Assembly: GCA_016212705.1 (NCBI GenBank)
Contig: JACREU010000006.1
Location: 25,030 to 89,029 of the forward strand
Length of the DNA stretch: 64,000 bases
Origin: Deltaproteobacteria bacterium
GTDB taxonomy: Bacteria > Desulfobacterota > GWC2-55-46
Direction: 5' to 3'
Both the position numbers and the translations under genes were made by a program. A model generated the notes under the pieces. That model ran no database searches and was not told the DNA's origin. It worked only from the letters and a program-made list of their open reading frames with translations. Within the stretch, counting starts at the first letter, position 1. Every line of letters starts with the position of its first letter. Below are positions 1 through 64,000 of this stretch, piece by piece.

Positions 1-170
1 GCAAATCCTTGTCAAACCGCTGTAGATTCGATTTGCCCCAAAGACTCCGTTCAAGCCTTTGGCCCTGCGCCAAGCAGTCCTTGCAGGACGGGCAATTCCG
101 TATCGAACCGCCGAGGGTTGGTTATCCGAAGCCCCCGGCTTTCACCTCCGGCCATTCCGGACACAATTTC
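1..170 (-). repeat. ~90-bp dispersed repeat family, locus 1: two diverged tandem units, the first truncated by the window edge
   Basis: 77-153 aligns with the reverse complement of the tandem units at 59894-60073; in the best-conserved 34 nt I count 28 matches (GTCCTTGCAGGACGGGCAA..CGTATCGA core). 61-76 GGCCCTGCGCCAAGCA resembles the unit end GGCCCCGCGCCGAGCGG. Confidence 0.6.
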
Positions 171-305
171 CTCTTGCATTTCTCCTTCAAAAGGGTAAAA
201 TTGCTGTTTTACCGCGTGTCTGACCCCTTTAATGATGGGCCGTACAGACCCGCGCAAATGCTTTTTCAAGATAATACTCATTCCTTTACATACGCCAGGA
301 GACCC

Positions 306-635
306 ATGTTAGCGACGATCACCACGATAATCCATGTAATAGCGAGCATCATTATTATAATCGCCGTGCTCCTCCAGGTGGGCAAGGGGGCGTCCATCGG
401 ATCGACCTTCGGGGGCGCCTCAAGCCAGACGCTCTTCGGGAGCGCTGGACCCGCGACGATACTCACGAAGATCACTTACGCATGCGTCGCGATATTCATG
501 CTTACCTCGCTCTTCCTCACCTACACGTCCGGGAAGTCGAGGACGAAGTCGATAATGAGCGACGTGCCCTCAACAGCCGCGCCTTTGGAAGCGCCGGCTA
601 CCATGCCGCCGGCGGGGCTACCGGCGCAGAAGTAG
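306..635 (+). CDS. secG: preprotein translocase subunit SecG
   Basis: In-frame ATG at 306 inside ORF 9..635 gives 109 aa. Two hydrophobic helices flank the Gly-rich LLQVGKGASIGSTFGGASSQTLFG motif typical of SecG. The upstream 99 codons of the ORF model are not protein-like and overlap repeat locus 1. Confidence 0.85.
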   Translation: MLATITTIIHVIASIIIIIAVLLQVGKGASIGSTFGGASSQTLFGSAGPATILTKITYACVAIFMLTSLFLTYTSGKSRTKSIMSDVPSTAAPLEAPATMPPAGLPAQK

Positions 636-643
636 TTTTCAAA

Positions 644-683
644 ACAGGCCCCTTGCAGGCATTTGAAAAACGGGGCCTGTTTC
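644..683 (+). terminator. possible intrinsic terminator after secG
   Basis: ACAGGCCCC (644-652) pairs with GGGGCCTGT (672-680), followed by TT. The loop is long (19 nt), so this is weak. Confidence 0.4.
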
Positions 684-705
684 ATGGCAATTTGTTTGAT
701 ACCGC

Positions 706-735
706 TTGACTTGAATCGAAGGCTCGTGTTATTTT
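706..735 (+). promoter_or_regulatory. possible sigma70-type promoter for tRNA-Leu
   Basis: TTGACT (706-711), a 17-18 nt spacer, then TTATTT/TATTTT (729-735), about 65 nt upstream of the tRNA. Confidence 0.3.
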
Positions 736-800
736 AAAAAAAGTGCCGCCTCCCCGCGGCATTTGATTTCTCAAAAGGTTTCAATCCCTCGTTGCAGAAC

Positions 801-885
<85 letters not shown>

Positions 886-894
886 AATTTAAAA

Positions 895-940
895 AGCAAA
901 AAGGGCCAGCAGGTTTTTAAGCTGGCCCTTTTTGCTTTTA
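895..940 (+). terminator. intrinsic terminator after tRNA-Leu
   Basis: Perfect 16-bp stem AGCAAAAAGGGCCAGC (895-910) / GCTGGCCCTTTTTGCT (921-936), 10-nt loop, T-rich tail. Confidence 0.7.
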
Positions 941-1071
941 TATCCGATGTTGGGACTCGAACAACTTTCGAGCGCCGAGCAATTAGCGAGGAAAAGGCCT
1001 CAGGATGAGGCCGGAAGCGAGAAAGTCCGGGTCGGAGCGAAGAGACAGGATGTCGACGAGCGGAGACCTCA

Positions 1072-1104
1072 GAGTCCCCCCTTCGGCACCAAAATATAAA
1101 AAGC
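1072..1104 (+). repeat. duplicate of the tRNA-Leu 3-prime end (direct repeat of 866-897)
   Basis: GAGTCCCCCCTTCGGCACCAAA is identical at 866-887 and 1072-1093. Similarity continues into AAAAAGC. The 5-prime two thirds of a tRNA are absent at the second copy. Confidence 0.8.
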
Positions 1105-1129
1105 CGGACTGAAAAAGCCCGGCTTTTTT
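1098..1129. terminator. bidirectional hairpin terminator between the tRNA region and uvrD
   Basis: AAAAAGCCGG..CCGGCTTTTTT: a GCCGG/CCGGC stem with an A-run on one side and a T-run on the other, 53 nt past the uvrD stop. Confidence 0.55.
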
Positions 1130-1181
1130 ATTTTCATGACGGGACTCAACCAGCTACGCGCAGAGCCCGGAGAAGGATTCC

Positions 1182-3164
1182 TCAGCTCTGCACAGGGTTC
1201 AAAAGCCTTCTTATCGCCTCTATATGGTCTTTTGCCGTACCTGCCGGGATATATTCCTTCTTGGCTACGAACGCCTGGTCGATTTCCGATACGAACCTCG
1301 AAGGCAGTTGCGCGGAGACCTCCTTGCCCGCGCTACGGTGCTTGGCTGAAAGGAGGAAGAGGCGCCTCCTCGCCCGCGTCATACCCACATAGCAAAGCCT
1401 CCGCTCCTCTTCGACGGTCTCGTCGTCTATGGACCTCTTGTGCGGGAAGAGCCCCTCTTCCATCCCCACCATGAAGACGAATGGGAACTCGAGCCCCTTG
1501 GCGGAGTGTATGGTCATCAGAGTCACCCTGTTATGCTTGTCCTCAAGCTGGTCCGCGTCGCTCATTAACGATACGAGGTTCAGGTAATCGCCGAGGGTAG
1601 CCCTCGGGTGGTTCGTCTTGTAATTTTTGATGGACGCCACAAGGCCCTGGAGGTTCTTGACCCGCACGTCCGCCTCTTCGGTCTTTTTGGAGGCCCAGAA
1701 GTCCTCGTACCCGGTAATGTCGAGGACCCGTGCGACGAAATCGTGCAAGGGCGTCTCAGGCATCTCCCTCCGGAGCATCTCGAAGGTGCCTATAAAGTCG
1801 TTCGCGGAATCACCGAAGATATTGTCCCGCCTCCCCTTCCTGAACGCCTCGAAAAGCGTCAAGTCATGCGCGCCGCTTATCTTGTGTACCCTCTCAAGGG
1901 TGGCCTTTCCGATGCCCCTCGGCGGCACGTTCACTATCCTCAGAAAGTTGAGCGAGTCGTCCGGGTTGAGTATCGCCTTAAGGTAGGCGAGCGCGTCCTT
2001 TATCTCCCGCCTGTCAAAGAACTTGAAGCCGCCGATGATCGTATACGGTATGCCTTCCTCAAAGAACAACTCCTCGAATGCCCTCGACTGCGTGTTCGTC
2101 CTGTAAAGGATTGTGCAGTCCTTGAACCGGGCGGCCGCATCCGACGACATGAGTTTTTTGATGTTTTTGACGACAAACCGGGCCTCTTCCGTTTCGTTCA
2201 GGCATTCCTCGGCGATGACGGACTCCCCGAGGTCGTTTTGAGTCCAGAGGTTCTTTTCTATCCTGTCCTCGTTGTTCATGATGACGGAGTTGGCCGCGCC
2301 GAGGATGTTCCTTGTCGAGCGGTAGTTCTGCTCGAGCTTTACGGTAATCGCCTCGGGGTAGTCCTCCTTGAACCTGAGGATGTTCTCGATGGACGCCCCC
2401 CTCCATCCGTAGATCGACTGGTCCGGGTCGCCGACGGCGCAGAGGTTCGTCTGCCCGGATGAGAGGAGCTTCGTAAGTATGTACTGCGACCTGTTCGTGT
2501 CCTGGTACTCGTCGATCAATATGTACGAGAACTTCTCCCGGTACTTTTTGAGGATAAGCTCGTTTGACTGCAACAACTGTATGGGCTTGCAGATAAGGTC
2601 CCCGAAGTCCACGGCGTTCATGGAGGTGAGCTTCTTCTGATAGGCGCGGTATATCGGGGCGATGGCGGCCTTAAGGTCGGAATCGCTTTTTCTCGCGTAT
2701 TCATCAGGCGTAAGACAATTGTTCTTCGCGAGGTTTATCTCCCATATGACGGTCTTGTACGGCAGGTCCTTGTTGCTGATGGAGAGCTCGGACATCACAT
2801 AATTCACAAGGAGCGTCTGCTCTTCTTCGTCGTAGATAGTCAGGCTGGGCTTCAGGCCGAGGAGATGCGCCTCCTCCCTTATAATCCGGAGGCCGACGGT
2901 ATGGAACGTCCCTGCCCATATCTTCTCCGTCTTTTCCCCGATGAGCTTTTCAAGCCGCCCCTTTATCTCCTCAGCCGCCTTGTTCGTGAAGGTGACGGCG
3001 AGGATATTCTCGGGCAGGATTTTTCTGTCGATGACCAGATGGGCTATCCTGGAGGTAAGGACCTTTGTCTTGCCGCTACCGGCTCCGGCGAGCACGAGCA
3101 AAGGGCCCTTGCCGTATGTCGCGGCCTTGAGCTGTACGGGATTCAGTGACTTCAAATAATTCAT
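1182..3164 (-). CDS. uvrD: ATP-dependent DNA helicase, UvrD/PcrA/Rep family
   Basis: 660 aa. Walker A GAGSGKTKVLTSRIAHL, DEYQDT motif II, QNYRST, and TIHSAKGLEF...VGMTRA C-terminal helicase motifs. Confidence 0.92.
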   Translation of the reverse strand: MNYLKSLNPVQLKAATYGKGPLLVLAGAGSGKTKVLTSRIAHLVIDRKILPENILAVTFTNKAAEEIKGRLEKLIGEKTEKIWAGTFHTVGLRIIREEAHLLGLKPSLTIYDEEEQTLLVNYVMSELSISNKDLPYKTVIWEINLAKNNCLTPDEYARKSDSDLKAAIAPIYRAYQKKLTSMNAVDFGDLICKPIQLLQSNELILKKYREKFSYILIDEYQDTNRSQYILTKLLSSGQTNLCAVGDPDQSIYGWRGASIENILRFKEDYPEAITVKLEQNYRSTRNILGAANSVIMNNEDRIEKNLWTQNDLGESVIAEECLNETEEARFVVKNIKKLMSSDAAARFKDCTILYRTNTQSRAFEELFFEEGIPYTIIGGFKFFDRREIKDALAYLKAILNPDDSLNFLRIVNVPPRGIGKATLERVHKISGAHDLTLFEAFRKGRRDNIFGDSANDFIGTFEMLRREMPETPLHDFVARVLDITGYEDFWASKKTEEADVRVKNLQGLVASIKNYKTNHPRATLGDYLNLVSLMSDADQLEDKHNRVTLMTIHSAKGLEFPFVFMVGMEEGLFPHKRSIDDETVEEERRLCYVGMTRARRRLFLLSAKHRSAGKEVSAQLPSRFVSEIDQAFVAKKEYIPAGTAKDHIEAIRRLLNPVQS

Positions 3165-3185
3165 CTCGGCCTTTTTATAAGGCTA

Positions 3186-3315
3186 CTCTAAAAATTGTTC
3201 TTTTTCCTGACCTCTGCGTCAGGTCGGAAATAAAAATGCTCACATATTCCCATATATGCTGCGCTTTTTATTTCCGCCCTTCCTTGACCTCAGAAAAAAT
3301 TCCTAATTTTTAGAG
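3186..3315 (+). repeat. ~130-bp AT-rich imperfect-palindromic intergenic element, copy 1
   Basis: Terminal inverted repeat CTCTAAAAATT (3186-3196) / AATTTTTAGAG (3305-3315) and internal arm GGAAATAAAAA/TTTTTATTTCC. By eye about 85 percent identical to the reverse complement of 42489-42619. Confidence 0.8.
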
Positions 3316-3374
3316 ATAGCCTTAAATCACAGTTTGTCGTTACGAGGAGCGCGGTTGCGAATCACAATTAACAT

Positions 3375-3409
3375 TTAATGGATTCAGGTTTGTAACCTGA
3401 ATCCATTAA
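3375..3409 (-). terminator. perfect 16-bp hairpin downstream of the ABC-F gene
   Basis: TTAATGGATTCAGGTT (3375-3390), loop TGT, AACCTGAATCCATTAA (3394-3409). It lies 52 nt past the ABC-F stop; the tail is AT-rich but has no clean U-tract. Confidence 0.45.
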
Positions 3410-3460
3410 TTCGTGACCCGAATAATGTTTGTCGGGCTATTGAAATTTTATCAATCCTTA

Positions 3461-5353
3461 CTACGCCCCGGTTGACGCGTCTTTTATCGCCTGAAGCTCC
3501 TCCCACCTCGAGTAACACGCCTTAAGCGCGGCCTCCACCTCATCGAGGCGCGCCTTGACCTCCGCCGCCTTTTGCCCGCCCTGCCTGTAAAGGCCGGGGT
3601 CGGAGACGGCGCTGAAGAGCGCGGACTGTTCGGATTCGAGCGCCTCGATCCTGCCGGGCAGATCGCTCAGCTCGCGTTCTTCCTTAAAGCCCAGCTTTAC
3701 GGACCTGTCTTTTTTCGACTTCTCTTTTCTGGCCTTCTTCCCGCCCTTGTCCCCGGCTTCCTGCCTCTGGCGGAGCCAGTCGTCGTATCCGCCTATGTAT
3801 TCGTTCAATTCGTTGTTCTCAAATACCATCGTGCTCGTTACGACGTTATTAAGGAACGTCCTGTCATGGCTTACGAGGAGGACCGTCCCCGGGTATTCGG
3901 CGATGATCTCTTCGAGGAGGTCGAGCGTCTCTATGTCGAGGTCGTTAGTCGGCTCGTCCATGACGAGCAGGTTAGAGGGCCTGGCAAAGAGCTTCGCGAG
4001 GAGGAGCCTGTTCCTCTCGCCTCCTGAGAGCACCTTTACAGGGGTCCGCGCCCGGTCGGGCGTAAAGAGAAAGTCCTGGAGATAGCCGATCACGTGGCGG
4101 GGCCTGCCGTCTATTATTACCTGGTCGTTGCCGTCGGCGATATTGTCCTGCACCGTCCTCTCCTCATCGAGCACGGCCCGGAGCTGGTCGAAGTACGAGA
4201 CCTCAAGGCGCGTGCCGAGACGCACCGTGCCGGCCGTGGGTTCGAGCTTTCCGAGGAGGAGGTTCAGTAGCGTCGTCTTGCCGGAGCCGTTCGCCCCCAT
4301 GATGCCGACCTTGTCGCCTCTGATGATCACGGTTGAAAAGTCCTTGATGACCGGGCGGTCGTTATCGCCGTAGGAAAACCCTATCCCCTTCGCCTCTATG
4401 ACGAGCTTCCCGGAAATATCGGTCTCCTGCGACCTTATCCGGGCGCTGCCTTCGAGCTCGCGCCGCTCGCTACGCTCCCTCCTCATCTCGAGCAACGCCC
4501 TTACCCTGCCCTCGTTCCTGGTCCTCCGGGCCTTGACGCCCTGGCGCACCCATGCCTCTTCCTCAGAGAGTTTTTTGTCGAAGAGGGCGTTCTGCTGGGC
4601 CTCGGAATTGAGGAGGTTTTCCTTCCGCTTGAGGTACTCGCCGTAATCGCATTGCCAGTTCAGGAGACGCCCCCTGTCGAGCTCGATTATGCGCGTGGCG
4701 AGCCTCTGCATTAGCATCCTGTCGTGGGTCACGAACAGAAGCGTCCCCCTGTAACCTAAAAGGAACTCCTCGATCCAGTCGATCGCCTCCAGGTCGAGAT
4801 GGTTTGTCGGCTCGTCAAGGAGGAGGAGGTCCGGCTCGGCGACAAGGGCCCTTCCAAGGAGCACCCTTCTCTTATACCCGCCTGAGAGCTCTGAGAACTC
4901 CGCGTCAGCCGGGAGCTTAAGCCTTGAGATAACGGTTTCGACCTGCTGGGTAGAGAGCCACGCGCCTTTTGTCTCCAGTTCGTGATGTATCCGCTCGAAC
5001 TCCGCGAGGGCCTTTTCCCCGCCTGCCTCCAGGGCGGCAACCGCCGCGTGATACTCATTCATAAGCCCGTGCACGTCGCCGAGCCCGCCGGTTATGACGT
5101 CGAAGACGGTCCCTTTGAGGTCCTTCGGGATCTCCTGGGAGAGGACGGCGGCCTTTAGCCCCGGCGCGAAGGATATCTCTCCGCCGTCGGGCTGGACCTC
5201 GCCGCTTATAAGGCGCATGAGCGTCGATTTCCCGGCGCCGTTCCGCCCGACAAGGCAGACCCTCTCGCCTTTTTCTATCTGGAGGTCGATTGCTTCGAGG
5301 AGCCTCGGGCTCCCGAAACCGAGCGATATCTTTCTTAAATTTATTAAGGCCAT
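3461..5353 (-). CDS. ABC-F family ATPase (Uup-like), two ABC cassettes plus C-terminal coiled coil
   Basis: Two Walker A sites (GRNGAGKST, GANGSGKTT), two LSGG signatures, Lys/Glu-rich linker and tail. Start taken at MALINLRKISLGF (ATG 5353, AAAGGA 4 nt upstream). The ORF model extends to 5497. Confidence 0.88.
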   Translation of the reverse strand: MALINLRKISLGFGSPRLLEAIDLQIEKGERVCLVGRNGAGKSTLMRLISGEVQPDGGEISFAPGLKAAVLSQEIPKDLKGTVFDVITGGLGDVHGLMNEYHAAVAALEAGGEKALAEFERIHHELETKGAWLSTQQVETVISRLKLPADAEFSELSGGYKRRVLLGRALVAEPDLLLLDEPTNHLDLEAIDWIEEFLLGYRGTLLFVTHDRMLMQRLATRIIELDRGRLLNWQCDYGEYLKRKENLLNSEAQQNALFDKKLSEEEAWVRQGVKARRTRNEGRVRALLEMRRERSERRELEGSARIRSQETDISGKLVIEAKGIGFSYGDNDRPVIKDFSTVIIRGDKVGIMGANGSGKTTLLNLLLGKLEPTAGTVRLGTRLEVSYFDQLRAVLDEERTVQDNIADGNDQVIIDGRPRHVIGYLQDFLFTPDRARTPVKVLSGGERNRLLLAKLFARPSNLLVMDEPTNDLDIETLDLLEEIIAEYPGTVLLVSHDRTFLNNVVTSTMVFENNELNEYIGGYDDWLRQRQEAGDKGGKKARKEKSKKDRSVKLGFKEERELSDLPGRIEALESEQSALFSAVSDPGLYRQGGQKAAEVKARLDEVEAALKACYSRWEELQAIKDASTGA

Positions 5354-5567
5354 AGTCCTTTTCATTCCCCTGTATTTCAGACCCTTAATCTTAAGCTTTG
5401 CGACACGCAAAGACAAGGGCGAACTTGCGATAAACAGCGCCGTGCCTGAAATTATTCGGTGCGCCGCTCTCGCCAATAACCAGGCGCAACCCGGCATACC
5501 ACAAGGTCTTCTAATGCAGTTTTAAGGACCCCGATAGTATGATAAAATAAACTCCGAGGCAATCCAT

Positions 5568-6869
5568 ATGGTTATCCTTGTAACGATCATACTGTTCGCC
5601 GTAGCGCTGGCGATATTCATCCGACATGAGAAAAACAAACACGCCGTCGTCTCCGAGAAGGTCAAGGAGGCGATCGAATGCGGCACCTACGAGCCCATCT
5701 CACTCCACCCCTACATTGACCCTAACAAGTGCATCGGTAGCGGCGCGTGCGTCAAGGCCTGCCATGAGAAGGACGTCATCGGCCTCTCAAACGGCAAGGG
5801 GAGGCTTATAAACGCGTCGATGTGCGTGGGGCACGGCGCCTGCGCGCTCGCCTGCCCGGTTGGCGCGATAACGCTCGTCTTCGGCACCGCGAAAAGGGGG
5901 GTTGAGATACCTTATGTGGACCCGTACTTCGAGACTAACGTCAAGGGCATATACATAGCCGGCGAGCTCGGCGGCATGGGGCTTATAAGGAATTCACTCG
6001 TCCAGGGCATGCAGGCCATGAACAACATGGCGGAGAGCCTGAAGGAGGCGGGGCCTGCGCCCGCCGGTGCATACGATGTCCTAATCGTCGGCGCGGGGCC
6101 CGCAGGAATAGGCGCGACCCTGAAGGCCATGGAAAAAAAGCTTAGCTATATGCTCGTCGACCAGGACGAGTTCGGCGGCACGGTGGCCAACTTCCCTGTC
6201 CGCAAAATTGTTATGACCGCGCCCGTGGAACTCCCGTTGTACGGGAAGGTCCAGTTCAGGGAGACGACCAAAGAGACGATAATGGAGCTCTGGAACAAGA
6301 TCAGGCAGGAGACGGGGCTTAAAATAAACGCGAAGGAGAAGCTTACTGGCGTTGAGCGCCTGTCCGACGGGTTCAAGGTAAAGACCGCAGGCGGTGAATA
6401 CACTACGCGCAAGCTCCTCCTCTGCCTCGGCAGGAGGGGCACGCCGAGAAAACTCGGAGTACCCGGCGAAAGCCTGCCGAAGGTCTCCTACAGGCTCATA
6501 GACCCGGCACAGCACAAGAACGAAAAAGTGATAGTCGTGGGCGGAGGCGACAGCGCAGTTGAGGCCGCTATGGCCATCGCCGCCGAGGACAATGAAGTAA
6601 TACTCTCATATCGCAAGGACACCTTCGGCCGCATCAAGGCAGGCAACAAGACGCGCCTTGACGAGGCCGTTAAGAAGGGAGGCGTGAAGCTCGTCCTCAA
6701 TTCCAACGTGACCGAGATACTCCCGAAGGAAGCCAAGCTGGACGTCGCCGGGGCGGTCGAGACCGTCCCGAACGACTACATCTATGTGTTCGCCGGCGGC
6801 GAGCTCCCCAACGCATTCCTCAAATCCATAGGTCTTAAAATCGAAACCCATTACGGCATGCCATCGTAA
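5568..6869 (+). CDS. membrane-anchored 2x[4Fe-4S] ferredoxin domain fused to an FAD/NAD(P)-dependent oxidoreductase (thioredoxin-reductase-like fold)
   Basis: N-terminal TM helix; CIGSGACVKAC and CVGHGACALACP cluster motifs; GAGPAG and GGGDSAVE dinucleotide-binding motifs. Confidence 0.8.
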   Translation: MVILVTIILFAVALAIFIRHEKNKHAVVSEKVKEAIECGTYEPISLHPYIDPNKCIGSGACVKACHEKDVIGLSNGKGRLINASMCVGHGACALACPVGAITLVFGTAKRGVEIPYVDPYFETNVKGIYIAGELGGMGLIRNSLVQGMQAMNNMAESLKEAGPAPAGAYDVLIVGAGPAGIGATLKAMEKKLSYMLVDQDEFGGTVANFPVRKIVMTAPVELPLYGKVQFRETTKETIMELWNKIRQETGLKINAKEKLTGVERLSDGFKVKTAGGEYTTRKLLLCLGRRGTPRKLGVPGESLPKVSYRLIDPAQHKNEKVIVVGGGDSAVEAAMAIAAEDNEVILSYRKDTFGRIKAGNKTRLDEAVKKGGVKLVLNSNVTEILPKEAKLDVAGAVETVPNDYIYVFAGGELPNAFLKSIGLKIETHYGMPS

Positions 6870-8887
6870 TTTCTGTAGCGCGGCAGTATGTTGCCGCTCC
6901 CGGTCTTCCCGTGACAGCTCTCGCATTTCTTCGGCGTATCGGCGAATACCTTGGTGCTGTGGCACCTGATGCATTCCTTTACCGCGTGTTCCCTGACGAG
7001 CGGGAATGTCGTATCCCTGTCGTGGTCGAACGACGTCTTTTTCCAGCCCTCAGGCGTATGACACTTGTCGCATTTCGCGCCGAGCAGTTTTTCATGCGGG
7101 TCTTTTGGCCCGTGACAGCTGACGCACCCCTCGAACTTGAACTTCCCCGACTTGTGGCATTGCGAGCACCATACCTCGGCGTGCCTGCCGGCAAGCGCGT
7201 ATTTGGCCTCTTTACCGTGGTCGAAGACCTCGGACGGGACATTCCATGTGCTAGAGTCGCGGTCGTGGCAATCCGCGCATGTCTTTCCTTCGACCTTCTT
7301 CCTGTGGTCGTGGAAATGGCACCCCTCGCCGCCGCATGTCTTGTGCTCCAGGGGCTTCAAGTGCCCTTTTGCGTGGCACTTGGCGCATTCAACCTTCAGG
7401 TGCTTGCCCTTGAGCTCAAAGCCCGTTTTCACGGCATGATCGAAGTCCTTGTATATCCTCCAATTGAAGGACGCCTTGTCGTGGCATTCGAGGCAGGGTT
7501 TGTCCCCGGTCTGACCCTTGTGCCTGTCCCCGTGGCAGTTGGCGACACCACAGCTACCATGCTCCAGGGGCTTCAAATGCCCCTTCTTGTGGCATTTGCC
7601 ACACTCGAGTTTCGCGTGCCGCCCCTTCAGCTCAAATTCCGAGACCCTGGAATGGTCGAATATGCCCCGTATCTTCCAGGAGACGATGTCGTCCAGATGG
7701 CAAAAAGTGCACGCCTTGTTATTTGTCTGGCCTTTATGAAAATCCCCGTGACAGCTGGCAATACCGCAACTGCCGTGCTCCAGGGACTTGAACTTGCCGT
7801 TTACATGACACTTGGTACACTCGATCTGGTCGTGTCGGCCCCGGAGCCTGAAGTTCATCTTCCAGTGCTCGACCGTGTCCCTGGCGCTCCACGACTCTAT
7901 AGTTTTCGAGTGGCACTCCGTGCACTCCTTTTGACCGAATTGCCCCTTGTGCCTGTCCCCGTGGCAGTTGGCGGCGCCGCAAGTCGAGTGCTCCAGGGGC
8001 TTGAACCGCTTGTTAACATGGCATTTGGCGCAGACGAGCTTCGCATGCTTTCCCTTGAGTACAAAGGACGCGACCGAATGGTCGAAAGAGTCGGATAAGT
8101 CCCATTTTTCCATCGTGCTCTTGTGGCACTCGGTGCACTCTCTTCTACCGAACTGGCCCTTGTGTTTGTCTCCGTGGCAGTCGGAGGTGCCGCAACTATT
8201 GTACTCCAGCTTGAAACGCCCGTTCACATGGCATTTAGCGCATGAGAGCTTTGTGTGGGCCCCTTTAAGGGTAAATCTGCTGTCCTTGTCGTGGCTGAAT
8301 TTCAGCTTCTCCTTCCACCCCTCCGGCTCGTGGCACTTCGCGCAGTCGGTCCCGAGCTGTTTTTCGTGCTTGTCCTTGTGGCACGATACGCATTCCCTTA
8401 CCTGGCCCGAGTAGACGCCCTGCGTTTTATGGCACTTCCTGCACTCAAGCGCGGTATGCTTGCCCTTGAGGATAAAGCCCGTAAGGTCGTGCTTGAACTC
8501 CTTCTCTTTTATATTTATGAGGCTGTGGTCTTTCCCCTGGTGCTCGGCGTGGCAAGTTATGCAGGGGTCCTTGAAGCGCGCGTGCACGCCCTCGTTCCTA
8601 TTTATGCGCTCGGCGAGATTATCGTGGCACTCCAGGCACTTCGCGTCTGTGACGCCGCTACCCACGGTGTGGCATAGGGTGCAGTTTCCCATGCCTTCGT
8701 ATTTGGCGTGTTTTTTCGAAAGCTCGCCGGGGCTGAATAGCCAGCCCGTCGTGTCGGCCCCGATGGCGCTGGCCGGCGAGATGCAAGCGAACGCGCAGAG
8801 GACGAGCGCCGCCAATATGAAAGGACGCATCGGCAGTCCGTTCAGAATAACCCTGCCGTGCACTCCATTGAAGGGCTTTTTCGGCAT
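6851..8887 (-). CDS. multihaem c-type cytochrome with 26 haem-binding motifs, built from tandem c7/c3-like trihaem modules
   Basis: 21 CXXCH plus 5 CX4CH (CGTSDCH, CGAANCH, CGIASCH, CGVANCH, CGGEGCH) in 678 aa. Signal peptide MRPFILAALVLCAFACISPASA. An alternative start at 8830 would begin at that signal peptide. Confidence 0.9.
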   Translation of the reverse strand: MPKKPFNGVHGRVILNGLPMRPFILAALVLCAFACISPASAIGADTTGWLFSPGELSKKHAKYEGMGNCTLCHTVGSGVTDAKCLECHDNLAERINRNEGVHARFKDPCITCHAEHQGKDHSLINIKEKEFKHDLTGFILKGKHTALECRKCHKTQGVYSGQVRECVSCHKDKHEKQLGTDCAKCHEPEGWKEKLKFSHDKDSRFTLKGAHTKLSCAKCHVNGRFKLEYNSCGTSDCHGDKHKGQFGRRECTECHKSTMEKWDLSDSFDHSVASFVLKGKHAKLVCAKCHVNKRFKPLEHSTCGAANCHGDRHKGQFGQKECTECHSKTIESWSARDTVEHWKMNFRLRGRHDQIECTKCHVNGKFKSLEHGSCGIASCHGDFHKGQTNNKACTFCHLDDIVSWKIRGIFDHSRVSEFELKGRHAKLECGKCHKKGHLKPLEHGSCGVANCHGDRHKGQTGDKPCLECHDKASFNWRIYKDFDHAVKTGFELKGKHLKVECAKCHAKGHLKPLEHKTCGGEGCHFHDHRKKVEGKTCADCHDRDSSTWNVPSEVFDHGKEAKYALAGRHAEVWCSQCHKSGKFKFEGCVSCHGPKDPHEKLLGAKCDKCHTPEGWKKTSFDHDRDTTFPLVREHAVKECIRCHSTKVFADTPKKCESCHGKTGSGNILPRYRNYDGMP

Positions 8888-8891
8888 CCTT

Positions 8892-9806
8892 TTAGACCGT
8901 CGGTCTGAATATGAAGTAGGCCGCGATGTGCAGGAACATTATAAAGAACATCAGTAGGGCGAGCGGTATATGTATCACATGCCAGTAGTTGAGGAGCTTT
9001 TGCGAGGTTTTCAGGAAGCTCCTTTTCCTTACGAGCGATGCCTTCTTTTTGAAGACCGAGATTATCTCGCGGCGCGCACTGCCCGGGAGGTTGTATTGGC
9101 TTTTGAGCTTCGATTTCAGCTCGAAGATACGGTACATGTTCCCGAAGTCGTTCCGGATGTAGAAAAAGAGCGCCTTTAAGGGATTCAGGTCCGTTGCCCC
9201 CGCGCCAGGCGCGATTATCTTCTCCAACATACCCGAGAGCTTGGCGTCCGGCAACATCTCTCCCAGGTCCTTGTCCAGCCCCTCGACCATGGAATCTATA
9301 TCGCCAGACTTGAGCTCCGTGCCGTTTATCGAGCGAGGTATCTGGACATAGATGTACCTGCCCAGTATGCCGAAGCACATCGTGGTGATCATCGCCCAGA
9401 AGCTCGTGGCCACTATGCCGTTGAGTTTGAAGGTGGTATGGAAAACGATAAGCGTGGGCCCCATGAGACCAAGAAATATATGGACGAGGAGCCATATCCT
9501 TAAGGAGCCGAGACGGTTTAAATGGTGCACCCTTTTTCGGAGGCTGTAGAGCATGAGAGAGCACATCATCGCGCCGCCCAGCCACCCCAGGGGGAGCCAT
9601 ATGCCACGGCTCGGCCTGTGCAGGGCCGGGAAAGAGATGAGGAGGCCGCTTCGATGTAACGCGCTCAGGATACTGTACGCGGGGTAATAATGTTGCGTCA
9701 GGCTCTCATAGCCCAGGATGACGATGGCCGTTGAAATTGGGACTATGAACAGCCACTTTACGATAGAGCCTTTTTTTGCCTTTTTGGAATCCGATTTTTT
9801 GTCCAT
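8892..9806 (-). CDS. integral membrane protein (about 5 TM), putative dihaem cytochrome-b-like electron carrier
   Basis: Start taken at MDKKSDSKK (ATG 9806). Two H-x13-H pairs lie in hydrophobic helices (HIFLGLMGPTLIVFH and HIPLALLMFFIMFLH). The stop is 4 nt before the 26-haem cytochrome gene. Confidence 0.7.
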   Translation of the reverse strand: MDKKSDSKKAKKGSIVKWLFIVPISTAIVILGYESLTQHYYPAYSILSALHRSGLLISFPALHRPSRGIWLPLGWLGGAMMCSLMLYSLRKRVHHLNRLGSLRIWLLVHIFLGLMGPTLIVFHTTFKLNGIVATSFWAMITTMCFGILGRYIYVQIPRSINGTELKSGDIDSMVEGLDKDLGEMLPDAKLSGMLEKIIAPGAGATDLNPLKALFFYIRNDFGNMYRIFELKSKLKSQYNLPGSARREIISVFKKKASLVRKRSFLKTSQKLLNYWHVIHIPLALLMFFIMFLHIAAYFIFRPTV

Positions 9807-9966
9807 GCCTCTTACCCTTCTACAACGTATAAACAACTTATATCAGCCTGAAGGTTAAGACTTTATTAAATCCTGGGATCCAAGACCCGAAGGGCTCGGC
9901 CCGCTTGCCTGCAATCGGCCCGGAAAAATCACAAGCCTTTGATATTTTTGCATTTTTGTGATTTTA

Positions 9967-10006
9967 CCCCCTTCCCCCTGATAGGGGAAGGATAGAGTGG
10001 GGGTGA
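9967..10006 (+). repeat. G-rich hairpin repeat family, copy A
   Basis: CCTTCCCCCT-GAT-AGGGGAAGG hairpin followed by TGGGGGTG. Same architecture as 60414-60450 and the reverse complement of 43329-43365. Confidence 0.55.
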
Positions 10007-10145
10007 AAAACTCCACTCTCCCGGAGTCTGCCGTCAAGAAAGGGGCGGGGCTTCGGGTCTAATAATTTTTTAATGGGCGCGGTAGTATTATGACTCCTGA
10101 AAACGACCCAGCCTGGCGTTCCGGCTGGTTAAAGAGAGGTGTTCC

Positions 10146-10844
10146 ATGGCGAAAAAATCTATCCTTATCATCTTTCTGCTGGCGATTTTTTTGACCGCGG
10201 CCGCAATGGCCGACGACCACCCCGAGCATAAGGGCGCGAACACCGAATCTGATACCAGGGCAAAAAACGATGTCTTGACAAAGATGGATAACAGCAAGTC
10301 CTACCTCAAATCAGCCGAGAAGATAGTTGCTCAAGGCGACAACAAGGAGGCGGCCGCGCTTTTGAAAAACGCGCAGCTTATGATGAAGGAGGGGATATTC
10401 CATTACGACTCCGGGCAGTTCACCTATTCGGTCGAAGATTTCATTGAGGTCGTCCAGTTAGCCACGCACGCTATGATACTCGTATCGAACGATCAGAACT
10501 GGGAGACGCGCGAGCTCGTGATGTATGAGGAATCCTTCCAGAGCGAGAAAAGGGAGACGGAGCGCAAGGAATCCACCATAAAGAAAAATATGGATGAGGC
10601 CGTTGTGTTCATCAACACGGCGGAGCGGATATTGAGGAGGTTCCCGGACGAGGGCGCGTTCAGGATGCTGGTCGAGGCCCAGGACTCGCTCATGGTCTCA
10701 AACGCCGCGCTCGAGGAGAACAACTATTACGGCTGTCTCGAGGAGCTCGACAAATCATATAAGCTGGCGACCAACGCCATCAGGGACGCATACAAGGCGC
10801 ATGGGATAAGCTTTGTGTTCAACCCGCAACCCGTGAGAAATTAG
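10146..10844 (+). CDS. secreted hypothetical protein (helical, Glu/Lys-rich)
   Basis: Signal peptide MAKKSILIIFLLAIFLTAAAMA; AGAGAGG ribosome-binding site. I do not recognise a family. Confidence 0.7.
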   Translation: MAKKSILIIFLLAIFLTAAAMADDHPEHKGANTESDTRAKNDVLTKMDNSKSYLKSAEKIVAQGDNKEAAALLKNAQLMMKEGIFHYDSGQFTYSVEDFIEVVQLATHAMILVSNDQNWETRELVMYEESFQSEKRETERKESTIKKNMDEAVVFINTAERILRRFPDEGAFRMLVEAQDSLMVSNAALEENNYYGCLEELDKSYKLATNAIRDAYKAHGISFVFNPQPVRN

Positions 10845-11152
10845 ATTAAGGCTTGAAAGGATTCTGATCGCATGCCACGGGGATATGAGTTGCTCGGGTT
10901 TTCTTTTGCTTAAATTTTACGACCCTCAAAGACAGGGGCGCTGAGGCAAAGGACTCGTGTTTGAAATTTTTTCGAGGCGCCCTTGTTCTTGATTAAAAAA
11001 CCGACCTGAACAGGCCGGCTCTAATGAGCCTTTTATATCAGGCGGCGTGCAAAGGCCATTAAGGATTTAAACGGCAGGCCGAGCCCACCCTTCCATACTG
11101 TTTCGCGGAATCACACCGCTACACTCAACCGTTAAAGACCTCCTCCCCCCCC

Positions 11153-12526
11153 CTACTCCTCCTCTTCCCCCTCTACACCCTCCCCCTTCGCCCTCTTGAG
11201 AATCCTATACAAGGTTTTTCTGTCTATGCCGAGTATCTCGGCGGCCATGTTCTGGTTGCCTCCGGTGTGCTTGAGTATCTGCTCGATGTAATCGATCTTT
11301 ATCTCCCCGAGCGTCCGGAGCGTACCGGGTCTCTCCTCGGCAAACCGCGCTTCCGCGCCGTGCAGCTCTGACGGGATGTCGGACGGCAGGAGGACCTTGT
11401 TTGAGGTAAGCGCCAGCGCCCTCTCTATCGCGTTCTCGAGCTCCCGGATGTTCCCCGGCCAGTTGAACCGGACGAGCGTGTCCATCGCCTCCTTCGATAT
11501 CCCGTGGACGTCCTTCTTCGTCTTGCTTATCGCCTTCTGGAAGAAGTGGTCGACGAGGAGAGGTATGTCCTCGGGGTGCTCGCGGAGCGGCGGCAGGGTT
11601 ATCGTAACGACGTGGAGCCTGTAGAAGAGGTCCTCCCTGAACTGCCGGGCCTTCACCATCGATAGGAGGTCCTTGTTGGTCGCGGCGAGGAACCTGACAG
11701 AGACCGGGATGTTCTGGTTCGCGCCGATCCTCCGTATCTCTCCCTTTTGAAGTACGCGGAGCAGTTTTACCTGCAGGTTCAGCGGCATGTCGCCTATCTC
11801 GTCCAAGAAACACGTCCCGCCGCTCGCCTCTTCAAGGAGCCCCTTCTTATCCGTGAGCGCGTTTGTAAAGGCCCCCTTCGCGTACCCGAATAGCTCGCTC
11901 TCAAGGAGGTTCTCAGGGAAGGCCGCGCAGTTCAGGACGATGTACGGCTCTTTGGAGCGCGGGCTGTTGTCGTGTATCGCCCTTGCTATGAGCTCCTTGC
12001 CCGTGCCGCTCTCTCCCTGGATGAGGACCGGTACTTCGCTGGCCGCGACGCGGGCGACTGTCTTGTATATCTCGAGCATCTTCGGGCTCGACCCGATGAT
12101 CGTCTTGAAGGCGAACCCCTCGGTCGCCGGCACGGCCGGCGCGTTCTTCTTAAGGAGCGCCTTCTGTTCGAGGCATCTCGCCACCTTCTGCTTTATGTCG
12201 TCCATCTTGAAGGGCTTTACGATATAGTCGTAGGCCCCGTTCTGTATCGCCTCTATCGCCGTCTCGAACGAGCCGAAGGCGGTTATGACTATGGTCATCG
12301 TGTCGCTGCTCATGCGCTTGAAGGCGTCGAGCACGTCGAGCCCTCCGAACTCAGGCATGCGCAGGTCCGTGATGACGAGGTCGAAGCGTTCAGCCTCGCC
12401 TTTCTTCACCGCCTCTTCGCCGCTTGTCGCGAGCTCGACCCGGTAACCCTCCCTGGAGAGCACCTCGGCGAGGAGCTCGGCGGCCACAAGGTCGTCGTCT
12501 ACTACGAGGATCGAATGCGCTTTCAT
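11153..12526 (-). CDS. sigma54-dependent response regulator (NtrC family)
   Basis: REC domain (DDD...DLRMP), AAA+ core (GESGTGKE, GAFTNA, ESELFGY), C-terminal Fis-type HTH. Confidence 0.92.
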   Translation of the reverse strand: MKAHSILVVDDDLVAAELLAEVLSREGYRVELATSGEEAVKKGEAERFDLVITDLRMPEFGGLDVLDAFKRMSSDTMTIVITAFGSFETAIEAIQNGAYDYIVKPFKMDDIKQKVARCLEQKALLKKNAPAVPATEGFAFKTIIGSSPKMLEIYKTVARVAASEVPVLIQGESGTGKELIARAIHDNSPRSKEPYIVLNCAAFPENLLESELFGYAKGAFTNALTDKKGLLEEASGGTCFLDEIGDMPLNLQVKLLRVLQKGEIRRIGANQNIPVSVRFLAATNKDLLSMVKARQFREDLFYRLHVVTITLPPLREHPEDIPLLVDHFFQKAISKTKKDVHGISKEAMDTLVRFNWPGNIRELENAIERALALTSNKVLLPSDIPSELHGAEARFAEERPGTLRTLGEIKIDYIEQILKHTGGNQNMAAEILGIDRKTLYRILKRAKGEGVEGEEEE

Positions 12527-14250
12527 ACCGTGATCTTCTCCAATGATGGCAGGAGCACCCTGAAGACGCTCCCTTTTTGCGGTTCGCTCTCGACCGTCAG
12601 AAAACCGTGGTACCCGGCGACTATCTCCTGCGAGATGGCGAGCCCGAGCCCCGTACCCTTGCCGTGGGCCTTTGTCGTGTAGAAGGGCTTGAAAATATCC
12701 TTGAGTAGCGCTTCCGGTATGCCCCTGCCGTTGTCCTCTATCGCGACCTCTGCCCAGTGGACCCTCCGGAGCCCTTCGGTCTTGAGGATAAGCCCCTCGG
12801 GGCTCGCGACCCTCCTCGTGGTAATCGTTATCGCACCGGCGCCGGGGAGCGCGTCTATGGCGTTATCGATGAGGTTAAGGCATACCTCTTCGAGTTTCGA
12901 CCTCGAACCGTAGACCAGCGGCAGGTCCGGCGCGAATGTCTTCGTGACCCTAATGCCCTTTGAAATAGTCTCCGGCATGACGAGTATGGAGAGGTCCTCG
13001 ATGACCTCGTTCAGGTCAACGAATCCCGGCCTCGACTCCGGCTGTCTCGTGGTATCGAGTATGTTCTGTATGCTCGTTATTATCCTCTCGACCTGGGACT
13101 GCATGATGGTAAGCCGCCTCAATGAGTCTTTCGCGAGCCCCGGCTCCTCCATGAGGAGCTGGAGATGCCCGGAGACGGAATGGAGGGGCGTGCCGAGCTC
13201 GTGGGCGACCGTCGCCGCGAGCTGGCCCACTGCCGCGAGCCTCCTCGAGTGGCCGAGCTTCTTCTGTATGTCGTAAATCGACTGGTTGGCGAGGACGAGG
13301 TCCTCGTTCCTTTTCAGGAGCTCCTCGGTCGCCTCCCGGACCCCGGTCTGCAGTTCGTCGTTCTGCCTGTTTATCTCCTTAAGCAGGAACTCCTTTTCTT
13401 CCGAGGACCGGCGGATGGTGTCGACCATCGAGTTGAAGTGCTCCGAGAGGAGCCCGAGCTCGTCGTTCGCCGTTGAGGCGACAGCGACCCTTAAGTTGCC
13501 CTCCTTTACCTCAGAGATTGCGGACAGGAGGTTCTGTATGGGCCTGTTGACCATCTGGTTCATGGACAGTATCAGGACCCCCGTGATGATCGCCACGGCG
13601 ATGAGCGCCACGGCGAGCGTCGTCTGTTTTTTCGAGGTGAGGAGCGTGTTCACCGCCTCGCTCGAGGCCTTTACCCCGGCCATGCCGATAATGAGTTCGC
13701 CGTACCTTACCGGCATGAGGACGCTCAGGTACTTGAAATCGTCCTCGGCCTCCTGCACGACGACGGGCCTGCCGTCCTTGACCTGGTTTATGTAATCGAG
13801 CGTCAGCTGTGTCTGTGCGGCCTGCCTCTTTATCTTCGAGAAGAACGGGGACAGGGTGCCGTCCTGCTCGAAGAGGACGATGTCTACCCGCGTTATATGG
13901 TTGGAGAGGTACAGGAGCTTTTCAAGCCCCTCGCCCAGGCCCGCCCTTATCCTGCCCCTCTTCGCCTCACTCAGGTCCGGGTCCGGGGAGGGCTTTGCGG
14001 CGTCCTCGGAGAGGACGTGGAAGGAGCCTAAGTACTCCATCTCCTCGACGCTCCTCTGGCGGAGCCTCTCTGCCCCATCGCCTGCGGCCGCTATCGAGGA
14101 CTCCACCTCCTTGACTATCTTGGCGGCGTCCTCGAGGAGCAGACCCTCCTGGTCCCTCTCCACCGCCCTTTGAGTGTAATAGGCGGCTACGAAGAGGACC
14201 AGCGCGAGCGTCGTTACTATGAGGATTACTATTTTTATCTTGATCCGCAT
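12523..14250 (-). CDS. sensor histidine kinase (2 TM, extracytoplasmic domain, HAMP, HisKA, HATPase)
   Basis: H-box HELGTPLHS, N/G boxes (DNAIDA, DNGRGI, GTGLGL), and a 4-nt overlap with the NtrC-type regulator gene. Confidence 0.9.
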   Translation of the reverse strand: MRIKIKIVILIVTTLALVLFVAAYYTQRAVERDQEGLLLEDAAKIVKEVESSIAAAGDGAERLRQRSVEEMEYLGSFHVLSEDAAKPSPDPDLSEAKRGRIRAGLGEGLEKLLYLSNHITRVDIVLFEQDGTLSPFFSKIKRQAAQTQLTLDYINQVKDGRPVVVQEAEDDFKYLSVLMPVRYGELIIGMAGVKASSEAVNTLLTSKKQTTLAVALIAVAIITGVLILSMNQMVNRPIQNLLSAISEVKEGNLRVAVASTANDELGLLSEHFNSMVDTIRRSSEEKEFLLKEINRQNDELQTGVREATEELLKRNEDLVLANQSIYDIQKKLGHSRRLAAVGQLAATVAHELGTPLHSVSGHLQLLMEEPGLAKDSLRRLTIMQSQVERIITSIQNILDTTRQPESRPGFVDLNEVIEDLSILVMPETISKGIRVTKTFAPDLPLVYGSRSKLEEVCLNLIDNAIDALPGAGAITITTRRVASPEGLILKTEGLRRVHWAEVAIEDNGRGIPEALLKDIFKPFYTTKAHGKGTGLGLAISQEIVAGYHGFLTVESEPQKGSVFRVLLPSLEKITV

Positions 14251-14444
14251 ATACGGAATTCAACGGGACGGCCGGGAAGTTTTGCCGGGGTTTTAAAGAA
14301 AACGCTTATTAAGGTTAAGAGATTATAGCTTGAGAAAACGCGCCAAGCCACTCTTTTTTTTGCGCTTTCAGAGGCGATAGCGGTTTTTTCTCATCAAAAC
14401 GCCCGGACGCGGCCTCCGGACATTAAAACCGATGCCGCTGAAAA

Positions 14445-14478
14445 CAAAAAGACCCCGCGCAGGGCGGGGTCTTTTTTA
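14445..14478. terminator. bidirectional intrinsic terminator
   Basis: AAAAAGACCCCGC-GCAGG-GCGGGGTCTTTTTT; 8-bp GC stem flanked by an A-run and a T-run; 33 nt past the stop of the GGDEF gene. Confidence 0.8.
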
Positions 14479-14510
14479 TTCATCACGGACGCTTCGACCG
14501 GTTTTTTACC

Positions 14511-16667
14511 TCAGCAAGCCTCTTTGAGCGCCTCCTCGATTACGACCATGTTCTTGCCCCTGTTCTTCGCCCTGTATAGGTTGTCGTCAGCGGCCTTTAT
14601 GAGGTCTTCCATCGTCCTTATCTCCTCGGACGGGAAGAACCCTATGCCGATCGATACGGTCACCTTCCGGCCGTTCATGCCTGAGAACATATTCTCTTCG
14701 ACCGCCTTCCTCACCTTCTCGGCGAGGACCACCATCCCGTCCGGCGGGCAATGAGTGACGAACCCCATGAACTCCTCGCCGCCGTAGCGCGCCCAGACGT
14801 CCGTAGTACGGGTCTTTGCCTTGAGTATGCCGGAGAGCTCGGCGAGTATCCTGTCCCCCTGCTGGTGCCCGAACGTGTCGTTTATGGACTTGAAGTTGTC
14901 TATGTCTATCATCATTACGGCGAGCTGGTGGCGGTAGCGCTTGGCCTTTGAAAACTCCGCCGAGAGCACGTCGAAGAGGTGTCTCCTGTTGTACAGCCCG
15001 GTCAGCGGGTCCGTGACCGAGAGCTTCTCAAGCTCCTTGTGGATGAGCGCGTTGTCGAGCGCGATCGCTATCTGGGCGACGAGATACTCTATGTGAAGCA
15101 CCTCATCGGGGTTATAGGGGTGCAGACTGCCGAGGACGAATACCCCCGAGAGCTTCTCCTTGCAGATCATGGGGAACCAGGCGAGCCCTGACGGCATTAT
15201 CTTCGTAAACCCCGTCTCTACCGAGAGGTTCGCGTCATTTATGCCCTCAAGGAGAACGGTCTTCCTTTCGAGCGCGCACTTTCCGGCGAGCCCCTCGCCG
15301 AAGTTCAAGGTCCTCACCTCTCCCTCGCCCGCGCCGAAGGAGGCGACGGGTTTCAATAACTCGTTAGCCTCGTCGTGTATGTAGACGGCCCCCATGTGCG
15401 AGTTCGTGAGCTCTATAGTGCGCCCGAGCGCCTTTCTGAGGAGCGCCTCCGGCTCGTTGCTCTGGATGAGTATCTTCGAGAGCTCGTTGAAGCGGTTGAG
15501 CCTTTTCTCCCGGAGCTGTATGGAGCCGAGCATCTGGTTGAACCCGTCGGCTATCTTTTCGAAGTCGTCACCTGTACTTACCTCCACCCTGACGTTCAGG
15601 TTCCCATTCGCGGTCTCGTCCATCGCGGAGGTGATGGCGCTTATGGGCTTTACCGTGTCCCGGTAGGAGAGGCCGGCGAATATGAGGCTGAATACGACCC
15701 CGAGGCAGGTGACGAGGAGTATGTTCTTCTTCATCTCCACGAGGTTGTGCCTTACCTCGGACCCGAATATGCCTACGGCGAGCGCGCCGACGACCTTTCC
15801 GTCGGCTCTTGTGAGCGGCTCGATGGCGAGGAACGCCTCAACCCCTTCAAGGAGTGTCGCCCCGGCGTACGGGACGTTACTCAGCACCTTCGCCCCTATG
15901 TCTTCGGGGAGCGCCGACATGGGGCCTAAGACGGGCCTTGAGACCGACGTAGAGGCTATTACGCGCGCCTCCCTCTCGGTGTCCGCGATTATGGCCGATG
16001 TCACGTTATAGTTCTCGTATATGGCCCTCGGCAGCCATTCGTACCCGTTAAGGAGTATACCGGTTACGAACGCGCCCGAAGACCTCCCGCCGTTTACAAC
16101 CGGGGTCACCGCTATCTGCATGAGGGCGCCGCCTTCGACCCCGGATGCGAGCTCCGCGCCCTCCTTTGCAAGGAAGTCCCTTGTAACCGTCTCCGTGGAG
16201 GTGACGGGCTCTGCCGAGGACAGCGCCCTTGCGACTATGCCGTTCACATCGAGGATGTCGCCGGTCCTGCCGTTCCTCCTCGCGATGACGCGCCCGTCCG
16301 GGCCGACGACGGCCCAAAGGTCGACGTAGCCCCTGGAGGCGGCGTACCCGTCAAGGAGCTTCTTTAGCCCGGCGGAATCCCGCCTCGCGACCGCCTCCCT
16401 TACGGCCTCCTCGGACCCTGCCTGCAACATGCCGAGCTTCATCTGCTCCATCCTCATCTGATAGAGGCGTAGCGCCCCCTTGAGGTTGGATTTGAGCGAA
16501 TCGACGGCCTCCCTGTCAGTCTCTCTTGAGAGGGTATGGGTGGCGTAATAATAGAAACCCCCGCCGAGGACCGTGATTATGAGGAGGAATGCAAGGAGGG
16601 TCTTGGTGGCTATCGACATGGGGACCCTCCAGCCCCCCAATTTGACCTTATAGACCTTTTCCGGCAT
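14511..16667 (-). CDS. diguanylate cyclase with periplasmic sensor domain, HAMP, GAF and GGDEF domains
   Basis: 718 aa. TM - ~280-aa extracytoplasmic region - TM - HAMP - GAF-like - GGDEF with intact RYGGEEF. AAGGAG ribosome-binding site before ATG 16667. Confidence 0.88.
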   Translation of the reverse strand: MPEKVYKVKLGGWRVPMSIATKTLLAFLLIITVLGGGFYYYATHTLSRETDREAVDSLKSNLKGALRLYQMRMEQMKLGMLQAGSEEAVREAVARRDSAGLKKLLDGYAASRGYVDLWAVVGPDGRVIARRNGRTGDILDVNGIVARALSSAEPVTSTETVTRDFLAKEGAELASGVEGGALMQIAVTPVVNGGRSSGAFVTGILLNGYEWLPRAIYENYNVTSAIIADTEREARVIASTSVSRPVLGPMSALPEDIGAKVLSNVPYAGATLLEGVEAFLAIEPLTRADGKVVGALAVGIFGSEVRHNLVEMKKNILLVTCLGVVFSLIFAGLSYRDTVKPISAITSAMDETANGNLNVRVEVSTGDDFEKIADGFNQMLGSIQLREKRLNRFNELSKILIQSNEPEALLRKALGRTIELTNSHMGAVYIHDEANELLKPVASFGAGEGEVRTLNFGEGLAGKCALERKTVLLEGINDANLSVETGFTKIMPSGLAWFPMICKEKLSGVFVLGSLHPYNPDEVLHIEYLVAQIAIALDNALIHKELEKLSVTDPLTGLYNRRHLFDVLSAEFSKAKRYRHQLAVMMIDIDNFKSINDTFGHQQGDRILAELSGILKAKTRTTDVWARYGGEEFMGFVTHCPPDGMVVLAEKVRKAVEENMFSGMNGRKVTVSIGIGFFPSEEIRTMEDLIKAADDNLYRAKNRGKNMVVIEEALKEAC

Positions 16668-16932
16668 AGACGCTCCTTGAGGCCTCGACCGAGGCCCTGA
16701 TCCTTCTACTTAAAATATCGGAAAAAACCGGCGTTGCTTGAATTTTTTTATTAAAAACAAGGCGTTAGCCGTCTTAAACTAAAGATTTATAGCAGGTCAG
16801 GGGGTTGAAGAAAAAAGAGGGGGTTTGGGGGTATTTTGATTTCAAGATAACCGTACTGTCGCAATGGACGATTTACTCCAGGGCTACGGAGGGGCTTAAA
16901 CGGCTGGCGCCGGGGCTTGATAAGGGGGCTGG

Positions 16933-18366
16933 TTACTGAGGCTTCGAGGCCTTGATATGGTGGAGGGCCTTCTTTGCGACTATCTCAGCGTACCTTACGC
17001 TGTCGCTTATGCCTATGCCGTGGTAGGCGGACCCGACGAGGTAGAACCCGGGGTACCCGGCGACCCGCTCATCTATCCAATCGATCCTCTCTTCGTGCCC
17101 TATGGTGTACTGCGGCATGGAGTTCATCCACCTGAATACGCGCGTAAGCACAGGCTCGGCGTCTATGCCCATGATGTCTTTTAATTCCTGCCTTACGGAC
17201 CTTATCATCTCCTCGTCGCTCGCGCCGAGGAGCGAGGAGTCCTTGGAGCCGCCGACGAAGCACCTTATGAGGACGGAGTCGTCAGGGGCGCGAAGGCTGA
17301 ACTTGACCGAGGTCCATGTCGCGGCCATTATCTTCCTCTTCTCGACCTTCGGGACGACGAACCCGAAGCCGTTCAGGGGGTGTTTTATGTCTTTTTTCCT
17401 GAATGCTATGGATACCGTCGCCGTGGAGACATAGGGGATGGTGAGGAGCTTACCCGGGAGATCCTTATCGAACTTTACAAGAGAGGCGGCGGCGTATGCG
17501 GGCGCGGCAATGACTACGGCGTCGGCGGCGATTTTCTCGTTGCCTTCGATCGTTATCTCATAGGCGTCCGCCTTGCGCTCGACCCCTGAGACGTTGACGC
17601 CGGTCGAGACGACGGTATCTTTCGAGGAGGAGACCTTCTCTTGCAGGGTATCTATGAGAGAGCCGAGGCCGTTCTTCAGGGTCATGAACATCGTGACCCT
17701 CTTCTTTGGCGCACCGGCCGCCGTCTTGTGGGTTTTCTTCAAAAGCTCCATCTTTTTCAGCATCCCCTTTATGAGGGAGCCGTAGTCCTCTTCGAGCTGG
17801 ACGAACTTCGGAAAACTCGCGCGGACCGACATCGTCTCAGGGTCCCCGGCGTGAACGCCCGCGACAAGCGGCTCGGCGATCTTCTCAAGCGCCTCGGCCC
17901 CGAGCCTCCTCCTTACGAAGTCGCCGAGGGACTCGTCCCCCTGCCCCTTCCTCTTCGGCACGAAGAGCTCCAGGGCCATCCTTATCTTTCCGGGGACGGA
18001 TATGAGGCTCGATGTGGCGAGCGGCAGTATCTTCGTGGGGACCATGAGGATAACGCCTTCCGGCAGGACGTGGAGCTTGCCGCGCGAGAGCACAAAGGTC
18101 TTCCTGTTCCGCTCGTTCGTCGGCAGGAGCTCGTCGCCGAGCCCCACCCTCTTGCAGAGCTCCATGGCCCAGGGTTTTTCGGAGAGGAAGCAGTCCGGGC
18201 CGCCCTCTATGAGGAAGCCGTCCGCGCGCTCTGTCCTGATGTTCCCGCCGAGCCTGTCCTTCCGCTCGATAAGCCTTATCTCGAATGGCGCGTCGGAGTG
18301 CTCCCGGAGGCTGTACGCGGTGGCGAGCCCGGCGATCCCGCCGCCTATTATGACGACCCTCTTCAC
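16933..18366 (-). CDS. hemY: protoporphyrinogen/coproporphyrinogen oxidase, HemY type (FAD-dependent)
   Basis: GTG start at 18366 overlaps the hemH stop (GTGA). VVIIGGGIAGLATAY FAD motif. The 82 upstream codons of the ORF model lie out of frame inside hemH. Confidence 0.88.
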   Translation of the reverse strand: MKRVVIIGGGIAGLATAYSLREHSDAPFEIRLIERKDRLGGNIRTERADGFLIEGGPDCFLSEKPWAMELCKRVGLGDELLPTNERNRKTFVLSRGKLHVLPEGVILMVPTKILPLATSSLISVPGKIRMALELFVPKRKGQGDESLGDFVRRRLGAEALEKIAEPLVAGVHAGDPETMSVRASFPKFVQLEEDYGSLIKGMLKKMELLKKTHKTAAGAPKKRVTMFMTLKNGLGSLIDTLQEKVSSSKDTVVSTGVNVSGVERKADAYEITIEGNEKIAADAVVIAAPAYAAASLVKFDKDLPGKLLTIPYVSTATVSIAFRKKDIKHPLNGFGFVVPKVEKRKIMAATWTSVKFSLRAPDDSVLIRCFVGGSKDSSLLGASDEEMIRSVRQELKDIMGIDAEPVLTRVFRWMNSMPQYTIGHEERIDWIDERVAGYPGFYLVGSAYHGIGISDSVRYAEIVAKKALHHIKASKPQ

Positions 18367-19286
18367 TGCCTCCGTTCGCCGTGGCTTACGATAGTGGACG
18401 CGAGGAGCTCCATGAACGCGGGAGCGGTGTTCAGAGAAGCGCTCCTCCTGAATACGAGCCCCGAGGACTCGGCTATGCCCTTGAAGAGTATGTCTATGTC
18501 GTAGAGCGTCTCTATGTGGTCGGCTACGAACCCGACCGGCACAACGACCACGCCCTTCTTGCCCATCTTCTTCGCGCCCTGTATCACGTCTTCGGTCGAT
18601 GGCCCGAGCCACTCCCTCGGCCCCGCGCCCTTGGACTGGAAGGCCACCTTGTAGTCAATCTTTACGCCCATCCTCTTTACTATTTCCGAGACCGACTGGT
18701 TGACGAGCATCTCATACGGGTCGCCCTCGAGCCCGACCCACGGGAGGCTGTGCGAGCTGAAGATGACGAGCGCGTCCTTCGGGTCATTGAAGGAGGCGAG
18801 CTCTTTTTTGACGTTCCCGGCGACGGTCTCAAGGAACTGTGTCTTAAGATGGAAGCTCGGCGTTACCACGACGAACGGCGTCTTGCCCTGTTCCGAGAGA
18901 GCGCCCTCGACGTCGGAGTTGTACGCGCCTGTGGCCACGAGCGACACGAACGGCGCCATTATGACGGCTACCGCGTCCGTCACGCCGTCCTCCTTCATCT
19001 GCCGGAGCGTGTCCTTTATGAAGGGGTCCCAGTAGCGCATACCGACGTAGGCCTTGTAATCGAGCCCCTGACTTGCGATGACCGCCCTGATTGATTCCGC
19101 CTGGGCCCTTGTCAAGTCGAGGAGCGGGGACTTGCCGCCTATGAGCTTGTATCTTTCCTTTATCTTTTCCACGAGCTCAGGGGTAACGGGCCTGCCCTTG
19201 AGGACGTTCCTTATGAAAGGCTCCACCGAGTCGATAGAGTCCGCCCCGCCGAATGCGAGGAGGAGAAATGCCTTCTTCTTTTCCAT
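18363..19286 (-). CDS. hemH: ferrochelatase
   Basis: 307 aa. N-terminus AFLLLAFGGADSIDSVEPFIRNVL..GRP and later SSHSLP..GDPY motifs. GGGAGGAG ribosome-binding site. Confidence 0.9.
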   Translation of the reverse strand: MEKKKAFLLLAFGGADSIDSVEPFIRNVLKGRPVTPELVEKIKERYKLIGGKSPLLDLTRAQAESIRAVIASQGLDYKAYVGMRYWDPFIKDTLRQMKEDGVTDAVAVIMAPFVSLVATGAYNSDVEGALSEQGKTPFVVVTPSFHLKTQFLETVAGNVKKELASFNDPKDALVIFSSHSLPWVGLEGDPYEMLVNQSVSEIVKRMGVKIDYKVAFQSKGAGPREWLGPSTEDVIQGAKKMGKKGVVVVPVGFVADHIETLYDIDILFKGIAESSGLVFRRSASLNTAPAFMELLASTIVSHGERRQ

Positions 19287-19299
19287 TGTCTTCTCCTCC

Positions 19300-20328
19300 C
19301 TATTTACCGCTGAACTCGTGTACGGCGTCGACTACCGCCCTAACGCTGTCGACCGGGGTGCCGAGAACGATGCCGTGGCCGAGGTTGAATATGTGCCCCG
19401 CCCTGCCTCCCGCCATGTCTACTATCTCTTTTACGCGCCGCCTTATCTCCTTTACAGGGCCGAAAAGGACGACCGGGTCAAGGTTCCCCTGTATAGCATG
19501 ATCGTAACCTATGGTCTTCCACGCCTCGTCGAGCCTCACCCTCCAGTCCACCCCTATGACGTCGCCGCCGCCCTCGGCGACGAGGTTAAGGAAAGTCCCG
19601 GTGTTGGTCCCGAAGTTTATGACAGGGACCGTGCCCTTAAGTCTTTCTATCACCTTTTTCGTGTACGGGAGCGCGAACTCCCTGAAGTCGTCGGGCCCCA
19701 GGCATCCGACCCAGCTGTCGAAGAGCTGTACGACCTCGGCCCCGGCCGCGATCTGGGCCTTCAGGTACGCGACGACGACGTCGGAAATTTTGTCCATGAG
19801 GGCCTTCCAGCCCTCCGGGTCGCCGTACATGAGCTTCTTTGTGTTGACGTAGTTCCTCGACCCCTCGCCCTCTATTATATAGCTCGCGAGCGTAAAGGGC
19901 GCGCCCGAGAAACCGATGAGCGGCACCTTGCCGGCGAGCTCGGCCTTTACCATCTTTATCGCCTGCATGAGGTATGGGACGTGGACCTCGGGGTCTATCA
20001 TCCTGACCGCGTCTATGTCCTTCCTCGTCCTCACCGGGTTCCTTATTACGGGCCCCTCGTTCTTGGCGAATTCCAGCTCTATGCCCATGCCGGGCAGAGG
20101 CAGGAGGATGTCCGCGAATATGATGGCGGCGTCGAGATCAAAGGCCTTGATGGGTTGCAACGTCACCTCCGCCGCGAGCTCGGGGTTCCTGCACATCTCC
20201 AGGAACGAGTGCTTCTCCCTTATGGCCATGTACTCCTTCATGTACCGGCCCGCCTGGCGCATGAGCCAGACCGGGGTGCGGTCGGATGTCTCCCTCCGGC
20301 ACGCCTTTAAGAACCTGTCGTTCGCCAT
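19300..20328 (-). CDS. hemE: uroporphyrinogen decarboxylase
   Basis: 342 aa. RTPVWLMRQAGRYMKEY signature. GAGGAG ribosome-binding site. Confidence 0.93.
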   Translation of the reverse strand: MANDRFLKACRRETSDRTPVWLMRQAGRYMKEYMAIREKHSFLEMCRNPELAAEVTLQPIKAFDLDAAIIFADILLPLPGMGIELEFAKNEGPVIRNPVRTRKDIDAVRMIDPEVHVPYLMQAIKMVKAELAGKVPLIGFSGAPFTLASYIIEGEGSRNYVNTKKLMYGDPEGWKALMDKISDVVVAYLKAQIAAGAEVVQLFDSWVGCLGPDDFREFALPYTKKVIERLKGTVPVINFGTNTGTFLNLVAEGGGDVIGVDWRVRLDEAWKTIGYDHAIQGNLDPVVLFGPVKEIRRRVKEIVDMAGGRAGHIFNLGHGIVLGTPVDSVRAVVDAVHEFSGK

Positions 20329-20423
20329 GTTGAATCTCCTCTCTTATGTTATGCCCGAATTTTTTGTTGTCATAACGCCGCGGAATGCGTCGCCGCGGAA
20401 GGCCTCCGAAAACAGAGCCTCTT

Positions 20424-20452
20424 ATTATATTTGCAAGCGCGGCTTTTTTCAA
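20424..20452 (-). promoter_or_regulatory. sigma70-type promoter for hemE-hemH-hemY
   Basis: The minus strand reads TTGAAA (20452-20447), a 17-nt spacer, then TATAAT (20429-24), about 95 nt upstream of the hemE ATG. Confidence 0.55.
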
Positions 20453-20524
20453 GGCATTTAAAATCCTTTTGCCCGCGCCGCGCGCTCATCCGCCCAAGGA
20501 CCTGCGCGCGCCCTTCTTAATGCC

Positions 20525-20553
20525 TTCACATTCAGGACCTTTTCCGATATAAT
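20525..20553 (+). promoter_or_regulatory. sigma70-type promoter for the cytochrome cluster
   Basis: TTCACA (20525-30), a 17-nt spacer, then TATAAT (20548-53). A second candidate, TTGAGA-N18-TATAAG, lies at 20585-20614. Confidence 0.55.
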
Positions 20554-20673
20554 GCGGGAACTTTCTGCCCCGGTTAGAATCCGCTTGAGATTCAAGCCGT
20601 TCCTCCGATATAAGGATATAGGCCGGGCCCGGCGCAGGCTTTACGAGGCAGGGACTTTACGAGGCGGTATTGG

Positions 20674-21264
20674 ATGCGGAACCCAGGTTTTGTAAAAAGG
20701 GCCTTCAAACTCAAGTTTGGACTCAACTTCTGCATCCTTACCGTCGCGGGGATGTCCGCGGCCACCTTTTTCATCTACCTCATGACCGCAAGGAGCCTCG
20801 GGGACTCTTACGGTAGCGCCATATACGCCATCTACGACTTGAAGATACGCATATTCCCGCTCATCTTCGCCTCGTTCTACTCCATATTCATCCTCGCGCT
20901 CATAACAGGCGCCATAGCGCTCATCTCGCTCTTCTTCACGCACAAGATAGCCGGCCCCATATTCAGGATAGAGCGGAACCTCGACGCCATCTCGGGCGGG
21001 AACCTGACCGTCAACACTAAATTCAGGGGCAACGACCAGCTCGAGGCGCTCGCCGACGACATAAACGAGATGGCCAGGTCGCTGAACCATAAGGTAAGGT
21101 CGTCGCGCGACGCCCTCGCCGAGATAGAGAGGTGCGAAGAGAGGCTTTACGCCCTCGTAAAAGACGACTCATCGAGCGAAGATGATATCTCGAAGGCGCT
21201 TAAAGAACTGAAGGCCGGCATAGATGGGCTTAAAAAGGCCGCTTCCGGCATTAAGGTAATATAG
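20674..21264 (+). CDS. small 2-TM HAMP-domain membrane protein (no output domain), paralogue 1
   Basis: 196 aa. Two TM helices with a ~20-aa loop, HAMP (HKIAGPIFRIERNLDAISGGNL...LADDINEMARSLN), coiled-coil tail. Confidence 0.8.
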   Translation: MRNPGFVKRAFKLKFGLNFCILTVAGMSAATFFIYLMTARSLGDSYGSAIYAIYDLKIRIFPLIFASFYSIFILALITGAIALISLFFTHKIAGPIFRIERNLDAISGGNLTVNTKFRGNDQLEALADDINEMARSLNHKVRSSRDALAEIERCEERLYALVKDDSSSEDDISKALKELKAGIDGLKKAASGIKVI

Positions 21265-21265
21265 T

Positions 21266-22057
21266 TTGAAAACCAATATACCGATCATACTCTCGGTCCT
21301 CCTATTGACGGCGGCAAGCTACGTTTTCTCCCAGTGGACCAGCTACCATAACTTCGAGTCCAAGTGCCTGGACTGCCACATTACCGTCCCGCAGAAGGGT
21401 GACACACCCCAGGCGTTCACAAAAGACATCACCGTCATGTGCACCGGTTGCCACAAGGACTCCGAGAAGCTCTCCCACCCCGTGGGCATGAAGCCTTCCA
21501 TGAAGGTCCCCTCGTCCTTTCCGCTCGACTGGAAGGACGAGATGACCTGCATCACCTGCCACACCGTACACGACAAGGGCCACGGGGACTTCCATATGCG
21601 TTCCAAGGCCTCCGGCGAGGGGCTCTGCACGCTCTGCCACGTGGACCTCGAGGCCGAGATGCACAAGATATCCGTGGGCACGGCGCATGTATCAAGCTCC
21701 ACCGGGACCAAGTACATAGCGGACGACCTCGGCGCCGTACTCGACGAGCTTTCGATAAAGTGCCTCGCCTGCCACGACGCGACGATCGCCAAGGACACGC
21801 TTGTCGAGAGTACCGTGGACATCTTCCACAACGCCAACTCCATAGGCGTAAGCCACCCCATAGGCGTCTCTTACGCCGAGACAAAGCGCAAGTACATGGG
21901 CGCGTACAGGGACATTGACGAACTGCCCCCCGAGATAAAGCTCTTCGGAGGGCTCGTCGGGTGCGGCAGTTGCCACAACCCGTACTCCAAACAGCACAGC
22001 GAGCTCGTCATGTCGAACGAAAAAAGCGCCCTTTGCCTCGCCTGCCATGTTAAGTAA
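21266..22057 (+). CDS. heptahaem c-type cytochrome
   Basis: 7 CXXCH (CLDCH, CTGCH, CITCH, CTLCH, CLACH, CGSCH, CLACH). TTG start 1 nt after the HAMP gene stop. Signal or anchor MKTNIPIILSVLLLTAASYVFS. Confidence 0.88.
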   Translation: MKTNIPIILSVLLLTAASYVFSQWTSYHNFESKCLDCHITVPQKGDTPQAFTKDITVMCTGCHKDSEKLSHPVGMKPSMKVPSSFPLDWKDEMTCITCHTVHDKGHGDFHMRSKASGEGLCTLCHVDLEAEMHKISVGTAHVSSSTGTKYIADDLGAVLDELSIKCLACHDATIAKDTLVESTVDIFHNANSIGVSHPIGVSYAETKRKYMGAYRDIDELPPEIKLFGGLVGCGSCHNPYSKQHSELVMSNEKSALCLACHVK

Positions 22058-22171
22058 GGGCGCGCGCGGCAGATAATAATTAATGGCGGGTTAAGGGCTG
22101 TTTAATGTGGTTGGTTTATATTTTCGGCAAGGTTGATTGAAGGATGTATTTATGTTAACCTCAAGAGGCCT

Positions 22172-22753
22172 ATGAGCGCAAATGCCTTTCCCAAGTACCG
22201 CAGGCGCAGTTTCTTCATCAAGAAGAGGCTCCAGGGGCGGTTCATAGCCGGGTTCTCGATCGCCGTGTTTCTGGGCTATTTTCTGAACCTCCTCCTTGTT
22301 TATTTTTTAATTGACAGGGAATTGACCTCGGAGTTATATAGAATCCATCTGAGGATAAGGACGACCTCCGAGATAGCCGTCCCGATCCTCTGGAAGTTAA
22401 GCCTCATAATCATACCGCTTATCATCGTCATCTCGGCGGTCCTCGGGTATGTCCTTACGCGGAGAGTGGAACTGCCGCTCCTAAAGTTCAAACAGGCCTT
22501 GAAGAAAACCGCCGAAGGGGATTTTACGTCCCGCCTCATGGAAGACAAGGTCGCCGTCGGGCTTTCAGAGGCGTTCAACGCGATGACAGCCTCGCTCTCC
22601 GTCCCCTTCAGCTCATTGAAAGAGTCGGCGGAAAGGCTCGACGAGGCTTACGGGAGGCTTGAAAAGAAGCCGGGCGGCCTCAAGCGCGCGCTCGGCGGCA
22701 TCACCGAGGCGCGCATAAAGACCGAGAGGGCGCTCGACAAGCTCAAGGTCTGA
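22172..22753 (+). CDS. small 2-TM HAMP-domain membrane protein, paralogue 2
   Basis: Start at ATG 22172 (AAGAGG upstream); the ORF model starts at TTG 22133. Same architecture as 20674..21264, with a similar basic N-terminus (FIKKRLQGRF versus FVKRAFKLKF). Confidence 0.78.
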   Translation: MSANAFPKYRRRSFFIKKRLQGRFIAGFSIAVFLGYFLNLLLVYFLIDRELTSELYRIHLRIRTTSEIAVPILWKLSLIIIPLIIVISAVLGYVLTRRVELPLLKFKQALKKTAEGDFTSRLMEDKVAVGLSEAFNAMTASLSVPFSSLKESAERLDEAYGRLEKKPGGLKRALGGITEARIKTERALDKLKV

Positions 22754-22763
22754 ACGGGTCTTG

Positions 22764-22792
22764 AAAGGCCCGGCGGTTAAACCGGGCTTTTT
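22764..22792 (+). terminator. intrinsic terminator inside the cytochrome cluster
   Basis: AAAGGCCCGG-CGGTTAAA-CCGGGCTTTTT, 11 nt after the HAMP-2 stop. Confidence 0.6.
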
Positions 22793-22951
22793 CGAAAACG
22801 CGTCGGGCGGAGCGAAACCGTCAGAGCCGTAAATTACCGGTCTCATCATCCCGGCCCCTCCACAATGCGGCCCGGGACGGCCAGCTCATGTCGATCGCCT
22901 GCGCGGGCCGTACTTACGGCCCGCCTAACCACGAACGAACGGAAAGGGACT

Positions 22952-24082
22952 ATGCGCCATCTAAAAACAGCCATCGGAATCGCGGCCGCGGCCTTAACAG
23001 CCGGGTCGTTCCTCATCGGAGCAGAGGCGCGCTCCGAGAACTGGGCGGGCTTTCTGAAGACCCCGGCGCGCTCATCCTACGTCGAACGAGCCGTCCAGCC
23101 GCCGCTCTCCCTTAAATGGAGGTTCGAGACAAAGGGGCCGGTATACTCGTCCCCGACCGTCTTCGAGGGCAAGGTCTTCGTCGGCTCGTATGACAAGAAC
23201 CTCTACGCCATAAACGCCGAGACAGGCAAGAGCGCCTGGTCGTTCGCGACTGACGGCGAGGTATTCTCGTCGCCTGCCGTCGAGGGCGGAAAGGTCTTCT
23301 TCGGCTCAAAGGACGGCTTCGTCTACGCCATCGAGTCAGCCACGGGCGCTCTCGCCTGGAAGCACAAGACCGACGGCAGGATACTCACCTCGCCGACGGT
23401 CTCGGAGGGGCTCGTCTTCATCGCCTCCAACGACCTCTACCTCTACGCCCTTAACGTCTCGGACGGCAAGAGGGCCTGGAGGATGAAACTCCCGGATTAC
23501 GACAAGTACAGCGGGGTATACGCCTCCCCGGCCTACGCCGACGGCTCCATATTTATAGCGGGCAAGAACGGCATAGTCTACTCCGCCTCGGCCAAAAGCG
23601 GCGGCAGGCACTGGTCCGCGAGGACGGATTCCGCCGTCTACGCGACCCCGGTCGTAAAGGACGGCATCGTATACGTGGCCTCCTTGTCCAGGAACTTCTA
23701 CGCAATAGACGCCAAGACAGGCAAGTTCGTCTGGAGGAGGGGGATCTCAACGGAGATGATCTACGCTACCCCGGTCGTCGCCCGTGACCGCATATACATA
23801 GCCTTCAAGAGCGGGCACATAAGGGCGTATAACAGGAACGACGGGGCAGAGGTCTCCGACTGGCAGTTGCCCGCCGAGATAAACTCAACGCCTGTTGTAG
23901 CGGGCAACGGGACGGTATACGCGGGCGCCGGGGACGGCAACGTCTACGCGCTCGACGCGAAGACCGGCTCCATACTCTGGAAGTACGCCACAGGCGGCGG
24001 GATACACTCCTCCCCCGCCGTGGTCGACAATAACCTCTACATAGGCTCCGGGGACGGGTCGGTCTACGCCTTTTCGAAATAG
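22952..24082 (+). CDS. secreted PQQ-like (BamB-type) beta-propeller repeat protein
   Basis: Start at MRHLKTAIGIAAAALTAGSF (ATG 22952, GGAAAGGGA upstream). About 8 repeats of the G.vYaldaktGk..W pattern. Confidence 0.85.
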   Translation: MRHLKTAIGIAAAALTAGSFLIGAEARSENWAGFLKTPARSSYVERAVQPPLSLKWRFETKGPVYSSPTVFEGKVFVGSYDKNLYAINAETGKSAWSFATDGEVFSSPAVEGGKVFFGSKDGFVYAIESATGALAWKHKTDGRILTSPTVSEGLVFIASNDLYLYALNVSDGKRAWRMKLPDYDKYSGVYASPAYADGSIFIAGKNGIVYSASAKSGGRHWSARTDSAVYATPVVKDGIVYVASLSRNFYAIDAKTGKFVWRRGISTEMIYATPVVARDRIYIAFKSGHIRAYNRNDGAEVSDWQLPAEINSTPVVAGNGTVYAGAGDGNVYALDAKTGSILWKYATGGGIHSSPAVVDNNLYIGSGDGSVYAFSK

Positions 24083-24117
24083 GCGCAAGACCGGGTGTTC
24101 CGGAAAAACACAGGAAA

Positions 24118-24726
24118 ATGAAGATGTCAAAAAGAATCCAAGCCCTTATAAGACCGCTCATGGCCGGGGGGCTGATACTTTTCGCGGCAGTCTCGTCTTA
24201 CGCGGCCGAGAAGTCCGAACTGCCCAAGGAGACCCCGCCCCCTTACGAGAGGAGCGAGGCCCTCTCCACGATAATCAACCCCCACGAGCAGATAAACGAC
24301 GAGGGGGAGGTGCTCTGGGGTACGTGCCTCATCTGCCACAAGAACGTCCCCGACGTCCAGAAGGAAAAGTCCATCAAGGACGTAAATCTCCGCTTTGACG
24401 AAGACCCGAATCAGCTCTGCAGGCAGTGTCATACGGTCAGGGCCCACCCCGGGTCCGAAGGCGTGAGCGCGACGATGAGCGGCTATGTGGCGCCCGACCA
24501 CCTTGTGGTCCCTTCCAAGAACATAATAATGAGCCTCCGGCTCGCGAAAAAGGAGATACCGTTGATACTGCCTCTGGACCCGAAGTCCGGCAAGATCATC
24601 TGCTCCACATGCCACAACCCGCACGAGAGGGGTCTCCTCGTCGGCAGGGCCGACTGGGGCGGCGATTACAGCATGAGGCTCCGCTCCGCGGGCCTCGACA
24701 TCTGCCAGTACTGCCACAGGAAGTAG
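24118..24726 (+). CDS. tetrahaem c-type cytochrome
   Basis: CLICH, CRQCH, CSTCH, CQYCH. Signal peptide ending SSYAAE. Confidence 0.88.
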   Translation: MKMSKRIQALIRPLMAGGLILFAAVSSYAAEKSELPKETPPPYERSEALSTIINPHEQINDEGEVLWGTCLICHKNVPDVQKEKSIKDVNLRFDEDPNQLCRQCHTVRAHPGSEGVSATMSGYVAPDHLVVPSKNIIMSLRLAKKEIPLILPLDPKSGKIICSTCHNPHERGLLVGRADWGGDYSMRLRSAGLDICQYCHRK

Positions 24727-24884
24727 ACCTGGGCACCTGCCGGAGAGATGGGGGGGAGGGGGGGCGCTCCTACGCAGGTCCTTCTTAAATGAACTTATCG
24801 TAATCAGGCGCGCGGCGGAATCGGCCGGCGTCGCGCCATGCGCGCCTTTGTTAAAAACGTCTTGACCCGTCACCACGGACCATT

Positions 24885-25943
24885 ATGACTGACGCAAAGA
24901 GGATAATGACATCAAGGGTGTTCCCCCTCTTCGGGGCCATGTTGCTCCTCCTCGTACTGCTTTCCGCGTGCGCAACGACGGAGAACGAGGTCAGGGAGAC
25001 GGCCACTACCCCGCAGAAGCCCCTTATATGGCCCTCCCCGCCCGAGCCCGCCAGGGTCTCCTGGTCCAAGGCCATATCGAGGCCTGAAGACATAGGCGCT
25101 AACAAGGGCTTCTTCAGGAAGATCGCCGAGTTCCTCCTCGGCCCCAGGGCCGACCAGATGGTCAAGCCCTACGGCATAACGGTCGATTCGACAGGACGGA
25201 TAATCGTCGCGGACACCGCGCTCAAAAGACTGCACGTCTACGACGCCAAAAAGAACAAGTACTCCTTTATCGAGGAGACCGGGGACGACAACCTGGAATC
25301 CCCCATAGCGGTCGCGGTCGACGCCGAGGACAACATATACGCGACCGACTCGGTCAAGAACAAAGTCCTCGTCTTCAACTCCAAGGGCAAGTACCTTTAC
25401 GGGTTCCCGGCGGGAAAAAGGCCTACGGGTATCGCCGTCGACAAGGCTGAAAAGACCGTTTACGTAAGCGACACCGCGAGGCACGAGGTCGCGGTCTACG
25501 ATTTAAAGGGCAGGCTCCTTAAGGCCATCGGACGCTGGGGTAACAAGGCCGGCGAGTTCAACTACCCGGTAGACATATTCATAGACAAGCACGGCGAGCT
25601 CTTCGTCGCCGACACTATGAACTACAGGATACAGATATTCGGGAAAAACGGCCAATTCCTCTCCATGTTCGGACGCCACGGCGACGGCACCGGAGACTTC
25701 GGCAGGCCCAAGGGCGTCTCGGTCGACAACGAGGGGAACATCTACGTAGCGGACGCCATCTTCGACACGGTCCAGATATTCGATAGAAATGGGAATTTTC
25801 TCCTGAACTTCGGACGCCTCGGCAGGGAATACGGCTCGTTCTGGCTCCCCTCCGGGGTCTTCATAGACAGCGCCGACAAGATATACGTATCGGACTCCTA
25901 CAACAAGCGCATTCAGGTCTTCGAGTATCACGGCCACATCTAA
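24885..25943 (+). CDS. NHL-repeat six-bladed beta-propeller lipoprotein
   Basis: Lipobox LLSAC. Repeated NHL units (P.giavD..gniYVaD..n.riqvF...G.fl..fG). Confidence 0.85.
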   Translation: MTDAKRIMTSRVFPLFGAMLLLLVLLSACATTENEVRETATTPQKPLIWPSPPEPARVSWSKAISRPEDIGANKGFFRKIAEFLLGPRADQMVKPYGITVDSTGRIIVADTALKRLHVYDAKKNKYSFIEETGDDNLESPIAVAVDAEDNIYATDSVKNKVLVFNSKGKYLYGFPAGKRPTGIAVDKAEKTVYVSDTARHEVAVYDLKGRLLKAIGRWGNKAGEFNYPVDIFIDKHGELFVADTMNYRIQIFGKNGQFLSMFGRHGDGTGDFGRPKGVSVDNEGNIYVADAIFDTVQIFDRNGNFLLNFGRLGREYGSFWLPSGVFIDSADKIYVSDSYNKRIQVFEYHGHI

Positions 25944-25982
25944 AGCACAAAAACACTTTTTCGGGAAGTGAGCTGGTTAAAG

Positions 25983-28250
25983 ATGAGGCACCCCAACGTG
26001 GAATGGCTTTCAGGGTTGATCTCCCGTATTCCACTCTATTCATTTTTCAGGCGGACCGGGTACAGGCTCCCCGTCATGGCAACGGCAGTGGCCGCAAGCG
26101 CCGCGTACATCGTCTTATCCGCCGCGCCTTCGCCGGCGACGGTAGCCGGCACCAAGCACAACTTCGGCCTCCTCTCCTCCGGCAACGTTAAATCGGCGGA
26201 TACGAGCGAGGTCTGCGTCTTCTGCCACACCCCCCATAACGCGCTACCCGCGAGCCCCGGCTGGAATAAACAGGACACCGGCGCCACGTACAACGTCTAC
26301 GAGAGCCAGACGCTCGCGGCCACCAAGAGCCCGAACGCCCCCGCGCTCGGTCAACCGACGGGGTCTTCCAAGCTCTGCCTGTCCTGCCATGACGGCACTA
26401 TCGCCATAGGGTCGCTCCTCAACCTCCCCGGCGCCGCGACGTCCGGCACCGTAGACGTTACGGGCGCGGGCATCCTCGCCGGGAAGATAAGCTCGACATC
26501 GACCGCCTACATAGGGACGGATCTTAAGGACGACCACCCGATATCATTCGAGTACTCGCTCGCGTACCCGTCCAATACCGAAATAAAAGACAATACGACG
26601 CTCCCCCCGGAAGTAAGACTCGACTCCTCCAACATGGTGCAGTGCACGAGCTGTCACGACCCTCACGGGACCGCGTTCCCCAAATTCATGGTGGCGAGCC
26701 TCTCTAACGGCGGACTCTGCACGAACTGCCATGACAAGCGGTACTGGACGACGATGCCGTCGATACACCAGACATCCACCGCGATATGGAACGGCTCGGG
26801 GGTAAACCCATGGCACGAGGACATGGGGTCAGTCGGCTACTCTGACGACACGCCAGCTTCGCAGAGCTGTCTCGCCTGCCACCGCTCCCACGGCGGGGCG
26901 CCGGGAAAGACGCTCCTTAAGGGGACGGACCCCGGAAGCGGACAGATAGTCGACGAGGAGTACACCTGCCTTAACTGCCATAACGGGAACGTGGCAACGC
27001 TGAACATGGACTCGCTCTTCAACTACACGTACAAGCATGACGTCAAGGGGACCTACGGCGCGCACCTGCCTTCAAGGGGGGCCGCCGGAGAACCGGCGAG
27101 GGAGTCCGCCTCCAACCTCGGGACCAACAGGCACGCCGAGTGCGCCGACTGCCATAACGGCCACGGCGTAAAGTCCGGCAACCACACAGTCGGCGGCACG
27201 AACGGCAACATCATCGGGGCGAACCTCCTCGGCGGCTGGGGCGCCAAGCCCTCTCCCTGGGGGACGGCCGGGAACTCCGCGCTCGTTTATACCGCGGTGG
27301 ACTTTACGACGCAAACGCCGGGGGCCGACAACCTCGAAGGCTATCTCTGCGTAAAATGCCACTCCTATTACTCTTACGGGGCGCTGCCTCCGAACGTCCC
27401 GTCCGGCAACGCCGACGGCTCCATAGTCTCCGAGTCCGACATAACGGCCGACATGAACATAAACAACATGGCCTTCCACCCGGTCTTCGCCCAGGGCAAG
27501 AACCAGCCGACGGTCGTTGCCAACCCGAACTGGCCGGCGAACAGCCTCGGGCTCACAAACACCTTCAGGTACATGGACTTCCCCGGCTTCGGCGCGAGGA
27601 CCGGCTTCTACAATGTGACGCACGATTCCACCATCACCTGCTCCGACTGCCACGGGTCGCACAGTTCCTCGGACCCCAAGGGACCCCACGGCTCAAGCGA
27701 AAAATGGGTCTTGCGGAGAAACGAGACCGGGTCCGGCACCCTCGTCAACTTCTGCTATAACTGCCACAGACGCGAGGTCTACGGCGACGAGAATTATATA
27801 AGCGCCGCGACCGACGGAAACGGCAAACTGCTCCGCGACTACGCGAGAGTAACCCACCCGGTCGACGGGCTGAGCGGGTGCCCCGGGGTCAACTGCTCGC
27901 CGTTTTACGCAAGCGGGGCCTCCACCGGGAATAGCGGAAACAAGTTCGGCATCCTCTGCCTCACCTGCCACGGCGGGGCCTACGACTCAACGACCAACGC
28001 TATGAAGGGCATCCACGGCTCGAACATGGCCGCAGGGACCCAGGCCGGCTCGGACGCGCTCGGATACAGGATGATGAACGGCGCGTGCGTGGAGTCCTAC
28101 ACGCGTCCGACGACGCTCCAGGCCGCGCAGATGTGGTTCAGGACAGTGACCCCGGCGACCGACAAGGTCTGCAACTACAACTTTACGTCCTTCACAAACG
28201 GGAACGCGGCGAACTATAACTGCAACACCATAGGCGACTGCTCTAATTAA
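25983..28250 (+). CDS. large undecahaem c-type cytochrome with paired-CXXCH pattern and low haem density
   Basis: 11 CXXCH (CVFCHTPH, CLSCHDG, CTSCHDPH, CTNCH, CLACHRSH, CLNCHNG, CADCHNGH, CVKCH, CSDCHGSH, CYNCH, CLTCHGG) in ~755 aa. The start is uncertain (GTG 25968, ATG 25983 or ATG 26076). Confidence 0.85.
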   Translation: MRHPNVEWLSGLISRIPLYSFFRRTGYRLPVMATAVAASAAYIVLSAAPSPATVAGTKHNFGLLSSGNVKSADTSEVCVFCHTPHNALPASPGWNKQDTGATYNVYESQTLAATKSPNAPALGQPTGSSKLCLSCHDGTIAIGSLLNLPGAATSGTVDVTGAGILAGKISSTSTAYIGTDLKDDHPISFEYSLAYPSNTEIKDNTTLPPEVRLDSSNMVQCTSCHDPHGTAFPKFMVASLSNGGLCTNCHDKRYWTTMPSIHQTSTAIWNGSGVNPWHEDMGSVGYSDDTPASQSCLACHRSHGGAPGKTLLKGTDPGSGQIVDEEYTCLNCHNGNVATLNMDSLFNYTYKHDVKGTYGAHLPSRGAAGEPARESASNLGTNRHAECADCHNGHGVKSGNHTVGGTNGNIIGANLLGGWGAKPSPWGTAGNSALVYTAVDFTTQTPGADNLEGYLCVKCHSYYSYGALPPNVPSGNADGSIVSESDITADMNINNMAFHPVFAQGKNQPTVVANPNWPANSLGLTNTFRYMDFPGFGARTGFYNVTHDSTITCSDCHGSHSSSDPKGPHGSSEKWVLRRNETGSGTLVNFCYNCHRREVYGDENYISAATDGNGKLLRDYARVTHPVDGLSGCPGVNCSPFYASGASTGNSGNKFGILCLTCHGGAYDSTTNAMKGIHGSNMAAGTQAGSDALGYRMMNGACVESYTRPTTLQAAQMWFRTVTPATDKVCNYNFTSFTNGNAANYNCNTIGDCSN

Positions 28251-28349
28251 AAGGGGCGGGCATGAAAAGGCGCAGGGTATTCTGGCCCAGGTTAAAAACG
28301 ACAAGCCCGCTTTCATGGCGGAAGGGGCTAAAAACCTCCCGGGATTAAT

Positions 28350-28802
28350 ATGAAGAAGACACAATCGGGCCTCACCCGCTCCGTGCCGGCGGCGTTCCTT
28401 TCGGCGAAGATATTTTTTCCGGCAACGGCCGCGCTCTTTTTACTGCTGGTAATAATGCCGGGCCCTTCCTCATCCGAGGAAGGGCGGGCCGCCGAGAGCC
28501 CGCACGACTTTTCCAGAAAGGAGTTCTGCTCGGTCTGCCACAAGGCCGAGCCTCCGCTCCTTAACCTCGACCCGGTCACCACCTGCACGAAGTGCCATCC
28601 GGGGAACGTCGGGAACCACCCGGTGACGAGACACCCCATAGGCAAGATGCCGAGGATACGGGTGCCCGCGTCCCTCCCCCTGACCGATGACGGGGAGATG
28701 GTCTGCTACACATGCCACGAGCCGCATAACAAGTCCAGGCACGGCAAGATGCTCCGGGTCGATTTCACTAAACTCTGCGCCTCGTGCCATGCCGGATATT
28801 GA
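28350..28802 (+). CDS. tetrahaem c-type cytochrome
   Basis: CSVCH, CTKCH, CYTCH, CASCH. N-terminal hydrophobic anchor. Confidence 0.88.
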   Translation: MKKTQSGLTRSVPAAFLSAKIFFPATAALFLLLVIMPGPSSSEEGRAAESPHDFSRKEFCSVCHKAEPPLLNLDPVTTCTKCHPGNVGNHPVTRHPIGKMPRIRVPASLPLTDDGEMVCYTCHEPHNKSRHGKMLRVDFTKLCASCHAGY

Positions 28803-28826
28803 CGGAAGAACTAACGGAGGTAGGAA

Positions 28827-29675
28827 GTGAGAAGTAAAGTTATCGTAAGGCCGCTCGCGGTCCTCGTTGCCTTTGCCGCGTCCGCAGTAATCGCGTCCAG
28901 CGCCCTGGCGCAGGGCGACGTCACGAAAGAGACGGACTTCAGGAAGATAAAGCCGCCCTCCGCCCACGGCACGGTCCTCATGAACAGGTCCACCGCGTCC
29001 TCGACAGAGGTGAAACCCGTCGTATTCCCGCACTGGGCGCACAGGGACAAATACTCGTGCAAGGCGTGCCATACCGACATCGGCTTCAAGCTCAAATCCA
29101 ACACGACGGGCGTTACGCAAGCCGACATCGAGGCCGGCAAATACTGCGGCGAGTGCCATAACGGCAAGGCCGCGTTCGCGGCGACCGAGTGCGGCCGTTG
29201 CCACTCATACGGGCTTGACGCCAGGGAGAACAGGAAGTTCGAAGACGCGGTAAAGGGCCTGCCGGCAGACCACTTCGGCAATAAGGTCGACTGGGTAAAG
29301 GCGCTCGCCGAAAAGAAGATAAAGGCCGGGCCCTTGCCTGGCGGCAAAGACGATCTGCAGTCCCTCGACCTCGACATAATAATACCGGCGGCGAAGTTCG
29401 CGCCTCACCCGCCGGACGTCAAGTTCCCGCATAAGCCCCACACCGACCAGATCGACTGCGCCACCTGCCACACCGCCATATTCAAGCAACAGAAGGGCGG
29501 CAACCCCGAGATGAACATGATGAAGATAATCGCCGGCCAGTACTGCGGCGTCTGCCACACAAAAGTAGCCTTCCCGCTCGACGACTGCTTCAGGTGCCAC
29601 TCCCAGCCCGCCCCTAAGGCCGAGGAGCCGGAAAAGGACAAGAAGGACGTGAATACGCCGGCGGATAAGCAGTAA
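28827..29675 (+). CDS. hexahaem cytochrome, two tandem c7/c3-like trihaem modules
   Basis: CKACH, CGECH, CGRCH and CATCH, CGVCH, CFRCH. Each module starts with FPH..H and contains YCG.CH. GTG start with GGAGG upstream. Signal peptide ...SSALAQG. Confidence 0.88.
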   Translation: MRSKVIVRPLAVLVAFAASAVIASSALAQGDVTKETDFRKIKPPSAHGTVLMNRSTASSTEVKPVVFPHWAHRDKYSCKACHTDIGFKLKSNTTGVTQADIEAGKYCGECHNGKAAFAATECGRCHSYGLDARENRKFEDAVKGLPADHFGNKVDWVKALAEKKIKAGPLPGGKDDLQSLDLDIIIPAAKFAPHPPDVKFPHKPHTDQIDCATCHTAIFKQQKGGNPEMNMMKIIAGQYCGVCHTKVAFPLDDCFRCHSQPAPKAEEPEKDKKDVNTPADKQ

Positions 29676-29702
29676 GGATTTTGAATATCAAACCTGAACC
29701 AA

Positions 29703-29732
29703 AGGCGGGTGGGAGACCACCCGCCTTTTTTA
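29703..29732 (+). terminator. strong intrinsic terminator ending the cytochrome cluster
   Basis: GGCGGGTGG-GAGA-CCACCCGCC followed by TTTTTTATTT. Confidence 0.88.
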
Positions 29733-30027
29733 TTTGGCTGACGAATGTCTTTTGGATACACGAAATTTACGGGTTCTGGTTGCAAACCTGAACCCGCAGA
29801 AAAAGATGGAACCTTTTACTCAAGGACTCATTGCGCGCTCCGCGCGCTCGCCTCTGCCTCCCTTATGCGCTCTTTGCCATGCGCCTGTGTATTGGTGAAA
29901 CAAACCAAAAAAACTTCTTTTTTGTTTTTCAGAAACCCCAGGCATGGGGTGAGCGACCTTAAGGGAGGAAGCTAAATGAGCGAGCCGGGGAAGTAAAAAG
30001 GCGCGACAGCGCCCTAAGAGGCGCGCG

Positions 30028-30117
30028 GTCCTCGTCGGACTGGCAAATCCGTATCGGACAACTGTGCTTCAGGTAGACTTAAGTGACCCGATTTGAAATT
30101 GGCCCCGCGCCGAGCGG
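30028..30117 (-). repeat. ~90-bp dispersed repeat family, locus 3 (single unit)
   Basis: The 90-nt unit begins GTCCTCGTCGGACTGGCAAATCCGTATCGG and ends GGCCCCGCGCCGAGCGG. That 17-mer is identical to the reverse complement of the unit start at 59894 and 59984. The middle has diverged. Confidence 0.75.
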
Positions 30118-30415
30118 GGGAGGGGGAGGGCGTAGCGAGAAACCCCATGCCGAAAAAAGCCCGGCAGGGCGCAAAAAAATAAGGCTAAAGACTTCTAAAA
30201 TGTTATTCAATATCAGCAGGTCTTTTTCTGGGTAGCAAACAGCCCACCGCGGAGCGTCAGAACAAAACAGACCAAGGCGCGACAAAGGCCCAAGCGAGGC
30301 GTACTTTTATGTACGTTGCGGCGAAGGGCCGAGGAGCAACGCCGGTATGTGAAGTTATGACGCTCTGCTTGCTCCCCCTTTGTGCCCCCCGTATAAATAT
30401 GCTAATATCGGTCTC

Positions 30416-33037
30416 ATGGAAGTCATCACCTCGCATACGAACGCGGACTTCGACACATTCGCCTCGATGGTGGCGGCGAAAAAACTCTACCCCGAGGCCC
30501 GCGTCGTATTTTCCGGCTCTCTGGAAAAGGGCCTCAAAAAGGCGGTCGAGTCGGTCCGCCTGCCGTATCCCATCGACAGGATACGCGATATCGACCTCTC
30601 CAGGGTCACGCGCCTTATACTCGTGGACACGCGCCACGCCGGCAGGATCGGCCCCTTCGGAGCGCTCATCGGTAAAGGCGTCGACGTCCACGTCTACGAC
30701 CACCACGCGGAGGATAAGGACGCGGTCAGGGGGACATACGAGGTCATAAGGCCTTACGGCTCGTCGACGACGGTGCTTACGCTCATACTCAAGGATAAGG
30801 CGCTTGATATCACGCCTGACGAGGCCACGCTTTTCATGGCCGGGATATACGAGGACACAGGGTCTCTCTCCTATCCTTCCACGACCGAAAGCGATTATGA
30901 CGCCGCCAGGTTCCTCCTTTCAAGGGGCGCGGACCTCGTTAAGGTATCCGCCTTCCTCCGGAAAGAGCTCACCCCGGAGGAGGTATCGCTATTGAATGAG
31001 TTCCTCCACTCCGAGACCTCGTACACGATAGGCGGCTCCGAGATAGTCGTCTCCGACGGCTACATCGAGAGGTACGCCGGCGACATCGCCACACTCGCCC
31101 ACAGGATGATGGACATCGAAGGCATGTCCTCTCTCTTCATGCTGGTGGACTCCGGGGACAGGGTGCACGTGATAGCGCGCTCGAGGACCCCGAAGGTCGA
31201 CGTCGGAAAGGTCGCGCGCGCCATTGGAGGCGGCGGCCACTCGAGCGCCGCCTCGGCCACCCTGAAAGGCATGACCCTGATTGAGGCGAAAGAGACACTC
31301 CTTTCCGCGCTAAGGCGCGCCGTCTCCCCCGAGAGGACGGCAAGAGACATCATGTCGTACCCGCCGATAACGGTCCAGCCCGGCACAATCCTCAAGGACG
31401 CGATGGAGCTCATGAGGAGATACGGCATAAACGCCGCCCCTGTTGCGAGGAACGGCACTGTCCAGGGCGTCATAACGAGGCAGGTCCTCGACAAGGCCGT
31501 ATTCCACGGGCTCTTCGATGCGCCGGTCTCTGACTACATGACTACGGAAGTGGAGACCGTAGCCGATTCCACCTCCGTTGACGAGATACGGGAGAAGGTC
31601 GTTGGCCACGGCCAGAGACTCCTCCCGGTGATAAAAGAGAGGAAGGTCGTAGGCGTCATCACGCGCACGGACCTTTTAAAGCTCCTGCAGGAAGAACTCC
31701 AGGAGTCCTTGACCGGCGCGTCGAAAAAGGTCCGCCACCTCTCGAAGCTCATGCGCGAGAGGCTCCCGGAGTGGGTGATAGACCTGTTGAGGAAGGCCGG
31801 CGATACGGCTGAGGCCGAGGGTGTAAAGGCCTACGCCGTAGGCGGGTTCGTAAGGGACCTGCTCCTGCGGAGAGAAAACCTCGACGTGGATATCGTCGTG
31901 GAGGGCGGGGACGGGATAGCCTTCGCAACCGACTTCGCGAAACGGCAAAAGGCGCGCGTCAAACCTCACTTGAGGTTCAGGACCGCCGTCCTCATATTCC
32001 CGGACGGCTTCAAGGTGGACGTCGCGACCGCGCGCCTCGAATACTACGAGAGGCCCGCAGCCCTGCCGACCGTCGAGCAGTCGTCTCTGAAGCTCGACCT
32101 CTACAGGAGGGACTTTATAATAAACACGCTCGCCATAGCGCTTAACCCGGGCAAGTTCGGAGAGCTCATAGATTTTTTCGGGGCGCAGAAAGACCTGAAG
32201 GAAAGGACGGTCCGCGTCCTCCATAACTTAAGCTTCGTGGAAGACCCGACAAGGGCTCTGCGCGCCGTCCGGTTCGCGGAGAAGTTCGACTTCAAGATTG
32301 GCAAGCACACCCTGAACCTCATAAAGAACGCGGTAAAAATAAACGTCTTCAGGGAGCTCTCAGGAGCGCGCCTCCTCGATGAACTAAGGAACATACTCAA
32401 GGAGGAGACGGCGGCGAAGTGCATGAAGAGGCTCTCTGAGCTCGGGCTCCTGCGCCTCACGCACCCGCTCATAACATGGGATATGGAGCGGGAGATATTC
32501 TTCGAGAGGACGCGGGAGACCCTTAAATGGCACGAGCTCCTCTACACGAGAGACAAGGCCGAGGAGTGGCTCGTCCTCTTCCTCGCGCTCACGGACGAGC
32601 TGGATGAAGAGGAACTTGCCGTCCTCATAAGAAGGCTTATGATTACGGGGAAGAAGCGGATGGAGGTCCTCGCCGCGAGGAGGGAAGGGTTGAAGGCCCT
32701 CTCGATCTTGAACTCCGACGGTACGCGTGCAAACAGCGCGCTCTTTGATCTCCTTCAGGGCCTCCCCCTGGAGATCATCATATACGTCCTCGCCAAGGCC
32801 GAGCGCGAATCCGTTAAAAAGGCTCTCGCGACCTATATAACGAGGCTTAAATACATGGAGGTATCGCTAAATGGCGTGGACCTTAAAAGACTCGGGGTCA
32901 AGGAAGGCCCGTTCATGGGCGAGGTCCTCTCGGAGCTCTTGAAAAAACGGCTCGACGGGGAATTGTCGTCCAGGGAGGACGAGGAGGCGTTCGTGAGGAA
33001 ATATGCGCGGGGGAAGAAGACGCCTGCAGGCAAATGA
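30416..33037 (+). CDS. DHH/DHHA1 phosphoesterase - CBS pair - tRNA nucleotidyltransferase/poly(A) polymerase fusion protein
   Basis: Start at MEVITSHTNADFD (ATG 30416). DHH motif (VYDHH), GGGGHSSAAS (DHHA1), two CBS units, then AVGGFVRDLLL..DVD polymerase-beta-like head domain. Confidence 0.88.
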   Translation: MEVITSHTNADFDTFASMVAAKKLYPEARVVFSGSLEKGLKKAVESVRLPYPIDRIRDIDLSRVTRLILVDTRHAGRIGPFGALIGKGVDVHVYDHHAEDKDAVRGTYEVIRPYGSSTTVLTLILKDKALDITPDEATLFMAGIYEDTGSLSYPSTTESDYDAARFLLSRGADLVKVSAFLRKELTPEEVSLLNEFLHSETSYTIGGSEIVVSDGYIERYAGDIATLAHRMMDIEGMSSLFMLVDSGDRVHVIARSRTPKVDVGKVARAIGGGGHSSAASATLKGMTLIEAKETLLSALRRAVSPERTARDIMSYPPITVQPGTILKDAMELMRRYGINAAPVARNGTVQGVITRQVLDKAVFHGLFDAPVSDYMTTEVETVADSTSVDEIREKVVGHGQRLLPVIKERKVVGVITRTDLLKLLQEELQESLTGASKKVRHLSKLMRERLPEWVIDLLRKAGDTAEAEGVKAYAVGGFVRDLLLRRENLDVDIVVEGGDGIAFATDFAKRQKARVKPHLRFRTAVLIFPDGFKVDVATARLEYYERPAALPTVEQSSLKLDLYRRDFIINTLAIALNPGKFGELIDFFGAQKDLKERTVRVLHNLSFVEDPTRALRAVRFAEKFDFKIGKHTLNLIKNAVKINVFRELSGARLLDELRNILKEETAAKCMKRLSELGLLRLTHPLITWDMEREIFFERTRETLKWHELLYTRDKAEEWLVLFLALTDELDEEELAVLIRRLMITGKKRMEVLAARREGLKALSILNSDGTRANSALFDLLQGLPLEIIIYVLAKAERESVKKALATYITRLKYMEVSLNGVDLKRLGVKEGPFMGEVLSELLKKRLDGELSSREDEEAFVRKYARGKKTPAGK

Positions 33038-33162
33038 GGAAGGGCCGTTTACAACGATAGGCGCGGTTTCCCAGCCGCGCCTCGGCGGGACCCGTTAGTC
33101 CCGCCTGTCATATATTCCTTTCATGTCAACTGTAATAAAAACCAGTCGAAAGGCAAAACCAC

Positions 33163-33678
33163 TTGAAACGGCTCATCTTTCCGATATTGCTTATCTCCTC
33201 GACCCTCGCAACCGGCTGTGCCATCGCAATACAGGAGCCGGAGGGGATTGTGAAAAATTACTTCACCAAAGACCTTAAGGGAGCCCGCCTTACCGCGGAG
33301 AGCTACATCGAAGTCATGCGCCCCCTCGTCGACTGGAAGGTAGAGTACGCCTGGGACTACGCCTTCATCGTAAAGAGCGCGCGGGTTTACTCGTCTGAGA
33401 TGATATCAACGGATGAGGCCTCGATTGAGGTCCGCTACCATGTCGTCGGGCTCCTCTCCAATCACGGGATATTAAAGCTCGACCTCTACGAGACAGCCGA
33501 CTTCCATGTCAGGAAGACCGGGAACGACTGGAAGATAACCAAACCGGTGCTGGCCCCTCACGTCTGGCCGACGACCGCCGTAAGGCACCTGGAGGCCATG
33601 CTGAAGGACGAGAAGACCTACCCCAATTCCAAAGAGATAGCCCTCGACATAGAGCTTATAAAATCCCTCGACGACTAA
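33163..33678 (+). CDS. hypothetical lipoprotein
   Basis: TTG start. Signal peptide plus lipobox LATGC. I do not recognise a family. Confidence 0.65.
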   Translation: MKRLIFPILLISSTLATGCAIAIQEPEGIVKNYFTKDLKGARLTAESYIEVMRPLVDWKVEYAWDYAFIVKSARVYSSEMISTDEASIEVRYHVVGLLSNHGILKLDLYETADFHVRKTGNDWKITKPVLAPHVWPTTAVRHLEAMLKDEKTYPNSKEIALDIELIKSLDD

Positions 33679-33775
33679 GGGCCTCCTCTCGAAAATCCCA
33701 ATGATAGCCCCGGAGATTTGCGTTGACGCTCCATCGATTCATCTGTTAAACTAAGAAGTTTAAAGGTGCGGTCAT

Positions 33776-34414
33776 ATGTTCCAGGATTATGTACTTAAAA
33801 TACTCTTAACCGGGCCGCCTATTCTTCTCGCGCTTACGGTCCACGAGTGCGCTCACGCATGGACCGCGTACAAGCTCGGGGACCCGACTGCCAAGATGCT
33901 CGGTAGGGTGACGCTGAACCCCTTAAAGCACCTGGACCCCCTGGGGACGATAGCCCTCTTTTTCTCCGGGCTTTTCGGGTGGGCGAAGCCCGTGCCGATA
34001 AACCCCAGGTATTTCAAGAACATCTCGCGCGACATGATGTGGGTCGCGCTCGCCGGGCCCTTGTCCAACTTATTTCTCGCGGGACTCTCGGCCCTTGCCC
34101 ATAAGGTCTTTTTGATGGGGGGCTTCGATTTCCTGGGCTACATACCCGGCGCGTACAGGCCCCTCTCCATAATGGTCGAGGTCTCCATCGTCATGAACAT
34201 CTCGCTCGCGGTCTTCAACATGGTCCCGGTGCCGCCGCTCGACGGCTCGAAGGTCCTCTCGAACCTGCTCCCGGTCCGTAGCGCGCTGTCGTTCAGCAGG
34301 CTTGAGCCCTACGGGTTCATGATACTCATACTGCTCATCATGAGCGGGTTCCTTGACAGGTTCGTCTCCCCGCTCGTCTATTTCATGGTCGGTCTCTTGA
34401 CTGGAGGTATCTGA
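33776..34414 (+). CDS. site-2 protease family (peptidase M50) membrane metalloprotease
   Basis: HECAHAW zinc motif, LNPLKHLDPLGT, several TM helices. Confidence 0.88.
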   Translation: MFQDYVLKILLTGPPILLALTVHECAHAWTAYKLGDPTAKMLGRVTLNPLKHLDPLGTIALFFSGLFGWAKPVPINPRYFKNISRDMMWVALAGPLSNLFLAGLSALAHKVFLMGGFDFLGYIPGAYRPLSIMVEVSIVMNISLAVFNMVPVPPLDGSKVLSNLLPVRSALSFSRLEPYGFMILILLIMSGFLDRFVSPLVYFMVGLLTGGI

Positions 34415-34417
34415 AAG

Positions 34418-35404
34418 ATGCAGGGAAGGGTTCTAAGCGGTATGAGGCCGACCGGCAAGCTCCACTTCGGCCACTACCACGGGGTGCTCGCCAACTGGCT
34501 CAAACTCCAGGAAGAGTACGAGTGCTTCTTCTTCATAGCCGACTGGCACGCCTTAACTACCGACTACGCCGCGCCGCAGTCCATAGCTGAAAATTCGAGG
34601 CAAATGGTGCTCGACTGGCTCTCCATAGGCATAGACCCGGCAAGGTCCACGATATTCAGGCAGTCGTCTATCCCCGCGCACGCCGAGCTCTTTGTCCTTT
34701 TATCCATGATAACGCCTTTGCCGTGGCTTGAGAGGAACCCGACCTACAAGGAGCAGATGCAGGAGATAAGGGACAAGGACCTCCACACATTCGGCTTTTT
34801 AGGATACCCGGTCCTCCAGACCGCGGACATCATAGTATACAAGGCGAATAAGGTCCCCGTGGGCCTCGACCAGGCCCCGCACCTCGAACTCTCCAGAGAG
34901 ATAACGCGCCGTTTCAACAACTTCTACGGGCCTGTTTTCCCTGAGCCGGAGACCATTCTCACCGCCTCGCCGAAGGTCCTCGGCACCGACGGCAGGAAAA
35001 TGTCCAAAAGCTACAATAACTCCATATTCTTATCCGACCCGCCTGAGGCCGTCGAGCAGAAGATGCTCACCATGATGACCGACACCGCGAGAAAACGGAG
35101 GACCGACACCGGGAACCCGGACGTCTGCCCGCTCTTTATAACCTTCCACACCCTCTATTCGGACGGAAAGACCATCGAATGGGTCCGCGAAGGGTGCGCG
35201 ACGGCGGCGATCGGCTGCATGGAGTGCAAGAGGTCGGTGATACCCAAAGTCCTCGATTTCCTGAGGCCCATACAGGAGAAGAGGAGGGAGCTGGAGAAAG
35301 ACCCCTCCCTCGTCTCCTCCATACTGGAGGCGGGCTCGAAAAAGGCGTCGTTGGTCGCCTCCGAGACGATGGCGCACGTAAGGTCGGCTATGGGGCTGTC
35401 ATAG
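34418..35404 (+). CDS. trpS: tryptophan--tRNA ligase
   Basis: SGMRPTGKLHFGHYHG (HIGH region), KMSKS, 328 aa. Confidence 0.93.
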   Translation: MQGRVLSGMRPTGKLHFGHYHGVLANWLKLQEEYECFFFIADWHALTTDYAAPQSIAENSRQMVLDWLSIGIDPARSTIFRQSSIPAHAELFVLLSMITPLPWLERNPTYKEQMQEIRDKDLHTFGFLGYPVLQTADIIVYKANKVPVGLDQAPHLELSREITRRFNNFYGPVFPEPETILTASPKVLGTDGRKMSKSYNNSIFLSDPPEAVEQKMLTMMTDTARKRRTDTGNPDVCPLFITFHTLYSDGKTIEWVREGCATAAIGCMECKRSVIPKVLDFLRPIQEKRRELEKDPSLVSSILEAGSKKASLVASETMAHVRSAMGLS

Positions 35405-35412
35405 ACTAAAAA

Positions 35413-36195
35413 ATGGCATATCAGATAAAGCTCGACATATTCGAGGGGCCTTTAGACCTCCTCCTCCACCTCATAAAGAAGAGCGAGGTGGATATATACG
35501 ACATCCCCATCTTCTCCATCACCGAGCAGTATCTCGAATACATCGAGATCATGAAGGAGATGAACCTCGACGTCGCCGGAGAGTTCCTCATCATGGCCGC
35601 GACGCTCGTCCACATAAAGAGCAAGATGCTCCTGCCGGTCAACGAGGAGGCCGAAGAGGCCGAAGAAGACGGGGGAGACCCGAGGGAAGAGCTCATCCGG
35701 AGGCTCCTTGAGTACCAGAGGTACAAGGAGGCGGCAAAGGAACTCGGCGAGAGGCCTCTTCTCGGCAGGGACGTCTTCAAGAGGGGGGGGGATGAGCCGC
35801 TTGACGAGCTCGAAGTGGGAGCCGGGTTCATGAGCGTCTCCGTCTTCGAGCTGATGGAGGTCCTGAAAGGCATACTCGCCAGGGCCCCGAAGGAAAGGCG
35901 TATTGAGCTCACCTCCGAGCGTTTCAAGATAGCGGACAAGATAAATTACGTGATGGAGATAGTCGGCAGGGACAAGAGCGCGGCCTTTACGTCGCTCTTC
36001 CCGGACGAGGCCACGCGCGGAGAGATAGTCGTCACCTTCCTCGCGATACTCGAGCTCGCCAAGCTCCTCATGATAAGGATACACCAGACCGAGGACGGGG
36101 TGATACGCGTCTACCAGCCGCCCCCGGCGCCGGAATCGGTGGAGGTCCCCGCTGAAGTTGCTCTCGAAGAAGTCCAAACCAATAAAGAGGGATGA
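35413..36195 (+). CDS. scpA: segregation and condensation protein A
   Basis: LDIFEGPLDLLLHLIKKSEVDIYDIPI N-terminus typical of the ScpA kleisin. Confidence 0.9.
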   Translation: MAYQIKLDIFEGPLDLLLHLIKKSEVDIYDIPIFSITEQYLEYIEIMKEMNLDVAGEFLIMAATLVHIKSKMLLPVNEEAEEAEEDGGDPREELIRRLLEYQRYKEAAKELGERPLLGRDVFKRGGDEPLDELEVGAGFMSVSVFELMEVLKGILARAPKERRIELTSERFKIADKINYVMEIVGRDKSAAFTSLFPDEATRGEIVVTFLAILELAKLLMIRIHQTEDGVIRVYQPPPAPESVEVPAEVALEEVQTNKEG

Positions 36196-36201
36196 CCCCG
36201 T

Positions 36202-36999
36202 ATGCTCGACAAGATCAGCCTTAAGCCCGTTATAGAGGCCGTGCTCTTCGCCGCCGACGCCCCGCTCTCCTTCGAGAAGATGGCCAACATACTCGAGGGC
36301 GAGGAAAGGGACGTTATAAGGGAGGCGTTAAAAGAACTCGTCGAGGACTACCGCGTCAGAAACGGCGGCTTCTTCATAGAGGAGGTCGCCGGAGGCTTCC
36401 AGTTCAGGACGAGCTCGGAGTTCGCGCCCTGGCTCCGGAGGCTCTTTAAGATAGGCCTTCAGAGGATAAGCAAGGCGGCGATGGAGTCGCTCGCGATAAT
36501 CGCCTATAAACAGCCCGTAACGAGGGCCGAGCTCGAATCCGTCAGGGGCGTGGACTCCGGCGGCGTGCTCGCTACCCTCATGGATAAACGCTTCATAAAG
36601 ATAGTCGGCAGGAAAGAGGTCCCGGGCCGCCCCGTCGTATACGGCACTACGAAAGAGTTCCTCGAGACGTTCGACCTTAAGGACCTGTCGTGCCTGCCGA
36701 GCCTGAAGGACATACAGAAGATGGAGGAAGAAAATGGTCACGAGGAAGAAGACAGCAGAGCGTCCGAGGACGGAGAGGCCGAAGGGACGGTCAGCGAAGA
36801 CAGCCCCGCCCCAGAGGAGGGCGCGGACCAGGCCGAGGCCGAAGGCTCCCTTGATAGCGCCCCCGACGGGGATGGAGAGGCTCCAGAAGATAATGGCGAG
36901 GGCCGGGGTGGCATCCAGGAGGAAGGCCGAGGAGCTGATAACCCAGGGCCGGGTGGTGGTGAACGGCGAGGTGGTGAAGGAGCTGGGGGCCAGGGCTGA
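36202..36999 (+). CDS. scpB: segregation and condensation protein B with long acidic C-terminal tail
   Basis: IEAVLFAADAPLS...; winged-helix core of ~190 aa, then an Asp/Glu/Gly-rich tail. The 3-prime end overlaps the rluB reading frame. Confidence 0.85.
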   Translation: MLDKISLKPVIEAVLFAADAPLSFEKMANILEGEERDVIREALKELVEDYRVRNGGFFIEEVAGGFQFRTSSEFAPWLRRLFKIGLQRISKAAMESLAIIAYKQPVTRAELESVRGVDSGGVLATLMDKRFIKIVGRKEVPGRPVVYGTTKEFLETFDLKDLSCLPSLKDIQKMEEENGHEEEDSRASEDGEAEGTVSEDSPAPEEGADQAEAEGSLDSAPDGDGEAPEDNGEGRGGIQEEGRGADNPGPGGGERRGGEGAGGQG

Positions 37000-37582
37000 C
37001 TTCGCGAAGGACAGGATCGAGGTGGACGGCAGGAACATCTCGATCAAGGGTCCTACCGTATATTATCTGCTTAACAAGCCGAAAAACTGCATAAGCTCAG
37101 TCACCGACCCGCTCAAGAGACAGGTCGTCGTCGACCTTATAAAGACAAAGACCCGCATATTCCCGGTGGGCAGGCTCGACTATGACGCCGAGGGCGTCAT
37201 CATCCTCACCAACGACGGAGAGCTCACCAACAAGCTCATCCACCCGAACTTCTCCGTCCCCAAGAAGTACCTCGTAAAGGTGAAGGACGTGCCGACGCCC
37301 GCCGAGGTCGAGAGGCTCGAAAAGGGGGTCTACCTCGAGGACGGAAAGACCCTTCCGGCAAAGGCTCGCCTCATAAGGGAGACGAAGGAAAACTCCTGGA
37401 TAGAACTTACCGTGACCGAGGGGAGGAACAGGCTCGTCAAGAGGATGTGCCTGGCCATAGGCCACCCCGTCGCAAAGCTTAAAAGGGTCGAGTTCGCCGG
37501 CATAAAGCTCGGGTCTTTGAAGCCGGGGGAGTACCGCCTCCTCACCGTCAAAGAAGTCGAGAAGCTCATCCACCTCTCATAA
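36872..37582 (+). CDS. rluB: 23S rRNA pseudouridine synthase, RluB/RsuA family
   Basis: Start at MERLQKIMARAGVASRRKAEELI (S4 domain); catalytic GRLDYDAEG. The ORF remains open upstream to 36734 (Arg/Pro-rich extension), so the start is uncertain. Confidence 0.85.
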   Translation: MERLQKIMARAGVASRRKAEELITQGRVVVNGEVVKELGARADFAKDRIEVDGRNISIKGPTVYYLLNKPKNCISSVTDPLKRQVVVDLIKTKTRIFPVGRLDYDAEGVIILTNDGELTNKLIHPNFSVPKKYLVKVKDVPTPAEVERLEKGVYLEDGKTLPAKARLIRETKENSWIELTVTEGRNRLVKRMCLAIGHPVAKLKRVEFAGIKLGSLKPGEYRLLTVKEVEKLIHLS

Positions 37583-37588
37583 CCCGAT

Positions 37589-38353
37589 ATGGAGACGAAA
37601 AGGGAGAGATACGGGGTCTTAGAATACTACGAGGCCCTCATTAGGGCCTTCGGCCCCCAGGGCTGGTGGCCCGGCGAGACCCCGATCGAAGTCGCCGTGG
37701 GCGCGATCCTCACGCAGAACACGGCCTGGACAAACGTGGAAAAGGCGATAGAGAACCTCAAGCGCGCGGGGGCCATCTCATATAACGCGCTCCACAGGCT
37801 CCCGGAAGAGGACCTCGCGGCGCTCATCCGCCCGGCCGGATACTTCAACGTCAAGGCGAAACGCCTTAAGTCCTTCCTGAACCACGTCTTCCTTTGCCAC
37901 GGCAATCTGAAAAAATTTTTGAGTTTGCCACAAGGGGAGCTTAGAACGGAACTCCTGTCAGTAAACGGCATCGGCCCGGAGACCGCGGACTCCATCTCCC
38001 TATACGCCGCCGGATACGGCGAGTTCGTCGTAGACGCCTATACCCGCCGGATATTCGCGCGCCACGGGTTTTTCGGTACAGATGCCTCATACGATGAGAT
38101 GAAGGCGCTCTTTACCGAGGGCCTCCCTGAGGACAAAACCATCTTTAACGAGTACCACGCGCTCATCGTTAAGACCGGCAAGGACTTCTGCAAGACGCGG
38201 GAGCCGCTCTGCAAGACATGCCCGCTCGGGCCGTTCCTTGATAAAAAGGCGCGCCCGCATGCGCGCGAGACAGACAACGCACCCCATGCACCCCATGCAC
38301 CCCATGCACCCCATGCCGCCCCATGCCGCCCATGCACCCCATGCCAAAGATAA
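37589..38353 (+). CDS. endonuclease III-like HhH-GPD domain protein
   Basis: GWWPGETPIEVAVGAILTQNTAW, helix-hairpin-helix LSVNGIGPETADSI, C-x6-C-x2-C motif. The last ~25 codons are encoded by the 9-bp tandem repeat. Confidence 0.82.
   Translation: METKRERYGVLEYYEALIRAFGPQGWWPGETPIEVAVGAILTQNTAWTNVEKAIENLKRAGAISYNALHRLPEEDLAALIRPAGYFNVKAKRLKSFLNHVFLCHGNLKKFLSLPQGELRTELLSVNGIGPETADSISLYAAGYGEFVVDAYTRRIFARHGFFGTDASYDEMKALFTEGLPEDKTIFNEYHALIVKTGKDFCKTREPLCKTCPLGPFLDKKARPHARETDNAPHAPHAPHAPHAAPCRPCTPCQR
38279..38342 (+). repeat. tandem repeat, 7 units of 9-10 bp (GCACCCCAT x4, GCCGCCCCAT, GCCGCCCAT, GCACCCCAT)
   Basis: Read directly from the sequence. Every unit carries an ATG. The array spans the 3-prime end of the nth-like gene and the 5-prime end of mutL. 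Confidence 0.95.
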
Positions 38354-40104
38354 ACGTACTCGATAGCCTCCTTGCCTCCAAGATCGCCGCAGGCGAGGTG
38401 ATCGACAGGCCCTCATCCGTCGTCAAGGAGCTTATGGAGAACTCCATCGACGCGGGGGCCTCATCCATCGGCGTCTACCTCGCCGAGGGCGGCAAGCGCG
38501 TCATAAAGGTAACGGACAACGGAGAGGGCATCTCAAGGGAGGACGCGCCTCTCGCGTTCCTGCGCCACGCGACCTCTAAAATTTCGAAGGAAGAAGACCT
38601 GGACGCCGTGCTGACGATGGGCTTCAGGGGCGAAGCGCTCGCCTCCGTCGCCTCTATCTCTCGCGTGACGCTTAAAACCAGGCGGCGCATGGAAACGGAA
38701 GGTACGCTCGTATCAATCGAGGGCGGCGCCCCGCCGCTCGTTTCGGGCGACGGTTGTCCGGAAGGGACTTTGATAGAGGTAAAAGACCTCTTCTTTAACA
38801 CCCCGGCGCGTCTTAAGTTCCTCCGCTCGTCGGACTCCGAGTACGGCCGCGCCCTCGAAATATTCAAGAGGCTCGCACTCATAAACCCGAAGACGCGTTT
38901 TAAGATCCAGCACGGGTCAGGCAGACCCGTTGAGACCTCGCCCGGCGCGCTAAAAGACCGCATCTTCGACCTCTTCGGGATCGCGGAAAAGGATATAATA
39001 CAGGTGAACGCGCCCTTTGTGGAGGGCTACATCGGGGCCCTCGGGGACGGGTACCCGACGTCCAAATGGCTCTTCATTTATGTCAACGAGAGGGTCGTCA
39101 GGGATAAGTCGATAAACAGGGCGGTCATGGACGGCTACGGGCAGATGCTCCCCTCGGGGCGCTTTCCCTTTGCAATAATCGACGTGAAGATACCGCCTGA
39201 GGACGTCGACATAAACATACACCCGACAAAGAGCGAGGTGCGCTTCAGGAACCAGTCTTTTGTATACGACGCGGTTAAGCTCGCGGTCAGGGGGGCGATA
39301 GGCTCTCTGTCAGCCCCCGGGCGGCAGACGGCAGTCCAGACACCATCCGGCTACGGATACAACCGCCCGTTTTCACGGTTATCCGGGCCTCAGTTTGCTG
39401 AGGAGTCTGCGTCAACGGGCTACTCGCCGGGCTTTTCCGAACCCCTGCCCCCTCCCCTCCCTTTTTTAAGGGATGAAGGAGACGGCGTCAAAAACCCCGA
39501 GTTCCTCGGGCTCGAAATAGTAGGCCAGCTCTGGGGGGAGTTCCTGATAGCGGAGTCGCACTCGTCCGGCGGCGAGTACTATGTCATAGACCAGCACGGG
39601 GCCGCTGAGCGTGCGGCCTTTGAAAGGCTCAAAAAGAGGTTCTACGGGGAAGGGATAAGGAGACAGCTCCTCCTCATCCCCGAGCGCATTGAGACGACAC
39701 CGGATGAAAAAGACGCCATACTCGCCTCTGTCGGGTATCTTGACAGGATGGGTTTTGAGATAATCCCCTTTGGCCCGTCATTGAAGGGCGGGGGGGAGAG
39801 CTTCCTCATAAAATCGGTGCCGGAGGTCCTTAAGTCCGGAAGGTGCGATAAACTAATAGGCGAGTTGTCCGAGGAGCTCTCAAACGTCGGAGGGTCCCTT
39901 AAGATCGAGGACAAGTTAGAAGGGGCGCTCATGAGGATAGCCTGTCACAGCGTTATCCGCGGGCCGAGACAGCTTACAAAAGAAGAGGGCGCGGCGCTTT
40001 TAAAGGAACTCGCCCGGATAGACTTCGCCTCCCACTGCCCCCACGGGAGGCCGGTGGTAAAAAAATATTCGAGGAAAGATATAGAATCCGCGTTCAAGAG
40101 GTAG
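38341..40104 (+). CDS. mutL: DNA mismatch repair protein MutL
   Basis: MPKINVLDSLLASKIAAGEVIDRPSSVVKELMENSIDAG (GHKL ATPase N-terminus). In-frame ATGs also occur at 38323 and 38332 inside the repeat. Confidence 0.92.
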   Translation: MPKINVLDSLLASKIAAGEVIDRPSSVVKELMENSIDAGASSIGVYLAEGGKRVIKVTDNGEGISREDAPLAFLRHATSKISKEEDLDAVLTMGFRGEALASVASISRVTLKTRRRMETEGTLVSIEGGAPPLVSGDGCPEGTLIEVKDLFFNTPARLKFLRSSDSEYGRALEIFKRLALINPKTRFKIQHGSGRPVETSPGALKDRIFDLFGIAEKDIIQVNAPFVEGYIGALGDGYPTSKWLFIYVNERVVRDKSINRAVMDGYGQMLPSGRFPFAIIDVKIPPEDVDINIHPTKSEVRFRNQSFVYDAVKLAVRGAIGSLSAPGRQTAVQTPSGYGYNRPFSRLSGPQFAEESASTGYSPGFSEPLPPPLPFLRDEGDGVKNPEFLGLEIVGQLWGEFLIAESHSSGGEYYVIDQHGAAERAAFERLKKRFYGEGIRRQLLLIPERIETTPDEKDAILASVGYLDRMGFEIIPFGPSLKGGGESFLIKSVPEVLKSGRCDKLIGELSEELSNVGGSLKIEDKLEGALMRIACHSVIRGPRQLTKEEGAALLKELARIDFASHCPHGRPVVKKYSRKDIESAFKR

Positions 40105-40293
40105 GATGCCCTCCTCGTAGCCCTCAACCGCAAGGAAGGGCCCGCGTCTGCGTATCAAGGGGCCCCGGCATGTCGATAATTACCCGTCAGGTTCAATTGC
40201 CCGCCATAGCTTACGCCCCTGACCCTAAGGGCCGCTTGAGCCGACCCCTTCTTCCGTATTCATAATAGGCGCGCTTAATGTTAAAATAGCCGG

Positions 40294-41199
40294 ATGGAGA
40301 AGGAGCGGATAGTCATAATAGCCGGGCCTACGGCGTCCGGCAAGAGCGCGCTCGCAATCGACCTCGCGCTTGAGTTCAACGGAGAAATAATAAGCGCGGA
40401 CTCCATGCAGGTATTCAAACGCATGGATATAGGCACCGCAAAACCCTCCCGGGAGGATATGCGGAGGGTCCCGCACCACCTTATCGACATAGTTGAGCCG
40501 AACGAGGGATACACCGTAGCGCGGTTTCGAGGCGACGCGATAACAGCCATAACCGGCATAAGGTCAAGGGGGAGGAACCCCGTTGTCATTGGCGGCACGG
40601 GCCTCTACATAAAGGCGCTCGCGCAGGGGCTCTTCCCAGGGCCCAAGGCAGACCCTGATTTAAGGAAAACTCTTGGAAAAGAGTCCATTGACGCGCTCTA
40701 CGAGAGGCTTAAGCAAATAGACCCGGAGGCCGCCGCTTCCATTCACCCCAACAACCGCGTAAGGGTTATACGGGCGATCGAGGTCTACGTACTTACCGGC
40801 ACTCCGGTCTCAACCTTCCGGAAAGTACACGGCTTCAGGGACGAATTGTTCGAGTGCCTTAAGATCGGCCTCGATTGCCCGAGAGAGGCCCTCTACAAGC
40901 GTATCGACGAACGGGTGGATAAGATGATCGAGGCCGGGCTTCCGGAGGAGACCAAGCGCCTTTTTGACGCCGGTTTCGGTTGGGACTTGAAGCCGATGCT
41001 CGGTTTGGGTTATAAAGAGATGGCCATGTTTTTAAGGGGCGAATGCGCCCTTCCAGAGGCGGTCGCACTCCTTAAGAGGAACACGCGCCGTTACGCAAAG
41101 AGGCAGTTGACCTGGTTTAAGGGCGACCCGGAGATAAAATGGTTCCCACCGGAAGAAAAAGAAGGCATATTCGAGGCTGTAAAGGGGCACTTGCGGTGA
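40294..41199 (+). CDS. miaA: tRNA dimethylallyltransferase
   Basis: IAGPTASGKSALAIDLA..EIISADSMQVFKRMDIGTAKPS. Confidence 0.93.
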   Translation: MEKERIVIIAGPTASGKSALAIDLALEFNGEIISADSMQVFKRMDIGTAKPSREDMRRVPHHLIDIVEPNEGYTVARFRGDAITAITGIRSRGRNPVVIGGTGLYIKALAQGLFPGPKADPDLRKTLGKESIDALYERLKQIDPEAAASIHPNNRVRVIRAIEVYVLTGTPVSTFRKVHGFRDELFECLKIGLDCPREALYKRIDERVDKMIEAGLPEETKRLFDAGFGWDLKPMLGLGYKEMAMFLRGECALPEAVALLKRNTRRYAKRQLTWFKGDPEIKWFPPEEKEGIFEAVKGHLR

Positions 41200-41912
41200 A
41201 GGCTTTAATATTAGCGATATTATTCGTCGTCTCAACGGCCCTCCCGGCGTTCACGGGTGTAGCCGGCGCTACGATGGCTGTGAAGGCCGAGGGCGCGTCC
41301 AACCGCACGAACGACGCCACCGAGGAAAAAAGGCTCGCCATAGACAAAGCGCTTAAGAACGCCGTAACTGAAGCGCTCCACGCGGTCGTCAAGGCCGAGG
41401 GGCTCGAACTCGACAAGTCGCTCGCGGATAAGGAAATACTCTCAAGCCCGCGCTCCTATATACTGAATTACAAGGTCGTCTCCGAGGGCTGGGTCACCCA
41501 TATGGGCCCAACGCCCTCGATAGTGGAGAGCATCCCGGCGGAGCGGGACGCCGGGGGTGTCGAGCTCTACCATGTCTGGATAGAGGCGTCTGTCGACGAC
41601 GGGGCCATCCGGGCCTCGCTCGGCAAGGTCATGGCAGGCCCGGCGTTGTCGGATGTGTTCATAACGGTCCTCGACGTCACTGAATACCAGGCATTCTCGG
41701 CCCTCCTCGCGTCGCTTCGCCGCATCGCGCTCCTTAACGGCCTCACGTACGGGTCTTTTCAGAGGGGCAGGGTCACGCTAAAGGCGCGCTCTGCCGTTGG
41801 GCTTCCGGCGTTGTCCGAGCGCATTTCAAAGGAGGCCCCAGCGGGTTATCTCGTCCTCCCGAATGGGCCTTCCACAATACTCATAAAGGCGGAGACAAAG
41901 GCGGACCATTGA
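41196..41912 (+). CDS. secreted hypothetical protein
   Basis: GTG start overlaps the miaA stop (GTGA). Signal peptide VKALILAILFVVSTALPAFTGVAGA. The ORF model begins at 41139 inside miaA. Confidence 0.65.
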   Translation: MKALILAILFVVSTALPAFTGVAGATMAVKAEGASNRTNDATEEKRLAIDKALKNAVTEALHAVVKAEGLELDKSLADKEILSSPRSYILNYKVVSEGWVTHMGPTPSIVESIPAERDAGGVELYHVWIEASVDDGAIRASLGKVMAGPALSDVFITVLDVTEYQAFSALLASLRRIALLNGLTYGSFQRGRVTLKARSAVGLPALSERISKEAPAGYLVLPNGPSTILIKAETKADH

Positions 41913-41913
41913 C

Positions 41914-42477
41914 ATGAAAAAGACCTTCTTATCCATATTGTTGCTGATACTCGCATATGGTTGTTCGCCCTCCGTGAAGAGGACCCTCTCTCAGGGGTTC
42001 AGCGAATCAAGGCCGGCGGTCGTCGCGGTGATGCCGGTAGAGTGGGCTTTGCCCGGCGCAAAGGAAGACGCCGATATTGCGGCCCTCTTTAGAAAACTTA
42101 CCGCCGGAAAGCTCAAGTCGCTCAATTACGCGGCCCTGCCTTTGGAAGATGTCGACGCAAAGGGGACGGACTCAAACGCCGACGCCTTCCTCTACATCCA
42201 TATAAAGGACTGGGACAGGGACTCTTTCGCGGGCTACGTGTCGCTTCGGGTCGACGCGGCGTATGAGATGTACTCAAAGGACGGCGTCAGGCTCTGGTCA
42301 TCCGAGTATTCGACAAAGGAATCCGACTTAAGCCTCGATGAGAGGTCGAGGGAGTACGGGGTCTTCGGCGCCTACGAGCCGAGGATAGAGCGGCTCGTGG
42401 ATGCGCTCCTCTCAACGCTCCCGCCGGGCGAGGCGGCCAAGACGGCGGATAAGAAGTTCTTTCAGTGGTTGCCATGA
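41914..42477 (+). CDS. lipoprotein, possibly DUF799/GNA1162-like
   Basis: Lipobox LAYGC. The family assignment rests only on general resemblance (AVMPV...; IHIKDWD...) and is tentative. Confidence 0.65.
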   Translation: MKKTFLSILLLILAYGCSPSVKRTLSQGFSESRPAVVAVMPVEWALPGAKEDADIAALFRKLTAGKLKSLNYAALPLEDVDAKGTDSNADAFLYIHIKDWDRDSFAGYVSLRVDAAYEMYSKDGVRLWSSEYSTKESDLSLDERSREYGVFGAYEPRIERLVDALLSTLPPGEAAKTADKKFFQWLP

Positions 42478-42488
42478 TAAAAAGCTGC

Positions 42489-42619
42489 TTCTAAAAATTA
42501 GATATTTTTTCTAAGGTCAAGGAAGGGTAAAAATAAAAGGCGCGGCATATATGTAAATATGTGAGCATTTTTATTTACGCCCTGACACAGAGATTAGGAA
42601 AAATAGCGATTTTTACAGG
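42489..42619 (-). repeat. ~130-bp AT-rich imperfect-palindromic intergenic element, copy 2 (inverted relative to copy 1)
   Basis: The reverse complement aligns end to end with 3186-3315, including AATAAAAATGCTCACATAT and CCCTTCCTTGACCT blocks and the TAATTTTTAGA terminus. Confidence 0.8.
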
Positions 42620-42626
42620 AACAATC

Positions 42627-43145
42627 GTGAACGTCCCCAACGCGCTCACCATATTCAGGATCATCCTCGTACCGGTATTCCTGTACTTCGCAATAACCGA
42701 CCGCCTCCTGGCCGCTGTCGTTGTCTTCGCCGTTGCGGCGTTCTCCGACGCCGCCGACGGCTTCATCGCGCGCAGATTCGACCTCAAGACCGAGTTCGGC
42801 AGGAAGGCCGACCCTTTCGCCGACAAGCTCCTCATGGTGAGCGCCTATTCCGCGCTCTCGCTTAAGGGCCTCATTCCCTTCTGGCTGATGTTGCCGGTGG
42901 TCCTCCGCGACTTGAGCTTCTTCGTGCTTTTCCTGTATCTAAAGGGGACCGAGCGGACGATAAAGGTCAGGACCTCGTGGCCTGGAAAAGCGACGACGGT
43001 CCTCCAGGTGGCAAGCGTCCTCTACGCCCTGCTGATAGCGGGCGGGGACTGGTTCTTCCTTATCATAGCGGCGCTTACGCTTCTCTTTACCGTATATACC
43101 TGGGTGGATTATCTTGTGAGGGAGTCGAGGCTACAGAAAGAGTAG
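42627..43145 (+). CDS. pgsA: CDP-alcohol phosphatidyltransferase (PgsA-like)
   Basis: DGFIARRFDLKTEFGRKADPFADKL = D-G-x2-A-R-x8-G-x3-D-x3-D motif. Start moved to GTG 42627 (AGGA 7 nt upstream) because ATG 42561 lies inside the repeat element. Confidence 0.82.
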   Translation: MNVPNALTIFRIILVPVFLYFAITDRLLAAVVVFAVAAFSDAADGFIARRFDLKTEFGRKADPFADKLLMVSAYSALSLKGLIPFWLMLPVVLRDLSFFVLFLYLKGTERTIKVRTSWPGKATTVLQVASVLYALLIAGGDWFFLIIAALTLLFTVYTWVDYLVRESRLQKE

Positions 43146-43328
43146 CCGCCAAGCCTCATTACTTCCCATACCCGCCCTGGTCTGCTGTGTTCTGAAGCTT
43201 GGCAATATACAACTATGCGCGCAAGCGGGAATCCAGTTTAAAAACGACCTCTCAAAGAAAACCTTTTCACAAGACCGCCGGTTCCCCGCTTGAGGTACGC
43301 GGGGATGACAGTCACGGCCTAAAAACTG

Positions 43329-43365
43329 ACCCCGCCCCGCCCCCCCTTGTAAAAAGGGGAGGAGA
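43329..43365 (-). repeat. G-rich hairpin repeat family, copy C
   Basis: The reverse complement reads ATCTCCTCCCCTTTTTACAAGGGGGGGCGGGGCGGGGTC. Compare 60411-60450, ATCTCCTCCCCTTAACAAGGGGAGGCATGGGTGGGGTGG. Confidence 0.6.
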
Positions 43366-43400
43366 TAAACGGCTCCCATCTTTTTCAGAAATAAAAAAAA

Positions 43401-43427
43401 CGGGGCGGCTTTTGCCTCCCCGTTTTT
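43401..43427. terminator. bidirectional terminator between pgsA and the asrB-like gene
   Basis: AAAAAAAACGGGGCGGC-TTTT-GCCTCCCCGTTTTT (one mismatch in the stem). Confidence 0.6.
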
Positions 43428-43445
43428 ACTTTTATTATCAAAACG

Positions 43446-44294
43446 CTATAAGGCTTCAGGCAGGTCCTTTAAATCCGAGAGCCTGAATACCGGCCCATCC
43501 TGGCAGACATAACAGCCGTTTATCTGGCAATGTCCGCATTTGCCGACCCCGCACTTCATCCTCCGCTCAAGGGAGACGAAGACGTCTTCCGGCCGTATGA
43601 GCTTATCCCTTAAGGAGAGTATCACGAACCTGTACATGACAGGCGGGCCTATGACGACCGCTATGGTCCTGCCCTCGGCGACCTCGACCTTCGGTATGAG
43701 CGTCGTGACGACCCCGACGTTCCCCGTCCACTTGGTGTCCGGCTTGTCTATGGTAAGGAGGACTTCCAACCCCTTTCCGCGCCATTCGTCGAACTCCTCT
43801 GAAAAGAGCATTTCTTCAGGCGACTTCGACCCGTAGATGAGCGTCAATCTTCCGAACCCCTGCCTGTCCTTAAGGACCGCCTTTATAAGCGACCTCATCG
43901 GCACGACCCCTATGCCGCCGGCGATAAAGACGACGTCCTTTGACCTCATCTCGTCAACCGGGAATGACGTGCCGAAGGGCCCCCTCAACCAGACGAAGTC
44001 GCCCTTTTTGAGCCTGTGGAGGGCGTTGGTAACGTTCCCCGCGGCCCTTACGCAGAGCTCGAACTCCTTTGCCTCTCCGGGGCCGGATGTGATGGAAATA
44101 GGCGCTTCGCCATAACCCGGCAACCCCACCATGTAGAACTGTCCGGGCCCGTACTCAAGGAGCGACGGGTTCAAGGGGGCTATTGAGAAGAGCCTCTCCT
44201 TCTCCGTCACCCTTGTGACCCGCTCTATTACCCCCGGTATCGGGAGGTACGGCGACTCAAGCCCTTCTTTTGTTTGATTCACGGATAAGCTCAT
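43446..44294 (-). CDS. FAD/NAD(P)-binding oxidoreductase with C-terminal [2Fe-2S] site (AsrB / hydrogenase-gamma-like)
   Basis: Ferredoxin-reductase-like fold motifs (RLFSIA, GGIGVVP). C-terminal CGVGKCGHCQINGCYVCQDG. Confidence 0.82.
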   Translation of the reverse strand: MSLSVNQTKEGLESPYLPIPGVIERVTRVTEKERLFSIAPLNPSLLEYGPGQFYMVGLPGYGEAPISITSGPGEAKEFELCVRAAGNVTNALHRLKKGDFVWLRGPFGTSFPVDEMRSKDVVFIAGGIGVVPMRSLIKAVLKDRQGFGRLTLIYGSKSPEEMLFSEEFDEWRGKGLEVLLTIDKPDTKWTGNVGVVTTLIPKVEVAEGRTIAVVIGPPVMYRFVILSLRDKLIRPEDVFVSLERRMKCGVGKCGHCQINGCYVCQDGPVFRLSDLKDLPEAL

Positions 44295-45321
44295 TAGTCA
44301 CTTCCGTTATGTTTATCTTAACGAGGCAGGCCCGCGAGCACCGGCCGCAACCGACGCAGAAGGGCATGCCGAACCTATCCGTAAGATACCTGAACTTCCT
44401 GTTGAACCTGTGGCGGAGCCTCTCGGCCCTCGTCTTCCTGAAGTTGTGCCCCCCGGCTACCTTTGCGAAGTCCTCAAGCGTGCATCCGTCCCAGACGCGG
44501 ACGCGCTCGCCCTCCGAGAGGTTCGCCTTCACCTCGTCCTTTATGTCGAAGCAGTAGCAGGTCGGGCAGACCGTGTTGCAGGAGCCGCACCCCGTGCATA
44601 TGGCCCCTATCCTCTCCCATACCGGGCTCTCATTCGACCCTGCGTATATCTCCGGGAGGTCCTTCGCCGCGGCCTCTAACCGAGCCTTGAAGGACGCCTC
44701 ACGAAGCCTTTCCCTCTCCTTGAGCTCTCTCACTTCAGAGGGCTTCGCCTCCCTGAGTTTCAGCCCCGCTATTACTTCCTCACCCTTTTTCGAGGCGGTC
44801 CGGACGAGAAAGCCCTTCTTTATCCTGTGGAGAAATATGTCGAAGCCGTCGTTAACGTCCATCGTCCCGAGGGACTTGCAGAAGCAGTACTCATCAGGCA
44901 TGCAGTCCGCGCCGACGATGAGCGTTTTTTCGCGCCTTGAGAGGTAATTGACGTCGGGCCTGCCAAAGGCCCACACCTCGTCCATGAGCGCTATGGCGTG
45001 TATGTCGCAGGGGTGCAGGCCGATTATAGCCTGTCTTTCGGATTCAATCACCGCCTCATGAAGGTGGCGGCGGATGTCGTACCTTAGAAGGGTCTCTCTC
45101 GGGGGAAAGAGGAACTGCTTGGCGGACAGGTGCGTAGGGGTCGAGAAGAGCTCAAGCTCGCTCGCGTCGGCAATCTCGGCGTAGACGGGAAAACCGTCCC
45201 TTTTCACCGTCCCGTAGACCCTGTATTCCTTTAATAGGGTGTTTACGAGTTTTTTCAACCCTGAAGCAGATTCAGCCTTCGCCCCCCCGGGGAGGTATCT
45301 AAAAAAATCAATGTTTTTCAT
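44257..45321 (-). CDS. 4Fe-4S dicluster protein (AsrA / hydrogenase-beta-like)
   Basis: CTGCGSCNTVCPTCYC and CVGCGRCSRAC motifs. 38-nt overlap with the downstream asrB-like gene. Confidence 0.8.
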   Translation of the reverse strand: MKNIDFFRYLPGGAKAESASGLKKLVNTLLKEYRVYGTVKRDGFPVYAEIADASELELFSTPTHLSAKQFLFPPRETLLRYDIRRHLHEAVIESERQAIIGLHPCDIHAIALMDEVWAFGRPDVNYLSRREKTLIVGADCMPDEYCFCKSLGTMDVNDGFDIFLHRIKKGFLVRTASKKGEEVIAGLKLREAKPSEVRELKERERLREASFKARLEAAAKDLPEIYAGSNESPVWERIGAICTGCGSCNTVCPTCYCFDIKDEVKANLSEGERVRVWDGCTLEDFAKVAGGHNFRKTRAERLRHRFNRKFRYLTDRFGMPFCVGCGRCSRACLVKINITEVTNELIRESNKRRA

Positions 45322-45386
45322 CTGTTAACTATTATATCAATAGGCGCTTTTTTGTCTACACCAAACGAGATTTTCTTGCGAAAAGA

Positions 45387-45419
45387 ATACTTGACAAAAA
45401 TAATAAGGTATATTAAATT
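45387..45419 (+). promoter_or_regulatory. iscR promoter with overlapping IscR type-1-like operator
   Basis: ATACTTGACAAAAATAATAAGGTAT (45387-45411) matches the remembered type-1 consensus ATASYYGACTRWWWYAGTCRRSTAT at 22 of 25 positions. It contains TTGACA (45391-96) and, 17 nt downstream, TAAATT. Confidence 0.5.
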
Positions 45420-45495
45420 TGATTATAGACGCGTGGCGATTATGCCGTGCGCCTGCGGGAATATCTTTTCCCGCGTCTTTTTTAAAGGGGATGAG

Positions 45496-45948
45496 ATGAG
45501 GCTATCGACAAAGGGGCAGTACGCTGTAAGGGCGATGGTCAACCTCGCTTGCCATTCGGGGGAGAGGCCCGTTACACTAAAGGACATCTCGACAGAGGAG
45601 GGGATATCTCTATCCTACCTCGAACAGCTCTTCGTGAAGTTAAGGAAAGGGCAGATTGTAAAGAGCGTACGGGGTCCTGGGGGCGGCTATGTCCTCGGCA
45701 AGCACCCCTCGAAGATAAGCGTCGGCGAGGTCATCTCGGTCGTCGAGGAGCCTTTGAACCCGGTCGCCTGTCTTGACGCGGGCTCCGGTTGCGACAGGGC
45801 CGAGAGGTGCATAACTCAGAAGGTCTGGAAGGGCCTCGCCGAGAAGATCGCCGAGTTCCTGAACTCCGTGACCATAGAAGACTTGAGCCTCCAGGTGAAG
45901 CTCCACGACGAGACTTCCACGGCAGGGGCGAACGTGTGCGGGATATAA
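45496..45948 (+). CDS. iscR: Rrf2-family transcriptional regulator, IscR-like
   Basis: Start at MRLSTKGQYAVRAMVNLA (ATG 45496, AAAGGGG upstream). Three Cys (C-x6-C-x5-C) in the position of the IscR cluster ligands. Confidence 0.88.
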   Translation: MRLSTKGQYAVRAMVNLACHSGERPVTLKDISTEEGISLSYLEQLFVKLRKGQIVKSVRGPGGGYVLGKHPSKISVGEVISVVEEPLNPVACLDAGSGCDRAERCITQKVWKGLAEKIAEFLNSVTIEDLSLQVKLHDETSTAGANVCGI

Positions 45949-45986
45949 TAATTGAATCGAGAGGATATTGAAAGGGGGGTCAGCTT

Positions 45987-47150
45987 TTGAACAAGATATA
46001 TTTCGACCATAACGCAACGACTCCGGTCCTTGGCGAGGTATTCGACGCTATGGTGCCGTTCCTGAAGGACCAGTGGGGGAACCCGTCGTCGATACACTGG
46101 GCGGGCAGGGGGACGAGGAAGGCGGTCGAGGACGCCAGGGAGTCGGTCTGCAGGCTCCTTAACTGCCAGAACGTCGAGCTCATATTCACAAGTACCGGCA
46201 CAGAGGGCGACAACCACGCCATAAAGGGCGCGGCCTACGCCAATAAGAACAAGGGCAACCACATCATAACCACCAGGGTCGAGCATCCGGCCGTGCTGAA
46301 TACCTGCAAGCACCTCGCAAAGGAGGGGTTCGAGGTGACGTACCTCGACGTCGACTCAGACGGGCTCATAGACCTCGATGCGCTTAAGGCCGCAATAACC
46401 CCAAAGACGATATTAATCACCGTAATGTTCGCCAACAACGAGACAGGCGTCATATTCCCCATAAAGGAGATAGGCGATATCGCGAGAGAGCGCGGCGTCC
46501 TCTTCCACACCGACGCGGTCCAGGCCGCCGGCAAGGTCTTGATAGACGTGCAAAAGCTGAACGTTGACCTCCTTACCGTCTCCGGCCACAAGATATACGG
46601 ACCCAAGGGCGTCGGCGCGTTGTTCGTCAAGAGGGGCGTGCGCCTCGTCCCCCTCATCCACGGAGGCCACCACGAAAGGAACAGGCGGGGCGGCACAGAG
46701 AACGTCGCCGGCATAGCAGGCTTCGGAAAGGCCGCCGAGATCGCCCTGCGCGACATGGACAAGGAAATCGAGCACCTTAAGGCCTTGAAAGACAGACTTG
46801 AGGCCGGGCTCGGAAAGATCCCTCACATAAAGGTGAACGGCCACCTGGAAAAGAGGCTCCCTAACACGTCCAACATAAGCTTCGAGTTCGTGGAGGGCGA
46901 ATCGCTCCTCTTAAACCTCGACATGAAGGGGATAGCGGCCTCAAGCGGCTCCGCATGCACGTCAGGCTCGCTTGAGCCCTCCCATGTGCTCGTTTCCATG
47001 GGGCTCACGCACGAGCTCTCGCACGGGTCGGTCCGGTTCAGCCTCGGCAAATCGAACACCGTCGAGGAGATAGACTATCTTATCGAGATAATGCCCCCGA
47101 TAGTAGAGCGGATGCGCTCCATGTCCCCGCTCTACGCCGGGGCGAAGTAG
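45987..47150 (+). CDS. nifS: cysteine desulfurase (NifS/IscS type)
   Basis: TTG start. FDHNATTP, SGHKIYGPKG (PLP lysine), SSGSACTSG (active-site Cys). Confidence 0.92.
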   Translation: MNKIYFDHNATTPVLGEVFDAMVPFLKDQWGNPSSIHWAGRGTRKAVEDARESVCRLLNCQNVELIFTSTGTEGDNHAIKGAAYANKNKGNHIITTRVEHPAVLNTCKHLAKEGFEVTYLDVDSDGLIDLDALKAAITPKTILITVMFANNETGVIFPIKEIGDIARERGVLFHTDAVQAAGKVLIDVQKLNVDLLTVSGHKIYGPKGVGALFVKRGVRLVPLIHGGHHERNRRGGTENVAGIAGFGKAAEIALRDMDKEIEHLKALKDRLEAGLGKIPHIKVNGHLEKRLPNTSNISFEFVEGESLLLNLDMKGIAASSGSACTSGSLEPSHVLVSMGLTHELSHGSVRFSLGKSNTVEEIDYLIEIMPPIVERMRSMSPLYAGAK

Positions 47151-47247
47151 GCGGCAGGCGCGAAAGCGATAGAATATATAAGAGGGCGGGGCCGGGATAT
47201 TGGACCGCATATCCGACAAACTTAAGGACATTGAAGGAGACAGAGAC

Positions 47248-47625
47248 ATGTACAGCGAAAAAGTGATGGAACACTTCTCAAACCCGAGGAACGTAGGCGA
47301 GGTAGACAACGCCAACGGGACAGGCATGGTCGGCAACCCCGCCTGCGGCGACATCATGAAGCTCACGATAAAGGTCGAAAACGACGTCATCACGGACGTC
47401 AAATTCAAGACCTTCGGTTGCGGCGCGGCGATAGCCACGAGCTCAATGGTCACGGAACTCGTCAAGGGCAAGGGGCTCGATGAGGCGGAAAAGATATCGA
47501 ACGCGACGGTCGCGGAGGCTCTCGACGGCCTGCCGCCCGTAAAGATGCACTGCTCGAACCTGGCCGCCGACGCGCTCCATTCGGCTATCGAGGACTACAA
47601 GAAGAAACTCACCGAGAAGAAATAA
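47248..47625 (+). CDS. nifU: Fe-S cluster assembly scaffold (IscU / NifU N-terminal type)
   Basis: Start at MYSEKVMEHFSNPRNVG (GAAGGAGA upstream). NPACGD, FGCGAAIATSS and HCS motifs. Confidence 0.92.
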   Translation: MYSEKVMEHFSNPRNVGEVDNANGTGMVGNPACGDIMKLTIKVENDVITDVKFKTFGCGAAIATSSMVTELVKGKGLDEAEKISNATVAEALDGLPPVKMHCSNLAADALHSAIEDYKKKLTEKK

Positions 47626-47647
47626 CAGGGCCTTTTGAAAAGTCTTG

Positions 47648-47676
47648 AAAAATCCCCCTTACGGGGGATTTTTTTT
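47648..47676 (+). terminator. strong intrinsic terminator after nifU
   Basis: AAAAATCCCCC-TTAC-GGGGGATTTTTTTT. Confidence 0.88.
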
Positions 47677-47780
47677 GCCGACAACGGTCTCCATCGCGCA
47701 ACCCTTCATTTCTCTGGATAAATCCGCACTTCTCTATTAAAATTGATGTATTCCGCCAAGACGCGGCAAAGGGGATTTTT

Positions 47781-48878
47781 GTGTCCGGGAAAAAGGTAGT
47801 AGTCGCCATGAGCGGCGGGGTGGATTCCTCCGTCGCGCTCGCCCTCCTAAAAGAAGCGGGTTACGAGTGCATCGGCGTATCCATGCAACTCTGGGACTAC
47901 TCGAAAAGAGATGACGAGCGCGGCTCGACCTCCGGCTCCTGCTGTTCATTAGACGACATCTATGACGCCAGAGGCGTGGCCGATAGGCTCGGAGTCCCTT
48001 TCTATGTGATGAACATGGAGGAGGCGTTCTCGCGGGAGGTCGTAGACTACTTTGTCAAAGGTTATCTCACCGGAGCGACCCCGAACCCCTGCATAAAGTG
48101 CAACTCGGAGCTTAAGTTCGAGGCGTTACTCAAAAAGGCGCTCGGACTTGAGGCGGACTTTCTCGCAACAGGCCACTACGCTAGGATAGCCGCGACAGAC
48201 GGCGCACTTAAGCTCCTTAAGGGCAAGGACCCGGAAAAGGACCAGAGCTACTTCCTCTTTACCATGCGGAAGGAGCAACTCAAGCGCGTGCTTTTTCCGA
48301 TAGGCACTCTTACGAAGACAGAGGTCCGCGCAATCGCGAGGAAGTACGGCCTCAAGACCTCGGATAAGAGAGAGAGCCAGGAGATTTGCTTTGTCGAGGA
48401 GCCGAGCTACGCCGACTTCCTATCCGCCCGGATACCCTCGCAAGGAGGCGAGATAGTCGATGAGCGCGGCAGGGTCCTGGGCGCGCACCCCGGCCTCTTC
48501 AACTACACCATAGGCCAGAGAAAGGGCCTGAACCTCTCTGGCGGGCCGTATTACGTCCTCGGCATGGATATAGCCGGAAACCGCGTCGTCGTAGGCCCTG
48601 AAGAGAGGCTATACGCTCCCGGGCTCATAGCGGACGGCCTTAATTGGATAGACGCCAAAGCAGAGGCTCTGGCGCGCTCTGGCGCGCTCAATGATATAAC
48701 GGTAAAGATCCGATACAGGCACCCGGGTGCGGCCTCAAGCGTAAGAATGACGGAGGACGGCAAGGCGGAGGTAATGTTCAATACGCCCCAGAAGGCGGTG
48801 ACGCCGGGACAGGCGGTCGTCTTCTATAAGGGAGACGTGGTGCTGGGAGGCGGGTGGATAGCACGGTCAGTAAAATAA
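47781..48878 (+). CDS. mnmA: tRNA 2-thiouridine(34) synthase
   Basis: GTG start. VVVAMSGGVDSSVAL PP-loop. 365 aa. Confidence 0.92.
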   Translation: MSGKKVVVAMSGGVDSSVALALLKEAGYECIGVSMQLWDYSKRDDERGSTSGSCCSLDDIYDARGVADRLGVPFYVMNMEEAFSREVVDYFVKGYLTGATPNPCIKCNSELKFEALLKKALGLEADFLATGHYARIAATDGALKLLKGKDPEKDQSYFLFTMRKEQLKRVLFPIGTLTKTEVRAIARKYGLKTSDKRESQEICFVEEPSYADFLSARIPSQGGEIVDERGRVLGAHPGLFNYTIGQRKGLNLSGGPYYVLGMDIAGNRVVVGPEERLYAPGLIADGLNWIDAKAEALARSGALNDITVKIRYRHPGAASSVRMTEDGKAEVMFNTPQKAVTPGQAVVFYKGDVVLGGGWIARSVK

Positions 48879-48932
48879 GGGGCTTAATGTATTTTTTAAA
48901 ATCCCGGTCAATAGAGCGAGCTTAGCATTATC

Positions 48933-50276
48933 TTGACGCATCCTTCCCAACAAAATAATCCACTCCGCGTCTCCGTAACCACCCTCGGGTGCAAGGCGAA
49001 CCAGTACGACTCATCGGCCCTCGAAGACGTGTTGCGGGACGCCTCCCTCGTCGTCGTCCCCTTCCCCGCAATGGCGGAGGCGTACGTGATCAACACCTGC
49101 ACGGTCACGGAGAAGACCGACTACCAGTCGCGCCGGCTCGTCAGAAAGGCGCGGAAACTCAACCCGGACGCCGTCGTCATCGTCACCGGCTGTTACGCGC
49201 AGGTCTCTTCAAGCGAGCTCGCAATGGTCGACGGCATCGACTATGTCATCGGGAACCCCGAAAAAGGGCGCATTGTCGAATTCATTCGGGGCGGAAGGAG
49301 GAGCGCGCCCCTCGTAGAGGTAGGCAGATACGAGGACGGCACTTCTCTCGCACTCCGTTCCCGCTCCGCGGGGGGCAGGACTCGCGCGAACCTGAAAGTC
49401 CAGGAAGGGTGCGACAGGGCCTGCTCCTATTGTATAATACCGAAGGCGCGGGGGTTATCCAGGAGCGTTTCCTTAAAAGAAGCTCTGCGAGACATAGACG
49501 CGCTCGTCGACGCCTCGTTCAAGGAGATAGTATTGACGGGCATACACCTCGGGGCCTACGGAGGGGACCTTACCCCTCCGTCGAACGTACTCGCGCTCTT
49601 CAGGGAGATAGAGGCTAACAGATACCCATGCAGGTTCAGGATAAGCTCGCTCGACCCGGATGAAGTGACGGACGACCTCATCGCATTTCTTGCGGAGTCA
49701 AAGACATTCTGCAACCACCTCCACCTCCCGCTTCAGAGCGGGGACGACACGATACTCAGGGCCATGAGGAGGCCTTACACACGCGAAGAGTTCGCGGACA
49801 AGGTCTTCCGGCTCATAGAATCCGTCAAGGATATCTCGATAGGCGCAGACATAATCGCCGGGTTCCCCGGAGAGGGGGAGCGGGAGTTCGATAATTCGTA
49901 TTCTCTTGTCGCATCCCTCCCAATCTCCTATCTGCACATATTCCCGTACTCGAAGAGGCGCGGCACGCCAGCCTCCTCTTACAAAGGCCAGGTCTTGCCC
50001 GATGCCGTAAAGGGGCGCATCGAGAGGTTGCAGCCGCTCGACGCGGAAAAGAGGCGGTCGTTCTACGAAAAGTCCGTTGGTAAAACGGCCGAAGTGCTTG
50101 CCGAGCTCTCCCGCGACAAAAAGACCGGGCTCTTGAGGGGCAGGAGCGCCAACTACATCCCGGTCCTCTTCGACGGCCCGGAGAGCCTTAAAAACACCAT
50201 TGTAAAAGTACGGTTCGCGTCCTATGACGCGACCGGGATGACGGGCGCCACGGGACAAGGAGAACAGGGTCTGTGA
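48933..50276 (+). CDS. mtaB: radical SAM methylthiotransferase, MtaB/MiaB-like
   Basis: N-terminal LGCKANQYDS, radical SAM CDRACSYCIIP. The TTG start has no clear ribosome-binding site, so the start is uncertain. Confidence 0.85.
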   Translation: MTHPSQQNNPLRVSVTTLGCKANQYDSSALEDVLRDASLVVVPFPAMAEAYVINTCTVTEKTDYQSRRLVRKARKLNPDAVVIVTGCYAQVSSSELAMVDGIDYVIGNPEKGRIVEFIRGGRRSAPLVEVGRYEDGTSLALRSRSAGGRTRANLKVQEGCDRACSYCIIPKARGLSRSVSLKEALRDIDALVDASFKEIVLTGIHLGAYGGDLTPPSNVLALFREIEANRYPCRFRISSLDPDEVTDDLIAFLAESKTFCNHLHLPLQSGDDTILRAMRRPYTREEFADKVFRLIESVKDISIGADIIAGFPGEGEREFDNSYSLVASLPISYLHIFPYSKRRGTPASSYKGQVLPDAVKGRIERLQPLDAEKRRSFYEKSVGKTAEVLAELSRDKKTGLLRGRSANYIPVLFDGPESLKNTIVKVRFASYDATGMTGATGQGEQGL

Positions 50277-51010
50277 AAAACGAACCAAACATCGAGAAGT
50301 TCTGCAGGACGCTCCCTTTCAAGTTCAGCGACATGGAGCTCCTCCGGAAGGTCTTCGTCCACCGGAGCTATCTGAACGAAAAAGAGTCGTTGAGACTAAA
50401 GGCCTTTGAGTCGAACGAGAGGCTCGAATTCCTCGGCGACGCCGTATTGTCCAGCGTCATAAGCCACATGCTCTTCGCGAAATTCCCGGATATGGACGAG
50501 GGGGGGCTGACGAAGATACGGTCCCGTCTCGTGAACAGGCATACGCTCTCCGGGCTTGCCAGGGGCCTTGAACTGGATAAATACATGTACCTCGGCAAGG
50601 GCGAGCGGACAAGCGGAGGCGCGCTGAACCCGATGATACTCGCCGGGGCCTTCGAGGCGCTCATCGCGGCCATGTACTTCGAACTCGGGTTCAGGATGGT
50701 CTTCTCTTATATAGAGACGGTCTTCGCGCCCCTCATCGACGCCTCCGTTGTTCAGCCGGGCCACTTCGACTATAAGCCCAGGCTCCAGGAACTTGCCCAG
50801 AGGGTCTTTAAGGAGGCCCCCCGGTACAGGACCGTCAGCGAGGAAGGCCCGCCGCACAAGCGGACTTTCGTTATCGAGGTGACGATAACCGGCGAGGTAT
50901 ACGGCAGGGGCTCGGCCTCGAAGAAGAAGGACGCCGAGCAGTCCGCCGCGGCCTCTGCCCTGAAGGAGCTTGAGGAGAGGCAAGGCGGTGTTTTTCCGGA
51001 GCGCGGCTAA
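50273..51010 (+). CDS. rnc: ribonuclease III
   Basis: NERLEFLGDAVL signature and C-terminal dsRBD. GTG start overlaps the mtaB stop (GTGA). Confidence 0.92.
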   Translation: MKNEPNIEKFCRTLPFKFSDMELLRKVFVHRSYLNEKESLRLKAFESNERLEFLGDAVLSSVISHMLFAKFPDMDEGGLTKIRSRLVNRHTLSGLARGLELDKYMYLGKGERTSGGALNPMILAGAFEALIAAMYFELGFRMVFSYIETVFAPLIDASVVQPGHFDYKPRLQELAQRVFKEAPRYRTVSEEGPPHKRTFVIEVTITGEVYGRGSASKKKDAEQSAAASALKELEERQGGVFPERG

Positions 51011-51825
51011 TGGCGAAAAAACAGCTCATAATACCGGCCTTTTTGCCGTTCGGCGGGTGCGCGCACCAGTGCGTATTCTGCGATCAGGCCGGGATAACCG
51101 GGGAGAGGGCGTTACCGCCCTTCGAATCGATAGCCCCTCTTATAGAGAAGTATCTTTCCACGTGGAAGGGCGCGGGGCTGCGGGAACTCGCCTTCTACGG
51201 CGGCAGTTTCACCGGACTCCCCAGAGCGGTGCAGGAAGGGTATCTCAAGGCCTCTAAGCCTTACGTGGAGAGCGGACGGATCGACTCTGTCAGGATATCG
51301 ACGAGGCCCGACAATATAGACCCTGAGACGCTCCGCTTCGTCAAGACATACGGCGTAAAGACCATTGAGCTCGGGGTGCAGTCGATGTCGGACGAGGTGC
51401 TTAAGGCCTCCGGCAGGGGGCATACCGCCGAAGACACCAGGCGCGCCGCCTCCCTGATAAAAGAGGCCGGGATAAGGCTCGGCGTACAGCTCATGCCAGG
51501 GCTCCCCAGGGACACGACGGAGACCATCCTCGATACCGTTGACAAGGCCGTTTCTCTCTCCCCCGACTTTGCGAGGCTCTACCCCGCGCTGGTCTTAAGG
51601 AACACCCCGCTTTTCAGGATGTACGAGCGAGGCGAGTACAGGCCGTGGGCGCTCGATGATATGGTCCTCGTCTGCAAAGAGGCGATGAAAAGGTTGGCAA
51701 GTGCCGGGGTCCCCGTAATAAGGGTAGGTCTGCAGACGACTGAAGAGCTCTCGCGGAGTCTCGTAGCCGGCCCGTATCATCCGTCGTTCAGAGAGCTCCT
51801 ACTCGATACCGGACGCGCGCTCTAA
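51010..51825 (+). CDS. radical SAM protein, ELP3-like core without acetyltransferase domain
   Basis: CAHQCVFC (C-x3-C-x2-C) near the N-terminus. The ATG overlaps the rnc stop (TAATG). Confidence 0.82.
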   Translation: MAKKQLIIPAFLPFGGCAHQCVFCDQAGITGERALPPFESIAPLIEKYLSTWKGAGLRELAFYGGSFTGLPRAVQEGYLKASKPYVESGRIDSVRISTRPDNIDPETLRFVKTYGVKTIELGVQSMSDEVLKASGRGHTAEDTRRAASLIKEAGIRLGVQLMPGLPRDTTETILDTVDKAVSLSPDFARLYPALVLRNTPLFRMYERGEYRPWALDDMVLVCKEAMKRLASAGVPVIRVGLQTTEELSRSLVAGPYHPSFRELLLDTGRAL

Positions 51826-51901
51826 GGGCGCGTCCCCTCAATCAAAAGCCTTAACCATTCTTTCATCCCCTGTCAGACCCGTCTGCCCCCCTCGCGCCCT
51901 T

Positions 51902-52351
51902 CTACCTGAGGGTGCTTACCACCTTTACGTCGGGGTTGTTCTGGACAAGGCCGATGGCGACGTACCCTATCGCGCCCTTCTCCCTCATCACCCGCCTGAT
52001 GATAAGGGTCGGGGTCTTCATTATCTGGGGCGGGTTCTTGGCCTGATTTGTGATCTTCAGGTGCGCCCACTCCTCGGCGACGAGGTCAGGGGCCTTGCCG
52101 AGTATCTTCTCGGAGAAGATCGCACGCGACTGGTCGTTGATGGAAAGGTCGTAGATGATTATCGGGACCCCGTCGGGCCACGCGAGCGTGTTGTTGGTGT
52201 ATATCTTCTTAACCTCGCCCTCGGTGAGCTTATCGACCTGGTTCGCCCTGTTCACGATAATGGCGACGGGTTCCGCGGCCTCAATTGAAGAGGCGGAAAG
52301 GACGAGCGCGACGGCTGTAAGGAGCGCTATTTTTTTCAGGAACGCGGCCAT
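51902..52351 (-). CDS. short periplasmic substrate-binding-like protein (PstS/phosphate-binding-protein-like half domain)
   Basis: Signal peptide ...SIEAAEP, then IIVNRANQVDKLTEGEVKKIYTNNTLAWPDG. The start overlaps the porin stop (TAATG). Confidence 0.72.
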   Translation of the reverse strand: MAAFLKKIALLTAVALVLSASSIEAAEPVAIIVNRANQVDKLTEGEVKKIYTNNTLAWPDGVPIIIYDLSINDQSRAIFSEKILGKAPDLVAEEWAHLKITNQAKNPPQIMKTPTLIIRRVMREKGAIGYVAIGLVQNNPDVKVVSTLR

Positions 52352-53520
52352 TACAGGTCTCCTATGGCGACGGCGACCCCGAGGATGGCCTGGCTGTAGT
52401 CGTCCATGGACGGGTCGTCGAACCCGTTGCTGTTGAACTCGATCTTCCCGACGACATTATGGGCGAAGCGGTAGTTGACGGCGGCCGTAGCCCTCGTCCA
52501 GAGGTCGTCGGGGGATTCCGACGACGGGTCGTACCAGTCGTACCTTGCCGCGAGCGTCCATTTGCCGATGTCGTACTCTGCCTGGGCGTACCAGCCTGAA
52601 TCGTCGGAGCCGGAAGCGGCGTCGGTTTCATTCGACCTGATTTGGTACTCGGCCTGAAGCCTCAAGGCCGACCTGTTAAAAAGAATGTGGCCCCCGTAGC
52701 TCATCCTCGACGCCCCGTCGTTGTCCCTTTCCCCGAAGTAAGAAAACCCGGTGGAGAGTCCCGCGAGGAGGTCGGCGTTAAGACGCGCGCCGATCCCCTT
52801 CGACTCGTTACGGTCGAGCGCCCCCGGGTTCCCGGCGCCGTTTGCGACGTAGAGGTGCGTGTCAATGGACGAGTCCCGGAGGCTGAACGAGTTCTTAAGC
52901 TGTACGCCGTCCGAGACCTTGGGGAATATCTCCTTGTATATGATAGGCGAGGTCTGGGTCGGCACGTACGGCGGATAGTGATAAATGGACCAGACGCCCG
53001 CCGGCGTCAGAAACCTGCCGAGCCTTATGTCCCATGAGAGCATCGGGTGGTATTCGATGTAGAGCTGTTCGACAAAGATCGTGCCCTGGGAGCTCTTTAC
53101 GGTATCCGCGGCCTTTTCAGACTCTATCCTCGGCGCGTCCTCGAACTCGACCTCGGTGAATAACTTCCATTCCCGCTGGATGTCCTTTGTGAAAAACAGG
53201 CTCAGATGGCGGATCCTGAACCCGGAGTCCTCGCCCTCCCGGTCAGTGAAGGCGTACTCAGCGTCCGCGTACCCGCTTACTTCAACGAGGTTGGAAAGGA
53301 GGCCGAGGCCGTGCCTCGTCTCCTCGTCTTCGGCCTCCAGCGCGTCGATGCGCCCTTGAAGCGCCTCGTTCTCTTTTTTAAGCTCCTCCAGATCAATCCG
53401 GAAGCGCTCCAGCGGGTCCTCAGCGAGCGCCGGTACGGACGACATCAAAAGCAGAAAAGAAAACGCGCGGAACGCCCCTTTGAAAAGCCCCGACGCGCGC
53501 GTCCCCCTGTCCATAGCCAT
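52351..53520 (-). CDS. outer-membrane beta-barrel porin (porin O/P-like) with N-terminal coiled coil
   Basis: Signal peptide ...VPALAEDP, coiled coil LEELKKENEALQGRIDALEAE, then alternating amphipathic beta-strand pattern rich in Tyr/Gly/Asp. Confidence 0.7.
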   Translation of the reverse strand: MAMDRGTRASGLFKGAFRAFSFLLLMSSVPALAEDPLERFRIDLEELKKENEALQGRIDALEAEDEETRHGLGLLSNLVEVSGYADAEYAFTDREGEDSGFRIRHLSLFFTKDIQREWKLFTEVEFEDAPRIESEKAADTVKSSQGTIFVEQLYIEYHPMLSWDIRLGRFLTPAGVWSIYHYPPYVPTQTSPIIYKEIFPKVSDGVQLKNSFSLRDSSIDTHLYVANGAGNPGALDRNESKGIGARLNADLLAGLSTGFSYFGERDNDGASRMSYGGHILFNRSALRLQAEYQIRSNETDAASGSDDSGWYAQAEYDIGKWTLAARYDWYDPSSESPDDLWTRATAAVNYRFAHNVVGKIEFNSNGFDDPSMDDYSQAILGVAVAIGDL

Positions 53521-55275
53521 CTATGCCTCTCCCCCATCCCGGTCCGCGTACGGGAACCGGAGCGTGAACGCAGTCCCTTCATTCATTATGCTCTCCGCGT
53601 CTATCGCCCCGCCGTGCTTCATGACTATCCTGTAGACGACGTAGAGCCCGAGCCCCGTGCCCATTCCGACGGGCTTGGTCGTGAAGAACGGGTCGTATAT
53701 CTGGGAGAGGTGCTTATCTGGTATCCCCGCCCCGGTGTCCGTTATCCGCGCCTTAACGAACTCCCCCTCCCTCCAGCACTTGAGGCCGAGCGTCCCGCCC
53801 CCCTCCATCGCGTGGAGGGCGTTTACGATGAGGTTCACGAAGACCTGCTGGACCTCGACGGGGTTGCCGTTTATGAGGCAGTCCCTGCGGAGGTCGGAAG
53901 AGACCGCTATCCCCGCGAACGAGGCCGAGTGCCTCGCCATCTTGACCGAGTTATCGAGCACTGCGGCGAGGTCGACTGTCCCTTCGGCTATGTTCTGCGC
54001 CGACCTCGAGTAGATCGACAATTCCCTTACTATGTCGCGGGCGTTCACCGAGTACTGGATGATGTCTTTTGTGTGGGATTTTATCAGCTCCATGTCGTCC
54101 TCGTCCATTATCGCCTCGGCCATGCCGAGTATCCCGGCGAGCGGGTTGTTTATCTCGTGCGCGATGCCGGAGGCGAGCGTGCCTATGCCGGCGAGCTTCT
54201 CGGATTGCAATATCTTGAACTGGAGCATCTTCTGCTCGGAGATGTCCTTGCCTATGCCGACGGTGCCTATGATCTCGCCCCTGTCGTTCAGCATGGTGGA
54301 AAGGGTCAGGCTCACGTGGAGCACCCTGCCGGACTTCGAGCGGAGCCTCACCTCCCTGTTCCTCACCTCCCAGACCTCCCCTCCTATGGGCCTGCCGCCG
54401 TCCACGGCGTCTGACCTCTGTCCGTGGCTCTCGTAGAGCATGAGGACGTCTTTTCCCACGACCTCCGCCTTCCCGTACTCCAGGAGGTGCTCCGCCTCCC
54501 GGTTGAACTTTACGATCCTGCCCTCCGTGTCCGTCGTGACTATGATGACCTTGGAGTTGTCCAGTATCATCTGGAGGTAGTACTCTGTTTCGCGCAAGTC
54601 GTTGAAGGTCCTGTTAAGGTCCTCGCTCCTCTCCTCGAGCCGCTTGTATATCCTGTTCTTGTCCCTGATGACGAGCCCGGCTATGAAGAGCGCGCCGACC
54701 GGGATGGTTACTATGGCCCCGAGGACCCAGATGAGCGTCCGCATGTAGTTCAGGAGCTCGAAGTCCCACTCGGTGGAGAGCCTTAGCTTCAGGACCCCCA
54801 ATACCTCGCCATCGGTCTTATGGCACCTGAGGCACGCACCCTCGGCCTTCAGAGGCACGTAGCGCGAATACGTCGACTCCTCGCGGTTAAAAAAACCCAT
54901 GGGCGCCATCTGCTCTATGGACTTTATGAAGGCCGCCTTTTCCCCTTCGCCTATCCTGTCCCTCCGCAGGCGCCCTATCTCCCCGCCGAAAGAGGCCTCG
55001 CCGCCGTTCAGTCTGAATATCCCAATGTAATCGACGCCTATGAGGTTGTTGTTGGCGAGTATCATCGAATAATTGCCCGCCGCGTGGCCGCCGCTCATGA
55101 TGTCGACCGCGGAGCGGGCGATGAGCTCTGAAGTCAGCTCGGTCTGCTGGACTATCCTGTATATAACCCTGTCCTTGAGGTTAAGCGAGGTATAGGTGAA
55201 AATAGCCGTGATGGCGATCATGAAGACCATGAGCGCGACGACGAGATAGTGAAGCATGGGCCTCACCCTAACCAT
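53521..55275 (-). CDS. sensor histidine kinase with periplasmic c-haem-binding (CXXCH) sensor domain, PAS, HisKA, HATPase
   Basis: TM - ~170-aa periplasmic domain containing ACLRCH - TM - PAS - H-box AHEINNPL - HATPase (GTGLGL). The stop abuts the porin start. Confidence 0.88.
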   Translation of the reverse strand: MVRVRPMLHYLVVALMVFMIAITAIFTYTSLNLKDRVIYRIVQQTELTSELIARSAVDIMSGGHAAGNYSMILANNNLIGVDYIGIFRLNGGEASFGGEIGRLRRDRIGEGEKAAFIKSIEQMAPMGFFNREESTYSRYVPLKAEGACLRCHKTDGEVLGVLKLRLSTEWDFELLNYMRTLIWVLGAIVTIPVGALFIAGLVIRDKNRIYKRLEERSEDLNRTFNDLRETEYYLQMILDNSKVIIVTTDTEGRIVKFNREAEHLLEYGKAEVVGKDVLMLYESHGQRSDAVDGGRPIGGEVWEVRNREVRLRSKSGRVLHVSLTLSTMLNDRGEIIGTVGIGKDISEQKMLQFKILQSEKLAGIGTLASGIAHEINNPLAGILGMAEAIMDEDDMELIKSHTKDIIQYSVNARDIVRELSIYSRSAQNIAEGTVDLAAVLDNSVKMARHSASFAGIAVSSDLRRDCLINGNPVEVQQVFVNLIVNALHAMEGGGTLGLKCWREGEFVKARITDTGAGIPDKHLSQIYDPFFTTKPVGMGTGLGLYVVYRIVMKHGGAIDAESIMNEGTAFTLRFPYADRDGGEA

Positions 55276-55393
55276 GGTTGCCGCTCCTTAGTGGTCTTTT
55301 GCAGTATCATCGACATCGGTTGGCGCGCGGAAAAACTTTAATAGCGGCGGGCTCGCCCGCCGCCCCGGTGCCGTGGGCCGGGGGAATAAGGGG

Positions 55394-56473
55394 TCAGCCC
55401 CTGTTGCAGTGATAGACCTTGTTATCCAGGAAGAGGTCTACGAGCTCGGGGTCGAGTTGCGCGCCGGAGACGCGCCTCATCTCGCCCAGGACCGTCTCAA
55501 GGGGGAGCCCCTTCCTGTACGGGCGGTCCGAGCTCATCGCGTCATAGAGGTCGACGACGGCTATTATCCGGGCTGGGAGCGGTATCTCCGTTGCCGCGAG
55601 GTTCCTCGGGTAACCCGTGCCGTCGTAGTGCTCGTGGTGCGCGACTATTATCCGCGCCACGGGCTCCATGAGCGGCACCCCGCTCAATATCTTCTCTCCT
55701 ATCTCGGTGTGCGCCTTTATGTGGACGCATTCTTCAGAGGTCAACGGGCCTTCCTTGTTGAGCACAGCCTCGCTTATGCCGATCTTCCCGAGGTCGTGGA
55801 GGAGCGAGGCGTACTCGATCGTCTCAAGCTCCTCGGGGGTGAGCCCGGCGAGCCTCCCGAGTTCGACGCAAAGAGACCTCATCCGGTTGCAGTGGCCGCT
55901 CGTATGGCGGTCCTTGGCCTCGATAGTCTCGGCGAGCACGTTTATGAGCTGGATGTTCATGGATTTGAGGAGCCCGTAGGCCCTCTGGAGCTCCATGGCC
56001 TTGGAATTAAGCTCCCTCGTCCTCTCCCGCACCTTCTGCTCAAGGAAGAGCTGGTACTCCCGGTTCTCCATCTCGAGTTCCTTGTTCCTCTCGAGGAGGT
56101 CCCTGTTCACAAGGGCCCGTGTGACTACCGCCATCAGCTCCTCTTTCTTCACCGGCTTCATGATGAAGTCGAAGGCGCCCTTTTTCATGACCTCTACGGC
56201 TACGGCGACGTCGGTGAGGCCGGTCAACATTACGACCGGGGTCGTGTCGAAGTTCTCCTTCACGAACTCAAGCACCCTGATGCCGTCGACCTCGGGCATC
56301 CGTATGTCGCTTATTACGATATCGAACGCGCTGTTCTTAAGCGTATCGAAGACCGAGTTGCCGCCGGAGGTCTGGATGACGGAGAACCCCTCCTTGGAGA
56401 GGTGGGTATTGAGCACCTTCCGTATCGGCTCCTCGTCGTCGACGACGAATATGGACCTTTTCCGCTCTTCCAT
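55394..56473 (-). CDS. response regulator with HD-GYP phosphodiesterase output (RpfG-like)
   Basis: REC domain (DDEEP...SDIRMP), then HDLGK and HHEHYDGTGYP motifs. Confidence 0.9.
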   Translation of the reverse strand: MEERKRSIFVVDDEEPIRKVLNTHLSKEGFSVIQTSGGNSVFDTLKNSAFDIVISDIRMPEVDGIRVLEFVKENFDTTPVVMLTGLTDVAVAVEVMKKGAFDFIMKPVKKEELMAVVTRALVNRDLLERNKELEMENREYQLFLEQKVRERTRELNSKAMELQRAYGLLKSMNIQLINVLAETIEAKDRHTSGHCNRMRSLCVELGRLAGLTPEELETIEYASLLHDLGKIGISEAVLNKEGPLTSEECVHIKAHTEIGEKILSGVPLMEPVARIIVAHHEHYDGTGYPRNLAATEIPLPARIIAVVDLYDAMSSDRPYRKGLPLETVLGEMRRVSGAQLDPELVDLFLDNKVYHCNRG

Positions 56474-56688
56474 GTGTCCCCGCTCGGCAAAATGTGGGTC
56501 AGGCCTTAAAAAAAAACAGCAGGACCCGGATAAGGCCCTGCCTTTCTTAAAGAGAATTTTTGGTACTTAAGCGCATCTCATTACCCGTTGCTTAAAGACA
56601 CGGGGATTTTACCTTAGAACCGATTGTCTGTTCAATGTTTTTAATGTTAAGGTACAAGGCAAGGCGCGGGGTTGGCAAATCAATACTA

Positions 56689-56711
56689 TAACCCCTCGGA
56701 ATCAAAGGGGT
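56689..56711 (-). terminator. possible terminator after the DedA-family gene
   Basis: AACCCCT-CGGAATCAA-AGGGGTT hairpin 15 nt past the stop. On the minus strand it is followed by AT-rich ATAGTATTGATTT. Confidence 0.45.
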
Positions 56712-56725
56712 TTCAAGTTGCGCGG

Positions 56726-57397
56726 CTATGGCGCGACCTTGCCTTTCCGCCCCTTTAGCCACTTGTAGATAACCGGCATGAGAGATACGGCTATGACGAG
56801 CGCGAGCCCTATTATGAACTGCCGGGACAAGACCCCCCTGAGGAGGTCCAGTATCGAGCTTGAGAAGACCACATAGGCGACGACACCGGGTATCATGAAG
56901 ACAAAGGTCGCCCACAGGTAATCGAGGAACCTGACATTGGTCAACCCGAAGGCGTAGTTGAGGGCGTTGTAGGGGAAAAGCGGGATGAGCCTCGTGAACG
57001 CCACTATCTTCCACCCCTCTTCGCCTGCCTTTCTGTCGAGCTCTTTAAGCCTCGACCCCTCGACCCTGGACTTTACCCAGTCTCTGCCGAGGTACCTCGC
57101 GATGAGAAAGGCGACTGAGGCGCCGATAGTCGCTCCTATGATGGTATATACGCTCCCCCAGAGAGGGCCGAAGAGTATGCCGCCCGCGACGGTAAGGGGG
57201 AGGCCGGGGACCATGAGCGACGGGGCAATCGAATAGATAACGATATACGCCATTGGCCCCCATATGCCGAAGGACGCTATCCAGACGCTTAACCTTTCCT
57301 CATCGAGGTAATCGCCAAGCCCAAGGACCCTGACTGAGACGATTACCGCCGCAAGGAAGGCCGCAAAGGCGAGGACCTTCATCCCGGCCCTGTTCAC
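56726..57397 (-). CDS. TVP38/TMEM64 (DedA/SNARE-associated) family membrane protein
   Basis: VPGLPLTVAGGILFGPLWG motif and multiple TM helices. GTG start overlaps the upstream stop (GTGA); an alternative ATG lies at 57382. Confidence 0.82.
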   Translation of the reverse strand: MNRAGMKVLAFAAFLAAVIVSVRVLGLGDYLDEERLSVWIASFGIWGPMAYIVIYSIAPSLMVPGLPLTVAGGILFGPLWGSVYTIIGATIGASVAFLIARYLGRDWVKSRVEGSRLKELDRKAGEEGWKIVAFTRLIPLFPYNALNYAFGLTNVRFLDYLWATFVFMIPGVVAYVVFSSSILDLLRGVLSRQFIIGLALVIAVSLMPVIYKWLKGRKGKVAP

Positions 57398-58824
57398 CCG
57401 CGGCCCCTCCTTATGAGGAACCTCGATGCCTTCGGGAACCAGCCGGTAAAGAGCCTCTCCTTGTAATACTCGTCCGCCGCCCTTTTAAGCGCCATAGAGC
57501 GGGTAGGGTATACATGGATGGTCCTCGATATGTCTGTTACCGGGATGGATTTTCTCATGGCGAGGGTGAACTCCGGGAGGAGTTCACCGGCTCCGGGCCC
57601 GAGGATGTGCGCGCCGAGTATGCGGGACTTTTTATCGGCGACGACCTTTATTATCCCTTTTGCCTCGCCTTCTATTACGGCCCTGTCAACGGATGCGAAC
57701 GGGAACCTGTATACCTTTATATGCGAACTGGTCTCCCTCGCCTCGTCCTCGGTAAGGCCGACTCTGGCAAGCTCAGGGTCTGAAAAAGTCGTCCAGGGTA
57801 CGGCGGAGAGCTGGAGTTTTCTTTTAAAGAACGGGAATAGGGCGTTGCCGAGCGCGATACCCGCGTGGTACTCGGCGACGTGTGTAAAGGCGAACGAGCC
57901 TATGCAGTCGCCCGCCGCGTAGATGTGCGGCTGTGATGTCCTTAATGTATCGTCGGTCTTTATACCCTTTCTCGCGTCGAACTCCACCTTGGCGGCGTCT
58001 AACGCGAGCCCTTCCACATTCGGCCTCCTGCCTATCGCGGCCATGACCTCCTCGGCCCTGAAGACGCGCTCCCCAACAGGCGAGCGCGTATAGACGGCCT
58101 TTACGCCCCCCTCTGCCTTTACGTCTTTTACCTCGGCGTTGAAGACGACCTCTACGCCGTCTTCCGCAAGATAGTCCTTAAGGAGCGCTGAGAGTTCCCT
58201 CTCCTCGCGCGGCAATACCTGCCCATGCTTCTCTATTATCGTGACCTTCGAGCCGAGGCGCGCGAATATCTGCCCAAACTCGACGCCTATGGGCCCGCCG
58301 CCGAGTATGACGATGGAGGCCGGGAGCTTCTTTAATCCAAGCGCCGTTTCATTGGTAAGGGGACCGATCTCCTTGAGCCCGGCCACAGGCGGGATTAACG
58401 GGCTTGAGCCGGTGGCTATTATGAACCTCCTGCCCTTGAGCCTGACATCGCCTGCCTCGAAGGTGTACGGGTCGAGGAATTTGCCTGCGCCGAAGAAGAC
58501 CTCAACGCCCATACGCCTGAAACGCTCCGGGTCGTCGTTCACGGCGATACTATCCTGAGTCCGCCTCATCGAGTCCATGACAGCGGGGAAGTCTACCTCG
58601 ACCTCCCCTGTCTTTATACCGAACTCTCCGGCCCTCCTTAAGAGGGAGGCTACCTTGGCGGAGGCGACGAGCCTCTTCGTCGGCACGCACCCGGTGCGCA
58701 GACAATCCCCGCCGAGCGACGTCTTATCCACGAGCGCCACGCGCGCGCCGAGCTGTGCCGCGCCTGACGCCGAGACGAGCCCGGCTACGCCGCCGCCTAT
58801 GATAACGAGATCGAATTCCTTCAT
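57394..58824 (-). CDS. FAD-dependent pyridine nucleotide-disulfide oxidoreductase (dihydrolipoyl dehydrogenase / mercuric-reductase-like)
   Basis: DLVIIGGGVAGL and the redox-active GGDCLRTGCVPTK (C-x4-C). 476 aa. Confidence 0.88.
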   Translation of the reverse strand: MKEFDLVIIGGGVAGLVSASGAAQLGARVALVDKTSLGGDCLRTGCVPTKRLVASAKVASLLRRAGEFGIKTGEVEVDFPAVMDSMRRTQDSIAVNDDPERFRRMGVEVFFGAGKFLDPYTFEAGDVRLKGRRFIIATGSSPLIPPVAGLKEIGPLTNETALGLKKLPASIVILGGGPIGVEFGQIFARLGSKVTIIEKHGQVLPREERELSALLKDYLAEDGVEVVFNAEVKDVKAEGGVKAVYTRSPVGERVFRAEEVMAAIGRRPNVEGLALDAAKVEFDARKGIKTDDTLRTSQPHIYAAGDCIGSFAFTHVAEYHAGIALGNALFPFFKRKLQLSAVPWTTFSDPELARVGLTEDEARETSSHIKVYRFPFASVDRAVIEGEAKGIIKVVADKKSRILGAHILGPGAGELLPEFTLAMRKSIPVTDISRTIHVYPTRSMALKRAADEYYKERLFTGWFPKASRFLIRRGRG

Positions 58825-58889
58825 GCGATCGAGGGACGCTCCTGAATCGAGTTTAACATACTATTGATTTTCCTGCTGAAGGGGGTGGA

Positions 58890-59774
58890 CTATCTCTTGA
58901 TGAACTTGAGTGTTTCTTTAAGGGCGGGTATGCCGGTCCTGCCGCCTGGCTTAAGACATTTGAGCGCCGCGAACGCGGAGGCGAACTCGACCGTCTTTCT
59001 TATATCCCATTTCCGTAAAACGCCGTAGATGTACCCGCCGTGGAAGACGTCGCCCGCGCCGGTCGTGTCCACGGCCTTTATCCTGAAGACCTTCTGTGAG
59101 AATATCTTTCCATTCCGCCATGTTACGGAGCCCTTTTTGCCGAGTGTGACTGTCACGGCCCTGGGGTTCGAAGAGGCGAGGTATGCCAGCGCGGCCTTGG
59201 GCTTTAGTTTAAGGCCTCTCGCGAACTCCTCTGAGGCGACGATGTAGTCGGAAAGACGCGCAAGCTCGATCATCCCGTCCCTCACCTTGCCGGCGTCAAG
59301 CATCACAGGAATTTTGAGACGCTTTGCGAGCCTTGCGGCCTTTAAAGAGGCGTCCTTCATGAGGCCGTCCAGAAGGAGTAAGCCCGCGCCCTTTAAGAAC
59401 TCGCCGTTCACTTCCGTTACCTTTAACGGGACCACCGTCGGCCTCTTCCAGAGGATCGTACGGGTCCCTGTCTTGCCGTTTACAACGATAAAGGCTCTCT
59501 GGGACGCGCCGCCCTTCCTGACCTTTACGTTCCTCGTGCCGACGCCCTCGTCTTCCAGCCCCTTTATGATGAGTCTTCCCGCGTCGTCATCGGAAACAAC
59601 GCCTGAAAACTCGGTCTCGACGCCGAGCCTTGAGAGCGAGACGAGCGCGGTCGCCACTGGGCCGCCGCCCTGTATGAAGAGCGCCTTCGCCTCCTCCTTG
59701 GTATCCTCAAGAGGGTATCTCTCCAGGAACGCGATATAGTCAAGGGAGCATTGTCCGAGTCCGGCTACCTTCAT
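58890..59774 (-). CDS. PfkB-family carbohydrate kinase (ribokinase-like)
   Basis: DTTGAGDVFHGGYIYG signature near the C-terminus and an N-terminal GG dipeptide region. Confidence 0.85.
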   Translation of the reverse strand: MKVAGLGQCSLDYIAFLERYPLEDTKEEAKALFIQGGGPVATALVSLSRLGVETEFSGVVSDDDAGRLIIKGLEDEGVGTRNVKVRKGGASQRAFIVVNGKTGTRTILWKRPTVVPLKVTEVNGEFLKGAGLLLLDGLMKDASLKAARLAKRLKIPVMLDAGKVRDGMIELARLSDYIVASEEFARGLKLKPKAALAYLASSNPRAVTVTLGKKGSVTWRNGKIFSQKVFRIKAVDTTGAGDVFHGGYIYGVLRKWDIRKTVEFASAFAALKCLKPGGRTGIPALKETLKFIKR

Positions 59775-59893
59775 CTAATCACCCTCTGCCTGTTGTCGAA
59801 GTCCATGACGATCGTCTGTTGCCCGGCGCCGATCTCTCTGGTCGAATGAAAGCCCATCGCTGAAACATAACATTGAAGCTTAAGCCTGTCAAA

Positions 59894-60078
59894 CCGCTCG
59901 GCGCGGGGCCGGAGTCCTTCGGAGGCTTTTGAGGTTAGGGTAAACGGACCGGCTCGATACGAGCTTTGCCCGTCCGGCAAGGACCGCTCGGCGCGGGGCC
60001 GGAACTCTTCGGAAGCTATTGAGGTTGGGGTAAACGAATCGTCTCGATACGAACTTTGCCCGTCCGGCGAGGACCGCC
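59894..60078 (+). repeat. ~90-bp repeat family, locus 2: two tandem units (59894-59983, 59984-60073) plus the start of a third
   Basis: Period 90 bp. Both units start CCGCTCGGCGCGGGGCCGGA and end CTTTGCCCGTCCGGC(A/G)AGGA. A more degenerate unit may precede them (about 59815-59893). Confidence 0.9.
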
Positions 60079-60122
60079 GATTCCCTATGGAACGCCCTTT
60101 TAATTGATGTTAGAATCAGAGC

Positions 60123-60404
60123 GTGGGCATAAGGCGCTTCATAAAGGGGCTTAAAGGGCTACGCTCCAGGATAAAGGTCTACAAGCTCGTCATGAAGGAC
60201 AAGCGAACGCCAAAGGCCGCAAAGGTCCTCCTCGCGCTCGCGATCGGCTACACGCTCATGCCCTTTGACCTCATCCCCGACTTCCTCCCGATAATCGGCC
60301 ACGTCGACGACCTCATAATCGTGCCCCTGCTATTCTATTTCGCGATAAGGATGATACCGAAAGAGGTGATAGAGGAGTGCGAGAGGATGGTGGAGGGGGG
60401 ATAA
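60123..60404 (+). CDS. DUF1232 (YkvA-like) small membrane protein
   Basis: KAAKVLLALAIGYTLMPFDLIPDFLPIIGHVDDLIIVPL is the hallmark of this family. GTG start. Confidence 0.8.
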   Translation: MGIRRFIKGLKGLRSRIKVYKLVMKDKRTPKAAKVLLALAIGYTLMPFDLIPDFLPIIGHVDDLIIVPLLFYFAIRMIPKEVIEECERMVEGG

Positions 60405-60413
60405 GCTTTCAAT

Positions 60414-60450
60414 CTCCTCCCCTTAACAAGGGGAGGCATGGGTGGGGTGG
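60414..60450 (+). repeat. G-rich hairpin repeat family, copy B
   Basis: CCTCCCCTT-AAC-AAGGGGAGG hairpin followed by CATGGGTGGGGTGG, immediately after the DUF1232 stop. Confidence 0.6.
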
Positions 60451-60554
60451 TTCTTTAGCACGCCACAGGCGGGTTCAGGGTTGCAACATGAGCCCGCTGA
60501 AGGCACGCATAAGCGCGGCGAAGGCGGCGGACGATACCCTCTGGACGACGGCCC

Positions 60555-61334
60555 TCATCCCTTTGCCCTTAATAAGACCTTATCTCCCACCCGCGCGTTG
60601 AAGATGCGTCCAGCGTCGCCGGAGTTTACCGCTATCTCCAAAAAACCGAAACTGCTTATGAGCGCGAGGGCAGAGCCGTTTGCGGCATCCGAATACGTCC
60701 TCTTGAGGCCCTCTATTTCAATGCCATGAAACTCCACGCAGGCGTCGTCCCCGAGCGAGAGCGCGTCGCTTCCATTGACGTTGGTTATTATGTTCCCGAA
60801 TGAATCAATATATATGACCTCGCCGGTTATAACCCCCTTTCCGCGCGAGGGTTCCGGCAGGCTTATCTCCAGGATATCGTTTATCTCCACCCCGAACGCC
60901 GAAGGGTTCACCCCGAGGCTCAGGTGCGCGGCAACAGGCCCGAATATGTCCCTGCCGTGGAAGGTCTTCGAGACCTCGCTCCTAAAATATTTATCTTTCG
61001 TAAGAAGGACGACCCTCTTCACCTTCTCATTCCGCAGAACGAGGCTGAAGAGGCCGTTGTCCGGCCCTACGAAGAAAAACCTTTCGGTCTCGACGAGTAT
61101 CGGCCTCCTCGCCCCGCCGACGCCCGGGTCCACGACACCCGCGTGTATCGTGCCCTTCGGGAAGAAACCGTAGGACTCCAGCAACACGAACGCGCCCTCA
61201 AGGACCTCGCCCGGAGAGACGAGGTGCGTGATATCCACGATTCCGGCGTCCGGGTTTACGGAGAGTATCGCGCCCTTCATCGCGCCCTGGTAGGGGTCCT
61301 TGAGACCGAAGTCGGTTGTAAGGGTTATGAGCAT
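60555..61334 (-). CDS. S-adenosyl-L-methionine hydroxide adenosyltransferase family protein (DUF62, SAM hydrolase/halogenase-like)
   Basis: Start at MLITLTTDFGLKDPYQGAMKGAI (ATG 61334). The 101 upstream codons of the ORF model are hydrophobic nonsense that overlaps the divergent gene region. Confidence 0.85.
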   Translation of the reverse strand: MLITLTTDFGLKDPYQGAMKGAILSVNPDAGIVDITHLVSPGEVLEGAFVLLESYGFFPKGTIHAGVVDPGVGGARRPILVETERFFFVGPDNGLFSLVLRNEKVKRVVLLTKDKYFRSEVSKTFHGRDIFGPVAAHLSLGVNPSAFGVEINDILEISLPEPSRGKGVITGEVIYIDSFGNIITNVNGSDALSLGDDACVEFHGIEIEGLKRTYSDAANGSALALISSFGFLEIAVNSGDAGRIFNARVGDKVLLRAKG

Positions 61335-61494
61335 TGTATGGCTTTCCGGAGAAAAAAGGGGTAAGGGCTTCGGCCCACCGCGCTTATATAACATCTTAAA
61401 GACGGGGGTGTCAAAAAGTTTCGCCTTGCTAAAGTCCCGGCTGTTTTTTGACGATAAGGCATATGGAATCAATCCACGGAAACAGTCGATTGCG

Positions 61495-62811
61495 ATGATA
61501 AAAAAGATCCCGATAGAAGACTTGAAAGCAGGCATGTACGTCTCCGCCCTCCAAAAAGGCGGGGACGTTGACATGTTGTCTTTTATGAACAGCATACTCA
61601 TAAAAGACGAGACAGAGATCAAAAAACTCAAGTCCAAAGGGTACTTAAGCGCCTGTATAGTCGAGGACGACCCCCGGACGCTCCCATTAAAAACCCCTCA
61701 AAAGGATAGGCCTGCGTCATCAGGTACAGAGGCGGAGCGCCTGCCTCTTGAAACGACCGGCGCGACTTCCGCAGGGCCGCCTCCAGTTGTCGAATCTTTC
61801 GCACCCTATGCCGCGCCCGTAGCAAAGGCCGTCCCCTCCCTTGCCGGAGACGCCGTCGATTTCAACGAGGAGCTCAGGGACGCGAGGGAGGTACGAGACG
61901 AGGCCGAGGAACTTGTAAGGTGTTTCATGGAGTCCGTCAGGGCCGGGGAGGAGATTGAGACCGACAGGGTGAATGAGACCGTCGGAAAGATGGTCAGCTC
62001 CATCTTCAGGAACCAGGACGCCCTTACAAGCCTCTCACGCCTGAAGTCCTTCGACGACTACACGTTCGCGCACTCCGTGAACGTCTGCATACTCTCGCTA
62101 ACGCTCGGCAGGCACATGGGATTCTCCGAGGAGGCCCTTCATAACCTCGGGGTCGGCGCCATACTCCACGACATAGGGAAGATGCTCGTGCCTGAGACGA
62201 TACTCAAAAAGCCGGGCTCTCTTTCGGACGCCGAGTTCAGGGAAATGAAGCGGCATACGGAGCTCGGGGGAGACATGCTCCGCAAGACAAAGGACATTAC
62301 GGACGAGTCCCGCCGAGTCGCCCTCCACCACCATGAAAAGTTCGACGGCTCCGGCTATCAGGACAGGCTCTCCGGAGAGGACATCCACCTCTTCGCCCGG
62401 ATAGCGACCGTAGCCGACGTCTATGACGCCATGACCTCCAACAGGGTCTACCAGAAGGGGATGCTCCCTGAGGCGGCGCTAAAGAAAATGTACCTCATGC
62501 GCGGGACCCACTTCGACCCCGAGCTCGTCGAGAGGCTCGTAAGGTCGCTCGGCATATACCCGATAGGCTCTTTTGTCGAGCTCTCCACGGGTGAGCTCGC
62601 CGTAGTCCGCATGCCCAACCACGAGCACCCGCTTCAGCCCCGCGTCCTCATATTCTCCCGCAAGGACAAGACCCCCTGCGAAAAGCGCATTGAGGTGGAC
62701 TTGAAGGGAGAGATAGGCCGATGGATAATCGCCGCAAGGGACCCCGGGCCGCTAAAACCCGTAATAGACCGGATAATGGCGGAGGCCGAAGGGCTCTCCT
62801 TCGCCTCCTGA
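61495..62811 (+). CDS. HD-GYP domain phosphodiesterase with DUF3391-like N-terminus
   Basis: Start at MIKKIPIEDLKAGMYVS (ATG 61495). HDIGK and HHHEKFDGSGYQ motifs. Confidence 0.88.
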   Translation: MIKKIPIEDLKAGMYVSALQKGGDVDMLSFMNSILIKDETEIKKLKSKGYLSACIVEDDPRTLPLKTPQKDRPASSGTEAERLPLETTGATSAGPPPVVESFAPYAAPVAKAVPSLAGDAVDFNEELRDAREVRDEAEELVRCFMESVRAGEEIETDRVNETVGKMVSSIFRNQDALTSLSRLKSFDDYTFAHSVNVCILSLTLGRHMGFSEEALHNLGVGAILHDIGKMLVPETILKKPGSLSDAEFREMKRHTELGGDMLRKTKDITDESRRVALHHHEKFDGSGYQDRLSGEDIHLFARIATVADVYDAMTSNRVYQKGMLPEAALKKMYLMRGTHFDPELVERLVRSLGIYPIGSFVELSTGELAVVRMPNHEHPLQPRVLIFSRKDKTPCEKRIEVDLKGEIGRWIIAARDPGPLKPVIDRIMAEAEGLSFAS

Positions 62812-62925
62812 CCCTCCTTCCTGCTCCCTCCCCGATTCTGACAAAAATCATAGGCCCCTGACCTGCCCATGTGTTACAATATCCCTGTCAAAACGTATTT
62901 TTTACTTCTTCAAGGAGGCGTATAC

Positions 62926-63408
62926 ATGTCAGGAGAAATAGTCACGCTGGATTTGCGTACAATGCCCGTATTCGAGAGGCACCCCCGGATATTCGACTCA
63001 TGGGAGGCCCTCTCGCCCGAGGGGGTGCTCCGCATCATACACGACCACGACCCGAAGCCCTTGTGGTATCAGTTCGAGGGTGAATACCAGGACAAGTTCT
63101 CCTGGGATTATGTCTCCACCGGCCCTGAGGAATGGGTGGTGGACATCACCAAGCTTAAAATGGACGAGGCCTCTGGCGAGGAGCTTAAGGCAAAGGTCCA
63201 GTCTGCGCTCGCGGAGGTGCGCCCCTATCTGCAGGCAGACGGCGGGGACGTTGAGCTTGTCGAGATCGACGACAACGAAAAGGTCGTCTCCGTCCGGCTG
63301 ACGGGCGCCTGCGGCGGCTGCCCCTCAGCCGGGATGACGCTCAAGGCCGGGGTCGAATCTACCGTCAAGAAGTTCGCGCCTGAGATTAAGCGGGTGGACG
63401 CGGTATAG
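62926..63408 (+). CDS. DUF2249 domain fused to a NifU C-terminal (Nfu-type) Fe-S carrier domain
   Basis: Start at MSGEIVTLD (AAGGAGG upstream). N-terminal LDLRTMPVFERHPRIFDSWEAL... and C-terminal VRPYLQADGGDVELVEI...GACGGCPS. Confidence 0.82.
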   Translation: MSGEIVTLDLRTMPVFERHPRIFDSWEALSPEGVLRIIHDHDPKPLWYQFEGEYQDKFSWDYVSTGPEEWVVDITKLKMDEASGEELKAKVQSALAEVRPYLQADGGDVELVEIDDNEKVVSVRLTGACGGCPSAGMTLKAGVESTVKKFAPEIKRVDAV

Positions 63409-63432
63409 CCTGCACAACCCTTATAAAAAAAA

Positions 63433-63456
63433 CGCGGGGTCTCCCCCGCGCTTTTC
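63433..63456 (+). terminator. intrinsic terminator after the DUF2249-Nfu gene
   Basis: CGCGGGG-TCTC-CCCCGCG followed by CTTTTC. Confidence 0.7.
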
Positions 63457-63460
63457 AAAA

Positions 63461-63492
63461 CAAAAAGGTCCCTTTCGGGGCCTTTTTGTTTT
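63461..63492. terminator. second hairpin terminator, probably serving the convergent minus-strand gene
   Basis: AAAAAGGTCCC-TTTC-GGGGCCTTTTTGTTTTT. Confidence 0.6.
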
Positions 63493-63550
63493 TCACCCGT
63501 TGCCGGACAGGCAAAATCGTGACGATCCACTCTGGGCGTTCCAGCTCTCC

Positions 63551-63739
63551 TTAATACTTCTTCTCAAGGCAGTCCTCGCGGAAACAACAGTACATCTGGT
63601 CGCAAAACCCGTCCGAGGTCCCGAAACACGGGAAGTTGCCTTCTGCCCTCTGGATCGCCTTGATTATCTCGATTTTTTTAAGCCTTGAGGTCTTTACCCC
63701 GAGCGTCTTTGCAATTGCCCTGACTTCATCCATCAACAT
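63551..63739 (-). CDS. small SAP/Rho-N-like domain protein with Cys-rich C-terminus
   Basis: 62 aa. EVRAIAKTLGVKTSRLKKIEIIKAIQRAEGNFPCFGT..CDQMYCCFREDC resembles a small protein family common in anaerobes. Confidence 0.7.
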   Translation of the reverse strand: MLMDEVRAIAKTLGVKTSRLKKIEIIKAIQRAEGNFPCFGTSDGFCDQMYCCFREDCLEKKY

Positions 63740-63962
63740 CGAACGGCTCCTCCTGTATGTTATGGGCCTCTGCCCTTGAACTCTGTGTGCTGTTGCCGTC
63801 TGCCCGCTCGCGTGCCGCCGCGACCTGATACAATTAGGACACCTTTTAGGGAAACCGTCAACCCCCCCTGGCCTCTTTCAGGCGCTCAAACGGGTTTTAG
63901 GTGGTTCAAAGGGGTGTAAGTATGTTAAACTTGCGGCCAAGGGATACACAAGGAGGTCTCTT

Positions 63963-64000
63963 TTGAGGCTTACATTCGCGGGCGGGGCGTCGACGGTCAC
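63963..64000 (+). CDS. 5-prime end of a probable MBL-fold (beta-CASP-like) hydrolase gene, truncated by the window edge
   Basis: AGGAGG at 63951-56, TTG at 63963, then RLTFAGGASTVT, which resembles the MKxTFLGAAxxVTGS N-termini of this family. Only 12 codons are visible. Confidence 0.4.
   Translation, partial: MRLTFAGGASTV

Follow-up and report, generated by a model that had tools for sequence, protein, structure and literature searches.

Three adjacent genes in the 64,000-nucleotide stretch of DNA that we analysed (the window) may together encode a three-part transmembrane electron conduit, consisting of an inner-membrane protein (IMP; 8892..9806, minus strand), a 26-haem c-type cytochrome (6851..8887, minus strand) and a membrane-anchored Fe-S flavoprotein (5568..6869, plus strand). 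We give this reading, which is built on genomic context, about an even chance (roughly 0.5). The pairing of such an IMP with a giant cytochrome was already known (He, Barco, Emerson and Roden, 2017; PMC5566968), and the flavoprotein as their third partner is the addition of this analysis. Because the three genes are found together in more than 10 phyla, they suggest an uncharacterised device that would carry electrons from cytoplasmic NAD(P)H across the inner membrane.

Translated from the ATG at 9806, the IMP is 304 aa long and 100% identical to the public annotation P0001. Its gene lies upstream of the cytochrome gene, with 4 nt between its stop codon (8892-8894) and the cytochrome ATG (8885-8887). 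Hydropathy and the AF2 model (pLDDT 81) agree on five TM helices, and two of these carry the H-x13-H pairs H109/H123 (HIFLGLMGPTLIVFH) and H279/H293 (HIPLALLMFFIMFLH), all of which confirms what the first-pass annotation had read from the DNA. By combining the alignment with hydropathy and the AF2 model, we located W105-x3-H109-x13-H123 on TM3 (residues 102-124; 9435..9503, minus strand), with H109 near the cytoplasmic end and H123 at the periplasmic end ahead of a conserved HTTFK loop, and W275-H276-x2-H279-x13-H293 on TM5 (residues 265-300; 8907..9014, minus strand). The predicted topology has the two helices parallel and each H-x13-H spanning the bilayer; it places one pair of histidines toward the cytoplasm and one toward the periplasm, and so far as the predicted topology shows this is not the same-face arrangement that the annotation had raised as a counter-case. 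Between TM4 and TM5 lies a predicted cytoplasmic helical insert (residues 155-264; 9015..9344, minus strand), which contains 19 K/R, as the positive-inside rule expects, and AF2 helices over residues 167-263. The insert is 105-149 aa long in 46/46 homologues and is a candidate docking surface for the flavoprotein.

The alignment of these 46 homologues, which reaches down to 20% identity, reveals that W105, H109, H123, W275, H276, H279, H293, G146, G149, R90, K91, R150 and Y153 are invariant, and these include the four histidines whose conservation had been proposed as a test. Since five of the ten histidines of the IMP (109, 123, 276, 279 and 293) never change and the remaining five vary, the H-x13-H pairs are not a product of chance. 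No cysteine is conserved in the alignment. The whole family comprises about 4,600 clusters and spans more than 10 phyla.

On the IMP, all Pfam and NCBIfam models stay below their cut-offs. The Pfam similarities of the 46 members, all below threshold, are confined to three haem-b families, DUF4405 (14/46), Ferric_reduct (10/46) and Ni_hydr_CYTB (2/46), and a known non-redox family, which the annotation had wished to see checked, was not among the matches. In the best Ferric_reduct match (5.3e-5), TM2-TM3 align with profile positions 1-61; TM5, too, has weak similarity to Ferric_reduct and DUF4405, and PF01794 scores 13.7-23.7 bits on the family against a cut-off of 28. Neither a sequence profile nor a Foldseek search with the AF2 model (best E 0.59) matched the IMP to any PDB entry, and hhalign gave no match to E. 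coli MsrQ. Judging from the motifs and the genomic context, the IMP is a putative dihaem-b transmembrane electron carrier.

The earlier view of the IMP as a new type from no recognised family was not supported: the class had been described in PMC5566968 with the same motifs and the same dihaem-b proposal. In that work, IMPs of about 300 aa with five TM helices, WX3HX13H twice and SGXXG, proposed to hold two b-haems, lie beside giant multihaem cytochromes in putative PCC3/PCC4 porin-cytochrome clusters; no similarity is detectable between the IMPs of PCC3 and those of PCC4, and porin-less "MHC + IMP + redox protein" clusters are also reported (PMC5566968). The window IMP is placed in this class by its size (about 300 aa), its five TM helices and its motifs, WX3HX13H on TM3 and TM5 and (S/F)GxxG on TM4, rather than by alignment to the Sideroxydans ES-1 IMP. 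It likewise abuts a periplasmic cytochrome with about 26 aa per haem and is annotated as hypothetical. However, the cases in PMC5566968 come from Proteobacteria, most of them include a porin and an extracellular cytochrome, and they were interpreted as quinone-linked iron oxidation; in the window, the cluster lacks a porin as well as a second cytochrome, and its IMP family spans more than 10 phyla. This family is also tied to a specific Fe-S flavoprotein, where PMC5566968 lists just "other redox protein".

The 678-aa cytochrome contains exactly 21 CXXCH and 5 CX4CH motifs, together with 54 Cys, 61 His and just 6 Met. By their start positions, the motifs fall into groups of 3+3+(3x5)+3+2, that is, eight trihaem modules and a terminal dihaem unit, in agreement with the first-pass count. 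A hydrophobic helix at residues 24-42, followed by ASA, marks a Sec signal peptide. The protein matches Pfam Cytochrome_C7 (56.4 bits; cut-off 24.8) and Cytochrom_c3_2 (51.9 bits), and PpcA is collinear with one module (residues 202-256) with all three haem sites aligned, which supports the view of a polymer of c7/c3-like trihaem modules. Five tandem trihaem modules (residues 196-552; 7232..8302, minus strand), each CXXCH-CX4CH-CXXCH with a period of 70-72 aa, make up the center; they share a skeleton, but at 38-56% pairwise identity the description of them as almost verbatim repeats was overstated. As each module has 7 His and no Met, all the haems are probably bis-His. We found 2592 homologues of the cytochrome, and phmmer matched it to none of the PDB chains.

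The cytochrome begins with a hexahaem head (residues 44-200; 8288..8758, minus strand). Among the best 25 matches listed, the N-termini of IMP-adjacent cytochromes at other loci are collinear with this head over about 150 aa at 37-54% identity. The repeat number varies among these proteins and the N-terminal 150 aa stay collinear and conserved; we propose that the head is the IMP-docking end of a putative periplasmic haem wire.

The flavoprotein (433 aa) matches Pfam Fer4 and Pyr_redox_3 (5.5e-40), and its closest PDB entry is the YpdA/Bdr structure 7a7b (2e-25). It starts with a TM anchor (residues 1-19; 5568..5624, plus strand; hydropathy 2.85), which at least 44 of 53 orthologues share and which is followed by a basic stretch without a twin-arginine motif; by the positive-inside rule, the bulk of the protein would be cytoplasmic. 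Directly after the anchor comes a ferredoxin-like domain with non-canonical ligands (5700..5882, plus strand), whose motifs are C55-x2-(S/T)-x2-C61-x3-C65-P and C86-x2-H89-x2-C92-x3-C96-P. All six Cys are conserved in 53/53 orthologues and H89 in 52/53, and at position 58 S or T stands in 41/53 orthologues and C in 7/53. The TrxR/YpdA-like two-dinucleotide-fold domain (6069..6857, plus strand) follows, with the FAD motif G175-x-G-P-A-G, the NAD(P)H motif G325-G-G-D-S-A, R349 and R355, all invariant in the orthologues. Because Ala179 occupies the position of the active Cys of Bdr and a CXXC is absent, thiol-disulfide chemistry is unlikely. We propose that the flavoprotein is the cytoplasmic NAD(P)H-oxidising partner.

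The survey of gene co-occurrence that had been suggested showed that in most of 82 loci, spread over more than 10 phyla, the gene directly following the IMP gene on its strand encodes a cytochrome with 20 to 73 haems. Flavoprotein orthologues (41-58% identity) were present in 61 of the 82 loci; in 37 of those 61 the two genes are immediate neighbours in the same orientation, with several gene orders. In the reverse search, made in an independent metagenome collection with 16 flavoprotein loci that had at least 4 kb of flank on both sides, the IMP was found in 15/16 and large cytochromes in 14/16. Nitrospinota have the IMP-flavoprotein pair without any cytochrome and, in three loci, the IMP alone; no natural IMP-flavoprotein fusion was found. 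In the window, the flavoprotein and cytochrome genes converge (their 3' ends overlap by 19 bp), so that the former is not co-transcribed; we count this, the lone IMPs and the lack of a fusion against the conduit. The carriers are mostly heterotrophic Bacteroidota, Ignavibacteria and Calditrichota, and related clusters also occur in lithoautotrophs, for example Sulfuricaulis limicola, in which the cluster adjoins ccm genes.

The haem-b evidence on the IMP applies in the same way to a quinol:cytochrome oxidoreductase. The IMP, likened in that case to CbcL, ImcH or the bc1 b subunit, would be a dihaem cytochrome b trading electrons with the quinone pool, to or from the cytochrome, and the flavoprotein would be an NAD(P)H:quinone reductase feeding the same pool, or unrelated. 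Fe-S clusters are known to pass electrons to quinone in complexes I and II, the flavoprotein gene lies on the opposite strand in the window, and some IMP loci have no flavoprotein within the flanks examined. This is also the published hypothesis (He et al. 2017, PMC5566968), and gene adjacency fits direct Fe-S to haem transfer and a quinone-mediated step alike. We regard it as possible but doubtful: no quinone-site signature was identified, the TM anchor puts the Fe-S domain at the membrane surface, and the tight IMP-flavoprotein linkage (15/16, with same-strand abutment in 37 loci), together with the pairs that exist without any cytochrome, exceeds what is expected of enzymes sharing merely a diffusible pool. 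The first-pass annotation had preferred a quinol-to-periplasm module; nothing points to quinol, and the TM-anchored Fe-S flavoprotein points to a donor on the cytoplasmic NAD(P)H side.

We therefore favor, from the reciprocal linkage of flavoprotein and IMP, a route from NAD(P)H through FAD, Fe-S clusters and two haems b to the cytochrome wire. Along this conduit, the flavoprotein would be tethered to the cytoplasmic face by its one TM helix and oxidise NAD(P)H at the FAD, and single electrons would pass through two Fe-S clusters, which follow the anchor directly and would lie beside the membrane. H109 and H279 would hold one b-haem of the IMP on the cytoplasmic side, H123 and H293 the other on the periplasmic side, and over these two haems the electron could cross about 20 A of membrane. 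The hexahaem head would accept it at the periplasmic face, and the chain of bis-His c-haems would carry or store it across the periplasm, over about 25 nm if the cytochrome scales like GSU1996. Redox potential and membrane potential would both favor outward flow; hence, the device would serve electron disposal or extracellular reduction rather than proton pumping.

Inward uptake, in which the cytochrome would draw electrons from a donor outside the cell or in the periplasm, for example Fe(II), and the IMP would pass them to the flavoprotein for the reduction of NAD(P)+, seems improbable. Electron transfer into a negative-inside compartment and onto a couple of about -320 mV is uphill twice, a coupling site is not visible, and the carriers are mainly heterotrophic Bacteroidota, Ignavibacteria and Calditrichota. 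It gains from the homologous clusters in lithoautotrophs such as Sulfuricaulis limicola and from PCC3, which is enriched in iron oxidisers, where Fe(II) was proposed as the donor, and whose IMP gene was up-regulated in those Sideroxydans CL21 cells that could oxidise iron (PMC12442390). Least credible of all is a role outside the respiratory path, in which the IMP and the flavoprotein would supply haem or reducing power to mature cytochromes with tens of CXXCH motifs, after the model of CcsBA haem handling or the DsbD/CcdA thiol relay: the flavoprotein is indeed TrxR/YpdA-like and ccm genes adjoin the Sulfuricaulis cluster, but the IMP has no conserved Cys and no WWD-type Trp cluster among its conserved positions (single W105 and W275 only), the flavoprotein lacks both CXXC and the Bdr-type Cys, and the pair exists in Nitrospinota without a cytochrome. 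In favor of this role we counted that CcsBA, too, binds haem through TM histidines.

Compared with known systems, the cytochrome resembles GSU1996 and GSU2210 in its tandem array of trihaem units, each about 70 aa long, and in its periplasmic location, low residue-to-haem ratio and Cytochrome_C7 match. However, GSU1996 (12 haems) has one His-Met haem per domain (PMC10138318), whereas the window modules have no Met, the middle site is CX4CH in five of them, and no PDB chain is matched; the label of GSU1996 type was thus not upheld. Nor is the protein exceptional for being more than twice as long, since G. sulfurreducens GSU2210 has 27 haems (PMC10138318), the periplasmic cytochromes of PCC3 have 21-27, and homologues of the window cytochrome reach 73 CXXCH. 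Geobacter CbcL and ImcH share the place in the pathway, as inner-membrane entries feeding periplasmic multihaem cytochromes, but they have their own c-haems and use menaquinol, while the IMP has no c-haem motif, an unrelated sequence and a link to an NAD(P)H-type flavoprotein. Ferric-reductase-domain proteins (NOX/FRE; MsrQ with Fre) share with the proposed conduit two bis-His b-haems on TM3 and TM5 and the H-x13-H spacing, as well as the supply of electrons by a cytoplasmic NAD(P)H flavoprotein and their exit on the outer face. The window system differs from them in having five TM helices instead of six, a 110-aa cytoplasmic insert ahead of the last helix, a separate TrxR-fold dehydrogenase with Fe-S clusters in place of an FNR-fold domain, and a multihaem cytochrome as acceptor. 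In dihaem succinate:quinone/fumarate reductases whose anchor is one 5-TM protein (of the B. subtilis SdhC and W. succinogenes FrdC type), electrons pass from flavin through Fe-S clusters to the proximal and distal haem b, aided by the membrane potential. The PDB profile and Foldseek searches gave no sequence or fold match between the IMP and these anchors, but the proposed conduit would share their logic of a flavin, an Fe-S chain and two haems b in a five-helix anchor; it would differ in holding flavin and Fe-S domains in one TM-anchored polypeptide of different fold, in having two clusters with His and Ser/Thr substitutions, and in ending on a cytochrome c wire rather than menaquinone.

The membrane protein encoded at 8892-9806(-), 4 nt upstream of the ORF of the 26-haem cytochrome (6851-8887(-)), has 304 aa and five transmembrane (TM) helices and carries its histidine pairs in HIFLGLMGPTLIVFH (H109-H123) and HIPLALLMFFIMFLH (H279-H293). 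The first-pass annotation suggested that the two genes could be a new type of module; such a pairing had already been described by He et al. 2017 (PMC5566968), whose 'conserved inner membrane protein' (IMP) of about 300 aa has five TM helices, SGXXG on TM4 and WX3HX13H on TM3 and TM5, and adjoins cytochromes of extreme haem number in the putative porin-cytochrome clusters PCC3 and PCC4. The window IMP shows all the features of this class, with Phe for Ser before the glycine pair. PCC3 proper includes a porin and an extracellular multihaem cytochrome, whereas neither adjoins the window pair; the window system is a variant of a kind known so far from bioinformatics. As of 2025 the function of PCC3 had yet to be verified, although iron-oxidising Sideroxydans CL21 cells showed increased expression of its IMP gene (PMC12442390).

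We aligned 46 IMP homologues, ranging from 88% down to 20% identity to the window protein. Residues Y87, R90, K91, W105, H109, G113, G116, H123, G146, G149, R150, Y153, W275, H276, H279, P281 and H293 are invariant; five of the ten histidines thus never change while the other five vary freely, and neither cysteine is conserved. The WX3HX13H motif occurs on TM3 (W105/H109/H123) and on TM5 (W275/H279/H293) in 46/46 members. Position 145, before the invariant G146 and G149 of TM4, is Phe in the window protein and in 33/46, and Ser in 13/46, distant members only. The AF2 model is confident (pLDDT 81, pTM 0.73) and, together with the charge distribution, gives TM1 at residues 12-40 with the N-terminus inside, TM2 at 70-92 followed by a basic RKR inside, TM3 at 102-124 running from inside to outside, TM4 at 131-154, a helical, basic, cytoplasmic insert of 110 aa (155-264), and TM5 at 265-300, again from inside to outside. 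This charge-derived topology places H109 and H279 nearer the cytoplasmic face, and H123 and H293 nearer the periplasmic one. The 14-residue spacing on two parallel helices amounts to a rise of about 21 A, and parallel helices with such histidine spacing are the classical setting of two stacked bis-His b-haems, as in cytochrome b and ferric-reductase domains. With the motif kept throughout and one His pair at each membrane face, the dihaem-b assignment made at first pass is likely.

No Pfam or NCBIfam model attained its cut-off with the window IMP, and 80 homologues are all annotated as hypothetical, none with a precomputed Pfam domain. An exhaustive profile search collected 4,624 clusters (50% identity) at E <= 1e-3 and 1,096 at E <= 1e-30; the IMP family is a large family without a name. 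Sub-threshold Pfam similarities among the 46 members concern haem-b families and no others: DUF4405 (14/46), Ferric_reduct (10/46) and Ni_hydr_CYTB (2/46). The best Ferric_reduct match (E 5.3e-5, 23.7 bits) lays profile positions 1-61 on TM2-TM3; like the window IMP (13.7 bits), it stays below the gathering threshold of 28 for the ferric reductase transmembrane domain PF01794. That domain is defined by six TM helices with bis-His pairs on TM3 and TM5; the IMP carries its His pairs on TM3 and TM5 but has five TM helices and the 110-aa insert. Foldseek, a PDB sequence profile and hhalign with E. coli MsrQ revealed no solved relative of the fold. In Foldseek, the IMP model matched no PDB entries but long-helix proteins (ABC transporters, BAR domains), with E > 0.5 and TM < 0.25, which is not meaningful; the PDB profile search of the family gave coiled-coil noise on the cytoplasmic insert and nothing else; and the IMP profile reached a probability of 0.3 with MsrQ, a weak comparison with a single-sequence template. 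The long representatives P0462 and P0469 (database proteins) hold no recognisable redox domain, and the apparent fusion in the 809-aa ORF of locus L066 arises spuriously from high-GC DNA in which the frame stays open upstream. Some homologues of 261-302 aa (P0227 and P0234, Sulfuricaulis/Gammaproteobacteria; L082 1506-2414) are named 'pyridine nucleotide-disulfide oxidoreductase' in NCBI records without containing such a domain, a name that probably leaked from the adjoining flavoprotein gene.

The homologue search recovered database proteins 100% identical to the IMP and cytochrome ORFs of the window (P0001 and P0081). The 678-aa cytochrome (54 Cys, 61 His, 6 Met) has a Sec signal, a hydrophobic helix at 24-42 followed by ASA. 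Its 21 CXXCH and 5 CX4CH motifs, grouped as 3+3+(3x5)+3+2 into eight trihaem modules and a dihaem end, agree with the count and layout made at first pass, and its residue-to-haem ratio (678 aa / 26 haems = 26) equals the PCC3 median. The five central modules (residues 196-552) have a period of 70-72 aa, each with CXXCH-CX4CH-CXXCH; they share a common skeleton as proposed, but the repetition is not 'almost verbatim', since the text is not kept and pairwise identity is 38-56%. Pfam Cytochrome_C7 (PF14522) matches four stretches (56.4 bits, cut-off 24.8), Cytochrom_c3_2 also matches, and in a single comparison Geobacter PpcA (query sequence in agreement with PDB entry 1OS6) is collinear with module 202-256 at all three haem sites, with 39% identity and an E value of 0.004. 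All haems are probably bis-His, because the central modules hold 6-8 His each and only 2 Met among all five, at non-recurring positions. The domains of G. sulfurreducens GSU1996, in contrast, each have one His-Met haem (PMC10138318), and phmmer against all PDB chains, the GSU1996 chain included, gave no cytochrome match even at E 10; with 6 Met in 678 aa, the first-pass idea of a GSU1996-type polymer is not supported. Nor is the length of the cytochrome new: GSU2210 of the same species has 27 haems (PMC10138318), the periplasmic PCC3 cytochromes of Gallionellaceae have 21, 24 or 27 (PMC10734462), and a survey of Desulfuromonadia found a peak at 27 (PMC11492766). The AF2 model of the cytochrome is poor (pLDDT 64, pTM 0.28), and Foldseek with it gave zero matches. 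The first ~150 residues, comprising the first two modules, are collinear with the N-termini of IMP-adjacent cytochromes elsewhere, with 37-54% identity among the best 25 matches listed, while the repeat number varies. It seems that this conserved head would be the end that meets the IMP.

A scan with one genome per GTDB species gave at least 589 IMP loci, of which the best 80 were examined, and two Sulfuricaulis-type gammaproteobacterial loci brought the set to 82. They come from Nitrospinota, Nitrospirota, Desulfobacterota/'Deltaproteobacteria', Bacteroidota (Prolixibacteraceae, with the cultured Maribellus sediminis), Ignavibacteria, Calditrichota, Zixibacteria, KSB1, Latescibacterota, Acidobacteriota and Myxococcota. 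In most examined loci, the IMP gene is immediately followed, on its own strand, by the gene of a large cytochrome. Bacteroidota, Ignavibacteria and Calditrichota have a very uniform 20-haem protein (530-600 aa) in this place, with cytochromes of 28-73 haems behind it; the window's closest relatives have one cytochrome there, with 24-67 haems. Four Nitrospinota loci carry the IMP-flavoprotein pair among housekeeping genes without a multihaem cytochrome nearby (L017-L020), and three Nitrospinae loci have the IMP alone in such surroundings (L001-L003). The Sulfuricaulis cluster, whose IMP matches the family profile at 1e-65, consists of IMP, 24-haem and 25-haem cytochromes, a 165-aa protein and an 848-aa protein with weak LamB similarity, and looks PCC3-like. 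The papers searched contained no mention of the spread of the IMP family over >10 phyla or of the conserved cytochrome head.

Two side observations concern the make-up of these loci. In nearly every locus of L021-L080 (Bacteroidota, Ignavibacteria, Calditrichota, Zixibacteria, KSB1), the cytochrome that comes first behind the IMP or flavoprotein gene carries exactly 20 CXXCH (530-600 aa), and the next ranges from 10 to 73 haems, which suggests a fixed adaptor followed by a variable wire. In the window's closest relatives, the cytochrome gene is followed by a secreted protein of 415-443 aa with Porin_4 similarity below the cut-off (E 3.5e-5), as at L004 9976-11223 and L006 5526-6857, with counterparts in L005, L008-L011, L013, L015, L016 and L023; tblastn found no such porin-like gene in the whole 64-kb window.

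The third partner is a flavoprotein gene at 5568-6869(+), convergent with the cytochrome gene and overlapping its 3' end by 19 bp (6851-6869), which leaves no space for an intergenic terminator. Orthologues with 41-58% identity occur in 61/82 IMP loci, and in 37 of those loci the gene directly abuts the IMP gene on the same strand. The order varies: IMP, flavoprotein, 20-haem protein and large cytochrome in Prolixibacteraceae and Maribellus; flavoprotein, IMP and 20-haem protein in Calditrichota, KSB1 and Zixibacteria; IMP, cytochromes and flavoprotein in Ignavibacteria; a flavoprotein divergent from IMP-cytochrome-cytochrome in Sulfuricaulis limicola; and IMP, cytochrome, porin-like gene and flavoprotein in the window's closest relatives. 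The link is reciprocal. When an independent metagenome collection was searched with the flavoprotein profile, an IMP homologue was present in 15/16 loci flanked by at least 4 kb on each side, and cytochromes with at least 8 CXXCH in 14/16; where both flanks had at least 1.2 kb, an IMP was present in 37/47. Table S6 of He et al. 2017 (PMC5566968) lists porin-less trios of multihaem cytochrome, IMP and 'other redox protein', some of the last being 412-425 aa and unnamed; in the papers searched, this column was the sole trace of the flavoprotein link, and its specific, reciprocal nature was not mentioned.

The flavoprotein has an N-terminal TM helix with a basic stretch and no twin-arginine motif, then a ferredoxin-like domain and a TrxR/YpdA-like FAD and NAD(P)H domain. 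GxGPAG, GGGDSA, R349 and R355 are invariant, from which an NADPH-type signature may be read. The bacillithiol-disulfide reductase YpdA/Bdr (TIGR04018) was rejected as its identity (157.9 bits against a cut-off of 339.9), and a thiol reaction is unlikely because the catalytic Cys position of Bdr is Ala179 (51/53) and there is no CXXC. The ferredoxin domain (5700-5882(+)) reads C55-x2-(S/T)-x2-C61-x3-C65-P and C86-x2-H89-x2-C92-x3-C96-P; the second Cys is replaced by Ser or Thr in 41/53 sequences in the first motif and by His (H89) in 52/53 in the second. These motifs suggest one [3Fe-4S] or Ser/Thr-ligated cluster and one His-ligated [4Fe-4S] cluster, the latter a type found at the electron exit points of hydrogenases. 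Given the order of anchor, Fe-S domain and flavin domain, the clusters would therefore be placed against the membrane.

Other genes surround the module in the window. Regulatory genes precede the IMP gene on its strand, encoding a sigma-54-dependent response regulator (11153-12526(-)), a HAMP histidine kinase (12523-14250(-)) and a HAMP-GAF-GGDEF protein (14511-16667(-)), with similar regulators in a few other IMP loci (L007, L018, L030). Although a sigma-54 regulator is encoded nearby, the region ahead of the IMP gene showed no sigma-54 (-24/-12) promoter, and scans for sigma-70 promoters and terminators gave results no higher than chance. A 232-aa secreted protein, encoded divergently at 10146-10844, was rejected as a module member because it belongs to no family and is without counterpart in other loci. 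Some 7 kb from the cytochrome pair (16933-20328(-)) are three haem-biosynthesis genes, with translations that read as protoporphyrinogen oxidase-like, ferrochelatase-like and uroporphyrinogen decarboxylase-like proteins. At 21266-29675(+) there is a second cytochrome cluster, whose cytochromes have 7, 4, 11 (760 aa), 4 and 6 haem motifs; a BamB/PQQ-like beta-propeller (22865-24082) and an NHL-repeat propeller (24885-25943) are encoded among them. This cluster is similar to Uet/Ext-type outer-membrane conduits, and it could act as outer partner to the 26-haem protein.

According to the proposed route, electrons would pass from NAD(P)H to FAD and two Fe-S clusters at the cytoplasmic face, then to the inner haem b (H109/H279) and the outer haem b (H123/H293) of the IMP, and finally through the hexahaem head into the 26-haem periplasmic wire. 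The analysis establishes the motifs and their invariance, the IMP topology and the reciprocal gene linkage; we infer the cofactors, direct contacts, donor and direction. We give a little over one chance in three to the reading that the giant cytochrome, IMP and TM-anchored Cys/His Fe-S flavoprotein constitute an NAD(P)H:multihaem-cytochrome transmembrane oxidoreductase that works without quinone and had not been recognised before. The main rival, also compatible with the gene context, is a dihaem-b IMP that oxidises quinol or reduces quinone, while the flavoprotein acts via the quinone pool. He et al. 2017 proposed two b-haems and a quinone link for this class (PMC5566968), and the first-pass annotation also suggested a quinol-linked pair; the reciprocal tie to an NAD(P)H-type flavoprotein argues that the pair is probably not quinol-fed. 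Inward flow to NAD(P)+ would use the same carriers and fits less well: outward flow would be redox-downhill and aided by the membrane potential, and the direct NAD(P)H route would therefore be a device for export or disposal, not a coupling site. A role in cytochrome maturation also fits less well.

The route by which electrons exit the cytoplasmic membrane has been worked out in Shewanella (CymA) and Geobacter (ImcH, CbcL, CbcBA); to our knowledge, it is not known for most other phyla with giant cytochromes, nor for the PCC3 clusters that serve as iron-oxidation markers. The direct route could fill this inner-membrane gap in the extracellular electron transfer of Bacteroidota, Ignavibacteriota, Calditrichota, Zixibacteria, many Desulfobacterota and Nitrospirota, and of the PCC3 clusters of iron oxidisers, which would then export rather than import electrons. 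The importance rests on this testable three-component hypothesis and on the size of the unnamed family, not on 26 haems: about 4,600 clusters, without a Pfam model or structure, would sit at the membrane exit step, linked to a flavoprotein of the NAD(P)H type. Should the direct route prove true, cytoplasmic reducing power could be discharged onto external acceptors without the quinone pool, the scoring of fermentative or facultative bacteria for extracellular electron transfer in metagenomes would change, the direction assumed for PCC3 would be questioned, and a compact three-gene module would be at hand for engineering electron export. In its working principle, such a route may be likened to NOX and the two-component MsrQ-Fre, as well as to dihaem complex II with its 5-helix anchor, and the module would be a three-component bacterial counterpart of NOX or dihaem complex II.

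Follow-up and report, generated by a model that had tools for sequence, protein, structure and literature searches.

Organization of the nine-gene block

The window, the whole 64,000-nucleotide stretch of DNA that was analysed, contains nine open reading frames that run together on the forward strand and encode five c-type cytochromes, two beta-propellers and two HAMP proteins (Table 1). The cytochromes carry 7 + 4 + 11 + 4 + 6 = 32 CXXCH motifs, no CX3-4CH or CXXCK variants were found in the five by motif count, and each has a complete set of distal histidines. By hydropathy, each HAMP protein has two transmembrane (TM) segments, and the remaining seven proteins have a hydrophobic stretch at the N-terminus. 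Searches with Pfam and NCBIfam profiles returned HAMP, PQQ_2, NHL and c-type cytochrome matches. The likely true starts differ from the called reading frames for HAMP2, the PQQ-repeat propeller and cyt11, the last of which has an uncertain start.

Table 1. Genes and signals in and around the nine-gene block (positions in the window)
Feature	Position	Strand	Description
hem operon	16933-20328	-	haem biosynthesis, divergent; hemE, hemH and hemY-like oxidase
hemY-like oxidase	16933-18612	-	Pfam Amino_oxidase, E 1e-57
hemH	18363-19286	-	Pfam Ferrochelatase, E 3e-81
hemE	19300-20328	-	Pfam URO-D, E 4e-139
Promoter-like site facing hemE	20424-20452	-	TTGAAA-N17-TATAAT, 11/12 positions
Sigma-70-type promoter	20525-20553	+	TTCACA-N17-TATAAT, 11/12 consensus positions
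HAMP1	20674-21264	+	196 aa, 2 TM, HAMP (Pfam E 4e-7), coiled coil, without output domain
cyt7	21266-22057	+	263-aa heptahaem, 7 CXXCH, one N-terminal hydrophobic helix (3-23)
HAMP2	22133-22753	+	second 2-TM HAMP-like protein; probable start 22172
Intergenic hairpin, then T-run	22761-22795	+	dG -17.6 kcal/mol, z -2.8
PQQ-repeat beta-propeller	22865-24082	+	eight-bladed, BamB-like; probable start 22952
cyt4a	24118-24726	+	202-aa tetrahaem, 4 CXXCH, signal peptide
NHL lipoprotein	24885-25943	+	six-bladed beta-propeller, Pfam NHL E 3.5e-36, lipobox LLSAC
cyt11	25968-28250	+	760-aa undecahaem, 11 CXXCH
cyt4b	28350-28802	+	150-aa tetrahaem, 4 CXXCH, Pfam Paired_CXXCH_1 E 9e-9
cyt6	28827-29675	+	282-aa hexahaem, two c7-type trihaem domains, GSU1996-like
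Intrinsic terminator	29701-29728	+	12-bp stem, 8 GC pairs, T-run; closes the cluster

The initial annotation described nine genes bracketed by a promoter and a strong terminator, and all of these elements are present. The promoter hexamers are kept upstream of HAMP1 in the related locus L001 (11/12 consensus positions) and nearly so in L003 (TTCACA-N16-TATACT). The hairpin of the closing terminator has a dG of -24.2 kcal/mol (z -5.6), a stability equalled by none of 200 shuffled sequences. The haem-biosynthesis genes are, as had been proposed, transcribed divergently from the cluster, and the promoter-like region facing hemE aligns with L001 and L003. The hem operon also lies upstream of the cluster in L001, L003 and L012 and is absent from that position in L008 and L010; haem or cytochrome-maturation genes adjoin the cluster here and in L005, L006 and L088.

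The proposal that an internal terminator divides the block into two transcription units fares less well. There is indeed a hairpin between HAMP2 and the propeller gene, but the split is weak because the terminator scan did not call this hairpin and because the two genes abut in relatives, where the intergenic gap is missing (10 nt separate them in L001). The hairpin is possibly an attenuator, and it is not conserved. The nine genes form a conserved cluster of multihaem cytochromes and propellers that is probably co-transcribed and, to judge from its sequence, plausibly transfers electrons.

The HAMP proteins, propellers and cytochromes

The block opens with a HAMP1-cyt7-HAMP2 trio. The TM segments of HAMP1 lie at residues 15-39 and 56-93 by hydropathy, its stop directly abuts the cyt7 start, and orthologues with an SH(K/R)IAGP motif adjoin cyt7 in L021, L028, L064, L069 and L073. 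Seven distal histidines are conserved in cyt7, and there is a weak match to the N-terminus of NrfH (E 1e-6, 29 bits against a cutoff of 134); hydropathy and this far-subthreshold match make cyt7 a candidate inner-membrane-anchored entry or exit point. The Pfam HAMP match of HAMP2 is weak (E 0.006), and the call is supported by NCBIfam matches that span the HAMP region and by the alignment of orthologues, which share an RRRxYFIxKxLQ N-terminus. The trio recurs beside the NHL-undecahaem gene pair in Gammaproteobacteria and Nitrospirota, and as a conserved, putatively inner-membrane unit it appears not to have been described before.

The two propellers belong to different families. The PQQ-repeat protein (Pfam PQQ_2, E 6e-56) is secreted and is not a lipoprotein; it matches BamB in the PDB (E 1e-34), with PQQ dehydrogenases matching in fragments only, and scores 205 bits against the BamB model TIGR03300, below the cutoff of 285. 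It is limited to the window's clade and the type-A relatives described below. Along its full length the NHL lipoprotein is homologous to its counterpart in the Geobacter sulfurreducens omcE locus (E 2e-64), and in 77 of 85 loci an NHL gene directly precedes the gene for the undecahaem.

Four distal histidines are conserved in each of the tetrahaems, cyt4a, which has no significant relative in the PDB, and cyt4b. The hexahaem cyt6 matches TIGR04257 (nanowire_3heme, E 4e-38) in two stretches and GSU1996 (PDB 3OV0, E 1e-40); with these homologies and a classical signal peptide that ends at ALA, followed by Q, it is a probable periplasmic relay.

The undecahaem cyt11 is a composite protein. A stretch of ~215 residues at its N-terminus (~42-257) forms a complete OmcE-type tetrahaem module (PDB 7TFS, E 2e-22; 9YUQ, E 2e-23; family profile, E 1e-39), residues ~258-610 are a family core with six more haems, and residues ~610-760 make up a clade-specific tail with the 11th haem and conserved Cys707 and Cys735. 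Exactly 11 CXXCH motifs occur in 79 of 85 homologues, and these motifs and 12 further histidines are invariant across 30 homologues. All eight OmcE haem-ligand residues are kept in cyt11, the N-terminal TKH histidine included, and 46-47 of 47 sequences keep the ligand set. With a pLDDT of 45, the AF2 model of cyt11 is unusable, and the ligand wiring is read from counts only. The fusion of an OmcE module into an undecahaem appears to be undescribed.

Barrel genes in relatives, and known systems

That the cluster is without a porin, as first annotated, holds for the window and for its clade. Two barrel-family HMMs run against the six-frame translation of all 64 kb, out of a 126.7-kb contig, found no porin or barrel; the sole porin-like reading frame, 22 kb distant, belongs to a different operon and encodes a 389-aa Porin_4 protein. 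Nor is there a barrel gene within 10 kb in five complete loci of the window's clade, whose nine-gene form is here called type B. Synteny of the nine genes is kept among type-B loci at 58-91% cyt11 identity, so that the neighbourhood is conserved outside this genome.

These nine genes recur in unchanged order in more distant relatives (44-53% identity), with a barrel gene directly upstream of them. This ten-gene form, type A, runs barrel, HAMP1, cyt7, HAMP2, PQQ-propeller, cyt4a, NHL, cyt11, cyt4b, cyt6. The initial annotation had asked whether a porin always accompanies the cluster in relatives: a barrel gene stands directly before the same nine genes in L091 and, alongside additional genes, also accompanies them in L089, L090 and L007, but it is not present in every relative. 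The family barrel is a ~650-aa protein modelled as a ~32-strand outer-membrane barrel (pLDDT 92), the best Foldseek matches of which are outer-membrane barrels, MtrB among them (E 7e-8). The two barrel families share homology by hhalign (probability 99.2%, E 8e-20), and in 59 loci the NHL-undecahaem pair comes together with a large barrel gene. In the cyt11 tree, type B is nested inside a type-A grade; the window's clade has lost the barrel gene at this locus, and its nine genes are a derived copy of the ten-gene cluster. One assembly, GCA_040961595.1, holds both L003 (type B) and L089 (type A), though this is a single MAG that could be a binning chimera.

At least 590 loci, spread over more than 12 phyla, have the NHL-undecahaem pair itself, its usual companions being a small OmcE-like tetrahaem, a second NHL gene and the ~650-aa protein. 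The initial claim that the gene set matches no described system therefore fails, given the OmcE module of cyt11, the homology of the NHL protein to that of the omcE locus and the NHL-propeller/multihaem clusters already described (omcE, uet, occ and DFE_0448-0451/0461-0465).

With the omcE cytochrome-nanowire cluster of Geobacter/Desulfuromonas (structures 7TFS and 9YUQ; Petersen et al., bioRxiv 10.1101/2025.10.22.684050) the window shares a tetrahaem fold of the OmcE type in which the eight ligand residues are all present, the NHL lipoprotein, extra multihaem cytochromes, and adjacent haem or cytochrome-maturation genes. However, the OmcE module is the N-terminus of an undecahaem here and a free ~230-aa subunit there, a PQQ-repeat propeller takes the place of the second NHL protein, the HAMP-cyt7-HAMP trio and c7-type hexahaem are added, and the large barrel gene and glycosylation island are missing. 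No similarity was detectable between the Geobacter omcE-locus barrel and the barrel of this family.

The uetABCDEFGHIJ cluster of Tenderiales/Gallionella (10.1101/2022.05.06.490989; PMC9900912) likewise sets an undecahaem beside NHL genes, c7-type trihaem domains and tetrahaems. It resembles the window's relatives in its large barrel, a likeness of composition in which UetJ was compared by description, and L006 shares with uet the position of ccsAB downstream of the undecahaem gene. The window, in contrast, has no barrel, PPIase or cupredoxin, and neither the HAMP trio nor the PQQ propeller is reported for uet. The D. ferrophilus clusters DFE_0448-0451 and DFE_0461-0465 (PMC5815863; PMC9769857), again compared by description, interleave multihaems with NHL propellers and have no recognisable porin, and their authors proposed a scaffolding role in which the propeller could stand in for a barrel (PMC5815863); gene number and order differ, and HAMP proteins and a PQQ propeller are not reported there. 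The occA-S cluster of 'Ca. Dechloromonas occultata' (10.1101/695007) is, by its description, an expressed multi-cytochrome cluster in which an NHL protein is mentioned and the undecahaem OccP is predicted to be extracellular, but it has 19 genes and its undecahaem is 922 aa long. MtrCAB, Pcc and Ext have the same general plan as the window, with a quinol oxidase, a relay through the periplasm and a cytochrome at the outer membrane, and the type-A barrel is similar to MtrB in fold class. That said, the window encodes neither a barrel nor any protein of the MtrA or MtrC families, ~32 strands make up the family barrel compared with 26 for MtrB, and propeller lipoproteins are not part of those three conduits.

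A putative electron path and its alternatives

The explanation we favour, with a probability of roughly 0.6 as a whole, is that the block is a derived, barrel-less copy of the ten-gene cluster in which electrons would pass from cyt7 through periplasmic relays to NHL/cyt11, with a barrel acting in trans; the localisations, carrier order, direction of electron flow and use of such a barrel are what we infer from the genes. Anchored to the inner membrane through its N-terminal helix, with a translationally coupled 2-TM HAMP protein on either side, cyt7 would trade electrons with the quinone pool. GSU1996-like cyt6 and the tetrahaems cyt4a and cyt4b would carry them over the periplasm, and the NHL lipoprotein would tether cyt11 at the outer membrane. 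The crossing of that membrane would most likely use the family barrel encoded elsewhere, as in GCA_040961595.1; if the genome is without one, the chain would stop at the membrane's inner face. One published result counts against this explanation: deletions of comparable cytochrome genes in D. ferrophilus left Fe(III) oxide reduction going (PMC9769857).

It is unlikely, if well worth weighing, that the whole network is confined to the periplasm, with cyt11 held by the NHL protein on the inner face of the outer membrane and the 32 haems serving as a capacitor or in redox reactions of soluble periplasmic substrates. The missing barrel, the homology of cyt6 to a periplasmic protein and the full histidine ligand set of each cytochrome speak for such a network. 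Elsewhere, though, loci that contain the OmcE-type module and its NHL partner also encode a barrel and a subunit of an extracellular filament (10.1101/2025.10.22.684050), and the retention of a 760-aa undecahaem with an outer-membrane lipoprotein points to an outer-membrane role.

Distinctly doubtful is a porin-independent conduit, in which the two propellers would organise cytochromes at or across the outer membrane and cyt11 would be exported to the surface by a general pathway, type II secretion for example. The consistent lack of a barrel in the window and the complete type-B loci, and the stable inheritance of that arrangement over 58-91% identity, are in its favour, and Deng et al. proposed that NHL propellers could stabilise outer-membrane cytochrome complexes, the part played by barrels in other systems (PMC5815863). 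Yet the ancestral form of these nine genes has a barrel gene, as do the 59 wider-family loci, neither a soluble nor a lipoprotein propeller can span a membrane, and the assembly with both types suggests that a barrel may be available in trans.

Polymerisation of cyt11 through its OmcE module into an extracellular filament, with a seven-haem side domain per subunit, is improbable. The retained ligand residues, TKH histidine included, would allow it, one histidine of OmcE ligating the haem of the next subunit (PMC9473688), and a separate gene for a small OmcE is missing from the type-B cluster. But 12 invariant non-CXXCH histidines for 11 haems leave one spare, which suits a closed, capped unit over an open-ended polymer, and the separate small OmcE-like gene beside the undecahaem in other phyla suggests distinct roles.

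A redox-sensing module, with cyt7 as sensor and the HAMP proteins signalling to partner kinases or cyclases, is very improbable: two HAMP proteins are in the cluster, genes for a dCache-HAMP-GAF-GGDEF protein and a HAMP histidine kinase are close by, and the GGDEF gene neighbours the cluster in L001 and L006 too, but the HAMP proteins are without output domains, 32 haems and two propellers are too many for a sensor, and the trio always lies within electron-transfer loci. The analogy first drawn with the foxEYZ Fe(II)-oxidation module is weak, and a module of that type is very improbable: although a PQQ-repeat propeller gene adjoins a small cytochrome gene, that propeller is BamB-like and, at 108 bits, lies far below a PQQ-enzyme cutoff of 480, no FoxZ-like transporter is present, and the other genes link the locus to the OmcE/NHL family.

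Judged by these homologies, the cluster falls within the OmcE / NHL-propeller / undecahaem group, a widespread set of putative extracellular-electron-transfer loci, and OmcE-related clusters presumably serve bacteria in carrying electrons between the cell and its exterior.

Organisation of the cluster and its surroundings

All nine plus-strand ORFs recognised by the initial annotation are present as described, in the order HAMP1, cyt7, HAMP2, PQQ-propeller, cyt4a, NHL lipoprotein, cyt11, cyt4b and cyt6 (ORF1 to ORF9, the number in a cytochrome's name giving its haem count), and their CXXCH motifs come to exactly the 7+4+11+4+6 = 32 that had been counted. Pfam and NCBIfam place a HAMP domain in ORF1 and, as a weak match, in ORF3, a PQQ_2/BamB-type propeller in ORF4 and two c7-type trihaem domains in ORF9; ORF6 combines NHL repeats with the lipobox LLSAC. 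In cyt7, cyt4a and cyt4b alike, the set of conserved distal histidines is complete. The proposed promoter agrees with the consensus at 11/12 positions and recurs ahead of the orthologous clusters of two relatives, loci L001 and L003. At the other end the strong hairpin is likewise found (dG -24.2, z -5.6), and hemE, hemH and hemY are transcribed away from the cluster. Protein accessions of the groundwater MAG run consecutively from MBI4948635 (hemE) via MBI4948641 (NHL) to MBI4948648 (TrpS), a spacing that fits nine annotated genes lying between hemE and the DHH-CBS-CCA gene.

The division into two transcription units by an internal terminator fared less well. The hairpin between the HAMP2 and propeller genes is present but modest (dG -17.6, z -2.8) and was left uncalled by a terminator scan of the window; in relatives these two genes abut, and the gap that bears it is absent. 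For these reasons, one operon is more likely than two.

GEMM-type cyclic-dinucleotide riboswitches precede some Geobacter cytochrome genes. This type was considered here, and no riboswitch of this or any other kind turned up in an Rfam scan of the whole window or in a permissive one of the 5' leader; a tRNA gene is the window's only Rfam match.

Several other loci of the window encode redox or signalling proteins (see the table). The gene for a 314-aa membrane protein lies directly upstream of a 21-CXXCH cytochrome gene on the same strand, and together they may be another quinol:cytochrome module, one of cytochrome-b type. A sigma-54 activator and a HAMP kinase are encoded between this locus and the GGDEF gene beside hemY. 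A GGDEF gene is also found beside hemY in L001 (1-803), and a similar one lies near the NHL-undecahaem pair of an unrelated locus, L006 (18548-20668); this recurring neighbour hints at a link with c-di-GMP.

Positions and strands of features in the window
Feature	Positions	Strand	Remark
tRNA gene	801-882	+	
678-aa cytochrome, 21 CXXCH	6851-8887	-	repeated c7-type trihaem units
314-aa multi-TM, His-rich membrane protein	8892-9836	-	no Pfam match
Sigma-54 activator (response regulator) and HAMP histidine kinase	11153-14250	-	
dCache-HAMP-GAF-GGDEF diguanylate cyclase	14511-16667	-	beside hemY
Promoter of the cytochrome cluster	20525-20553		
Nine-gene cytochrome cluster	20674-29675	+	
Internal hairpin	22761-22795		
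Porin_4/OprO-P-like porin, 389 aa	52351-53520	-	
PAS histidine kinase	53521-55275	-	
HD-GYP response regulator	55394-56473	-	

Relatives and the outer-membrane barrel

Synteny extends beyond this genome: MAGs with a cyt11 of 58-91% identity have the nine genes in this order. The conserved order continues into the downstream DHH-CBS-CCA gene, and in three such loci hemEHY is kept upstream. In a scan of one genome per species, relatives of cyt11 were found to be encoded at 590 loci or more, spread over more than 12 phyla, including Thermodesulfobacteriota, Gamma- and Betaproteobacteria, Nitrospirota, Bacteroidota, Ignavibacteriota, Calditrichota, Verrucomicrobiota, Planctomycetota and Myxococcota. 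Exactly 11 CXXCH motifs occur in 79 of 85 homologues, and an NHL gene lies immediately upstream of the undecahaem gene in 77 of the 85 loci; a small OmcE-like tetrahaem gene is also present in 41/85, and a second NHL gene in many. One relative, L013, has a cluster lacking the HAMP trio and, beside it, another NHL and cyt11-like pair in the opposite orientation, accompanied by a c7-type cytochrome and two TPR proteins (1-6313, minus strand).

An HMM search found a protein of about 650-700 aa with no Pfam match and an aromatic last residue in 59 loci. Its model, built from a 62-sequence alignment, has a pLDDT of 92 and about 32 long antiparallel strands, and every one of its top PDB matches is an outer-membrane barrel (Cir, MtrB, LptD, FimD, SprA). 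In what we call type A (cyt11 44-53% identical), the window's nine genes stand in the same order with this barrel gene directly upstream of HAMP1; L091 is an exact example, and L089, L090 and L007 have one or two genes more. The type-A barrel is homologous to that of other phyla (hhalign probability 99.2%, E 8e-20). The barrels of L007 and of the gammaproteobacterial locus L021 lack pairwise similarity, yet are clearly homologous profile to profile. The 752-aa barrel of the G. sulfurreducens omcE locus, compared with this family as a single sequence against a profile, gave no detectable match (hhalign probability 2%). Type-A clusters L007 and L089 have SurA-type PPIase and TPR genes nearby. 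The flanks of L007, L089 and L091 also hold several FGE-sulfatase-domain paralogues, an MFS-spermine-synthase fusion, glycosyltransferases and long TPR proteins, recalling the glycosylation island beside Geobacter omcE (L088, 13196-20699).

The window has the nine-gene form without a barrel, here called type B. The reported absence of a cluster porin stands, since the barrel profiles A3 and A4 match nothing in the six-frame translation of all 64 kb. Nor does the family occur within 10 kb of any of the five complete loci of the window's clade. A barrel thus accompanies the cluster in its type-A relatives and is missing beside the clusters of the window's own clade, so that the possibility of an invariable porin partner is only half borne out. 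Type B forms a clade inside the type-A grade in the cyt11 tree, and the barrel-less state is therefore derived. One assembly, GCA_040961595.1, holds both a type-B locus (L003) and a type-A locus (L089), so a barrel could be supplied in trans, with the proviso that a MAG can be a binning chimera. A word-indexed search with the L007 barrel, which cannot prove absence, gave 5 matches, none of them on the 2.59-Mb contig of GCA_001595385.3.

The window's only porin-like ORF encodes a Porin_4/OprO-P-like protein that has no relation to the cytochrome clusters' barrel family. It was weighed as a candidate for the missing porin and rejected, because it belongs to a general-porin family and lies 22 kb away in another operon, alongside genes for a histidine kinase and an HD-GYP regulator. 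The kinase has one CXXCH in its periplasmic part and is a possible haem sensor.

The undecahaem cytochrome and the HAMP trio

Residues 42-257 of the 760-aa cyt11 match the OmcE filament subunits of G. sulfurreducens (7TFS, E 2e-22) and D. soudanensis (9YUQ, E 2e-23), and with a 30-member family profile the OmcE matches improve to E 1e-39 and 3e-34; OmcS is matched weakly by the same profile (E 5e-6). The ligands of this module, four CXXCH motifs with H64, H90, H190 and H233, are kept in 46-47 of 47 sequences, a set made up of the cyt11 module, Geobacter OmcE and 45 small OmcE-like proteins of related loci. For the remaining 500 or so residues, no solved relative is detectable by sequence. A small OmcE-like ORF is found neither in the window nor in type-B loci, where the module exists only fused inside the undecahaem. 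The tail (residues ~645-760; window 27900-28250) is specific to the clade and missing from the ~560-590-aa homologues of other phyla; it has conserved Cys707 and Cys735 and ends in a Cys-rich stretch, NYNCNTIGDCSN.

Across 30 homologues with identity down to 38%, all 11 CXXCH motifs and 12 further histidines of cyt11 are invariant, one histidine above the need for bis-His ligation of its 11 haems. In OmcE, one histidine ligates the haem of a neighbouring subunit (PMC9473688), and by that precedent cyt11 could be capped, its surplus histidine being available for docking. This wiring is drawn from counts, because the AlphaFold2 model made from a 30-sequence alignment reached a pLDDT of 45 and was unusable for fold search or haem-ligand assignment.

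The HAMP1-cyt7-HAMP2 trio also occurs, its stop and start codons overlapping, beside NHL-undecahaem pairs in a gammaproteobacterial MAG (L021), in two Nitrospirota MAGs (L064, L069) and in loci L028 and L073. Features of the HAMP proteins are two TM helices, a coiled coil, a short loop on the periplasmic side and the conserved motif SH(K/R)IAGP; cyt7 has a single N-terminal hydrophobic helix and an NrfH-like match far below threshold. We infer that the trio is an inner-membrane complex linking the quinone pool to a periplasmic relay, the least supported step of the scheme proposed below. No description of the trio was found in the literature searched, and it appears to be new.

Known systems and the proposed function

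The closest relative among the systems tested is the omcE cluster, which comprises two multihaem cytochromes, two beta-propeller lipoproteins, OmcE and a large beta-barrel (10.1101/2025.10.22.684050); loci of the wider family match this published composition. The window shares with it an OmcE-fold tetrahaem unit (four CXXCH and four further His ligands) and an NHL beta-propeller lipoprotein beside a cytochrome, the latter a full-length homologue of the omcE-adjacent lipoprotein of G. sulfurreducens (E 2e-64). However, it lacks both a free-standing subunit of ~220-240 aa able to polymerise and the large outer-membrane barrel gene. With two defining features present and two missing, the locus is a variant in a broader family rather than an omcE cluster.

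The osc, Uet, Occ and DFE systems were compared through their published descriptions, and the last three have composition in common with the window. As in uet, the undecahaem gene adjoins an NHL propeller gene and there is a cytochrome of the c7-type trihaem periplasmic kind (cyt6, with two TIGR04257 domains, E 4e-38), but the barrel UetC, the PPIase UetB and the cupredoxin UetF are missing from the nine genes and the rest of the window; among type-A loci, L007 and L089 encode both a SurA-type PPIase and a barrel. NCBI annotates UetJ as a pseudogene (10.1101/2022.05.06.490989). The DFE clusters of D. ferrophilus resemble the window in composition, with multihaem cytochromes interleaved with an NHL propeller and no porin (PMC5815863, PMC9769857), and published genetics in that organism warns that Fe(III) oxide reduction can proceed without clusters of this kind (PMC9769857). 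MtrCAB, Pcc and Ext differ in having a porin gene beside their cytochrome genes, and MtrC/DmsE-family matches were far below cutoff (e.g. 38.7 bits vs 192).

The best reading, to which we give a probability of roughly 60%, is that the window holds a derived, barrel-less copy of an OmcE/NHL/undecahaem cluster for extracellular electron transfer. The proposed path leads from cyt7 and the HAMP proteins through cyt6 and cyt4a/b to NHL-tethered cyt11, and electrons would need a family barrel, encoded elsewhere, to cross the outer membrane.

A more specific proposal, tentative at best, is that the undecahaem is a membrane-proximal base or cap for OmcE-type filaments, barrel-free in the window's clade, with the trio an unrecognised inner-membrane quinol:cytochrome module. 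It draws on the wide distribution of the undecahaem, its pairing with NHL proteins, its full OmcE docking/polymerisation module and its spare invariant histidine. Electron transfer might instead be confined to a periplasmic network, which we consider unlikely; cyt6 resembles the periplasmic dodecahaem GSU1996 (PDB 3OV0, E 1e-40), and the type-A relatives encode a barrel. That the propellers organise a truly porin-independent system is somewhat more doubtful: the window's clade has no barrel beside its clusters, a state that is derived, and one could act in trans. Self-polymerisation of cyt11, compatible with the other readings, is improbable; its OmcE module is present, embedded in a much longer protein. 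A redox sensor is very improbable, and the HAMP proteins lack an output domain. Least probable of all is an Fe(II) oxidiser like foxEYZ (PQQ-type protein FoxY, cytochrome FoxE, membrane transporter FoxZ): the window has a PQQ-repeat propeller, but it resembles BamB (E 1e-34) rather than a quinoprotein dehydrogenase, and no transporter-like ORF is found among the nine genes.

All told, the locus is a solid, conserved and under-described variant, not the categorically new system first suspected. What appears new is the barrel-less type-B architecture placed beside hemEHY and the fusion of an OmcE module into an undecahaem paired with NHL across phyla. Callers of extracellular electron transfer that rely on porins would miss such loci of groundwater Thermodesulfobacteriota. 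The barrel gene can be lost while the nine others keep their order, and types A and B, sometimes in one genome, offer a natural comparison for weighing the contributions of barrel and propellers. The anchoring, initiation and export of cytochrome nanowires are named as an open question in 10.1101/2025.10.22.684050. The locus bears on this question with its type A/B comparison and with a complete OmcE-type module inside an 11-haem protein that an NHL lipoprotein accompanies in more than a dozen phyla, and the HAMP-cytochrome-HAMP trio is a candidate inner-membrane partner.

Follow-up and report, generated by a model that had tools for sequence, protein, structure and literature searches.

We found that the window, the whole 64000-nucleotide stretch of DNA analysed in the present study, contains a four-gene locus in which a known type of sensor, a histidine kinase with a predicted haem c domain in the periplasm, is joined to an undescribed accessory module made up of a porin and a one-lobe PstS-like protein (hereafter mini-PBP), the function of which we infer. 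Taken as a whole, the explanation that this locus is one operon combining a two-component system with an accessory envelope module, and including a haem sensor, a c-di-GMP output and a co-sensor role for the porin and mini-PBP, has in our judgement slightly better than even chances of being right.

Organization of the operon

All four genes are intact in the ORF list and lie on the minus strand in the order REC-HD-GYP response regulator, histidine kinase, porin and mini-PBP (Table 1). The sequence, read directly, places 118 nt between the stop codon of the regulator and the start codon of the kinase; the porin ATG follows directly 3′ of the kinase stop codon TAG, and the porin stop and mini-PBP start overlap as TAATG. 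The gene order, gap and translational coupling claimed in the original prediction are thus exact in both coordinates and junctions, and its domain calls are borne out by Pfam (Response_reg, HD_5, HisKA, HATPase_c, Porin_4, Porin_O_P and PBP_like_2).

Table 1 Features of the operon and its leader (positions are those of the window)
Feature	Positions	Strand	Size or basis
Response regulator, REC + HD-GYP	55394..56473	-	359 aa
Sensor histidine kinase (TM1, periplasmic predicted haem c sensor domain, TM2, PAS, HisKA, HATPase_c)	53521..55275	-	584 aa
Outer-membrane porin, Porin_4/Porin_O_P type	52351..53520	-	389 aa
Mini-PBP, secreted one-lobe PstS-like protein	51902..52351	-	149 aa
Sigma-70-type promoter-like element, TTGAAC-N18-TAAAAT, with overlapping variants	56606..56650	-	Promoter scan; 5′ of the regulator gene
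Terminator-like hairpin (10 bp, of which 6 are G-C) with a U9 run after it	56509..56542	-	Between the promoter-like element and the regulator start
Periplasmic sensor domain, residues ~31-175	54751..55185	-	Divergent sCache_haem/GSU0935-type domain
C148-L-R-C151-H152, predicted covalent haem c attachment motif and proximal His	54820..54834	-	Conservation; GSU0582/GSU0935 alignment
M61-S-G-G-H65, candidate distal haem ligand motif, N-terminal helix region	55081..55095	-	Conservation

The promoter-like element 5′ of the regulator gene is probably the operon promoter, as its −35/−10 pair and spacing are kept 5′ of the regulator gene when orthologous loci with 52–85% protein identity are aligned; the promoter scan found no promoter-like site in the 118 nt gap between regulator and kinase. 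The hairpin downstream of this element might serve the operon as an attenuator in its leader, or might instead terminate the DedA-family gene that lies upstream, and locus L063 has a hairpin and U-run at the equivalent place with a different stem sequence. The regulator leader as a whole was no more stably folded than its shuffles (z = 0.31), and a riboswitch or known RNA, sought in the leader and in the regulator–kinase gap, gave no Rfam match at E <= 1.

The linkage of porin and binding protein to the kinase was expected to recur in relatives, and it does so: kinase, porin and mini-PBP stay together even where none of the flanking genes is shared, in two MAGs that carry the labels Zetaproteobacteria and Nitrospinota. 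Most of the haem c operons have one genomic context in common, so much of their synteny is a matter of descent.

The kinase and its predicted haem c sensor domain

The kinase carries PAS, HisKA (35.4 bits) and HATPase_c (77.4 bits) domains in Pfam, with all of its catalytic motifs present (H373 in HEINNP, N481, G1 DTGAG513 and G2 GMGTGL537). As originally noted, it has a single CXXCH (A-C148-L-R-C151-H152), which lies between hydrophobic segments at residues ~10–30 and 176–200; because these two segments have basic residues on their cytoplasmic sides, the motif is placed in the periplasm. Its Cys and His residues proved to be conserved: CXXCH occurs without exception in 29/29 homologues of 46–85% sensor-region identity while its two inner residues vary freely, which argues that it is more than a chance occurrence, and it is present in 15 of the 16 non-redundant orthologues encoded at such loci. 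The one exception, L075, reads CEECE and has lost His65 together with the histidine of CXXCH (GH to AR). In close orthologues the M and GH of the M61..H65 motif are invariant, whereas in a wider set His65, but not Met61, occurs in every CXXCH-bearing sequence. By this pattern of conservation His65 is the favoured and likely distal haem ligand, with Met61 as a possible one.

A profile search of 177635 PDB sequences returned as its best two matches 3B47 (GSU0582, E 0.028) and 3B42 (GSU0935, E 0.046), in both of which the CXXCH aligned with that of the sensor domain. The AF2 model of the sensor domain is of moderate confidence (pLDDT 73, pTM 0.74); with this pLDDT of 73, it places CXXCH (model residues 117–121) in a loop between strands 104–112 and 127–136, which would agree with a Cache/PDC-type fold whose motif is inserted between the later β-strands, and, having been built without haem, it shows no short helix at the motif. 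In Foldseek the model matched 3b42_B best, followed by the extracytoplasmic PAS/Cache domains of WalK, CitA and PctD (E 1e-3 to 2e-2 for all four). The comparison with GSU0582/GSU0935 and DUF3365-like haem sensors in the original prediction is upheld by the best profile matches and is consistent with the best fold match.

The sensor domain alone falls under the Pfam cut-offs, at 16.7 bits vs 24.1 for PF11845 and 16.2 bits vs 27 for PF21563, and the orthologous domains behave in the same way, with weak matches to PF21563 in 20/20 and to PF11845 in 18/20, none above cut-off. A transitive link to PF11845 is provided by the bona fide stand-alone Tll0287-like protein of this genome, which scores 104.9 bits on that model and is itself matched by the sensor profile. 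The genome also encodes the System II haem-attachment proteins ResB (C111:25723-27015) and CcsA (C111:27255-27938), and, with System II in place, the absence of CcmE (System I) from the assembly is of no consequence. These sequence relationships assign the kinase sensor, as a divergent representative, to the known sCache_haem group (DUF3365/Tll0287, GSU0582/GSU0935), and the kinase probably carries covalently bound haem c on it.

In common with sCache_haem proteins (PF11845, PF21563; 3B47, 3B42), the kinase has two TM helices enclosing a periplasmic domain of predicted Cache/PAS-like fold, a fused signalling output and a single conserved CXXCH near the modelled C-terminal β-strands. The axial haem pair of GSU0935 is Met60/His144 (PMC8396549), and our candidate for the distal ligand in the N-terminal helix has a residue number close to that of this Met60. 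This branch differs, however, in that its conserved distal candidate is a His (giving His/His) and not a Met or Cys, in scoring below both Pfam cut-offs, and in always being encoded with the porin and the mini-PBP, genes that go unmentioned in the papers on that family. When fused to signalling modules, sCache_haem domains act as sensors of NO (PMC12889525), and members of the family are frequent among Desulfobacterota, Nitrospirota and their relatives (PMC12889525; PMC8396549).

The response regulator and its predicted c-di-GMP output

The regulator matches Response_reg (1.9e-28, 99 bits) and HD_5 (5.7e-39, 134 bits). Its receiver domain has D12/D13, D56, T83 and K~106, and its HD-GYP motifs (HD226, HHE279 and G-x-GYP285–289) are intact, which at the level of sequence agrees with the earlier call of an HD-GYP regulator acting in c-di-GMP hydrolysis; from these motifs it is predicted to be a c-di-GMP phosphodiesterase of the RpfG type. 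The nearest NCBIfam model is NF053512 (NosR-family response regulator c-di-GMP phosphodiesterase), at 240 bits and under the 400-bit cut-off. A REC-HD-GYP protein accompanies the haem c kinase in almost all orthologous loci, one of which is a five-gene variant with an extra REC, and the genome as a whole has at least 12 GGDEF and at least nine HD-GYP genes.

Sensor kinases act on c-di-GMP phosphodiesterase regulators in RpfC/RpfG, H-NOX/HnoK–HnoB/HnoD and NosP–NahK, and the H-NOX and NosP systems take as their input NO that is detected by haem. The present locus resembles all of these in pairing a histidine kinase with a predicted REC-fused c-di-GMP phosphodiesterase. The H-NOX and NosP systems use a separate cytoplasmic haem b protein, whereas here the haem is predicted to be a periplasmic, covalent haem c that is part of the kinase.

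The porin and the mini-PBP

The porin is recognized by both Porin_4 (1e-14, 55.5 bits, cut-off 27) and Porin_O_P (5.9e-9, 36.1 bits, cut-off 20.9), and had no match in the PDB by sequence. Its signal-like N-terminus ends in PALA, followed by ED, and a coiled-coil-like segment occupies residues ~34–68. Such a segment is present in only 21 of 59 cassette porins, and the idea that it forms a universal docking stalk was rejected.

The mini-PBP matches PBP_like_2 (7.9e-8) over profile positions 92–192 of 267 only. It has a signal peptide and a mature size of ~124 aa without a lipobox; as it has no Cys, it is not a lipoprotein. The top 26 Foldseek matches to its AF2 model (pLDDT 93.5) were all full-size PstS/phosphate-binding proteins, and the model superposes on one PstS lobe (TM ~0.6 on the query and ~0.3–0.4 on the target). 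Both the Pfam coverage and Foldseek indicate that the two-lobe ligand enclosure of PstS is missing. In the alignment with 4Q8R/4GD5, VSREDGSGTRDAF stands opposite IYDLSINDQSRAIF, and the lobe-2 phosphate ligands of PstS are not kept, Arg being replaced by Leu69 and SGT by DQS. The loop corresponding to this Arg/SGT site varies across the family, even inside the haem-kinase clade, and this variability precludes the proposal of a ligand. The mini-PBP, the half-size PstS-like binding protein of the original prediction, is therefore PstS-like in fold only.

The operon neighbours of the mini-PBP are the porin, kinase, regulator and housekeeping genes, with no permease or ATPase gene (pstCAB) in the operon or in the orthologous loci. 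The family numbers 2107 representatives at the 50%-identity level. Tandem-duplicated mini-PBPs exist, which is consistent with a dimer; one library protein is a mini-PBP fused to a tri-haem cytochrome c7 domain, and some relatives are anchored in the inner membrane with a disordered linker of ~280 residues. A search for porin–mini-PBP (Rosetta-stone) fusions returned as its long library matches TM-anchored proteins with such a disordered linker, and neither a porin–mini-PBP nor a mini-PBP–receptor fusion was found among the library matches.

The cassette in other genomes

The cross-phylum sample comes from a contig search with the ten closest mini-PBP sequences and is biased towards the window's own sub-family. 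Of 61 non-redundant mini-PBP loci from several phyla, 55 had an adjacent porin gene. A transmembrane transducer lay no more than two genes from the mini-PBP in 46/61 loci, and six of the remaining 15 were at contig edges. Nine of the 61 cassettes had no recognized receptor alongside; the neighbours at such loci were non-signalling (molybdopterin oxidoreductase, LpxB, an FGE-sulfatase protein and Hsp70), so linkage to a receptor is not universal.

Pfam identifies the cassette partners as MCPs, GGDEF-EAL proteins and kinases, the last including both haem c and CXXCH-less ones, with chemoreceptors as the commonest non-kinase partners, and every partner has the topology TM–periplasmic domain–TM. 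Since many are MCPs and not transcription regulators, adjacency is unlikely to mean that the cassette is a regulated target. The periplasmic domains of these receptors form at least eight unrelated clusters, mostly without CXXCH. One sensor domain common to all of them was considered and rejected, the best hhalign probability between any two clusters being 31%.

In the mini-PBP tree the copies encoded with haem c kinases form one clade (99/99), which includes the MAG copies with unrelated flanks. Mapping the sensor cluster of the partner on to this tree took 11 changes (minimum 9; shuffled mean 25.7; 0/500 shuffles as low), and mapping the output type of the partner took 19; in genomes with two cassettes the copies fall into different clades, according to partner. 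Tracking of this kind can also come from co-inheritance of the gene block without physical interaction. Three other haem c sensor proteins of the present genome have no cassette. The porin and mini-PBP thus appear, from their gene neighbourhoods, to be a generic and apparently undescribed cassette accompanying many kinds of receptor, for which we propose a sensory function, and our literature search found no paper describing a porin paired with a half-PstS protein.

Discussion

Gene anatomy, domain identities, motif conservation, haem-attachment genes and the linkage and phylogenetic tracking of cassette and receptor were observed directly, and the following model is offered alongside them. 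One c-type haem would be attached covalently to C148 and C151 of the periplasmic Cache/PAS-like domain, with H152 as proximal ligand; the exchangeable distal ligand would come from the M61..H65 motif, in which His65 is the likeliest residue. A redox change or a small ligand such as NO may displace this distal ligand, as in GSU0582/GSU0935 and the NO-binding sCache_haem receptors; its loss would shift the N-terminal helix, a continuation of TM1, and reset kinase activity, and the kinase would then phosphorylate the REC-HD-GYP regulator and change c-di-GMP hydrolysis. The translationally coupled porin and mini-PBP would act as a co-sensor cassette, the porin letting a solute into the periplasm and the mini-PBP, probably as a dimer, contacting the periplasmic domain of its cognate receptor to add or gate an input, so that the kinase could integrate the haem-sensed signal with one delivered by the cassette. 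In its broadest form, which we hold to be possible at somewhat less than even chances, the cassette would be a widespread, undescribed, envelope-spanning co-sensor that docks on many receptor families, its mini-protein lineages co-evolving with their receptors, and here it would supply a second kinase input, so that c-di-GMP breakdown would hinge on whether a redox/NO signal coincides with a porin-delivered solute or envelope signal.

In PstS–CtpL, LuxP–LuxQ and TorT–TorS a secreted PBP-fold protein is likewise encoded or acts with a transmembrane receptor, and PstS–CtpL, which serves phosphate chemotaxis in P. aeruginosa, uses a PBP_like_2 protein (PMC8050422). Those binding proteins are two-lobe ligand clamps, whereas the present one has a single lobe and has lost the phosphate ligands; unlike those systems, the cassette has a dedicated porin and putative partners from many sensor-domain families. 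Porin_O_P and PstS/PBP_like_2 families also stand side by side in uptake by OprP/OprO and PstS, from which the cassette differs in having no PstCAB, a half-size binding protein without conserved anion-site residues, and a linked receptor.

The original prediction saw a self-contained circuit that imports a signal across the outer membrane, senses it on haem and lowers c-di-GMP. Spelled out as a closed, haem-specific pathway, the porin would admit the haem's own ligand, which the mini-PBP would capture and pass on to the haem domain. The type of haem sensor and the synteny on which it drew have held up, and tight translational coupling, the separate clade of the haem c kinase mini-PBPs and the cytochrome c7 fusion, which hints at a link between mini-PBP and haem proteins, are in keeping with it, as is the need of a charged haem ligand (nitrite, sulfide or sulfite) for a porin. 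The idea that porin and mini-PBP exist to deliver that ligand is, however, not supported as it stands: the cassette is generic, with partners spread over at least eight unrelated and mostly CXXCH-less sensor domains, and other haem c sensors of the same genome do without it. In addition, the mini-PBP has no visible conserved ligand site, and the best-characterized ligands of the sensor family, NO and CO, cross membranes by diffusion; NO, CO and O2 need no porin. We therefore regard this pathway as unlikely. Even less credence, to the point of being very improbable, is due to a reading in which CXXCH is no haem site at all and its two Cys form a redox-active disulfide or, with histidines, a metal site: Cys-x-x-Cys and two His could in principle bind metal and the Pfam haem-sensor models give sub-threshold matches only, but the motif is CXXCH and not merely CXXC in 29/29, aligns with that of two solved haem c sensors that are the best PDB profile matches (3B42 also being the best fold), and belongs to a domain whose profile finds the Tll0287-like protein of the same genome, in which haem lyase genes are present.

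Two further readings concern the cassette. The mini-PBP might report on the state of the outer membrane or porin, touching its receptor solely upon disturbance of the outer membrane or of porin assembly, by analogy with, and not homology to, RcsF and OmpA/C/F. The frequency of adjacent porins together with the TAATG overlap suggests a stoichiometric porin–mini-PBP complex, the canonical ligand site is degenerate, the long disordered linker of the anchored relatives could span the periplasm, and the receptors are many and different, all of which would suit such surveillance; the mini-PBP is, however, a soluble secreted protein without a lipobox, and its clade-specific pairing with sensor types fits specific recognition equally well, and we consider this reading doubtful. 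That the pair is an ordinary OprP/PstS-like anion-uptake system, which only shares a transcript with the two-component system or is under its control, is suggested by its Porin_O_P and PstS family matches, yet it is improbable given the lack of permease and ATPase genes in the operon and orthologous loci, the single lobe without the Arg/Ser-Gly-Thr phosphate ligands, the chemoreceptors that are the commonest non-kinase partners and exert no transcription control, and an output here of c-di-GMP hydrolysis in place of a DNA-binding regulator.

The passage of signals through the outer membrane, on their way to receptors in the inner membrane, is mostly left out of models of bacterial sensing. If the co-sensor model is true, a porin and a half-sized binding protein working with chemoreceptors, kinases and c-di-GMP enzymes would constitute a new general layer of signal input in several phyla, and the mini-PBP, as a natural single-lobe PBP, bears on the evolution of the two-lobe fold. 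Through this operon the newly defined haem c Cache sensors would also gain a divergent branch, probably with His/His ligation, that would be linked to c-di-GMP turnover in uncultured groundwater bacteria.

Organization and synteny of the operon

The original prediction had placed four minus-strand genes in the order REC–HD-GYP response regulator, histidine kinase, porin and PstS-like mini-protein, and all four were found as intact ORFs in that order, with domain assignments with which Pfam agrees. The junctions, read from the sequence, are also as claimed: 118 nt separate the regulator stop codon from the kinase start, the porin ATG abuts the kinase stop codon TAG, and the porin stop overlaps the mini-protein start as TAATG. 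The regulator retains D12/13, D56, T83, K~106, HD226, HHE279 and GYP287, and the catalytic set of the kinase is complete (H373 plus the N, G1 and G2 boxes). The DNA of the window is ~93-94% identical with that of the MAG Deltaproteobacteria bacterium GWB2_55_19; its source assembly comprises 1.98 Mb in 122 contigs and is 86% complete.

Features of the operon and its leader (positions in the window)
Feature	Position	Strand	Remark
REC + HD-GYP response regulator, 359 aa	55394-56473	minus	intact ORF
Histidine kinase, 584 aa	53521-55275	minus	intact ORF
Porin, 389 aa	52351-53520	minus	intact ORF
PstS-like mini-protein, 149 aa	51902-52351	minus	intact ORF
Promoter-like element TTGAAC-N18-TAAAAT, sigma-70-type	56635-56606	minus	conserved upstream of regulator gene in orthologous loci
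Strong hairpin + U9	56542-56509	minus	between promoter-like element and regulator start codon

Because orthologous loci share a promoter-like element ahead of the regulator gene and our scan found no such site in the 118-nt regulator–kinase gap, all four genes are likely to be read as a single transcript. The hairpin with its U9 run may be a leader attenuator, or may be just the terminator of the upstream DedA gene; at locus L063 a hairpin and U-run with a different stem sequence occupy the equivalent place. The regulator leader had no match in Rfam, and the fold of the whole leader is not unusually stable (z = 0.31).

The order regulator–kinase–porin–mini-protein was kept in all contigs fetched for orthologous kinases. 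In a five-gene variant (loci L041, L043, L067, L075 and L076, plus L084 at a contig start) an extra single-domain REC (~120-134 aa) lies between the REC–HD-GYP gene and the kinase, which points to phosphorelays of a branched or sink type in some lineages. Most orthologous loci also have the flanks of the window (ELP3-like radical SAM, rnc and mtaB; DedA, pyridine-nucleotide oxidoreductase and PfkB), and synteny shared along with common flanks is simply descent. However, two MAG loci, L076 (labelled Zetaproteobacteria) and L084 (labelled Nitrospinota), share none of these six flank genes with the window and yet keep kinase, porin and mini-protein, and hence the linkage of the last two genes with the kinase, on which the original prediction relied, held even in foreign surroundings; the taxonomic labels of MAGs may be unreliable. 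The mtaB–rnc–ELP3-like radical SAM cluster (window 48933-51825, plus strand) is convergent to the operon and syntenic with it in most relatives. Within the window's own family, two of the four other genomes contain the mini-protein.

Predicted haem-c sensor domain of the kinase

The kinase has a single CXXCH (C148-L-R-C151-H152) within a ~145-residue stretch flanked by two transmembrane segments. Both cysteines and the histidine, whose conservation in orthologues was central to the original prediction, are invariant in 29 homologues (sensor region 46-85% identical), in which the inner residues are free (LR, LK, LE, AS, QG, RG, MG, QA, VK, LS, SS and VS); an upstream M..GH motif is likewise conserved. 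When a profile of 20 sensor domains was searched against 177,635 PDB sequences, the best two matches, with CXXCH aligned, were GSU0582 (3B47, E 0.028) and GSU0935 (3B42, E 0.046), the haem-c sensor domains of Geobacter chemoreceptors, in keeping with the predicted likeness to these domains and to Tll0287/DUF3365. An AlphaFold model of moderate confidence (pLDDT 73, pTM 0.74) had 3B42 as its best Foldseek match, followed by the extracytoplasmic PAS/Cache domains of WalK, CitA and PctD. PF11845 (Tll0287-like) was touched by 18 of the 20 orthologues and PF21563 (Mcp40H-20_sensor) by all 20, always below the curated cut-offs, and these haem-family matches are marginal. The profile also matches a stand-alone 181-aa protein of the same genome, whose PF11845 score is 104.9 bits, and ResB and CcsA, the System II haem-attachment machinery, are encoded side by side in this genome. 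DUF3365/Tll0287 and GSU0582/GSU0935 were united as 'sCache_haem' in a 2026 preprint, in which CXXCH conservation is 99% and one member, joined to a signalling module, bound NO tightly and did not bind O2 (PMC12889525). Given the PDB, Pfam and Foldseek matches, the conserved CXXCH and the haem-attachment genes, the kinase sensor is, as judged by sequence and predicted fold, a divergent member of this known kind, and it is highly improbable that its CXXCH is a non-haem site.

In one of the locus-encoded orthologues (L075:3903-5678, MAG 'Proteobacteria bacterium C1.bin.21') CXXCH has become CEECE and the GH that is otherwise invariant has become AR, i.e. the histidines of both motifs are lost together, in an operon of five genes that is otherwise intact and retains porin and mini-protein; this kinase may be a haem-free derivative still accompanied by both. 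In the wider set His65, placed on the helix continuing from TM1, is present in every CXXCH-bearing sequence, but Met61 is not always. The axial ligands of GSU0935 are Met60 and His144 of C140-x-x-C143-H144 (PMC8396549), a numbering almost that of M61/H65 and H152 in the kinase. From this one natural double loss and the analogy with GSU0935, we infer that His152 would be the proximal ligand of the kinase haem and His65 (less likely Met61) an exchangeable distal ligand.

Other haem-c sensor domains of the same genome occur in a chemoreceptor (L113:1270-3378, contig C52; CSSCH175) and a HAMP-PAS protein (L114:1-1274, i.e. C13:1-1274; CNTCH177), both without a cassette of porin and mini-protein. 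At L115:853-1944 (G000 contig C50) the stand-alone Tll0287-like protein adjoins a cytochrome c' (PF01322), whose class is known to bind NO. Haem-c chemoreceptors of a similar kind lie divergent beside the operon in L067 and L075.

Structure and variants of the mini-protein

The Pfam match of the mini-protein to PBP_like_2, a profile of 267 positions, is confined to positions 92-192. The best 26 PDB matches of its confident AlphaFold model (pLDDT 93.5) were all full-size phosphate-binding proteins, aligned over ~125-140 columns with TM values of ~0.6 (query-normalised) and 0.3-0.4 (target-normalised); as the values are high on the query and low on the targets, the protein is modelled as one lobe. 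With a signal peptide and no cysteine, it is predicted to be soluble in the periplasm. Its best-conserved surface block is W95...I-T-N-x-A-K-N-P-P.

A representative library yielded 2,107 relatives at E <= 1e-3, and nearly all of the best 150 of these are 135-170 aa long. The variants include forms anchored in the inner membrane that have a disordered linker of ~280 residues (P0224, P0229, P0231, P0241, P0242, P0278 and P0288), one protein in which the mini-protein is fused with a tri-haem cytochrome c7 domain (P0202) and, lastly, tandem doublets of ~270 aa with two lobes (P0169, P0182, P0198 and P0222), which hint that the mini-protein unit might be a dimer. No porin–mini-protein fusion was found among the library relatives.

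Receptors associated with the cassette

Of the 401 genomes of the phylum that were searched with the mini-protein, 53 contain it. After the flanks had been widened and GTDB species representatives scanned, the set comprised 61 non-redundant mini-protein genes, the cross-phylum sample being gathered with patterns derived from the sub-family to which the window belongs. At 55 of the 61 loci the gene directly beside the mini-protein gene, in the same orientation, encodes a porin, and in 46 a transmembrane transducer lies no more than two genes away (15 kinases of the haem-c type and 10 of other types, 18 chemoreceptors and three GGDEF/EAL proteins; ten Pfam-confirmed); six of the other 15 loci end at contig edges and nine, beside unrelated genes, have no receptor nearby. 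Every cassette partner has a TM–periplasmic domain–TM topology, the periplasmic domains form at least eight clusters with undetectable mutual similarity (hhalign probability <=31%), and output types are mixed inside one sensor cluster (kinase with chemoreceptor; kinase with GGDEF). Locus L053:5915-12389 (genome G093) has a tandem array of a porin, two porin/mini-protein pairs with near-identical mini-proteins and a chemoreceptor, followed by ORFs without a match in the HMM set used.

In a maximum-likelihood tree of the mini-proteins, the copies belonging to haem-c kinase operons group as a single clade (99/99), those of both MAGs with foreign flanks among them, and in the two-cassette genomes (G130, G252, G120 and G307) the copies fall in different clades, by partner. 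On this tree the sensor-cluster label required 11 changes, against a minimum of 9 and a mean of 25.7 for shuffled labels (0/500 shuffles as low), or nine without the haem clade (minimum 8; shuffled mean 17), whereas output type required 19. As the sensor label needs fewer changes, the mini-protein appears to travel with the sensor domain and not with the output, and may co-evolve with it, although a jointly inherited gene block would give the same pattern and such tracking is no proof of contact.

Our full-text literature search found no published description of a porin/half-PstS cassette, and none is mentioned in a review of solute-binding proteins in signalling (PMC8050422) or in the sCache_haem preprint (PMC12889525). 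The nearest precedent is the activation of the chemoreceptor CtpL by PstS, which is full-size, in contrast with the half-size mini-protein.

Proposed signalling model and possible role of the cassette

The two-component reading originally proposed, in which a haem-c sensor kinase would lead to c-di-GMP hydrolysis, stands at the sequence level, with the catalytic residues present and a genome rich in c-di-GMP enzymes (at least 12 GGDEF and at least nine HD-GYP genes). The small genome is densely populated with such enzymes, and the window itself has a further GGDEF gene (~14550-15017, minus strand) and a further HD-GYP gene (~62068-62526, plus strand; both converted from contig C13 coordinates).

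The accompanying proposal, in which porin and mini-protein act on behalf of the haem, has been weakened, and a role for the cassette as delivery route for the haem ligand now seems unlikely, because the same cassette stands beside many non-haem sensors, the genome's three other haem-c sensor proteins (chemoreceptor, HAMP-PAS receptor and stand-alone protein) go without it, and NO, CO and O2 need no porin; the genome has one mini-protein only. We consider an RcsF-like surveillance device to be just as doubtful. Plain anion uptake is very unlikely, given that the lobe-2 phosphate ligands are replaced in the mini-protein (Arg by Leu69, Ser-Gly-Thr by Asp-Gln-Ser); the ligand loop is variable even within the haem-kinase clade. 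The best reading is that the cassette would supply or gate a second input to the periplasmic domain of the kinase.
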